Part shown: in pieces, positions 1-40,517 of the stretch
Layout of the letters: every line of letters starts with the position of its first letter
Numbering within the stretch: position 1 is the stretch's first letter
Assembly: GCA_964541595.1 (NCBI GenBank)
Contig: CAZIRO010000004.1
Location: 1 to 40,517 of the forward strand
Direction: 5' to 3'
DNA length: 40,517 nt
DNA from: an uncultured Acidobacteriota bacterium
GTDB lineage: Bacteria > Acidobacteriota > HRBIN11
Program-made: the position numbers and the translations under genes
Notes under the pieces: generated by a model
Seen by the model: the letters and a program-made list of their open reading frames with translations, nothing else
Told to the model about the DNA's origin: nothing
Database searches by the model: none

Positions 1-40
1 TCCGGTGCATCCCCTGTCCCATTGCCTGTCCCAATCGCGG
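1..40. mobile_element. Right end of a MITE-like element, truncated by the window start
   Basis: 15-40 TGTCCCATTGCCTGTCCCAATCGCGG is the reverse complement of the family TIR; 1-32 is identical to 39594-39625. Confidence 0.75.
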
Positions 41-172
41 GATCATCTTTCAGCTATTGCCGTCACAGCGTTTTCGTATATCGAATGGTGGGCGAGATCG
101 GTACGTTCGGAGACCCGTAATGAACCGCGCGAGCGAACCCCCTGTCCCCTCCCTCCGGTCGCCACAAAACGG

Positions 173-1114
173 CTATACCTCCAGCACGAGGCCCTCATGG
201 GCACCGACTGTGGCGGGAAAGATCTTGCGAGCGAGTTCAACCATACGATCGATCTGGTTGTCATCGTACTGTGGATCATAATGGTACAACACGAGTTGGC
301 GCACACCTGCCTGGCGGGCCACATCCGCAGCCATCTCACAGGTGCTGTGGCCGAACCCCTGGACCGGATAGACTTCACAGAGATAGTCATCCGGCAGGTA
401 CTGAGAATCGTGAATCAACACGTCCGCATTGCGGGCGAACTGGATCACCCGCCGGTCACCCCCCACATACCCCTCCGTGTCCGTAACATATACCACGGAC
501 CTGCCCTGATACTCCAGACGATACATATACACCCCGCCATCCGGATGCCCGAGGGAGTGGCCCACCCATACCTTGATCGGCGCTGTCTCATATAGATGTC
601 GTTCGCGATACACATTGTACACTTCCGGGTAGATCGACCCCTCCGGAAACACGATGACCTCGCTCGGTTTGACACTGCGTATGACCCGTACGGACTGGAG
701 ATCCTCCAGGTTCACGGGAAAATAGGGGGAGACCATCGCACGACGCAGCCCCTCCTCAAAGGGGTGTTCCAGCATCTTGGGACCGAACAGGAAACAGGTT
801 GTGCTCGGCAGAAAGATCGGTTTGAAAAACGGCAACCCCTGCGTGTGATCGTAATGGGTGTGACTGAAGAAAATGGTCAACACGATGGGTTCCCGTTGCA
901 GCGGCTCGCTGTGGGAGTTCACATGGTGGCGCAGCAACTCGTCACCGAGGGAAATGATGCCCGTACCGGCATCGAACACGATCCGGTAGTGCTCGATCTG
1001 GACTTCCACACACGACGTATTGCCTCCGTACCGTACGGTGCGCGGCCCGGGCACCGGGTGACTACCCCGTACACCGCGAAAACGTACGACCATATGTCGC
1101 TCCGCGCCTGCCAT
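173..1114 (-). CDS. MBL-fold metallo-hydrolase (RNase Z/phosphodiesterase-like)
   Basis: GVRGS...YGGNTSCVEV N-terminus, DAGTG, HTHYDH metal motif, TDTE, GHS. Confidence 0.85.
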   Translation of the reverse strand: MAGAERHMVVRFRGVRGSHPVPGPRTVRYGGNTSCVEVQIEHYRIVFDAGTGIISLGDELLRHHVNSHSEPLQREPIVLTIFFSHTHYDHTQGLPFFKPIFLPSTTCFLFGPKMLEHPFEEGLRRAMVSPYFPVNLEDLQSVRVIRSVKPSEVIVFPEGSIYPEVYNVYRERHLYETAPIKVWVGHSLGHPDGGVYMYRLEYQGRSVVYVTDTEGYVGGDRRVIQFARNADVLIHDSQYLPDDYLCEVYPVQGFGHSTCEMAADVARQAGVRQLVLYHYDPQYDDNQIDRMVELARKIFPATVGAHEGLVLEV

Positions 1115-1137
1115 CCATCCACTCCTTTATGCACATA

Positions 1138-1165
1138 ATCATATTGGTTTCCTATCCGTTGTCAA
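1138..1165 (-). promoter_or_regulatory. Predicted sigma70 promoter for the MBL hydrolase
   Basis: TTGACA-16 nt-TATGAT on the minus strand. Confidence 0.6.
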
Positions 1166-1176
1166 AATTTACGACT

Positions 1177-1266
1177 CTGGGATCGGGACAGGCGATGGGA
1201 CATGCGCACCACCGGATCCACCGGTATGCCGGTGGCCATCGGTCCTCCGGTCCCGGGTGTCGGGTC
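1177..1266. mobile_element. Partial MITE-like element (left TIR, arm and GGTNNCR heptamers; no clear right TIR)
   Basis: CTGGGATCGGGACAGGCGATGGGACATGCGCACCA closely matches 34150-34184. Confidence 0.65.
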
Positions 1267-1301
1267 ATCCATGCGCGCGCAGTGCACACGGTATCCGGGC
1301 C

Positions 1302-1310
1302 TGGTATAAT
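1302..1310 (+). promoter_or_regulatory. Extended -10 element upstream of hutU
   Basis: TGGTATAAT; the -35 is weak. Confidence 0.45.
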
Positions 1311-1418
1311 GAACATGGGCTTCCGTGCAACGCCGGGTGATCAGAACCCCGGTGCAACAATTTCTATCGTCCCCGGGGAATTCCATATATCCGCCCCGGG
1401 GCATCAGGAGATGCAACC

Positions 1419-3116
1419 ATGGTGGTTTCCGCATCTGAAACGGTCGCACTCCTCACCCGAAAACCCATTCGTGCACCCCGGGGATCGACCCTGCACTGTA
1501 AAGGTTGGCATCAGGAAGCCGCCCTGCGTATGTTGATAAACAACGTCGATCCCGAGGTGGCCGAAAAACCGGAAGAACTCATTGTCTACGGCGGTACCGG
1601 CAAAGCCGCCCGCAACTGGGCATGTTTTGAGCGGATCATCGCGTGTCTGCTGACGCTCGAAAACGATGAAACCCTGCTCGTCCAGTCCGGCAAACCCGTC
1701 GGTATCTTCCGTACCCATGAACGCGCACCCCGTGTGATCATTGCCAGTTCCCTGCTCGTTCCAAAATGGGCGACCTGGGAACACTTCTGGGAGCTGGAAG
1801 CAAAGGGCCTCATCATGTTCGGTCAGATGACTGCGGGCAGCTGGATCTACATCGGCACACAGGGGATTCTGCAGGGCACATTTGAAACACTGGCCGCCGT
1901 TGCCCGCACCCATTTTGATGGGACACTGCGGGGAAAACTCGTGTTGACCGCCGGCCTCGGCGGAATGGGCGGTGCGCAACCGCTCGCATGCACGATGAAC
2001 GGTGGAGTGATGATCGCGGTCGAAGTCGACCCGGACCGCATTCAACGGCGTATCGCCACCGGATATCTGGATCAATGGACGGACAATCTGGACACCGCCT
2101 TGCGCTGGGCCGAAGACGCCGTCCGGAAAAAAGTCCCCCTGTCTATCGGCCTGCTCGGCAATGCTGCGACGGTCTATCCGGAACTCGTCCGTCGGGGGAT
2201 CATTCCGGACGTGGTCACGGATCAGACCTCGGCGCACGATGCCCTGAACGGCTACGTGCCTGACCAGGTGGCGTACGAAGAAGCCCTTCGACTGCGCCAG
2301 ACGGATCCGGATCGATACGTGCAGATGGCCTATGACGCGATGGTGCGTCACTGCGCGGCAATGGTCGAAATGCATAAACGGGGTGCGGTCGTGTTTGATT
2401 ACGGAAACAACCTGCGTGGCCAGGCACTAAAAGCGGGATTCCGGGACGCCTTCGCATACCCCGGGTTCGTTCAGGCGTATATCCGTCCCATGTTTTGTGA
2501 GGGACGCGGACCGTTTCGCTGGGTTGCGCTTTCCGGTGATCCGGAAGACATCTACAAGACGGACCGGGCCGTGCTCGAGTTGTTCCCGGACGACCCCATC
2601 CTGCATCGATGGATCCCGCTGGCACAACAACGCGTTAAGTTCCAGGGACTCCCCGCGCGGATCTGCTGGCTCGGCTATGGTGAACGTGCGGAATTCGGAC
2701 TCCGCATAAACGAAATGGTACGAAAAGGCGAACTGCGTGCGCCGATCGTGATCGGTCGAGACCACCTGGACGGCGGATCGGTGGCATCACCAAATCGAGA
2801 AACCGAAGGGATGCGCGACGGATCGGACGCGATCGCCGACTGGCCAATCCTGAACGCACTGCTCAATGCCGTCTCCGGTGCATCCTGGGTGGCGGTCCAC
2901 CACGGCGGCGGCGTCGGCATCGGGTACTCCATTCACGCCGGAATGGTCGTCGTCGCCGACGGAACGGATGACGGCGCCTGGCGGGTGGAACACGTCCTGA
3001 CCACGGATCCCGGAACGGCGATCATGCGTCACGCGGATGCGGGATACCCGCGCGCCATTGAAGCCGCGCGTACGAAGGGCGTGCGTATACCCATGCTGGA
3101 CGCGGAAAACGAATGA
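1419..3116 (+). CDS. hutU: Urocanate hydratase
   Basis: [47 protein letters not shown]; AGGAG RBS. Confidence 0.97.
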
Positions 3117-3124
3117 ACGCTCGC

Positions 3125-3153
3125 TTGCAATATGGGCTGTTCGAATATATGAT
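3125..3153 (+). promoter_or_regulatory. Predicted sigma70 promoter for gyrB
   Basis: TTGCAA-17 nt-TATGAT. Confidence 0.55.
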
Positions 3154-3189
3154 TACATGACGCAAGGGTGAAGATTCCACAACGTTTGA

Positions 3190-5775
<2,586 letters not shown>

Positions 5776-6183
5776 ACCTCCTGAACACGCCCGCCGAATA
5801 ATACTATTTTCATCTCTATACTCTAATATTATTGAATTTGCAAAACCCGCGACATTGACTTTCAGTTCTGTTGCGCAGCGTTTCCGTATGGAATAAAAAT
5901 TTCTTTTGTGGGCTGTGTCGGCAGGTATGCATTCACATCTGCGATGGTAGCGATCAGTCCGGGAAAATCGCACAAAATTTGCTGTAAGTTTTGTTGAATT
6001 GTTTCGCCTTTTTCGTCCAGTTTCTTTTCTATTCTTTCATCCATCCAATCTGTTTATTCACAGCATTTTCGTATCGAAATTCCCATCTATTGGCCCCGTA
6101 CACCATACGAACTTGCAGTAAATGCGCGGCCTCGATCCACGCATATGGGCGGCGAATATTGAATGGTTTTTGCCTTTGAATTC

Positions 6184-8850
6184 TTAAAGTATCTGTTGCA
6201 AAAATCTTCCCGTACGGCTTTTCGGATGACGTGCGATGACCTCCGGCGGACCGCTGACGACAACACTCCCCCCGAAGCGTCCCGGTCCCGGACCGAGGTC
6301 GATGACGTAATCCGCGTTTCGGATGACATCCAGGTGATGCTCGATGACGATGACGGTATCTCCCCGGCGCACAAGTCGGTCGAGGACCCGCAGCAGATGC
6401 TGGATGTCTTCCGGATGGAGTCCCGTCGTTGGTTCGTCCAGCAGGTAGAGCGTGTCGCCGCCGGAGCGCCGGGCGAGTTCACGGACGAGTTTGAGCCGTT
6501 GTGATTCACCTCCGGAGAGCGTGTGACTGGGCTGCCCCAGACGGAGATACCCCAGCGCCAGATCGCAGAGATACTGCAATTTCCGGGTGATCGAGGGAAA
6601 CGGCGCAAAAAATGCCAGTGCCTCCTGCGCGGTCATTTCGAGCACGTCCGCGATCGTGCGCCCGCGCCAGGTCACCTTCAGCGTATCCGGATTGTACCGG
6701 CGCCCTCCGCAGGTTTCACACAGCAGGTAAGTATCCGGCATGAAATGCATCTGGATACGCTGATACCCCATTCCCCGGCAGGCGGGACACTGCCCGCTTG
6801 TCACATTGAAACTGAATCTGCCGGGACCGTATCCCCAGACGCGTGCGGTGGGCTGGCTTGCGAATACACGGCGGATATCGTCCATCACACCGATGTAGGT
6901 TGTCGGAGTGGATCGCGGGGTACGTCCGATCGGACTCGCATCCACGACGACAACTCGACGGAAGTGATGGGCCCCTTCGATGGCCTCGCAGCGTTCGGGC
7001 TGTGCATGGGGATTCCGGAGCCACCGATGGAGTTCGGTATACAGCACATCGAACACGAGGGTGGACTTTCCCGACCCCGAGACTCCGGTGACCGCAATCA
7101 GCCGGCCCACGGGGAAGCGGATGTCCACACCCCGGATGTTATGACAGCGGATGTTGCGGACGGTGACCCAGGGGACCCGATCCAGGGGCAACCCGGAGCG
7201 CTGCGGAATGACTTTTTCTTTCCGGAGATACCGGGCGGTCAGGGTGGTCGATTTCTGTATGAACGTGTCAGCGGGCGCAGCGGCCAGCAGGTGACCGCCC
7301 CGTTCGCCGGCGCCGGGACCGAGGTCGACGATGAAATCCGCCGCACGGATGGTCATCTCATCGTGCTCAACGACGATGACGGTATTTCCCCGGTCGCGCA
7401 ACTGTCGGAGTACACGGATCATCCGTGCCGTATCTTCCGGATGGAGTCCCACCGTAGGTTCGTCCAGCACGTAGAGTACCCCCCGCAGGTCCTGTGCCGT
7501 CTGGGCAGCCAACCGTACGCGTTGCAGTTCTCCCGTAGAGAGTGTCGCCGTCCACCGGTCCAGGGTCAGGTAACCGAGGCCGACGTCAATGAGATGCGCC
7601 AGTCGCTGCAGAATGGGGGGAAGAATCCGTTGCGCAACAGCGCCCGCCATACCCGTAAAGGTCTGCTGACGCAGCCAGTCGTAAAGATCCTGAATCTCCA
7701 TCCGGCAGAGATCGGTGATCGACTTTCCGTGCACGTAGACGTAACGCGCTTCATCCCGAAGACGCGTGCCCGCACATGCGGGACAGGTCACCGTACGGTC
7801 TTTCCAGTTCAGTCGTTCGTCTTCTGTATTCCATTCCCGCCAGACTGCCCAGCGTATGGACGCGTCCAGCTGATCGATCGACCGGGGGTACTGTCGCCAG
7901 CGCCGTGCGATCGAAGGATGGACCTGACCCATACCTTCACACACCATACATGCGCCCTGCGGGCTGTTAAACGCAAACAGCAACGGATCCATTTCCGGCA
8001 GGGTGCGATCACACCGGGGACAGCGGCACGCGGTGGAGAGCAACGCGGATTCCATGGTTTCCCAATGGATCACCCGCGCGAATCCCCGGGTCATCTCAAC
8101 CGCTGTCTGAAGCGCCTGCAGGATGCGATTCCGACGTTCCGGCTGCACGATCACCCGGTCGATGACGATATCGATCGTATGGTGACGGGTTCGCGCAAGC
8201 CGGGGAGGCGAGTCCAGACGCACCCATGTACCGTCGATACACGCCCACGTATAGCCCCGACGGCGTGCCTGTTCGAGTTCCCGACGGTAGGCCCCCTTGC
8301 GATGGCGCACGATCGGGGCCGCAATGGCCACCGGCGCACCGGCCCAACGGTGCATGACCATCGTGGCCATATCGGGCACCGTTTGCGGCTGGACCTCGAC
8401 CCGGCAATCGGGACATACCATGGTCCCCGCATGGGTGAACAACAGGCGGAGATAATCGTAGATCTCGGTAACCGTCCCCACAGTGGAACGCGGATGCGCG
8501 GTCGCACGTCTCTGTTCGATGGCAATTGCGGGCTGCAGCCCGATGATCCGCTCAACCGCGGGTTTTTCCATCTGGCGAATGAACTGACGGGCGTATGTGG
8601 ACAGGGTTTCCAGGAATCGCCGTTGTCCTTCCGCATATACGGTTTCAAATGCGAGAGAAGACTTCCCCGAACCGCTGACGCCGGTCACCACCGTCAGGCT
8701 GTATTTCGGAATCGCCAGATCGAAACCTTTCAGGTTATGATGCCGGACTCCCTGCACATAGATGACCCGCGTATCGGGCGGCGTCCCCTCGGTTCTCACC
8801 ATGTCATCGAGCAGGACCACCGCACGCGCGATTTCATGCTTCCGGCTCAT
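6184..8850 (-). CDS. uvrA: Excinuclease ABC subunit A
   Basis: Two ABC NBDs (GVSGSGKS twice, DEPT twice), zinc-finger CxxC pairs, SPIGRTPRSTP. Confidence 0.92.
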   Translation of the reverse strand: MSRKHEIARAVVLLDDMVRTEGTPPDTRVIYVQGVRHHNLKGFDLAIPKYSLTVVTGVSGSGKSSLAFETVYAEGQRRFLETLSTYARQFIRQMEKPAVERIIGLQPAIAIEQRRATAHPRSTVGTVTEIYDYLRLLFTHAGTMVCPDCRVEVQPQTVPDMATMVMHRWAGAPVAIAAPIVRHRKGAYRRELEQARRRGYTWACIDGTWVRLDSPPRLARTRHHTIDIVIDRVIVQPERRNRILQALQTAVEMTRGFARVIHWETMESALLSTACRCPRCDRTLPEMDPLLFAFNSPQGACMVCEGMGQVHPSIARRWRQYPRSIDQLDASIRWAVWREWNTEDERLNWKDRTVTCPACAGTRLRDEARYVYVHGKSITDLCRMEIQDLYDWLRQQTFTGMAGAVAQRILPPILQRLAHLIDVGLGYLTLDRWTATLSTGELQRVRLAAQTAQDLRGVLYVLDEPTVGLHPEDTARMIRVLRQLRDRGNTVIVVEHDEMTIRAADFIVDLGPGAGERGGHLLAAAPADTFIQKSTTLTARYLRKEKVIPQRSGLPLDRVPWVTVRNIRCHNIRGVDIRFPVGRLIAVTGVSGSGKSTLVFDVLYTELHRWLRNPHAQPERCEAIEGAHHFRRVVVVDASPIGRTPRSTPTTYIGVMDDIRRVFASQPTARVWGYGPGRFSFNVTSGQCPACRGMGYQRIQMHFMPDTYLLCETCGGRRYNPDTLKVTWRGRTIADVLEMTAQEALAFFAPFPSITRKLQYLCDLALGYLRLGQPSHTLSGGESQRLKLVRELARRSGGDTLYLLDEPTTGLHPEDIQHLLRVLDRLVRRGDTVIVIEHHLDVIRNADYVIDLGPGPGRFGGSVVVSGPPEVIARHPKSRTGRFLQQIL

Positions 8851-10189
8851 GCGTCTTCACATGTAACGTGATATCGAACGCGATACGGATCTCAAACCCG
8901 GACGGCGTCGGGGTGACCTCAATCTGCACCGGGCGCACTTCGGGGTGCAGCGTCCACTGTTGAATGGTGATCGACGCCCGTTCGGGCACTTCGGGCTGTT
9001 CCACATCGGGCGGATGTTCCGGCGCGGCCTCCGGTGCACCCGGCGCGGATTCGGCAACGGCTTCAGCGGGTTCAACCCCGGTGGGAGCTTCCGACTCCGG
9101 CATCAACGCCGTCGTCACCAGGGATTCCGGCGAAGCTTCCAGTTCCATCGTCAGGTCCTCGACCAGTTCTTCGGGCACCGCCCGTTCCGGGGATTGCAGG
9201 AGCGTCTGCTCCAGGTGGGCAATGGTCGGTTCGGCGGGCCGTTCCTGCGTTTCGGAGACGTCGCGTTCGACATCCAGTGCTGCGGTCTCCGCCGGTTCCG
9301 AAGGCGTTGCGGACGCCTCGGCGGGGACGGTTGCCTCCGTATCAACCACGATCTCTTCCACAGGTTCCAGTTCCTCCATGATGTCATCCAGGCTTTCGAA
9401 GGTCATTTCTTCCTCCGCCGAAACTGTCTCTCCCGGAGCAGCCACCGATTCCAGCGCTGCACCCGCCGTCGCGACCGCGTCAACGGCCGGTTCGGCGGGG
9501 ACTTCCACACCGCCCTCGGGAGGACCGGCGACCTGGGCAACGGCCGGTTCGGGCGTCGCAACTTCCTGCGGTGAGGCTTCACCGGCAGACGTCGATGCGG
9601 TTACCATGCGGGACTGAACCGTCTGCAACGTCTGTTTGATGATCTCCCGCAGCGTCTCCATGACGCCGACACCCTCGGTGGCAATCGCCTCAAAATACGG
9701 CACATTTCGTTCATTGAGACGCTCGTTCAGCACTTCCACCGGCAGAATGTTTTTGAGATCCCGTTTGTTGTACTGGATCACCAGGGGAATGGTCCAGAAG
9801 TCCAGACCGTTATGTGCGAGGTTTTCCTTCATGTTCTCCCAACTTTCGATATTCGCCTCGAGCATTTCTTTCTGCGAATCGGCCACAAATACCACACCGT
9901 CGGCGCCCCGCAAGACCAGTCGCCGGGTGGCATCATAAAATACCTGACCGGGAACGGTGTATAACTGCACGCGAATTTTCCATCCCTGGATCGAACCGAG
10001 TTCGATCGGCAGAAAATCGAAGAATAGCGTTCGATCGGCGTCCGTCGCAAGAGAGAGCATCTTGCCCTTTTTATCCTCCGGAATGTGCTGATAGATAAAC
10101 TGGAGATTCGTCGTCTTTCCACAGAGGGCGGGGCCGTAATAGACGATCTTCAGGATCATTTCGTGTGATGCATAATTGAACACCGGCAT
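8834..10189 (-). CDS. mglA: MglA-family small GTPase with a long acidic low-complexity C-terminal extension
   Basis: KIVYYGPALCGKTTNL, RTLFFDF, LYTVPGQVFY, NKRD; start ATG 10189 with GGAG RBS. Confidence 0.85.
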   Translation of the reverse strand: MPVFNYASHEMILKIVYYGPALCGKTTNLQFIYQHIPEDKKGKMLSLATDADRTLFFDFLPIELGSIQGWKIRVQLYTVPGQVFYDATRRLVLRGADGVVFVADSQKEMLEANIESWENMKENLAHNGLDFWTIPLVIQYNKRDLKNILPVEVLNERLNERNVPYFEAIATEGVGVMETLREIIKQTLQTVQSRMVTASTSAGEASPQEVATPEPAVAQVAGPPEGGVEVPAEPAVDAVATAGAALESVAAPGETVSAEEEMTFESLDDIMEELEPVEEIVVDTEATVPAEASATPSEPAETAALDVERDVSETQERPAEPTIAHLEQTLLQSPERAVPEELVEDLTMELEASPESLVTTALMPESEAPTGVEPAEAVAESAPGAPEAAPEHPPDVEQPEVPERASITIQQWTLHPEVRPVQIEVTPTPSGFEIRIAFDITLHVKTHEPEA

Positions 10190-10211
10190 GCATTCGTTCT
10201 CCACAACGGTG

Positions 10212-11549
10212 TTAATGGAGCACCGCGACTCGCCGGGCCTGCTGTGGATTTGCGACGACCAGGCGAATCGGTGTTCCTGTGAAGGGATACTGTTTGCGGA
10301 TCCATTTTTCGATCCGCAACAGATGATCGGACCGGATACGTCCCGCGCGGCTGACGAAGAGCGCAAACGTGGGTGGACGCACGGCCACCTGGGTAATGTA
10401 TTTCAACCGCACCGGACGTCCCCGAACCGTGGCCACCACACGGTGTGCGGCCACATCGAAGTATCGATTCAGTACACCGGTCCGGATCCGGAAATTGTAG
10501 TGCTCCCACACCCGGACCGTCGTATGAATGAGTTGCTCAATTCCCATGCCGGTACGGGCCGAGATCCACACGATCGGGGCATATGCGACAAACTTGAATG
10601 AGAGGCGGACAGTGTCCTGTACCGTCGGATAACTCGCGGGAGGAATCCGATCCATCTTGTTCAGGACGATGACCAGCGCCTTACCCGCCCGCTGCGCCCA
10701 ACCGGCGAGCTGTCGATCACGCCGTGCAATCGGCAGCGTCGCATCCAGAACCAGCCAGACTACGTCCGCACGCTCGAGCGCACGCCGCATCAGGATCAGA
10801 CTGACCTTTTCCGGCCAATCGCGCGCGCGGGATCGCTTCTTATGACCGGCCGTGTCCAGCAGCACCCAGTGAATGTCTCCGTACCGCCATTCCACGTCGA
10901 TCACATCCCGGGTCGTCCCCGGAATCGGGCTGACGATCACCCGTTCATGCCCGAGCAGACGATTGATGAGGGAAGATTTGCCCACATTCGGCCGACCGAC
11001 GACGGCAATGCGGGGCACCGTTTCGTCCGGAGACGCCTGCTCAACCGGAACACTCGGCCAGGTGCGGGTCAGTGCGTCCAGCATATCGCCCAGTCCGAAA
11101 CCGGTTTCCGCACTGATCGGCCATACGGCATCGGCCCCCAGTGCGTAAAACTCACTCGCCCACTCCTGAAGCCGCGGTACATCGATCTTGTTGGCGAGTA
11201 TCCAGACGGGTTTCCCCTGCAACCGCAACCAGTGCATGAGATCTACATCTACGGGGGTCAACCCCGTCCGGGCGTCCACCATCATCCAGACCACCGTGCT
11301 CTCCGCAATCGCCATTGCGCACTGGCGCTGGATCTCTGCGGCGAACAACTCCGTTTCGTGGGCAAAGAGCCCCCCCGTATCAAACAACCGATATGCCATT
11401 CCATTCCAGATGAACCGTCCTTCACGACGGTCCCGGGTCGTCCCCCCGATCGGGGTGACAATCGCCTGACGGCGTCCCGTCAGGCGGTTAAACAGGGTCG
11501 ACTTCCCCACGTTCGGACGTCCGATCAGCGTGATCGTGTGCAGTGTCAT
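10212..11549 (-). CDS. der: Ribosome biogenesis GTPase Der (EngA)
   Basis: Two GRPNVGKS G-domains, TTRD, DTGG/DTAG, C-terminal KH-like domain. Confidence 0.95.
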
Positions 11550-12577
11550 GATCGATTCGCGGATTCGGATGAAGAACCAGGTTGCGGTCCTTCATACTTG
11601 CCGAAGATCATTTTTCCCATGGACGTTTGTAACACACTGGTCACCGTGATCTCAATATTCTTTCCGATCATCTTCCGTGCGTTGTCCACCACGACCATGG
11701 TGCCGTCTTCCAGATATGCCACGCCCTGATTGTACTCTTTCCCTTCCTTCAGGATGTACACACTCATCGTCTCTCCGGGGAGCACGACGGGTTTCAATGC
11801 TGTCGCAAGCTCATTGATATTGAGCACACGAACGTTGTGGATCTGCGCAACTTTATTTAAGTTATAATCATTGGTGATGATCTTTCCACCGATCTGTTTT
11901 GCCAGTTCGATCAGTTTGAGGTCGACCTCCTTGACGTCGGGGTAATCCACCTCCATGATGGCGACTTCCACGCTACCTTTTTTCTGCATCTTCTGCAGGA
12001 TCTCCAGTCCCCGGCGTCCCCGGTTGCGTCGAATCGGGTCGGGTGAATCGGCGATGTATTGCAATTCCCGGAGGATGAACCGTGGGACGACGAGTGTACC
12101 CTCAATAAACCCCGTCTCGACGAGATCGAGAATACGGCCGTCAATGATCACACTGGTGTCCAGAATCTTGTAATTCTTTCCCATATGATACGAACGCACC
12201 AGCTCGATCACCCGCATGGGGTGAAACCAGTTCGGGTAGTGATATCCCATTACCAGCCCGATGAACGTGATCATCAAAAACAGGAACGAACCCACATACG
12301 TCTTAACGGCGGGTGTCATGGGCAACACCGCCATGGGAACGGCCACCAGTCCGGTCACCACCAGCGAAGTCAAAAATCCGAATGCCATCCCGACGCGTTT
12401 CTGTTCCCCTGCGCGTCGGATTGCATACAGCAACGACTCGGCAATGATAATCATTCCAATCCCGGCCGCTGTGGCCGCCCATAGAGGCCACTCCGAACCC
12501 TTCCATGTCCGAAACGTACCAAAACCGATCATGAAAAGACCGATCCAGAATAATAAACGCACCCATCCAAGAATCAT
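11546..12577 (-). CDS. Membrane-anchored PIN/TRAM domain protein (YacL family)
   Basis: N-terminal TM helices, [41 protein letters not shown]; start 12577 with GAGG RBS. Confidence 0.9.
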
Positions 12578-12793
12578 CGTTCCACCTCGATCACAGAGTC
12601 TATCCGCTTCGCACGACCACCAGCCCAGAAGATCGACCGGTTTGTCAAATAACTCGTTACCGTCGTCCACAGCCCGCCCGGCCAGATCGTTTTGTACACA
12701 GCATACGTTCTGCTGTATTATATTTTAGGACTTCCGTCTGATAGTACAACCGGACGGAGCGCAGCATTCGAGAACCGCACACGGGGGAGTATC

Positions 12794-13792
12794 GTGAGCA
12801 CGCGCATTTTATCTCGCTCGGAAATCGAACGTCTTGTGGATCCGGACGAAATTCTCGTGGCGGTGGAACAGGCGTTTCGGGCTCACGGAATGCAACAGAC
12901 CCAGATGCCGCCCAAGAGTTACCTGTTTTACCCCAAGTATGAGGGCGATCTGCGCACGATGCCCGCGTATATTGAACCCATGGAAGCAACCGGGGTGAAA
13001 ATCGTCAATGTCCATCTGCGCAATCATGACCGCAATTTACCCACGGTCATGGCACTGCTGATCCTGATCGATCCGGCGACGGGGTATCCCGTCGCCGTGA
13101 TGGACGGCACCTGGCTGACCGCGCTGCGCACGGGCGCAGCGGGAGCAATCGCTGTCAAGTACCTGGCCCGTGCCGACAGCCGGCGGGTTGGTTTTGTCGG
13201 GTGCGGCGTACAGGCGCGGACGCAACTGATGATGATCCTGCGTGTGGTGTCCCTGGAAGAGGTCGTTGCCGTAGACATCGATCCCGCGCAACGCGATCGG
13301 TTCTGCCGGTACGTCCGGGATCGGTTCAGGCTCGAGATCGTGGGAGAGAATCGTATGGAAGACGTCTACACGTGTGACATCATCGTGACGACCACGCCAT
13401 CCCGAAAGCCTCTGCTGCATGGTGACGCGATCCGACCGGGGACGCATATCAACGCCATCGGTGCGGACGCACCCGGCAAGCAGGAACTCGATCCGAACAT
13501 CCTGCTCCGGGCCGTGATCGTGGTCGATTCCTGGGAACAGGCCGCGCACAGCGGTGAGATCAACGTCCCCGTCGATGAGGGACTGATCCGGCGCGAGCAC
13601 ATTTACGCCGAACTCGGGTAGATCGTCGCGGGGCTTAAAGCGGGACGCACGTCCGAAGACCAGATCACGGTGTTCGATTCCACGGGACTGGCCATTCAGG
13701 ATATGGCTGCCGCTCACGTGGTGTGGACAAAAGCCAAACGGACGGATATCGGCCGCGTCATGGACATCCTGGAAGTGGGGGCTCCGGAATGA
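12794..13792 (+). pseudogene. Alanine dehydrogenase / ornithine cyclodeaminase (mu-crystallin family) interrupted by an in-frame TAG at 13619-13621
   Basis: LTALRTGAAG, GCGVQA, HINAIGAD; the frame continues past the TAG as IVAGLKAGRTSEDQITVFDSTGLAIQD to TGA 13790-13792; GTG start with GGGAG RBS. Confidence 0.8.
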
Positions 13793-14145
13793 CTGAAGCG
13801 AAAACGGGGGCACCTCCGGCAGGCGCGCCCACACACGCCCGGGTGGTCGCCGGTGATCACACGGCAGAGGAACTCATGCGCCTGCAACCGGACGTCGTGG
13901 TGGACGCGATGGGATTACTCTGTCCGCTCCCGATCGCGCGTCTGGGCGAAGCCGTCCGGCGGGCCGCAGCAAACACGGTACTCCTGCTGATCAACGACGA
14001 CCCGGCCGTTGTCCTGGACGTGATCGCATGGTGTAAGAGCACCCGTAACGAGCTGCTCGGCATTCTGAAAGACGAGCGGAATGCATTTTTCTGCTATATC
14101 CGGAAGACCGCCGGGGGTGTTGAAAAGCCCCATCGAGAGACTTAA
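13789..14145 (+). CDS. TusA/SirA-family sulfur carrier protein
   Basis: DAMGLLCPLP and DDP motifs; ATGA overlap with the upstream gene's full-length stop. Confidence 0.8.
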   Translation: MTEAKTGAPPAGAPTHARVVAGDHTAEELMRLQPDVVVDAMGLLCPLPIARLGEAVRRAAANTVLLLINDDPAVVLDVIAWCKSTRNELLGILKDERNAFFCYIRKTAGGVEKPHRET

Positions 14146-14211
14146 ATTAACCTCGACCAGGCCGGGGACCACACGCTACTTGCCTTTGCATATGTCCGAA
14201 CCTGCAGGGAA

Positions 14212-14280
14212 CAGGTGCTGCTTCAGCCGTGGGGATATCTCGCAGTGTGGGGTTGACCACCACGACTGAAGCCGCACCTG
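14212..14280. other. Long imperfect stem-loop upstream of mgtE
   Basis: CAGGTGCTGCTTCAGCCGTGG (14212-14232) pairs with CCACGACTGAAGCCGCACCTG (14260-14280), 2 mismatches. Confidence 0.65.
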
Positions 14281-14361
14281 AACCACACAGTCCCGTATAT
14301 CCAGCACCTCCTCGTCCGGTGGTCACCGTGTGCCCCGGCAGTCAACTTCCGCGCATCGAGG

Positions 14362-15735
14362 ATGCCGATGGTCACCGTGCTGCAGGAACGGGTGGACGAT
14401 ATCCGCGTGCTCCTCGAACGCCGTGATTTCCGGACTCTGAAAGCGCGCGTCCGGGGACTGCACCCCTCCGACATCCTGGACATCCTGCGTGAACTCCCCG
14501 CGGAATTCCGTGCCGTGCTGTTCCGACTGCTACCCAAGGATCAGGCCGCGGACGTGTTCGCTGAAATGGAAACGGATGAACGGCAGGCGCTGCTGAACGA
14601 ACTCACGGATGAAACGGTCGCCGAAATCCTGGAAGAAATGGCCCCGGACGACCGTACGGAACTGCTCGAAGAAATGCCCGCATCCGTGGTCGCCCGCCTG
14701 GTTCGTCTGTTGACCCCTGAGGACCGTCGGGAAGCCGTGACCCTGCTGAACTACCCGCCGGATTCGGCCGGTCGGATCATGACACCGGATTATATGGCCG
14801 TCCGGCCCCATTTGCGGGCACAGCAGGTCCTCGATCTCATCCGGCGTACGGAGTTCGACAAGGAAACCATTTACTACATCTACGTGATCGATGAGTGGCG
14901 GCATCTGGTCGGTGTGTTTTCACTTCGGGAACTGCTGCTCGCGGAACCTTCCGAACGGGTGGAGCAGTTCATGCATCGCAACGTCATCGCCGTCCGGACG
15001 ACAGATGACCAGGAGAGCGTCGTGCTTCTGATGAAACGGTACGACCTGCTCGCCATGCCCGTGGTCGACAGTGAAGACCGGCTGGTCGGCATCGTGACGA
15101 TCGACGACGCCATGGACGTCCTGGAAGAGGAGGCCACGGAAGACATTCAGAAAATGGCGTCCATGGGCCCCCTGGAGGAATCCTACTTTCACACGCGCCT
15201 GTGGACCATCGTACGCAAACGGATCGGCTGGCTGACGGCCCTGCTTATCGCCGAAAACGTGACCAGCCGGGTGATGCACGAGTATGCGTATCTGCTGGAA
15301 CAGTTTCTGGTGCTCGCTTTTTTTATCCCGGTGATCATGGGCGCAGCGGGAAACGTCGGCACGCAATCGTCCACCCTGGTCATCCGGGGATTGGCCGTGG
15401 GGGAAATTCACCCGCGCCAGTGGTGGCGGGTACTCCTGCGGGAATTGAGCTCGGGTGCCCTGATCGGCCTGGCACTGGCGCTGCTCATGGCCGTACGCAT
15501 CCTCTGGATGGGGGAAACCTGGGTGACGGCCGTTGCCATCGGTGTGGCACTCTGGGCCGTGGTGACCATTGCCGGCTCCATCGGCGCCACACTGCCCATC
15601 CTCGGCCGGCTGATGCGCGTGGACCCGGCCGTTATGGCCGGCCCGCTTGTGACCACCATTATGGACGTGCTCAGCCTGAGTCTCTATTTCCTGACCGCCC
15701 AGTACTTTTTCACCCTGTGGATACGTGGCCCCTGA
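14362..15735 (+). CDS. mgtE: Magnesium transporter MgtE
   Basis: MgtE N-domain, tandem CBS domains (YPPDSAGRIMT), GNVGTQS, DPAVMAGPLVTTIMD. Confidence 0.95.
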   Translation: MPMVTVLQERVDDIRVLLERRDFRTLKARVRGLHPSDILDILRELPAEFRAVLFRLLPKDQAADVFAEMETDERQALLNELTDETVAEILEEMAPDDRTELLEEMPASVVARLVRLLTPEDRREAVTLLNYPPDSAGRIMTPDYMAVRPHLRAQQVLDLIRRTEFDKETIYYIYVIDEWRHLVGVFSLRELLLAEPSERVEQFMHRNVIAVRTTDDQESVVLLMKRYDLLAMPVVDSEDRLVGIVTIDDAMDVLEEEATEDIQKMASMGPLEESYFHTRLWTIVRKRIGWLTALLIAENVTSRVMHEYAYLLEQFLVLAFFIPVIMGAAGNVGTQSSTLVIRGLAVGEIHPRQWWRVLLRELSSGALIGLALALLMAVRILWMGETWVTAVAIGVALWAVVTIAGSIGATLPILGRLMRVDPAVMAGPLVTTIMDVLSLSLYFLTAQYFFTLWIRGP

Positions 15736-15751
15736 ACGATGCATTTCCCGG

Positions 15752-15806
15752 GTGACGTGAAGGGACGAGGGTCTGGATGCATGACGTCATTTCACGTCAC
15801 TTTTCC
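15752..15806. repeat. Inverted repeat between convergent mgtE and pheS; related to 27335-27427
   Basis: GTGACGTGAA...TTCACGTCAC followed by TTTT. Confidence 0.5.
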
Positions 15807-15837
15807 GATCCTTCCTCCTCTGCCCGCTCCTTTACCA

Positions 15838-16941
15838 TCACCGCGAAGTGGATGCACACGCCCCATCCAGGTCGTCAGAGCGGCCGTAAAACCAGGCCAT
15901 GGAGGGAAATTGACACAGGAAACGGACGTCCCCCTGAAGGAACAGCCGGATATCCGGGATACGAAACATCAGCATGGCCAGACGTTCCAGACCGAGCCCG
16001 AAGGCAAACCCGGTGTACACCTCCGGATCGATGCGGCACTCACGCAACACGTTGGGATGGACCATCCCGGCGCCCAGGATTTCGAGCCAGCCGGACTGTT
16101 TGCATGCGCTGCACCCCCTGCCGTCACACAACAGACAGGTCATGTCCACCTCGGCGCTCGGTTCCGTAAAGGGAAAATAACTCGGGCGAAAACGCATACG
16201 ACACCGCGGTCCGAACAGTCGTCGCAGGAAATACTGTAACGTGCCCCGCAGATCGGAAAAACGAATGCCCCGGTCGACAACGAGACCCTCGATCTGATGA
16301 AATACGGGAGCATGCGACGCGTCCGGATCGTCGTGTCGATACACCTTACCGGGAACGATCACCCGGATCGGCGGCCGATACCGTTGCATGACGCGGATCT
16401 GCACCGGTGACGTATGCGTGCGCAGGAGCCAGCCGCCTTCCAGATAAAACGTGTCCTGCATGTCGCGGGCCGGATGGTCGGGAGGGAAGTTGAGCGCAGC
16501 AAAGTTGTAATAGTCCGTCTCGATTTCAGGTCCATCCGCAACCGCATACCCCATTTCCCGGAAGATGTCCTCGATCGCCTGACGGATCTGTTGCACAGGA
16601 TGGACAGTACCGACCGGAAAGACACGCCCGGGCAATGTCACGTCGATCTTTTCACGTTCGATCTGCCGCAGTTGTGCCTGCTCCCGCAGGATGCGCCGCC
16701 GTTTTTCGATCTCCTCCGCAATCCACCGTTTCAGATCGTTAAACAGCCGTCCGGCCTGCGGACGCACCTCTGCAGGCAACGTGCCCATCTGCCGGGACAA
16801 CGTGCGCAACAACCCCTGCTGTCGACCAAAACAGCGCACGTGCAGCGCCTGCAGATCGGCTTCCGTCCGGGTACGTGCAAGATCAGATGCAATTGTATCA
16901 CGGATACGTTCGATCTCGTGCTGGAATCGGGCCCAGTCCAT
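15838..16941 (-). CDS. pheS: Phenylalanine--tRNA ligase alpha subunit
   Basis: HPARDMQDTF, LRTHTSPVQ, RPSYFPFTEPS, GFAFGLGLERL. Confidence 0.97.
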   Translation of the reverse strand: MDWARFQHEIERIRDTIASDLARTRTEADLQALHVRCFGRQQGLLRTLSRQMGTLPAEVRPQAGRLFNDLKRWIAEEIEKRRRILREQAQLRQIEREKIDVTLPGRVFPVGTVHPVQQIRQAIEDIFREMGYAVADGPEIETDYYNFAALNFPPDHPARDMQDTFYLEGGWLLRTHTSPVQIRVMQRYRPPIRVIVPGKVYRHDDPDASHAPVFHQIEGLVVDRGIRFSDLRGTLQYFLRRLFGPRCRMRFRPSYFPFTEPSAEVDMTCLLCDGRGCSACKQSGWLEILGAGMVHPNVLRECRIDPEVYTGFAFGLGLERLAMLMFRIPDIRLFLQGDVRFLCQFPSMAWFYGRSDDLDGACASTSR

Positions 16942-16958
16942 CTTTCATCCCGCAGCCG

Positions 16959-17330
16959 TTATGCCACCCGGGCAGACTGTACCGCCGCACGGGCAGCGGC
17001 CACAATCGCGGCAAATGCATCCGGATCACGAACGGCCAGATGGGCAAGCATCTTGCGGTTCACGTCGATACCGGCCTTGCGCAATGCGCCCATGAACTGA
17101 CTGTAGTTCCAGCCATGCTGGCGGACCGCCGCATTGATGCGCATCTGCCAGAGACGCCGCATCTGCCGTTTCCGCAAACGCCGGCCCTCGTATGCGTGCA
17201 ACCAGCTGCGCATGACGGCGATGCGCATCATGTGATAACAGTTCTTGCGCTTACCCCAGAAACCCTTCGTATACTTCGCCATCTTTTTCCGTTTATACCG
17301 CCGTTTGGCACCACGTTTGACACGTGCCAT
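16959..17330 (-). CDS. rplT: 50S ribosomal protein L20
   Basis: MARVKRG, RRLWQMRINAA, NRKMLAHLA. Confidence 0.97.
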   Translation of the reverse strand: MARVKRGAKRRYKRKKMAKYTKGFWGKRKNCYHMMRIAVMRSWLHAYEGRRLRKRQMRRLWQMRINAAVRQHGWNYSQFMGALRKAGIDVNRKMLAHLAVRDPDAFAAIVAAARAAVQSARVA

Positions 17331-17367
17331 CGTTCATCTCCCGCTTCAGTTTATCCAATCCCACTCC

Positions 17368-17571
17368 CTAACCCGAACCGTACGGCAGCATGCGCCGCAC
17401 GTGCCGGGCATCGCCCGATTGCAGGATCGCCGGATGACGCAGGTAGCGTTTTTTCCGTGCGGATTTTTTCCGCAGCAGGTGACTGCGGGTGGCACGAAAG
17501 TGCATAACCTTACGGCGCCGTGTGATCCGAAACCGTTTGGCGGCTGCGCGTTTGGTCTTCAGTTTGGGCAC
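17368..17571 (-). CDS. rpmI: 50S ribosomal protein L35
   Basis: MPKLKTKRAAAKRF, SHLL, between infC and rplT. Confidence 0.95.
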   Translation of the reverse strand: MPKLKTKRAAAKRFRITRRRKVMHFRATRSHLLRKKSARKKRYLRHPAILQSGDARHVRRMLPYGSG

Positions 17572-17628
17572 GATACCCTCTCCCGGCCGCAGTGAATGTA
17601 CGGCAGAACCGTATCATCCGGGACGCGT

Positions 17629-18153
17629 TTACCGTCGCGGACGGATCAGGGCAGTGATATTCGGGCCCTCTGCCGTCGGTTCCCGCTCCACAATGGCCAT
17701 ATCCTGAAACTGTGCAATAATCCGACCCAGCATCGCATATCCGATATCCCGGTGCGCTTTTTCACGTCCCTTCAGACGCAGGGTAATCTTGACCTTGTCG
17801 CCATCCCTGAGAAATCGCTCGATCTGCCGGAGCTTCACCTCTAAATCGTTCTGAGAAATGCGCATGGACACCTTTACCTCTTTAAGTTCTCCGGAGCGGT
17901 GCCGTTTCCGCGCTTCGCGTTCTTTCTTTTTCCGCTGATACAACCACTGCTTGTAGTTGAGTAAACGACATACCGGAGGTCGCGCCTGCGGCGCGACTTC
18001 CACGAGGTCCAGCCCCCGGTCTTCCGCAATCTGGAGTGCCTCTCGCAGGGGAAGAATGCCGATCTGTTGTCCGTTTTCGTCGATCAATCGGACTTCCCGC
18101 GCGCGGATCTGGCGATTCACACGATATTGTTCTGCCACACTCCTGCCCTGCAA
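17629..18153 (-). CDS. infC: Translation initiation factor IF-3
   Basis: NRQIRAREVRLID, LDLVEVAP, PPVCR, GDKVK, GRE; start is TTG 18153 or GTG 18138. Confidence 0.93.
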   Translation of the reverse strand: MQGRSVAEQYRVNRQIRAREVRLIDENGQQIGILPLREALQIAEDRGLDLVEVAPQARPPVCRLLNYKQWLYQRKKKEREARKRHRSGELKEVKVSMRISQNDLEVKLRQIERFLRDGDKVKITLRLKGREKAHRDIGYAMLGRIIAQFQDMAIVEREPTAEGPNITALIRPRR

Positions 18154-18178
18154 ATATTGGTCCTGGGAAAGTGACAAG

Positions 18179-18207
18179 ATATTAATCCAGCGTGTCCGCG
18201 GTGTCAA
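18179..18207 (-). promoter_or_regulatory. Predicted sigma70 promoter of infC-rpmI-rplT-pheS
   Basis: TTGACA-17 nt-TAATAT. Confidence 0.6.
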
Positions 18208-18220
18208 GCGGTCCCCCTTT

Positions 18221-18340
18221 TTGGGATCGGGACAGGCAATGGGACATGGAACGGTCCAGGTCGGCAACGGGTTATCGATTTTGCCATGCATGGCATTCCC
18301 CGCTCCCGGACACCTGGAACCTGGGACCAGATACCTGTCC
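18221..18340. mobile_element. Partial or degenerate MITE-like element
   Basis: TTGGGATCGGGACAGGCAATGGGACA TIR and reverse heptamers GGACACC TGGAACC TGGGACC AGATACC; right TIR not recognisable. Confidence 0.6.
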
Positions 18341-18476
18341 ACTGCTCAACTCATCACTTTATTGTACTACTCCCATCGTATATCGCGATCATTTATTATA
18401 TTCAATATATATATAGTATTTTCATCACAATTTTGAACAGGCGTTGATGGATAAACTGAAACGAAAATGATTTTAC

Positions 18477-18505
18477 TTGATTTACTAAGAAGATCATGGC
18501 ATAAT
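18477..18505 (+). promoter_or_regulatory. Predicted sigma70 promoter in an AT-rich tract upstream of the AmiS/UreI gene
   Basis: TTGATT-17 nt-CATAAT with TG extension. Confidence 0.5.
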
Positions 18506-18618
18506 GGTAATACGTGCGGATAGGTCCGGAAATGGCAGGACGCGGCGTGCACTCTTGGCCTTTCAACGGCTCGGGTTTTAACCAACCGTAAACCCTACCC
18601 GTATGATGGAGGCAGGGG

Positions 18619-19155
18619 ATGCTACCCATTACGATCATTTTCTTTCTGACCGGGCTCGCTGTATGGGCCATCGGTCTGTATTTCGTGGGTTTTGGCGCGG
18701 AACCGCAGGCGGAAGGACCGAATCCGCTTGTCAGCGTGGGCTGGATCAGTCTTATCGCCGGTCTGTCCGACTTCGTTCAGGCGTTTTACATCATGGCGGC
18801 CCGTCCGGAACCGCTCGGCGCAAATGGAGGGGTGCTCATCAGTGGACTGGTCATTTTCTACGCCGCGTTCTTCACCCTGTTCGGCATCACTGCGATCAAG
18901 GGACTGGACCTGCGGGTGATCGGTAACATTGCACTCCCCGTGGCGATCGTGCCGCTGTTTTACTGGAAGGTCTTTGCCGGAGGCTGGATGTTTCGTTCGA
19001 TCCTCATCGTGTGGTTGATCGCCTTCCTGGCCGTGTGGCTGACGACGTATGGAAAATTCAGCGCGAAACTGCTCGGCTGGATCCTGGTGTTCACCGCGAT
19101 CTACACGTTCTGGATCCCGCCCATCCTGCTGGTGCTGGGTGCCTCCATTCCGTAG
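18619..19155 (+). CDS. AmiS/UreI-family amide/urea channel-like membrane protein
   Basis: 178 aa, about 6 TM helices, GLDLRVIG and TFWIP resembling AmiS/UreI motifs; GGAGG RBS. Confidence 0.65.
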   Translation: MLPITIIFFLTGLAVWAIGLYFVGFGAEPQAEGPNPLVSVGWISLIAGLSDFVQAFYIMAARPEPLGANGGVLISGLVIFYAAFFTLFGITAIKGLDLRVIGNIALPVAIVPLFYWKVFAGGWMFRSILIVWLIAFLAVWLTTYGKFSAKLLGWILVFTAIYTFWIPPILLVLGASIP

Positions 19156-19208
19156 TCCGTAGGGGGAAAGGCAACTGCACCTGCAGGTGCGGAGTGAGGC
19201 ATCCCTGT

Positions 19209-19245
19209 GGGTCCCACCGGATATATCCGTTCTACGGTGGGACCC
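19209..19245. terminator. Stem-loop between convergent AmiS-like gene and tRNA-Val
   Basis: GGGTCCCACCG...CGGTGGGACCC perfect 11-bp stem; no U-tract. Confidence 0.4.
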
Positions 19246-19287
19246 CGCGGATACCCCACGTTCATTCCGATACCCGTTGGGGACCAA

Positions 19288-19362
19288 TGGTGGGCGGTGC
19301 AGGATTTGAACCTGCGACCTTCGGCTTGTAAGGCCAACGCTCTACCCCTGAGCTAACCGCCC
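19288..19362 (-). tRNA. tRNA-Val (anticodon TAC)
   Basis: GGGCGGTTAGCTCAG...TTGGC CT TAC AA GCCGA...GGTTCAAATCC...CCA. Confidence 0.95.
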
Positions 19363-19396
19363 GATGAAGCCTTGACACAACGTGCGGGGATAGACC

Positions 19397-19984
19397 TTAC
19401 GGTTCCATTTCGGCGAATTCGTCCACCGGTGTGACAATTACCATCAGTACGGTATTGCCCACGCGAAATTCGGCTTGATTTTGCAGATATGCGACCTGAA
19501 CCGGTTTTTCATCCACATACGTTCCGTTGGTACTGTTCATATCCCGCAGCACGATCTGATCTCGATACACCTCGATGACCGCATGCAGCCGGGATGCCTC
19601 CAGGTCCTGGATGACGATGTCCGCATCTTTGCGCCCGATCGTAACCCGCGGTTTGGTGATGGGGAAGATCTTGCCCTCTTCTTCCCCGCGGATGACCGCC
19701 AGGGATATGCGCCGATCGTTCGGCATCTCGAGTTCACGTCCCAGACTCCCGCCCACCAGGGTAGATTCATCCGCATCGTCAGTCGGTGAGGTCGCGCCGG
19801 ATGCTTCCCGCTTATAGGGATTGGGAGATACGACCACTGTGGGAACCTTCCCCGCCAGTTGAGGGTTCTTCACGGAAAATACGGTTTCACATGCGGGACA
19901 CTGAAATTTCACCATGACACGATTGCGGAGTTTGGCTTCATCATAGCGGTATTTCTTTCGACAGGTGGGACATTGAACGATCAT
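19397..19984 (-). CDS. Zinc-ribbon (MJ0042-like) plus FHA domain protein
   Basis: CPTC...CPAC N-terminus; [19 protein letters not shown] motifs; GAGGTG RBS. Confidence 0.88.
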
Positions 19985-20045
19985 GCTCACCTCAAAGATG
20001 GGTTGCGCCACTCACCCCAGGCAGCTCGCACCGTTCACCTTCCAC

Positions 20046-20122
20046 TGGTCGGGACGAGAGGATTCGAACCTCCGACCCTGGCGTCCCGAACGCCATGCGC
20101 TACCAAGCTGCGCCACGTCCCG
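20046..20122 (-). tRNA. tRNA-Pro (anticodon CGG)
   Basis: CGGGACGTGGCGCAGCTTGGTAGCGCA TGGCG TT CGG GA CGCCA...GGTTCGAATCC...CCA. Confidence 0.95.
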
Positions 20123-20133
20123 ACCCGAATAAT

Positions 20134-20162
20134 ATATTATCCCGGCATGTACGGAATGGCAA
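20134..20162 (-). promoter_or_regulatory. Predicted sigma70 promoter for tRNA-Pro
   Basis: TTGCCA-17 nt-TAATAT. Confidence 0.6.
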
Positions 20163-20173
20163 CTTATCCCACT

Positions 20174-20358
20174 CTGGAATCGGGACAGGCAACAGGACAG
20201 GGGATGCGCCGGATGCGCGGATGGCCCGGTGGCCACCGGGAACAGGTGTCAGGTCCGGGTGTCGGGGGTCGGATGTCCGGTGTCCGTGCATCCTGGTTGA
20301 CGGGTCATCGCGGGGTCTACTGGGACACACCGTGTCCCATTGCCTGTTCCGATTCCAG
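20174..20358. mobile_element. Complete MITE-like element with a 14-bp imperfect flanking direct repeat
   Basis: TIRs CTGGAATCGGGACAGGCAACAGGACA / TGTCCCATTGCCTGTTCCGATTCCAG; flanks CAACTTATCCCACT (20160-20173) and CAACTTACCCCACC (20359-20372). Confidence 0.8.
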
Positions 20359-20687
20359 CAACTTACCCCACCCGGGATCGGGTCAACCCGAAACCCCTCT
20401 CCTCGGGAATCCGGACGTTGTACTCAATGACGATACACCTCTGTCCCCGATCCCGGACCGCCACCCCCATACATACGCACCGTTCCGGGAACGCAGACGT
20501 GTTCCCGCGGGTGCCCCGCACACGCGACACCCGCACGTCGCACCCGCGCGGAACTCCGTCCCGAACTGTACGGGATTCCGGGCAAATTGCACAGTCCCGC
20601 ACGCTATGGGAGACCGTCAGGTTCGGCATGAAAGTTGTTGACTCCCAGCGAAACGTCCGCGTTTCGAACAGACGGGATGGAGGACCC

Positions 20688-22220
20688 ATGACCATCGTAC
20701 ATTCCGCAACCCTGGTGGGCATTCATGCGCATCCGGTCTCCGTAGAAGTATCCATCCGCAGCGGCAGTTATCCGCGGATGGTCATTGTCGGTCTGCCGGA
20801 CACGGCCGTCAAAGAGAGCAAGGAACGGGTATCGAGTGCGCTCGTGCATCATGCGTTTTTTGTCCCGCATGAGGTCGTGGTCATCAATCTGGCACCCGCG
20901 GATCTGAAAAAAGAGGGCGCCGCATTCGACCTCCCGATCGCTTTGGGCATCCTTGCCGCCGCCGATCTGATCCCGCAACAGGCCTTTGACCGCACGGTCA
21001 TCCTCGGTGAACTCTCTCTCGTGGGAGAAGTTCGTCCATTGCGCGGTATCCTGTCCATCGCGCTGGACATGTACACGGCCGGATTTCGTCGACTGCTCGT
21101 TCCGGCCGCAAACGCGCGAGAGGCCGCTGTGGTGCGGGGCCTTGAGGTTTACGGGATCGAACATCTGCTCCAGGCGTTTTACTTTTTGCGCGGCGAACAG
21201 GCACTACAACCCGCACCACCGGAGGATACGTCCGCGGATGCACCGACACCGGGTGTCGATTTTGCGGACGTCCGGGGACATGCATACGTGAAACGTGCAC
21301 TGGAAGTCGCAGCGGCCGGGGGACACAACGTACTGCTCATCGGACCGCCGGGGTCCGGCAAGACCATGCTGGCCGAGCGTATGCCTTCGATCCTGCCGCC
21401 GTTGACCGAACTGGAAGCGATTGAAGTCACGCGGATTCACAGCGTCGCCGGTCAACTCAACGGTACGGGACTGATTCGTGTACGACCCTTTCGCGCCCCG
21501 CACCATACCATATCTCCGGCCGGACTCGTCGGCGGGGGATCCCATCCCCGTCCCGGGGAAGTCAGTCTCGCACATCACGGGGTTCTCTTTCTGGATGAAC
21601 TTCCGGAATTTGCCCGCAATTGCCTGGAAGTCCTGCGACAACCGATGGAAACCGGTCGGGTCACGATCGCCCGAGCACATATGAGTGCCACTTTTCCCGC
21701 GCGATTCATGCTGCTTGCGGCCATGAATCCCTGTCCATGCGGATTTTACGGGGACCCGGAACGCGCCTGCCGGTGCACACCGGGACGCATTCGCAGATAC
21801 ATGCACCGACTTTCCGGACCGTTGCTGGATCGCATTGATATCCACATCGAAGTTCCCCGCCTGTCCCCCGAAACCATTGATCATGATCCGGACGGCGAAC
21901 CCTCACACCGCATTCGCGAACGCGTGATCCGCGCCCGACAGATCCAGTACCGACGGTTCTCCGCCGACGCTGCGCCGGTGACCATCAACGCCGCCATGGA
22001 TCCCACGCTGATCATGCAGTACTGCACCATGCGGCCGGAGGCCCGGTCGCTACTCCACGCCGCAGCGCGGCAGTGGCAGCTCTCGGGACGGGCGATCCAT
22101 CGCATTACAAAACTGGCCCGTACGATCGCCGATCTCGAGGCGGCAGATCCGATCGAAGCACGTCACATTGCCGAAGCGATCCAGTACCGGTCCCTTGATC
22201 AGCGCCGGAACCTTCCGTAA
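20688..22220 (+). CDS. comM: YifB/ComM Mg-chelatase-like AAA+ ATPase
   Basis: VGLPDTAVKES, NLAPADLKKEG, GPPGSGKT, PFRAPHHT, AAMNPCPCG, SGPLLDRID; GGAGG RBS. Confidence 0.92.
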   Translation: MTIVHSATLVGIHAHPVSVEVSIRSGSYPRMVIVGLPDTAVKESKERVSSALVHHAFFVPHEVVVINLAPADLKKEGAAFDLPIALGILAAADLIPQQAFDRTVILGELSLVGEVRPLRGILSIALDMYTAGFRRLLVPAANAREAAVVRGLEVYGIEHLLQAFYFLRGEQALQPAPPEDTSADAPTPGVDFADVRGHAYVKRALEVAAAGGHNVLLIGPPGSGKTMLAERMPSILPPLTELEAIEVTRIHSVAGQLNGTGLIRVRPFRAPHHTISPAGLVGGGSHPRPGEVSLAHHGVLFLDELPEFARNCLEVLRQPMETGRVTIARAHMSATFPARFMLLAAMNPCPCGFYGDPERACRCTPGRIRRYMHRLSGPLLDRIDIHIEVPRLSPETIDHDPDGEPSHRIRERVIRARQIQYRRFSADAAPVTINAAMDPTLIMQYCTMRPEARSLLHAAARQWQLSGRAIHRITKLARTIADLEAADPIEARHIAEAIQYRSLDQRRNLP

Positions 22221-22248
22221 CCGTCGCCACTCGATCGGACACACGGGG

Positions 22249-23061
22249 TCATTCGCCGGAGACGTGCAGCACTCCCCCGCGGTGCATCTCCGCATAGAGA
22301 CGCAAATAATTCGTTACCGCCACGGCAACGGCAACGTTCAGACTGTCCATTTCGGCCAGCATGGGGATGTGTGCCCCCGGCAGCAACCGAAAGGGCCGGG
22401 GCAGTGAAGCAGTTTCACCTCCGAAGATCATGACACCGCGTCGGGGCCAGGCAAACTCCCAGACAGGCGTGGACTGACGCGGATGGATGATCATCAGCGG
22501 CATGCCCGTCTGCTGATACCACCGGATGAGATGTGCCGGTGGTACCTCGATCCAGAACGGAATCCGCAGACAGGCGCTCATGCTCGCACGGGTGACTTTT
22601 GGATTATACGGCGACACTGATTTCGGCGACAGGAAGATACCCCGCACGCCCGTTGCCAGTGCCGTACGGAAGATCGTGCCCAGATTCCCGGGATCACGGA
22701 TACGATAAAAATACAGATAAAACCCCTCCGCCGCCGGTGGCCAGGTACGTTGCGGCCGTTGCCGGAATATGGCGAGGAGTCCCGGTGGGGTCTCCACGGT
22801 CGACAATTGCCGCATCTGGGCCGGTGTACATATGCGCACATTGCATGCACGGCGCCCCCGGAGATGTCGCGCCAATGTGTGCCATTCCGGACGGTGGAGC
22901 CACTCGGGCGTGATCACGACGAGCCGGGGCACACTATCGACCGTTGCAAGCGCTTCCCGCACGCCGCGAAATCCTTCAACAACCACAGTGTGATGCACGC
23001 GGAAGCGCTCGATCCACCGGCGCGCACGGCGGAATTCTTCTTCGGTCAACGTGGGATACAT
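22249..23061 (-). CDS. TrmH/SpoU-family RNA methyltransferase
   Basis: DPGNLGTIFRTA, YNPKVTRASM, FGGE, IPM...SLNVAVA; alternative GTG start at 23094. Confidence 0.88.
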   Translation of the reverse strand: MYPTLTEEEFRRARRWIERFRVHHTVVVEGFRGVREALATVDSVPRLVVITPEWLHRPEWHTLARHLRGRRACNVRICTPAQMRQLSTVETPPGLLAIFRQRPQRTWPPAAEGFYLYFYRIRDPGNLGTIFRTALATGVRGIFLSPKSVSPYNPKVTRASMSACLRIPFWIEVPPAHLIRWYQQTGMPLMIIHPRQSTPVWEFAWPRRGVMIFGGETASLPRPFRLLPGAHIPMLAEMDSLNVAVAVAVTNYLRLYAEMHRGGVLHVSGE

Positions 23062-23081
23062 CCGGAGTCTGGACACGCCCT

Positions 23082-23972
23082 TTATTCCGACCACTTCAGT
23101 TTCGTGCGTAACATCTGAAAAAACGATCGGTCCGGATTGGCCACAAACGCCAGCGGAGTATCCGCACGCCGGACCCGAACCCGATCCTGAAACACCATGG
23201 GATGTCCCATCTGCCCGTCCATGGTGACCACGGCCTGATGGTCCGGACGGAGCAACGAAACCTCAACGATCACATTGTCCGGGAGCAGGATCGGCCGTTG
23301 TGTCAACGTATGCGGACAGATGGGTGTGAGCAGAATGGTCGGGATTTCCGGGTGCACAATGGAGCCACCGGCAGCGAGTGAATACGCCGTCGATCCGGTC
23401 GGCGTGGCGATAATGAGTCCATCCGCACGATAGTCCGCGAGGAATTCCGTATTCACATGGACCCGCAGATCGATGATACGGGCGAGCATCGCCTGCGTAA
23501 TCACGACGTCATTCAGTGCGGTAAAGCGAGCGAGCGTTTCATCATCGCGAATGATCTCCGCAGTCAGCATACTTCGCAACTGGATCTGGAGTCGTCCATC
23601 GGCGAGCGCCCGCATGAACGTGTCAATCTCCTCCACGGTAAATTCCGTGAGAAAGCCGATACGACCCAGATGAAATCCCATAATTGGCACATCGCGGTCA
23701 TGCGCCATCTGCACGGCCTGCAAAAAGGTCCCATCGCCGCCGAGCACGATCAATGCGTCCACATACTCCACCAGGTGGTCCATGGAAACCCATTCCACCG
23801 ACGCCGCCGTCGGGTCCGAAAGCCACGCGCGGTATTCTTCCGGCATCACCGGGAGACCACCCAACCGTACGAGTCCACGGATCAGACGGATAGCCGTCTC
23901 CCGCGCACGGGCATGATGTCGTTTGACCAGGAACCCGAAGCGACGAAACCGTTCCAGTGACAGTGTTTGCAT
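23082..23972 (-). CDS. nadK: NAD(+) kinase
   Basis: GGDGTFL, GRIGFL, LND, DGLIIATPTGSTAYSLAAGG. Confidence 0.95.
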   Translation of the reverse strand: MQTLSLERFRRFGFLVKRHHARARETAIRLIRGLVRLGGLPVMPEEYRAWLSDPTAASVEWVSMDHLVEYVDALIVLGGDGTFLQAVQMAHDRDVPIMGFHLGRIGFLTEFTVEEIDTFMRALADGRLQIQLRSMLTAEIIRDDETLARFTALNDVVITQAMLARIIDLRVHVNTEFLADYRADGLIIATPTGSTAYSLAAGGSIVHPEIPTILLTPICPHTLTQRPILLPDNVIVEVSLLRPDHQAVVTMDGQMGHPMVFQDRVRVRRADTPLAFVANPDRSFFQMLRTKLKWSE

Positions 23973-23997
23973 GGCACCCGCATCTCCCGAATGCATG

Positions 23998-25413
23998 TTA
24001 CGACCGCCGTTTGCGTAACAGCATTTCCACTTCCCGACGGCGACGGGCTTCCTGCCGGGAACGGTACGCACCCCACTTTCTCTGTAACACAAACCACCCG
24101 CGTCCGACGAGAAATAGACCCCGCCACCAGAACAACCCCCGGGCACGGGCCCTGCGCAGGTCTGTACCCCACCACCACGCTGGATGGACACGTGCATGCG
24201 TCAGATCCGCATACTGGAAATTGGCCAAAGTCAATCGCGCCTTGCGAAAATCCGCGCCCACCAACTGTGCAAAACGGAAGTCCGCGCGATCGAATCGTCC
24301 TTCCCGCAGGTCCGCAAGGCCCATTCGCGCACGACCGAAATCCGCTTCTCGTGCCTCCGCCCCGACCAGCCGTGCACGCTCGAGACAGGCGCGGCGAAAC
24401 CGCGCACGGACAAGGTATGCGTGGGAAAAGTCCGCGCCGGTGAGATTGGCATCGGAGAAATCCGCTGCACCCCCGTCCGCCTGGGTGAAATCGCAGCCAC
24501 TGAGATCGAGTCCCGTAAATTGACACCGTTCCAGCCGCGCGCCTTTCCAGATACACTGTGCAAACCGTGCCGTATGAAAATCGACACCCGGCCAACTGGA
24601 CTGCGCGAACGTTACCCGCACCCACTGACTCTGCGCAACGTGGACCGACTGCGCGGACACCTTCCGGAAGACGCTTTCCAACCAGCGACTCTCCGTGAGG
24701 TCCGCGCTGTCCAATACGACGTTCTCCAGATTGCACTGCTTTCCGTAGACGAACCGCAGGTTTGCGGTCGTCAGCAGGGCATTCGTTAGCTGCACATGCT
24801 GCCAGCGCGCTCGAAAGAAGTTCGCACGCTGAAGATGGCTCCGCGCCGCCTGGACGTGTTGCCATTCACTCTCCCGCCATATCGAACGGTCCGCGTGTAC
24901 TTCGAGGAAATGCACGTTTTCCAGAGAAGCGCCGGTACAATCCGCATCGATCAGACGAATACGATTCAACTGGGCCTGAAAAAACCGCGCATACCGGAAG
25001 GTGCATGCGGTAAACGCCGCACCGTCCAGCCGGGCGTGGGCAAAATCCACGTGATCAAACCGGCACCCCTGGAATTCCCCGTTGCGCAGATCCGCATGCC
25101 GCAATGAGGCACCGGTCAGATCCACATCCTGCCACTGCGCAAAACTCAAATCGACGTGATCGAGAATGGCATCCGCAAGACGGGCACCCTGGATATGCAC
25201 ACCGTGCAGATCCGCACCGGTAAGGTTGGCCTGGGAGAGGTCTGCTTGTTCCAGATTGGCCCGGCGCAGTACGGCACGTTCCAGATTGAGTCCGCGCAAT
25301 TGCAGTCCCCGCAGATCGGCACCCTGTAAGTCCGGAGTGATCTCCGGGTGTGCCGCTCGCCACGCATTCCAGGTACCGGTGCGAATGTGTTCCACATGGG
25401 TCGGATCGGCCAT
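23998..25413 (-). CDS. Pentapeptide repeat protein
   Basis: About 380 aa of A(D/N)LxxA-type repeats; WNAWR N-terminal cap; Trp/Arg-rich C-terminal tail. Confidence 0.9.
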   Translation of the reverse strand: MADPTHVEHIRTGTWNAWRAAHPEITPDLQGADLRGLQLRGLNLERAVLRRANLEQADLSQANLTGADLHGVHIQGARLADAILDHVDLSFAQWQDVDLTGASLRHADLRNGEFQGCRFDHVDFAHARLDGAAFTACTFRYARFFQAQLNRIRLIDADCTGASLENVHFLEVHADRSIWRESEWQHVQAARSHLQRANFFRARWQHVQLTNALLTTANLRFVYGKQCNLENVVLDSADLTESRWLESVFRKVSAQSVHVAQSQWVRVTFAQSSWPGVDFHTARFAQCIWKGARLERCQFTGLDLSGCDFTQADGGAADFSDANLTGADFSHAYLVRARFRRACLERARLVGAEAREADFGRARMGLADLREGRFDRADFRFAQLVGADFRKARLTLANFQYADLTHARVHPAWWWGTDLRRARARGLFWWRGLFLVGRGWFVLQRKWGAYRSRQEARRRREVEMLLRKRRS

Positions 25414-25416
25414 GCG

Positions 25417-26238
25417 CTATTCCCCCGTTGATGTAGCCGCTCCCGGCCAGACCACATCCAGAGGGATGTCCGGGAGCTCGGCCGCAATATACTGCACGAC
25501 CGCCTCCATCTCCGTACGTGTCAATGGCCGCACACCCGGATACGCCGGATATCGATCTACCGTATACAACTGAATAGATTTCGGAACCAGGGCCTGCTGA
25601 CGAATCCAGGATGTCCATGCGGCCAGCGCATCGGGACGGATGTTTTTGCCCCTGCCGGCCAGGACCATGACCTGGAGATGAAAATCCCGGAGTTTGCGCA
25701 ATCCTTCGATGAAATGCGTCCACCGAAAACCAAACCGCGGCCGGTCCACCGTGATCAGATCAGCCCCCACCCCGTCCAGTTTTACCGAACGCTCGTCCAA
25801 ACGGTTCACCGCCCGCGCGATGCCATCCACGTGCAGACGCGTCCCGTTGGTCAGGATCCAGGTGCGTGCCCCGGGGAAAAAGCGGTCCCTCGCCTCCAGG
25901 AGGATCGCGATCAATTCCGGTGTGCGCGGATGTAACGTCGGTTCCCCGTTACCGGAGATCGTGATCGCATCCACACGGACGTTGCGTTCCGCCAGTTCCG
26001 CAAACACCCGCATGACTTCACGTGCAAATACGTCCACGCGGACGAAATCCTCCCGTCGCGGAAGCCGTTCCGTACGCCCGAGTTGACAGTACAGACAGTC
26101 GAAATTGCACACCTTGATCCACGGCGCAAACCAGTTGATTCCCAGGGACATCCCCAGTCGGCGTGAACGGACCGGGCCGTACACATACGTGCCGACCAGA
26201 TCGTGTCCCCGCTTCCGAGACAATACCGTTGCAGACAT
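25417..26238 (-). CDS. Radical SAM Fe-S protein (COG0731-like)
   Basis: YGPVRSRRLGMSLGIN, CNFDCLYC, SGNGEPTL, LTNG. Confidence 0.85.
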   Translation of the reverse strand: MSATVLSRKRGHDLVGTYVYGPVRSRRLGMSLGINWFAPWIKVCNFDCLYCQLGRTERLPRREDFVRVDVFAREVMRVFAELAERNVRVDAITISGNGEPTLHPRTPELIAILLEARDRFFPGARTWILTNGTRLHVDGIARAVNRLDERSVKLDGVGADLITVDRPRFGFRWTHFIEGLRKLRDFHLQVMVLAGRGKNIRPDALAAWTSWIRQQALVPKSIQLYTVDRYPAYPGVRPLTRTEMEAVVQYIAAELPDIPLDVVWPGAATSTGE

Positions 26239-26300
26239 GGTGCGCTCCCTCGTTCCGACCGCCCGGAATGAAGCCCATGCGGAGGAATCCGCCCCGGCGT

Positions 26301-27224
26301 TTACGCGATCCGTTCGGTGACCCGATCGGCCAGCGCGTGCAACAGTCCCTTCCGGTCCCAGGCGGTAACGGCCGCTTTCGCCCGTTCGCGCCACCGGATG
26401 GCCTCCTCGCGTGCACGGTCCAGTCCAACCGCCCGCGGATACGTCGCTTTCATCGTCTGCACGTCTTTACCCGCTGTCTTCCCGAGTACCTGACTCGTCT
26501 GAGTCACGTCCAGGATATCATCGACAATCTGAAAGGCAATCCCCAGGGCCTCGCCGTACGCCTGGAGCGCCTGCTGCACCCGGGGTTCAACCTGTGCAAT
26601 CTTGCCGCCGATCTCACACGCCGCGGTGATCAGGGCGGCGGTCTTATACCGGTGGATCCGCTGCACATGCGCTGCGTCCACCGGTCGACCTTCCGCTTCC
26701 AGATCAAGCACCTGGCCGACCACCATTCCGGAAAGCCCGGCACGCAACGCAAGAATCCGCATGACCTCCAGTCCGATCGCCGGGTGCGCGTTTAAAAAGG
26801 GGCAACGTCCCAGGAGTTCAAACGCATAGGTGAGTAATGCATCCCCAGCAAGGATCGCCATCGCTTCCCCGAACCGGACATGACAGGCCGGCCGTCCCCT
26901 GCGTAGTGTATCGTTGTCCATGGCGGGCAGATCGTCATGAATCAGAGAATACGTATGGATGCATTCGATCGCACACGCGCTATACCGATACCGTTCCATC
27001 TCGGTGCCGAACGTCTCTCCCACGGCCAGCATCAACACGGGCCGAAATCGTTTGCCCGGTGCGAGTAATGAATAACGCATGGCTTCCCAGAGGCGCGGTG
27101 CCGGTGTCCTCTCCGGGGGGCGTACGAGTTCGTCCAGCCACCGGTCGATCAGTGCTGCGCGTTCGACGAGATACGCGGTCAGGTCCTTACGGACGGGTAC
27201 AGGCATGATCGGATGCAACCCCAT
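26301..27224 (-). CDS. ispA: Polyprenyl (farnesyl/geranylgeranyl) diphosphate synthase
   Basis: GKRFRP, SLIHDDLPAMD..RRG, GQVLD, KTA, FQIVDDILD. Confidence 0.92.
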   Translation of the reverse strand: MGLHPIMPVPVRKDLTAYLVERAALIDRWLDELVRPPERTPAPRLWEAMRYSLLAPGKRFRPVLMLAVGETFGTEMERYRYSACAIECIHTYSLIHDDLPAMDNDTLRRGRPACHVRFGEAMAILAGDALLTYAFELLGRCPFLNAHPAIGLEVMRILALRAGLSGMVVGQVLDLEAEGRPVDAAHVQRIHRYKTAALITAACEIGGKIAQVEPRVQQALQAYGEALGIAFQIVDDILDVTQTSQVLGKTAGKDVQTMKATYPRAVGLDRAREEAIRWRERAKAAVTAWDRKGLLHALADRVTERIA

Positions 27225-27334
27225 TTCCCGGATTTCCAGGACATTATAGTCGCGCCCACGGAATTTGCACAGTCGACGAAACGTCGGCGATCGAACGGTC
27301 CGGTGTCCCGATGGCGTGCCACAAAAATCACAGA

Positions 27335-27427
27335 AAGTGAGGACAGGAGAGGAAATGTGACGGTGTGAAAAGTCACGACGGTTTCAATGCATGACAGCCA
27401 TTCGCGTCACTTTTCTCCTCGTCACTT
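27335..27427. repeat. Imperfect inverted repeat sharing a motif with 15752-15806
   Basis: AAGTGA..AGGAGA..GTGACG / CGTCAC..CTCCT..TCACTT; contains ATGCATGACAGCCATTCGCGTCACTTTTC. Confidence 0.45.
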
Positions 27428-27445
27428 CACTTGAGAAAAGAACCA

Positions 27446-28294
27446 CTAAGGCCCCACCGCTTCCGATGCCCGATCCGAAACAACGGTTGGATCGGCGACA
27501 CGTTCCGAGAACCGGGGGAACACGCCGTTGCGAACCTGAATCAAACGGGCGAGAATACTCACCGCGACTTCGTACGGGGATTTTCCACCAATGGGCACAC
27601 CGATCGGGGCATCCACCGCCTCAAGACGCGTCCGGGGAACGCCTGCACGTACCAGCGCCTGAAACGTCGACCGTACTTTCGTACGACTGCCGATCATGCC
27701 AATGTAAGCGACGTCATACCCGATCATGCGACGCAACACTTTTGCATCCACATCGTGACAACGGGTCACGATGACAATGTATGCCGAAGACGGCGGCGGC
27801 GGAATGTGTGCCGTGTACGCGCGATCCGTACAGATCGCCCGTACATCGGCCGTCTTCGGCAGCCGATCCAGCCACTCCGGCCGATCGTCGATCACCGTGA
27901 TCTCGAACAGACGCGTCTGTGCAGCCAGCGTACAGAGCGCCTGACCGATGTGACCCGCACCGAAGATCCACAGTGGCGTCCGGGGATACACGACCTCAAA
28001 ATAAACCTGCACACGACCGCCGCACCGCATGCCGAGACTGCGATAATTCAAATCGTATTCCTTCACCGCAGAACAGAGATCGCCCCGCAGGATGGTCAGT
28101 GCATCCCGAATCACGGCCGCTTCAAACGGACCGCCGCCGATCGTGAACTCCGTGTGGCCGTCGGCACGGACGATCAGACGACTACCGGGTGCGTTCGGCG
28201 CGGAACCCCGGCAGCCGATCAGATGCGCGATGACGAGCGGTTGACCCTGTTTAAGCAGATCCAGCACACGTGCGTAAAACGTTCGGTCATCCAT
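27446..28294 (-). CDS. XdhC/CoxI-family molybdoenzyme maturation factor
   Basis: GSAP, TIGGG, CGG, FGAGH, DDR, YIGMIGSR, PIG...GGKSP. Confidence 0.9.
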   Translation of the reverse strand: MDDRTFYARVLDLLKQGQPLVIAHLIGCRGSAPNAPGSRLIVRADGHTEFTIGGGPFEAAVIRDALTILRGDLCSAVKEYDLNYRSLGMRCGGRVQVYFEVVYPRTPLWIFGAGHIGQALCTLAAQTRLFEITVIDDRPEWLDRLPKTADVRAICTDRAYTAHIPPPPSSAYIVIVTRCHDVDAKVLRRMIGYDVAYIGMIGSRTKVRSTFQALVRAGVPRTRLEAVDAPIGVPIGGKSPYEVAVSILARLIQVRNGVFPRFSERVADPTVVSDRASEAVGP

Positions 28295-28297
28295 CGA

Positions 28298-29806
28298 TCA
28301 CGCCGGTGAACCCTCGAGTAAGGTCCGCAAGCGGACCTTACTGTAAGCCTTGGCCATGGTGACATACCGTTTGACATCGTTCCAGGACTTGATCGACTTC
28401 AGGGCCTTCGGAATCTTACGCAATACGCTGTATCCCTGGACCTGCGACCACTCAAACAGCAGTTCACTGATCTGCTCCCAGGAAAGTCGATCGATATACA
28501 GCGGAATGTCCCCCTGCGACGCCGGGAGCGTTACAATACCCTCCGGATTCGGTACACTCCAGGAGAAATCACGCGGAATGATCCCCTCACGGCGTGCCCG
28601 GGCTTCGATCGGCGTTCCCGGATAAATGTGCATAATGCTGATCGAAACATCGATCTGCTGGTTGCGCTCCCTGGCCTCCCGTTTCAGACTCAAAATGTAG
28701 TCCATCGTCATCCGGGCCTCTTCATACGTTTCCGTCGGATGCGAGAAGATAAAGAACGGATTCGGGATGATCCCGAGATCCCAGCACCAGCGGATCACCC
28801 GCGTCACCTTGTCGATCGTGAATCCCTTGCCCTTCCGAATGACTTCCTGCAGAATCCGCGGAGACGCCGATTCCACGCCCATGCCGATGAGGAAACAACC
28901 GGCTTCGCGCATCTTCTTTAACAGTGCATAGTCCACCGTATCGATACGGATCTCACAGTACCAGGACAGATCGAGTTTCGCATCGATGATGAGGTCACAC
29001 AGATCATGAATGCGCCGCGGATTGAATGTAAACGTGTCATCGAAAAACCAGAGCCCCCGTACCCCGTACTCATTCACAAGGATGTGGATCTCCTCCATAA
29101 TGCGTTCCGGAGAATTCGCCCGAACCTTTCGTCCCCAGTTAAACGGCGTGGCACAGAACTCACAGGTAAACGGACACCCGCGGCTCGTCATCAGATTCAA
29201 TGCCCGCCGTCGACCTTTGTGCGGATCGTCCACATGAAACGTATACGCATGCATAGGATACAGATGCCGCGCGGGAAAGGGCAATTCGTCGAGGTTCTCG
29301 ATCACCGGACGGGGCGGGGTATGGAATATCGTGCCATCCCGGTCCCGGAAAGAGATTCCGCGGACTCTTTTCAGATCGCCGCCGCGTTCCAGCGCCTGCA
29401 CGAGTTCGAGCATGGTGAATTCACCTTCTCCGCGCACAATGAAATCGCACCACGGCACATGCGTCAGCGTGTCCTCCGCGGCATTCCATACGTGCGGTCC
29501 CCCGAGGACCGTGATCACATGTGGAAAGTGTTGTTTGATCAGGCGAAGCGTCTCGAACGCGTAAAACCGGTTCTCGGTGGTGAACGTCAGGCCGACAATG
29601 TCCGGACTCCACTGCCGCACTTCCCGCACGACGTCATCGTAGGTCATGCGCAGGGCATTCGCGTCAAGAATCCCACAGGTATATCCCTCCTGTTCCAGCA
29701 CAGCGGCGATATAGCCAATACCCAGCGCGGGGATCAGTTCACCGTGGCTCCACCGTTCCGCAAGGTATCCACCCGGCGGTACCATCAACAGGATACGCGT
29801 GGACAT
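28298..29806 (-). CDS. Cobalamin-binding radical SAM protein
   Basis: LGIGYIAAVL, GGPH, GEGE B12 domain; TSRGCPFTCEFC; FFDDTF; GVES; GGAGG RBS before ATG 29806. Confidence 0.9.
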   Translation of the reverse strand: MSTRILLMVPPGGYLAERWSHGELIPALGIGYIAAVLEQEGYTCGILDANALRMTYDDVVREVRQWSPDIVGLTFTTENRFYAFETLRLIKQHFPHVITVLGGPHVWNAAEDTLTHVPWCDFIVRGEGEFTMLELVQALERGGDLKRVRGISFRDRDGTIFHTPPRPVIENLDELPFPARHLYPMHAYTFHVDDPHKGRRRALNLMTSRGCPFTCEFCATPFNWGRKVRANSPERIMEEIHILVNEYGVRGLWFFDDTFTFNPRRIHDLCDLIIDAKLDLSWYCEIRIDTVDYALLKKMREAGCFLIGMGVESASPRILQEVIRKGKGFTIDKVTRVIRWCWDLGIIPNPFFIFSHPTETYEEARMTMDYILSLKREARERNQQIDVSISIMHIYPGTPIEARARREGIIPRDFSWSVPNPEGIVTLPASQGDIPLYIDRLSWEQISELLFEWSQVQGYSVLRKIPKALKSIKSWNDVKRYVTMAKAYSKVRLRTLLEGSPA

Positions 29807-29975
29807 TGCACCCTCCACACGGACAATAACGGGTTCCACTCCGGGGGCGACCGTATTTCACTCTATCGGAAGGACGGCCTTTCGTCAATGGCAAGGCGTG
29901 GCGGGCTGTTCGAATGGTCATGCGGGCACCCGACGCTCCGGACAAACCGACTGTTTGCTGCTTCGATGACGCGTA

Positions 29976-30051
29976 TGGCTGGGGCGGCAGGACTCGAACC
30001 TGCGAATGTGGGATCCAAAGTCCCATGCCTTACCTGCTTGGCTACGCCCCA
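29976..30051 (-). tRNA. tRNA-Gln (anticodon TTG)
   Basis: TGGGGCGTAGCCAAGCAGGTAAGGCA TGGGA CT TTG GA TCCCA...GGTTCGAGTCC...CCA. Confidence 0.95.
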
Positions 30052-30067
30052 GCATGTCCTGTATACT

Positions 30068-30096
30068 ATTATGGGCGACCGACGGCTATTCTGCAA
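30068..30096 (-). promoter_or_regulatory. Predicted sigma70 promoter for tRNA-Gln
   Basis: TTGCAG-17 nt-CATAAT. Confidence 0.55.
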
Positions 30097-30241
30097 GCCA
30101 CGTTTGCCCCCGCGGTCATCACCGCATCGTCCGTAAATATTGAATATTTATGAATATCGATAAACCGGGAAGTTTCGCAGCGACGTGCACGCATACGGCG
30201 CGTGTACGCAGCACCCTGCAGAGGCAACAGGAGATGCCATC

Positions 30242-31432
30242 ATGGGTCGACCCGGACGACCTGTAGTCATCATCGGATACGCACGCACACCGATCGGGAG
30301 TTTTCTCGGGAGCCTGCGCACGCTGAGTGCCCCGCAACTCGGTGCAGTGGCCATCCAAGCCGCGCTGCAACGCGCACACGTCGCGCCCACCGACGTGCAG
30401 GAAGTCATCATGGGTCAGGTCATCCAGGCAGGCACCGGTCAGGCGCCCGCCCGTCAGGCGGCGATATTCGCCGGCCTGCCGACGTCCGTCGAGTGTCTGA
30501 CCGTCAACAAGGTCTGCGGTTCCGGTCTGAAGGCCGTCATGCTCGGCGCGCAGGCGATCGCGCTTGCGGACGCCGACATCGTCGTTGCCGGTGGCATGGA
30601 GAGCATGAGTCGGGCACCGTATCTCCTGGATCGGGCCCGCAGCGGATATCGGCTCGGGCATGCGGAACTCTACGATGCGATGATCCTGGACGGTTTGTGG
30701 GACGTCTATAACCGCATGCACATGGGCAACTGTGCGGAGCACTGCGCACGGAAACTGCACATCTCGCGAGCAGAACAGGACGCGTATGCGGAAGAGAGTT
30801 ACCGCCGGGCCCTGCACGCGATGGACCAGGGGTGGTTTGATCGGGAAATCGTCCCCGTTGAGGTCCGGGATCGAAAGGGGCGACTGACGGTGGTTCGGGA
30901 AGACGAGGAACCCCGCCGATTCCAGCCGGAGAAGATGCAACAGTTGCCGCCGGTATTCGATCCGGAGGGCTCGATCACGGCAGCGAACGCGTCGAAGATC
31001 AACGACGGTGCAGCGGCCGTGGTCATCGCTGCCGAAGACGTGGCGCGCGCCCGCGGACTCCCCATTCTCGCGCACATTGTCGACTTCTGCGCGGCGGCCC
31101 GGGACCCGATCGAGTTCCCGCTCGCACCGATCAACGCCATCGAAAAACTGCTCGCGCGGACGGGGCTCCGTCCGGAGGCCATCGATCTTTACGAGATCAA
31201 CGAGGCCTTTGCCGCCGTGGCCATCGGCGTCATCCGGGAACTCCGCCTCGACCCCGCCCGGGTGAACGTGCACGGCGGCGCCGTCGCCCTCGGTCACCCG
31301 ATCGGGGCAAGCGGCGCCCGACTGCTCTGCACGCTGCTGAACGCACTGGAGATCCACGGGGGGCGCTACGGCGTGGTCAGCCTCTGCCTCGGCGGCGGCG
31401 AGGCGGTGGCCATGCTCGTCGCGCGGGATTGA
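30242..31432 (+). CDS. Acetyl-CoA C-acetyltransferase (thiolase)
   Basis: NKVCGSG, GGMESMS, INEAF, GHPIGASG, CLGGG. Confidence 0.95.
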   Translation: MGRPGRPVVIIGYARTPIGSFLGSLRTLSAPQLGAVAIQAALQRAHVAPTDVQEVIMGQVIQAGTGQAPARQAAIFAGLPTSVECLTVNKVCGSGLKAVMLGAQAIALADADIVVAGGMESMSRAPYLLDRARSGYRLGHAELYDAMILDGLWDVYNRMHMGNCAEHCARKLHISRAEQDAYAEESYRRALHAMDQGWFDREIVPVEVRDRKGRLTVVREDEEPRRFQPEKMQQLPPVFDPEGSITAANASKINDGAAAVVIAAEDVARARGLPILAHIVDFCAAARDPIEFPLAPINAIEKLLARTGLRPEAIDLYEINEAFAAVAIGVIRELRLDPARVNVHGGAVALGHPIGASGARLLCTLLNALEIHGGRYGVVSLCLGGGEAVAMLVARD

Positions 31433-31434
31433 GG

Positions 31435-31450
31435 TGTTCCACGTGGAACA
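31435..31450. other. parS centromere-like site
   Basis: Perfect palindrome TGTTCCACGTGGAACA matching the bacterial parS consensus. Confidence 0.9.
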
Positions 31451-31469
31451 CCCCGCCGACACCCGGTGT

Positions 31470-32348
31470 TCACGCATGGCGCGGTTCCGCGTACGCCCAC
31501 CCCTCCGGGAAGATCTGTCCGCTGCACACCCGGCGGGCCTCCCCTTCGACCTCGATCGCCATCAGACGGGGTCCCTGCGGCGCCAGGCGCACGACGAGAT
31601 CGACCCCGGCCCGGGTGTGAAAACGGTACTCCGGCCAGCGCAGCCCCTTCGCGTGGAAGGCGAGGGCGGTGCTCACACATCCGCTGCCACAGGAATACGT
31701 CTCCGCCTCGACCCCCCGTTCGTACGTGCGGATGTCGATCTCCCCGGCGCGCACGATGTGCACGAAATTCACATTCGTTCCACGTGGAACAAACGCCGCA
31801 TGCCAGCGGAGCCGTCGTCCGTAATACGTGACGTTGATGTTCCAGATGTTGCGGACCGGGACCACGATATGGGGATCGCCGACGCGCACGTAGTGGTAGC
31901 GCAGCCCGATGGTGTCCAGGCGGATGTGTCGATCGAGCGCGAGTTCAACCGTGCGCAGCATCCGCAGGGTGACGCGATCGTATTCGACGTGCGCCTCGAT
32001 GAGCCCGACGTTCGTTTCGATGGTGAGTTGACGGTGCGTGATGACGTGCACGACGGCGTACCGCGCCACACACCGCGTGCCGTTCATACACATGTTGAAT
32101 TCGGTGCCGTCCGGATTGAAAAACCGGACGCGGATGTGTGCCTTGACGCTGGACTCGAGGAGAATGAGGCCGTCCGCCCCGATCGAGAGGTGCCGATCGC
32201 AGAGGCGCCGGGCCAGGGTGGACGCGTGGGCAGAATATACACCGGAGCGGTTGTCCAGAATGATAAAGTCGTTGCCGGCGCCCACCCACTTGTCAAAGGG
32301 GATCGCTTCCGGATGGTCCGGGCCGAATGTCGGCGCGCGGTGCGTCAT
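31470..32348 (-). CDS. dapF: Diaminopimelate epimerase
   Basis: GAGNDF, IGADG, FNPDGTEFNMCMNG, GDPH, TYERGV, SCGSG (both catalytic Cys present). Confidence 0.88.
   Translation of the reverse strand: MTHRAPTFGPDHPEAIPFDKWVGAGNDFIILDNRSGVYSAHASTLARRLCDRHLSIGADGLILLESSVKAHIRVRFFNPDGTEFNMCMNGTRCVARYAVVHVITHRQLTIETNVGLIEAHVEYDRVTLRMLRTVELALDRHIRLDTIGLRYHYVRVGDPHIVVPVRNIWNINVTYYGRRLRWHAAFVPRGTNVNFVHIVRAGEIDIRTYERGVEAETYSCGSGCVSTALAFHAKGLRWPEYRFHTRAGVDLVVRLAPQGPRLMAIEVEGEARRVCSGQIFPEGWAYAEPRHA
31776..31791. other. Second parS site, inside dapF
   Basis: CGTTCCACGTGGAACA, 15/16 identical to the first site. Confidence 0.8.
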
Positions 32349-32607
32349 GAGTCTCCGGCCATTCGATTTCGTATTGTTCGATGATGGGATTCGTCAGGAT
32401 GCGTTCCGCGATCGTCCGGATCTGCGCACGTGCGCGGTCGTTGAGCGGTCCCTGCCACTCGATGACGAACACCTTGCCGGTGTGGACCTGCAGCGCGCGG
32501 TCGTATCCGAGGGTGTGCAACACGTTGCGGATGGTTTTCCCCTGTGGATCGAGCACGCCCGGCTTATACCGCACAATGACGCGCACGCGTGCCACGTCCG
32601 TACTCAT
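32293..32607 (-). CDS. purS: Phosphoribosylformylglycinamidine synthase subunit PurS
   Basis: KPGVLDPQG, GK, LTNPIIE. Confidence 0.9.
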   Translation of the reverse strand: MSTDVARVRVIVRYKPGVLDPQGKTIRNVLHTLGYDRALQVHTGKVFVIEWQGPLNDRARAQIRTIAERILTNPIIEQYEIEWPETHDAPRADIRPGPSGSDPL

Positions 32608-33905
32608 GCGCTGTCTCCAAGGACGCGTTGGTAAATTGTATTGATATGTCTTTTATAATATTCGATATCGGTGTAGCGTGCGATGTCGTCCGGGGTGAGA
32701 TACTGCATGACTTCGGGATCCGCGCGTATCGCAGCGATGAAGTCCGTGCCCGCTTCCCACGCACGCATCGCATTTCGCTGAACCAGTCGGTATGCATCCA
32801 CCCGGGATACCCCCTTCTCGATCAGGGCCACAAGGATGCCGGATGAAAAGATGAGTCCCTTCGTGAACCGCAGGTTCTCGTCCATCCGGTCCGGATGCAC
32901 CCGCAAGTGCGCGATCAGCCAGATACAGCGATCCAGCATGTAATCCAGCGCAATGGATGCATCGGGTAAGATGATCCGTTCGACGGAAGAGTGACTGATG
33001 TCGCGTTCATGCCACAGGGCGACGTTTTCCATAGCGGCCATGGCGTACGCACGCAATACGCGGGCCAGACCGCAGAGTCGCTCCGCTGTGATGGGGTTGC
33101 GTTTGTGAGGCATCGCGGAAGATCCCTTCTGTCCGGGTCGGAAGGGTTCCTCCGCTTCACGCACTTCGGTCCGTTGCAGGTGGCGAATCTCCAGCGCCAC
33201 TTTCTCGATACTCGCTCCGATCAGCGCAAGGGTGAGAACGTATTCCGCGTGCCGATCACGCTGGGTGATCTGATTCGACACGGGTTCCGGTTGCAGGCCG
33301 AACTTGGTACAAACGATCCGCTCAACTTCGGGTTCCAGGTGGGCGTATACCCCTACGGCGCCGGAAATTTTCCCGACCGCCACGCGCTGACGCGTCGCCG
33401 CAAGCCGTTCCCGGTGCCGCTGAAATTCTGCGTACCAGAGCAAGAACTTCAAGCCAAAGGTCATCGGTTCTGCGTGTACGCCGTGTGTTCGCCCGACACA
33501 TGCGATGTCCCGGTAGGCAATGGCTTTCTCTTTCAATACCGTACACAGGTGATCGATCCGTTGAAGCAACAGATCACAACTCTCTTTCATCTGGATCGCC
33601 GTGGCCGTATCGAGGATATCGGACGATGTCAGCCCGAGGTGAATGTATCGTCCGAGGTCGCCAAGGGATTCGGCCACGGATTCCACGAATGCGACAACGT
33701 CATGTTGTGTCTGCTGTTCTATCGCTTCCATCCGTTCCTGCGAAAACCGAACGCGCGCGGCGATCTCAGAATACACTTCCGGCGAAATGCGTCCGGTCTG
33801 CACATACGCTTCCAATACGGCGAGCTCGATCTGCAACCAGAGCGCATACCGATGGGCATCGGACCAGATGCGGCCCATTTCGGGCAGCGTATACCTCGGG
33901 ATCAT
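32604..33905 (-). CDS. purB: Adenylosuccinate lyase
   Basis: MIPRY, HDV, HLGLTSSD, GRTHG, GSSAMPHKRNP, ERDISHSSVER. Confidence 0.97.
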   Translation of the reverse strand: MIPRYTLPEMGRIWSDAHRYALWLQIELAVLEAYVQTGRISPEVYSEIAARVRFSQERMEAIEQQTQHDVVAFVESVAESLGDLGRYIHLGLTSSDILDTATAIQMKESCDLLLQRIDHLCTVLKEKAIAYRDIACVGRTHGVHAEPMTFGLKFLLWYAEFQRHRERLAATRQRVAVGKISGAVGVYAHLEPEVERIVCTKFGLQPEPVSNQITQRDRHAEYVLTLALIGASIEKVALEIRHLQRTEVREAEEPFRPGQKGSSAMPHKRNPITAERLCGLARVLRAYAMAAMENVALWHERDISHSSVERIILPDASIALDYMLDRCIWLIAHLRVHPDRMDENLRFTKGLIFSSGILVALIEKGVSRVDAYRLVQRNAMRAWEAGTDFIAAIRADPEVMQYLTPDDIARYTDIEYYKRHINTIYQRVLGDSA

Positions 33906-33942
33906 CGTGTGTCTCCGTGCACAGGGTATCGATATTCTATCC

Positions 33943-34106
33943 CTGCGATCGGGACGGGCAACGGGAATGTATCGAACCGGCAGATACACCGATATCGGGT
34001 GCCGGGGCTCAGGGATCAAGGCGCAGGGAGTTCGACTTCGCATGGAATGGGACATCGCACGGATGAATGGATACCCGCAGTGTCCCATCGCCTGTCCCGG
34101 TTTCAG
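33943..34106. mobile_element. Complete, more diverged MITE-like element with an 11-bp flanking direct repeat
   Basis: CTGCGATCGGGACGGGCAACGGGA...TGTCCCATCGCCTGTCCCGGTTTCAG; flanks ATATTCTATCC (33932-33942) and ATATTCTATGC (34107-34117). Confidence 0.72.
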
Positions 34107-34108
34107 AT

Positions 34109-34144
34109 ATTCTATGCGAATTGCGTTTTTGTGCAATTCGCATA
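34109..34144 (-). promoter_or_regulatory. Predicted leftward promoter overlapped by a 12-bp perfect inverted repeat
   Basis: TTGCAC-16 nt-TAGAAT on the minus strand; TATGCGAATTGC / GCAATTCGCATA at 34113-34144. Confidence 0.45.
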
Positions 34145-34149
34145 CAATT

Positions 34150-34386
34150 CTGGGATCGGGACAGGCCATGGGACATGCGCACCATCGGAACCACCGGTCT
34201 CGGGTGTCAGGTCCCAGGTCTCCGGTATCAGGTCCCAGGTCCCAGCCAGGTCCCAGGTGGCGGGTATTCCGGTGGCAGGTATTTGCGACGGGAGACGGAA
34301 GACAGGGGACGGGGCATCGCATGGGCTGGGGATAGCGCGTGACCGCATGCGGACCCACGGTGTCCCATGGCCTGGCCCGATTTCAG
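34150..34386. mobile_element. Complete MITE-like element with a perfect 10-bp flanking direct repeat and heptamer core
   Basis: TIRs CTGGGATCGGGACAGGCCATGGGACA / TGTCCCATGGCCTGGCCCGATTTCAG; GCATACAATT at 34140-34149 and 34387-34396. Confidence 0.85.
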
Positions 34387-34453
34387 GCATACAATTGGGG
34401 GAAATCGCACCGTTCTGGTGAAATCTGGTCGGTGCGTTTTGGGAGCCGTTCGC

Positions 34454-34948
34454 ATGCGTTTGCCTGTTCAGATCAAACACATTCTCTTCGCCACGGACTT
34501 TTCTGTATATTCGGAACGTGCGCGGGACTATGCACTTGCGGTCGCCAAGAAGTTCCGTGCGCGGATTTACGTCTTGCATGCGATCGAAGTCGTGCACTAC
34601 ATGCATGAGGATCCCGAGTTACGCGAATGGCTCCGTTCTCTGGAACGGTCGCTGGAGGACCGTCTGGCCAGAGAACTCGCCTATTTTCAGGATTACGGCA
34701 TTGATGCCGAAGGGGAACTCATCATCGGTTCTCCCTGGCGCGTGATCGTGACCTTTGCCAAAGAGAAACGGATCGATCTCATCGTCATGGGCACCCATGG
34801 AGTACGCACGCTGGAGGGAAAAGTCCTGCTGGGCACGACGTCACATAAAGTGGCACTGGCTGCGTCCGTCCCGGTGATGCTGGTCCGTCCCTATGAAGAA
34901 GCATCTCTCCTGACCGAAGATCCGCATCGCGTCCCGGCCGAGGAGTAG
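34454..34948 (+). CDS. Universal stress protein (UspA family)
   Basis: HILFATDFS, GSP, DLIVMGTHG, LLGTTS...VPVMLVR. Confidence 0.92.
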   Translation: MRLPVQIKHILFATDFSVYSERARDYALAVAKKFRARIYVLHAIEVVHYMHEDPELREWLRSLERSLEDRLARELAYFQDYGIDAEGELIIGSPWRVIVTFAKEKRIDLIVMGTHGVRTLEGKVLLGTTSHKVALAASVPVMLVRPYEEASLLTEDPHRVPAEE

Positions 34949-34951
34949 ATC

Positions 34952-35938
34952 ATGGCGGGGCACGCGCTTTCTTCCGACGCCGAACTCATCGCCATCGGTC
35001 GCCAGGTGATCCGCACCGAGGTGGAGGGCCTACACAGGCTGATGCAGCACATCGGCAACTCGTTTGCCGCGGCGGTGCACTGCCTTTGTGCGTGCTCCGG
35101 ACGCGTGATCGTCTCCGGGATCGGCAAGTCCGGAGTGATCGGCAAAAAACTGGCGGGATCCCTCACCAGCATCGGTGTGCCCGGCATCTTCCTCCATCCC
35201 GTGGAGGCGTTGCACGGTGATCTCGGGCTGATCCTTCCGGAGGACGTGCTGATCGTACTGTCGTACAGTGGCGAGACGGTCGAGATTCTCCGTTTTGTGG
35301 AGTGGATTCATCGGTATGATATTCCCATTATCGCGATGACCGGTAACGCCCGATCCACACTCGCGCGGTACAGTACCATCGTACTGGCGATCGGACCAGT
35401 GGAAGAAGCGACGCCGGAGCGTCTGTTGCCGACGACCAGCACGACGGTCATGCTCGCGCTGAGTGATGCTCTGACCGTGGCCGTCATGCATGCGAAAGGC
35501 GTCCGCGACGGTATGGTGGCGCACCTGCACCCCTCGGGCAGCATCGGCCGGAAGATCCTGCAGGTCAAAGAAGTCATGCATCGACCGCCCGAGCTGCCCC
35601 TGGTCGCCGCAGATGTTTCCGTGCCTGAGGCCGTACGTGAGATGTCCCGTAAGGGATTCGGTTGTGTGCTGGTGGTCGACACGATCGGCCACCTCGCCGG
35701 GATCTTTACCGATGGCGATCTGCGCCGCACGATCGAACGGTATCGTGACGTATCGACGCTCCGCATCGGGGACGTCATGACCCCGCATCCGAAGACACTC
35801 GCGCCTGATGCGCTGGCGGCCGACGCGCTGCGGTTGATGGAGAAATTCCGGATTACGGTATTGCCCGTAATCGATAGCGACCGTCATCCCGTGGGCCTCG
35901 TTCACATTCACGACCTGTGGCGACTGCAGATGTTCTGA
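34952..35938 (+). CDS. kdsD: KpsF/GutQ-family arabinose-5-phosphate isomerase (SIS plus 2 CBS domains)
   Basis: GIGKSG, EALHGDLG, SYSGET, PTTST, HPSGSIG, GIFTDGDLRR. Confidence 0.9.
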   Translation: MAGHALSSDAELIAIGRQVIRTEVEGLHRLMQHIGNSFAAAVHCLCACSGRVIVSGIGKSGVIGKKLAGSLTSIGVPGIFLHPVEALHGDLGLILPEDVLIVLSYSGETVEILRFVEWIHRYDIPIIAMTGNARSTLARYSTIVLAIGPVEEATPERLLPTTSTTVMLALSDALTVAVMHAKGVRDGMVAHLHPSGSIGRKILQVKEVMHRPPELPLVAADVSVPEAVREMSRKGFGCVLVVDTIGHLAGIFTDGDLRRTIERYRDVSTLRIGDVMTPHPKTLAPDALAADALRLMEKFRITVLPVIDSDRHPVGLVHIHDLWRLQMF

Positions 35939-36049
35939 TGCATGGGATTCCGTCGATCTCCGCACGCGTGCGCATGCAACATACTTTTTCCCATCCGATT
36001 TTTCCGTATCCGTATGTAGGGTCGATGCACCCATTGACATGTAAACCAC

Positions 36050-37165
36050 GTGGAGCAAACGATGCGTCGCCCGAATCGTCTGCAAACGGCCGGTGCGGAA
36101 GCGACGCCGGCACTCCCCGAGCTTGTGGGCCGCTCGCACGCGATGTGCACGGTCCGTACCCGGATCCGTCGTATTGCCCCCCTGTCCATTCCCGTGCTCA
36201 TTCTGGGGGAAACGGGAACCGGCAAAGAACTCGTGGCCCGGCGCATCCACCTGGAGAGCGACCGTGCGGGTCGCCCGTGGGTGCCGATCAACTGTGCAGC
36301 GATTCCGGACACCCTGTTCGAAGGGGAACTGTTCGGTTACAGCCGCGGCGCGTTTACGGGAGCGGACCGCACGCGTCCGGGGTTGCTGGAGTCCGCTGCG
36401 GATGGCACTGTTTTCCTGGATGAAGTTGCCGAACTCTCGCCCGCCGGTCAGGCGAAACTGTTGCGTGTGCTTCAGGAACAGACGATTCGCCGCCTGGGCG
36501 AGACGTGGGAGCGACCTCTCGCCTGCCGGTGGATTTTCGCCGCACAGCCGTCTCTGCTGGAGCGCGTGCGGACCGGTCAGTTCCGCATGGATCTGTTTTT
36601 TCGCATTGCACGCTACCGGATTCAGCTGCCGCCATTGCGGGATCGGCCGGAAGACATCCCGATCACAGCGCGTTTTATTCTTCGCCGTCTGACCGCTCAG
36701 TTTGGCCTCCGCATTGACCGCGTCGAACCGGAAGTCTGGTCCACGCTGGAACAGTATTTGTGGCCGGGAAATGTACGCGAACTCGAAGCCGTGCTGACGG
36801 CTGCGGTCATCGACGCACTGGATGGTCGGGTATTATGTGCATCGCATGTACGGACGCACCTGGGCAATTTCAGCATTTTTCCACATCCCGCACCGGCCGA
36901 TGCACACGGCGTATGGACGTTCTCCATGCCCGCCGAACTCACGCTACTGGAGGCGCTGGACCGATTCGCGTATGCATACGTCCTGCGCACACTGCAGCAG
37001 TGCGATGGTGTCAAGGTCGCGGCGGCGCGGAAATTGCGCATTCATCGAAACAGGCTGTACCGGATTCTGCGCAGTCATCGAACGGACACCGGGTACAACC
37101 GTCCGGATCGAATGACCAGACGCTGGACATGTGGGGCAGCGTGCTGCAACCAGAATTTCCGGTGA
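36050..37165 (+). CDS. Sigma54-dependent enhancer-binding protein (AAA+ plus Fis HTH) with no N-terminal sensor domain
   Basis: GETGTGKE, INCAA, ELFG..GAFTGA, FLDEV, WPGNVREL, AARKLRIHRNRLY. Confidence 0.88.
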   Translation: MEQTMRRPNRLQTAGAEATPALPELVGRSHAMCTVRTRIRRIAPLSIPVLILGETGTGKELVARRIHLESDRAGRPWVPINCAAIPDTLFEGELFGYSRGAFTGADRTRPGLLESAADGTVFLDEVAELSPAGQAKLLRVLQEQTIRRLGETWERPLACRWIFAAQPSLLERVRTGQFRMDLFFRIARYRIQLPPLRDRPEDIPITARFILRRLTAQFGLRIDRVEPEVWSTLEQYLWPGNVRELEAVLTAAVIDALDGRVLCASHVRTHLGNFSIFPHPAPADAHGVWTFSMPAELTLLEALDRFAYAYVLRTLQQCDGVKVAAARKLRIHRNRLYRILRSHRTDTGYNRPDRMTRRWTCGAACCNQNFR

Positions 37166-38163
37166 CTCGTCAGCAGCACGTACGGGTGTGGAAAAATCGT
37201 GAATAAGTCCCGGGCACGTGGGGTATCCAGTTCGGCATCGAAGTCATCGATGAGGAGACGCAATGGTCTGGCGTGTATTTGCTGGACCAGCCGTGCGATG
37301 GCGCAACCCCATACGGTCAGCAGGGCACGGATCTGCCCTGCGGAGGCGGTATCCCAGAACGATCCATGCGGTCCGAAGACACGCAAATCATCCCGGTGCG
37401 GTCCGACGAGGGAACGGCCGTGCGCCCGTTCCCGGGATGCAAATTTTTCCAACATTTGAAGCACTTCTTCAGGCGAAGGCGGGGACTGTTCCGGGGACCA
37501 GAACGGACTGGTGAGCGCTATTCGGAGCGGTCGTCCCGGAAACAGCCGCACCCACATGCGTGCAATGATTGGACGGACCTGACGCACCAGATACGCGCGC
37601 ATCTCCCAGATCTTTGCCGCCGCCGTGCAGTAGGGCACATCCCAGACGTGTTGCTCTGCGGACGGACTTCCGGATGCCAGGGCGGCATTGCGCTGGTTTC
37701 GGGCCTGGTCAAACCGCTGTAGCCACTTTCGATACTGTGGAAAAATCGTGGACAGGCTTCGGTCCAGAAACTGACGACGATACGACGCGCGCGCGGCGAG
37801 CAGGGGCACCGCACGACCGCCGAGGTATAGCACGGGATTCTGCGCACGCCAGACACTGAATGCGACCGCATGGCCCTGAACAAACAGGCGTGCCGGACCG
37901 TCGCGCGGAATGACGAGTTCCACGGTCTCGAACCGTTCCGACCACTCCACACACACCCGGGCAATCGGGGCGCCTGAACGGATCACCCGGTCTTTGCGGC
38001 GGGTGCGAAACGACCGCCCATGGACCATCCAGTAAAACGCTTCCAGAAGACTGGTTTTTCCGCTTGCATTGGGGCCTACAATAATGGTAAGGGTGTCCTC
38101 CAGTTCAATGTCGACCTGGAGATTCCGGAAATGCTCAATCTTCCATTTCCATCGCGCCGTCAT
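37075..38163 (-). CDS. recF: DNA replication/repair protein RecF
   Basis: FRNL, GPNASGKTSLLEA, GRSFR, RNAAL, GPHRDDL, SAGQ, LIDD..ELD; directly downstream of dnaN. Confidence 0.9.
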   Translation of the reverse strand: MTARWKWKIEHFRNLQVDIELEDTLTIIVGPNASGKTSLLEAFYWMVHGRSFRTRRKDRVIRSGAPIARVCVEWSERFETVELVIPRDGPARLFVQGHAVAFSVWRAQNPVLYLGGRAVPLLAARASYRRQFLDRSLSTIFPQYRKWLQRFDQARNQRNAALASGSPSAEQHVWDVPYCTAAAKIWEMRAYLVRQVRPIIARMWVRLFPGRPLRIALTSPFWSPEQSPPSPEEVLQMLEKFASRERAHGRSLVGPHRDDLRVFGPHGSFWDTASAGQIRALLTVWGCAIARLVQQIHARPLRLLIDDFDAELDTPRARDLFTIFPHPYVLLTSHRKFWLQHAAPHVQRLVIRSGRLYPVSVR

Positions 38164-39355
38164 CGACGAAATCGGCCTCCTTTGGTGCGGCAGCCTCGGA
38201 CGCGCGTTCCGTCTCTTCCACCTGTTCCTCTGCGATAGGCATGTATACGAATGCGAACGTTTCCGTTCGATCCTCGCCGACGGGACGGATCGCCGCCGGT
38301 TCGCGTGTCGATTTGAACCACAGTTCGATTTCGTTCTCATGCACGGCAGACAGAAACTCTACGAGGAATTCGCCATTGACGCAGATGGGAAACGGCTCGC
38401 CCTCGACGAACGCTTCAACCATATCCGTAGCCGTACCCGTGGCCGGATTGTGGAATTTCAATTCCAGCATGCGATCGCGCCATGTCAGCCAGACGGATGG
38501 CGCATGGGCAAGCGGGGTCCCCTTGGCCAGCAAAATGATTCGCCGCACGGATTCCAACAACGCAGCCCGCTGGACCCGCACACGATATGGCGCCGATTCG
38601 GGAATGAAACTCCGAAACTCGGGGAATGTGTCTTCGATCATTCGAATGCTGATCCGCCGGTTGCCGAGATCAAACACAATCAGATTCTGATGCGTACCGA
38701 TCTGCACCGTTTCAATCGCGTCCGCAGCGAGTACATTGCGCAATTCTTGCAGGGCTTTCCGGTGGATCAGCAGGGTAAAGTCTTCCTGTGGTGCACCCTC
38801 TTCCCAGCGGGTCTGGTAATACGCCAGCCGGTAGATATCCATTGCCGCGGCCGCGAGGGTTTCCCCGCGCTTTTCCAGCCACATCCCGAGGAATGCTTCC
38901 CGGAGCGTATGTTTCGGGATGACAAAATCGACCGTATCCATGGCCCTGCGGAGCATCCACCCGGGCAATCGAACGGTATGCTCCGTTTCACCGGGAATCT
39001 GGGGCATGGGATAGTCTTCCGGCGACAGTGCCAACACTTCAAAACAGGTGCGTCCCGCACGGATGACCACCTGCGGCAACGTTTGCAATTCGATCTCGAC
39101 CCGCGTATTGGGAAGTGACTTGACGATGTCGACCAGAATACGCGCGGGCAGTGCGACTTTTCCGGGGGTTTCCACCTGCGCGGGAATCGTGGAGGCATAA
39201 CTGAGTTCCATATCCGAGGCCGTCAGACGTATCTGTTCGGCCTCGGCTTCCAGAAGGAAGTAAGACAGTGTAGGGATCGCCGATTTCCTTTCAATTGCAC
39301 CCTGGATCAGTCGGAGTTCCGTGTGAAACGGTTCCTTTTCGACTGAACAACGCAT
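38135..39355 (-). CDS. dnaN: DNA polymerase III beta clamp
   Basis: IPTLS, ASDME, DYP, DIYRLA, FPEF, VYMP; acidic C-terminal tail. Confidence 0.92.
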   Translation of the reverse strand: MRCSVEKEPFHTELRLIQGAIERKSAIPTLSYFLLEAEAEQIRLTASDMELSYASTIPAQVETPGKVALPARILVDIVKSLPNTRVEIELQTLPQVVIRAGRTCFEVLALSPEDYPMPQIPGETEHTVRLPGWMLRRAMDTVDFVIPKHTLREAFLGMWLEKRGETLAAAAMDIYRLAYYQTRWEEGAPQEDFTLLIHRKALQELRNVLAADAIETVQIGTHQNLIVFDLGNRRISIRMIEDTFPEFRSFIPESAPYRVRVQRAALLESVRRIILLAKGTPLAHAPSVWLTWRDRMLELKFHNPATGTATDMVEAFVEGEPFPICVNGEFLVEFLSAVHENEIELWFKSTREPAAIRPVGEDRTETFAFVYMPIAEEQVEETERASEAAAPKEADFVDDGAMEMED

Positions 39356-39383
39356 GGATCACCTCATTTGCGGTGTTGGCATC

Positions 39384-39412
39384 ATCTTACGCGGGTTGAA
39401 CGTTCTGATCAA
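39384..39412 (-). promoter_or_regulatory. Predicted sigma70 promoter for dnaN-recF
   Basis: TTGATC-17 nt-TAAGAT; palindrome TCTGATCAATCAGA overlaps the -35. Confidence 0.5.
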
Positions 39413-39424
39413 TCAGAGTCGATC

Positions 39425-39633
39425 CTGGGATCGGGACAGGCCATGGGACACCGTGGGTACCCATGCGGTCATGCACTATCCCCAGCCCATGGGATACCCC
39501 GTCCCCTGTCTTCCGTCTCCCGTCCCGGAGACCCGACACCCGGGACCTGAGACCTGACACCCGACACCCGGTGTCGACCGGGCCATCCGCGCATCCGGTG
39601 CATCCCCTGTCCCATTGCCTGTCCCGATCTCCG
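39425..39633. mobile_element. Complete MITE-like element with an approximately 8-bp flanking direct repeat
   Basis: TIRs CTGGGATCGGGACAGGCCATGGGACA / TGTCCCATTGCCTGTCCCGATCTCCG; GTCGATCC at 39418-39425 and 39633-39640 (boundary ambiguous by 1 nt). Confidence 0.82.
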
Positions 39634-39717
39634 TCGATCCGGTTGAGGAAATATATCGGATGTGATAAAGTTTTCTGGGGTTGGGTGGTGTTAAGTTGCT
39701 ATCCGGGAAAGTCAATA

Positions 39718-40517
39718 ATGGAAGAGTGCAACTCCTGGCGCATCCTGTGGGTGGGACCAGGTCCTGCCGACCGGGATGACTTCACCACTGCACTGGCCCG
39801 AACCTGTGGACCGACTGAACTCACACGGGAGGATCGTTTATCAGCTGTCCAGCAGCGACTGCAACAGACGACATTCGATCTGGTCATTGTGCATATGCGC
39901 ATCCTCCAACGGTGGAATGTCGATCCGGTGCCCTGGTTTCGACGGATCCGTCCAGACCTGCCGATTCTCGTCCTGGCCGATCGCATGGAAGATGTTCCCC
40001 CGCACTGGCAACGTCTGGCCGGTGTATATGTGGACGCCGATCCGGCACGCGATCCCGCAGCGCTGATCGAGCATATCCGGGCGATTTTGCACGACACGCA
40101 CGCGGACGGCGTGTCCATGCAAGCCGGAGAGAGCGCCCTGGACGTCCCGAACGTCGTACCCGTCGGTCTGTACCGGGTGTCGCCGGACGGTCGATGGATC
40201 GATGCGAACTCCGAGATGCTGTCGATCCTGCGGGTTCGGGATCTGGTGGATCTGGAGGCCTTTCCCTTTCCGCAGCTATTCTGCAACCCCTCGGATTGGG
40301 AGTATCGGATCGCCCGGTTGACCGCACACGGAGCGGTGCGTAATCTGCGTGTGCGGCTGCAACGTCCGGACGGAAGCGAGTTCTGGGGGCTGGACAGCGC
40401 ACGTGTCGTGCGCGGACCGGACGGTACCGTCTTATACCATGTCGGTGCCCTGGTGGACATCAGTGCCTGGGTATTGCGGGACCGGGAGCGGGACGCGGTA
40501 CAGACCGTGCTACGGAT
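39718..40517 (+). CDS. Signal-transduction protein with a receiver-like domain and PAS/PAC domain (partial; runs off the window; absent from the ORF track)
   Basis: Open frame from ATG 39718: MEECNSWRILWVG...FDLVIVH...PDLPILVL...PVGLYRVSPDGRWIDAN...RPDGSEFW...GALVDIS. Confidence 0.8.
   Translation, partial: MEECNSWRILWVGPGPADRDDFTTALARTCGPTELTREDRLSAVQQRLQQTTFDLVIVHMRILQRWNVDPVPWFRRIRPDLPILVLADRMEDVPPHWQRLAGVYVDADPARDPAALIEHIRAILHDTHADGVSMQAGESALDVPNVVPVGLYRVSPDGRWIDANSEMLSILRVRDLVDLEAFPFPQLFCNPSDWEYRIARLTAHGAVRNLRVRLQRPDGSEFWGLDSARVVRGPDGTVLYHVGALVDISAWVLRDRERDAVQTVLR

Follow-up and report, generated by a model that had tools for sequence, protein, structure and literature searches.

The window analysed here, 40,517 nucleotides in length, is one entire contig (C4) of a 2.88-Mb genome that is assembled in 294 contigs and has 59% G+C. 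At positions 34150–34386 it carries a complete copy (237 bp) of a MITE with 26-nt inverted repeats and an internal tandem array of CAGGTCC (7.7 repeats, 34208–34258), flanked by an exact 10-bp target duplication, GCATACAATT (left, 34140–34149; right, 34387–34396). To its left lies another complete copy (164 bp, 33943–34106), more degenerate in sequence, between the two arms of an 11-bp duplication (ATATTCTATSC, 10/11 matching; 33932–33942 and 34107–34117). The 43-bp stretch that separates the two copies (34107–34149) holds two back-to-back promoters, the -35 box of each lying inside the spacer of the other. The leftward promoter (34109–34136, minus strand), with -35 box TTGCAC (34131–34136), a 16-nt spacer and TAGAAT (34109–34114), points towards a purB-like gene (32604–33905, minus strand), with 3 nt between its -35 box and the duplication of the 34150 copy. 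The rightward promoter (34121–34148, plus strand), with TTGCGT (34121–34126), a 16-nt spacer and TACAAT (34143–34148), points towards a universal-stress-protein gene (34367–34948), with its -35 box 3 nt past the right-hand duplication of the 33943 copy. As that duplication overlaps and duplicates the -10 box of the leftward promoter, the leader of the purB-like gene now probably runs through a MITE.

Two more complete copies occur in the window. One (209 bp, 39425–39633) is flanked by TCGATC (39419–39424 and 39634–39639), and beyond its right duplication follow CGG, TTGAGG (39643–39648), a 17-nt spacer and TAAAGT (39666–39671). The other (185 bp, 20174–20358) has a 14-bp duplication (12/14 matching; 20160–20173 and 20359–20372) and lies 11 nt from the -35 box of a minus-strand tRNA promoter (TTGCCA, 20157–20162; TAATAT, 20134–20139; tRNA gene, 20049–20122), which counts among the promoters targeted by the element. 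Three copies are incomplete. A truncated plus-strand copy at 1177–1262 (end approximate) has a left repeat at 1177–1202 and no recognisable right end, and 11 nt from it a minus-strand promoter (TTGACA, 1160–1165; 16-nt spacer; TATGAT, 1138–1143) points towards an MBL-fold gene (173–1114). A degenerate or truncated plus-strand copy at 18221–18345 (end approximate) has a left repeat at 18221–18246, no recognisable second end, and a minus-strand promoter at a distance of 13 nt (TTGACA, 18202–18207; 17-nt spacer; TAATAT, 18179–18184). At 1–40, where the contig starts, only the right end of a copy remains, with a degenerate repeat and no TTG at offsets 9–13 of the flank.

Using the 26-mer CTGGGATCGGGACAGGCAATGGGACA as a query (≤3 mismatches), 8 matches to the inverted repeat were found in the window, compared to 0 in 100 shuffles: 15–40 (-), 1177 (+), 18221 (+), 20174 (+), 20333–20358 (-), 34150 (+), 39425 (+), and 39608–39633 (-). 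The degenerate 33943–34106 copy and the right end of the 34150–34386 copy were recovered as the repeats D1 and D7 and the inverted pair I25, so that every place in an earlier note on this DNA, which had listed at least seven copies or ends, was confirmed. That note had also read GGGACA twice in the repeat at 12-nt spacing, correctly (positions 9–14 and 21–26). Genome-wide, the 18-nt core (≤3 mismatches) occurs 563 times on 206 of the 294 contigs, and the boundary of the element is sharp, information content rising from 0.07 bits at position -9 to 1.23 bits at position -8, the terminal C. There are 137 complete copies with ≥30 nt of flank and 134 with ≥70 nt; the latter are non-coding and 133–399 bp long. 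A further 139 internal ends have no recognisable partner end, the 1177 and 18221 copies of the window being of the same kind. Element ends run off contig ends in 132 cases and 176 core matches lie ≤300 nt from a contig end; the repeat is probably the main reason for the assembly being in 294 pieces. By our estimate the family comprises several hundred loci, roughly 2–3% of the 2.9-Mb genome. For the best pairwise identity between copies the median is 86% and the maximum 95%, and the family looks old and may be extinct in the source genome or lineage.

An exact 22-mer of the repeat had 0 matches in a scan of 185,579 species genomes, and the repeat occurred in none of 30 relatives searched. A degenerate 18-mer matched at least 82 loci across unrelated phyla, 81 with a single match and one with two matches, which was read as chance. 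Metagenome contigs with the repeat (n = 45) all came from one sample; 44 match the source genome at 99–100%, and the 45th carries the repeat and no transposase. These contigs represent the same population with the same insertions and add nothing independent. Short contigs of the source organism were also present in a run from a different study (X2), with 0–6 letter differences per piece listed, and over window positions 20100–40000 the depth of this run was raised in the bins that hold MITE copies, so that both organism and repeat are represented in more than one data set. The contigs of X2 and of another run (X1) over the same positions break at the copies and give repeat-to-repeat joints, none of which skips exactly one copy; they are uninformative on polymorphism. 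The closest genomes belong to another genus and align in coding DNA only (65–70% DNA identity), with a different gene order. No empty site or presence–absence polymorphism was found among the 45 same-population contigs, the diverged sister genus, and the X1 and X2 contigs, and it is therefore from the duplications alone that mobility of the MITE is deduced.

Target-site duplications were assessed by comparing each left flank with its own right flank, with left and right flanks re-paired at random as the control. An exact flanking repeat of ≥5 bp was present in 42 of 137 complete copies, compared to ~0.4 expected under random re-pairing, with exact lengths of 6 bp (8 copies), 7 bp (15), 8 bp (9), 9 bp (3), and 10 bp (5), and thus a mode of 7 bp. 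In 65 of the 137 there is no exact flanking match whatsoever. The flanks themselves are unique (11 short similar pairs among 458). An origin as REP/BIME-like repeats or as transcription-factor sites was rejected because of the duplications. The proposal in the earlier note that the elements are flanked by direct repeats of variable length thus holds beyond chance across the genomic copies, and the length is truly variable. Of the lengths given there for the four complete copies, 14 bp (12/14), 11 bp (10/11), and a perfect 10 bp stand; the fourth, described as about 8 bp, is exactly 6 bp (TCGATC of the 39425–39633 copy), reaching ~8 only if the G and C that terminate the repeats are included. 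The cause of the variation, a promoter-side edge fixed 3 nt from the -35 box, had been missed.

This cause becomes apparent when the flanks are read outward from the element ends. A TTG is present at offsets 9–13 in 108 of 268 flanks, compared to ~3 per offset elsewhere. When aligned on this TTG, the flanks show TTG[AC][AC]A (TTGMMA), a 17-nt spacer, and TAnnnT (A2, 63%; T6, 67%), with no further conservation. A two-box promoter test (≥4/6 per hexamer, A2 and T6 in the -10 box, spacer 16–18) gave 143 matches at offsets 9–13 among 548 ends (19, 45, 40, 25, and 14 from offset 9 to offset 13), compared to 0–6 at other offsets or on the opposite strand. Of 130 flanks on promoter-bearing sides, 104 have their longest ORF directed outward. 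Given unique flanks and outward-pointing ORFs, these are ordinary host promoters that lie outside the element and outside the duplication.

The register between duplication and promoter is exact. Among the 64 copies with a duplication of ≥6 bp and ≤1 mismatch, 41 have a TTG exactly 3 nt past the duplication, compared to ≤4 for any other gap and a background TTG frequency of 0.0107 per position. Under a stricter count, 40 such copies have duplications of 6 bp (7 copies), 7 bp (16), 8 bp (5), 9 bp (5), 10 bp (6), and 12 bp (1); 25 of these duplications are exact, including five exact 10-mers. With the promoter-side edge of the duplication fixed and its far edge moving, both the variable duplication length and the 9–13 nt spread of element-to-promoter distance are accounted for. 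The rule is broken by 23 of the 64 duplication-bearing copies, including the 20174 copy of the window, the 14-bp duplication of which reaches 3 nt into the -35 box of the tRNA promoter, and a TTG at offsets 9–13 is absent from both sides of 39 of the 134 complete copies.

The same measurements bear on three other accounts of the pattern. Insertion could have been essentially random, with the promoter association reflecting the survivorship of harmless copies just upstream of promoters; the age of the copies (median best identity 86%) would have left time for selection, and flanks without a detected promoter also mostly face outward-pointing genes (216/328), a general bias towards upstream regions. 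Selection, however, is unable to set a single-nucleotide register such as the 3-nt gap of 41 of 64 duplications (other gaps ≤4), harmless intergenic space further up- or downstream of genes is unused (offsets 14–39 hold 0–4 promoter matches each), and the same register recurs in single-copy relatives from another phylum. Survivorship is thus considered unlikely, and targeted insertion, rather than selection, is the best reading and a probable one. A duplication fixed at 7 bp, with the variation due to chance extension, decay, and ambiguous boundaries, would suit the mode of 7 bp, those 6-bp cases that become 7 bp once the terminal C of the element is counted (e.g., the 39425 copy), and the one-base chance extension expected in about a quarter of copies. 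It is nonetheless very improbable: the five exact 10-bp duplications are not chance extensions of 7 bp (an estimated ~1.6% each), and the distance from element end to TTG itself varies (9–13) and tracks duplication length while the gap stays at 3. It also seems quite unlikely that the different lengths go back to a series of transposase variants, or to MITE subfamilies, that each had a constant stagger. The family does have subtypes, with two kinds of end (A and B) and several terminal octamers, and is old enough for several bursts, but the offset distributions of A and B ends are not significantly different (chi-square p = 0.15) and every terminal-dinucleotide class spans offsets 9–13.

The two kinds of end differ in how often they face the promoter. 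Among the A ends 113 of 216 are promoter-facing, and among the B ends 55 of 184. The odds ratio is 2.6 (p = 7e-6, a value overstated because copies within one genome are not independent). An end bearing CTGGGATC or CTGAGATC is promoter-facing about twice as often as an end with CTGAAATC.

The earlier note had found no transposase in the window and had proposed a non-autonomous element mobilised in trans. Of the seven transposase families searched in the genome none falls on the contig of the window, and the window indeed holds no matching transposase; this, the short length (133–399 bp), the sharp ends, and the duplications at unique sites all support non-autonomous elements that would have been moved in trans. 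The profile search of the genome gave no match to NF033529, NF033572, PF06782, or PF00872, and the IS256, rve, and IS1595 families were not found in it. Three long repeat pairs in the genome (2.2–3.2 kb) enclose ordinary-looking frames. Matches to PF01609 were found in two places. One is on contig C38, where positions 2–898 encode a 299-residue protein with a Pfam DDE_Tnp_1 domain above the cut-off; its stop codon abuts a MITE-type repeat, CTGAGATCGGGACAGGAAATGGGACA, at 902–927, and 10 nt beyond that repeat lies TTGCTT, a 17-nt spacer, and TATCAT. This gene is the only copy in the assembly, with one end seen, and the first 93 residues are missing, including the first catalytic Asp, so that the copy is a dead relic. 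No intact transposase of this clade is present in the source assembly. A short sequence, TATCATAAT, is shared between C38:1–60, upstream of the truncation point, and C38:950–980, past the right end, and may be chance or the trace of a deletion event. The other place is on contig C222, where a 333-aa IS5-like frame (2276–3277; L166:1336–2337, minus strand) scores 108 bits with NF033579, below the cut-off. This gene was rejected as the partner, being IS5-like and having no MITE repeat within 7 mismatches.

A full-length homologue of the C38 product is available among public proteins (P0003; 373 aa, 82% identical). By alignment its catalytic residues are D90-(80)-D171-(95)-E267, the D-to-E spacing of 95 falling 5 short of the 100–150 quoted for IS4 (D(60–110)D(100–150)E), and its YREK motif is complete (Y260/R263/E267/K274), a motif also found in the C38 fragment. 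Its best NCBIfam model is IS4 NF033591 (85 bits, below the 152-bit cut-off), with the IS1380, IS701, and IS1634 models scoring lower and NF033559 (IS1634/IS1549) giving 24 bits only. A profile sequence search of the PDB with P0003 gave no match; the AlphaFold model (pLDDT 87.9) has Tn5 transposase as all five of its best PDB fold matches (E, 2e-11 to 9e-11; TMq, 0.53–0.55). From this alignment and predicted fold P0003 is called a putative IS4/Tn5-like transposase outside the curated subgroups. No match to P0003 was found by tblastn against plasmids, nor was there a match in viral contigs scanned with the alignment A1. An IS4/Tn5-like transposase of this kind is a strong candidate for the partner enzyme of the MITE, as the C38 stop codon abuts a repeat of the identical type and relatives in another phylum lie between repeats that are 20/26 identical.

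Within the phylum of the source genome, a search of 400 genomes found the transposase only as a relic in the sister genus. There, a related element bounded by 26-nt ends CTGACCTTCRGAKATGAGTTYGGACA is present in a few copies (L169/L170, G001 contig C4; G002 contigs); a relic of the related gene lies between the 26-nt ends CTGACCTTCAGAGATGAGTTCGGACA, and in one copy, a relic with an internal deletion, no more than the N-terminal 170 transposase residues are left. A TTG at offsets 10–12 is present at 3 of 9 ends. A search of 300 Thermodesulfobacteriota-phylum genomes gave one weak match to the transposase. In one order of the Chloroflexota the clade is present in 9 of 151 sampled genomes (including G631), as elements of ~1.2 kb that carry the transposase and have 26-nt ends (e.g., CTGAGATCCGGACATGAGTTAGGACA) identical to the MITE ends at 20 of 26 positions by manual count. 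As in the MITE, these ends start with 5'-CTG and hold two GGACA sub-repeats at a distance of 12 nt; 5'-CT ends are also a feature of IS10 and IS50. The geometry is the same as well. A TTG at offsets 9–13 is found at 8 of 15 Chloroflexota ends, a small sample, and both elements with a clear duplication show the duplication, 3 nt, and TTG in that order (6 bp in L185; 7 bp in L193), with a third (L200) having the promoter-side TTG and no duplication. In G1093 the promoter-side end is always the CTGAGATCC end (3/3) and the other end never (0/4), a bias of which the MITE displays a weaker form.

Promoter targeting itself is a known behaviour. In the available text of Guerillot et al. 2014 (PMC3942029) it is described for TnGBS, ISLre2, and the ISKra4 group, elements with a -35 box 15–17 nt from the end, duplications of 8–9 bp, and ends with a terminal C; such elements can insert in either orientation when their ends are near-symmetric, and asymmetric ends bias the choice. 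The MITE resembles these elements in inserting a fixed short distance upstream of a housekeeping-sigma -35 box and in its terminal C, whereas it differs in having an apparently IS4/Tn5-like rather than Mutator-like enzyme, a -35 box at 9–13 nt, duplications of 6–10 bp, and a constant 3-nt gap. Mobilisation of the MITE by a promoter-seeking enzyme of the Mutator-like ISKra4/ISLre2/TnGBS type would fit this shared behaviour (insertion upstream of sigma70/sigmaA promoters, terminal C, both orientations when ends are near-symmetric, as given in the same text, PMC3942029), and ISKra4 transposases do exist in the phylum (11 of 301 sampled genomes above the cut-off). Against it, the genome has no match to the four corresponding profiles (NF033529, NF033572, PF06782, PF00872), none of 30 ISKra4-type loci has a match to the MITE repeat at <8 mismatches, and MITE-type ends flank an IS4-like gene instead of a Mutator-like one. 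An ISKra4 element of the same phylum (L140), used as a control, fits the published pattern with a 9-bp duplication and the -35 box at 16 nt, as opposed to offsets of 9–13 nt and duplications of 6–10 bp in the MITE. We regard a Mutator-like mobiliser as extremely improbable.

The comparison with the IS4 family (IS10, IS50/Tn5, ISPepr1) is closer. In the available text of De Palmenaer et al. 2008 (PMC2266710) the YREK motif, Y-(2)-R-(3)-E-(6)-K, is the hallmark of that family, and duplications of 7–8 bp are given for ISPepr1 and variable lengths for some IS4 elements. P0003, likewise a DDE transposase encoded by one ORF, shares the complete YREK motif and has a predicted Tn5 fold, and the MITE duplications are also near one helical turn; P0003 differs in being shorter (373 aa) and in scoring below the cut-off of every NCBIfam IS4 model. 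No promoter targeting by the IS4 family is described in the literature searched, including the available text of PMC2266710. The likeness to IS1549 that had been suggested for the variable duplications in the earlier note does not fit. IS1634/IS1549 elements mostly lack the Arg of YREK and have duplications of 5–6 bp or long variable ones of 8–514 bp (PMC2266710, available text). They share variable length with the MITE, but the range here is narrow (6–12 bp, mostly 6–10 bp) and promoter-anchored, and the YREK motif of P0003 is complete.

Correia/NEMIS elements of Neisseria, which are classical bacterial MITEs, are likewise short, non-coding, high-copy and intergenic, with inverted-repeat ends and target duplications; they duplicate TA and are not known to have a fixed register to -35 boxes, in contrast to the exact register of the MITE described here. 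For IS186, a member of the IS4 family, the lon promoter of E. coli is a hot spot.

The best explanation, to which a probability of roughly 75% is assigned, is that the MITE family comes from, and was moved by, an insertion sequence of the IS4/Tn5 superfamily, with integration pinned 3 nt upstream of the -35 hexamer. Under this model the MITEs would derive from an insertion sequence with an IS4/Tn5-superfamily transposase and be mobilised by it in trans, the enzyme binding the 26-nt ends with their 5'-CTG start and two GGGACA sub-repeats 12 nt apart. The element would integrate just upstream of sigma70-type promoters, with the position of one strand transfer set at 3 nt upstream of the -35 hexamer and that of the second mostly 6–10 nt further upstream (mode 7). 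The chemistry would presumably be cut-and-paste, as is typical of IS4 elements, and the -35 region may be read by the transposase itself or via docking on bound sigma or RNA polymerase. A wider reading is offered as a tentative possibility, namely that promoter-anchored integration arose in a Tn5-like clade, represented in two phyla or more, independently of the Mutator-like TnGBS/ISKra4 elements, most likely by docking of the synaptic complex on the -35 box or on sigma70/RNA polymerase, and that in this vent bacterium the MITE tagged well over 100 promoters and, if so, sits where upstream activators and UP elements act, such that it may have rewired regulation across the genome.

By the available text of PMC3942029, published cases of promoter-targeted transposition in bacteria are confined to a single transposase superfamily, and in the literature searched, including the available text of PMC9208149 and PMC10433421, only Mutator-like elements are named as promoter-seeking; the same habit is suggested here for a Tn5-like enzyme. 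The behaviour is thus known, and what is new is the transposase lineage and the geometry. The identity of the candidate partner, the pinned-edge rule, and the support across phyla are new as well. Tn5-like enzymes are the best-understood transposase class and the basis of tagmentation tools, and a testable geometry, with one cut fixed to the -35 box and the other flexible, provides a handle on how a DDE transposase reads a promoter and on the variable-length duplications of some elements. The element also matters for annotation, with >100 probable promoters of an uncultured organism marked by it.

The interior of the element has features of its own. One copy was predicted to fold into a strong hairpin (z = -4.0), and an RNA gene was rejected for it as the fold simply mirrors the inverted repeats; Rfam matches in the window are limited to three tRNAs. 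The CAGGTCC array of the 34150 copy has a counterpart in the 39425 copy, where ACCCGAC is repeated 5.7 times (39531–39570). The lengths of 74 of 134 copies fall into just two residue classes modulo 7, a 7-nt step that follows from the heptad arrays of the interior, copies differing in the number of heptads.
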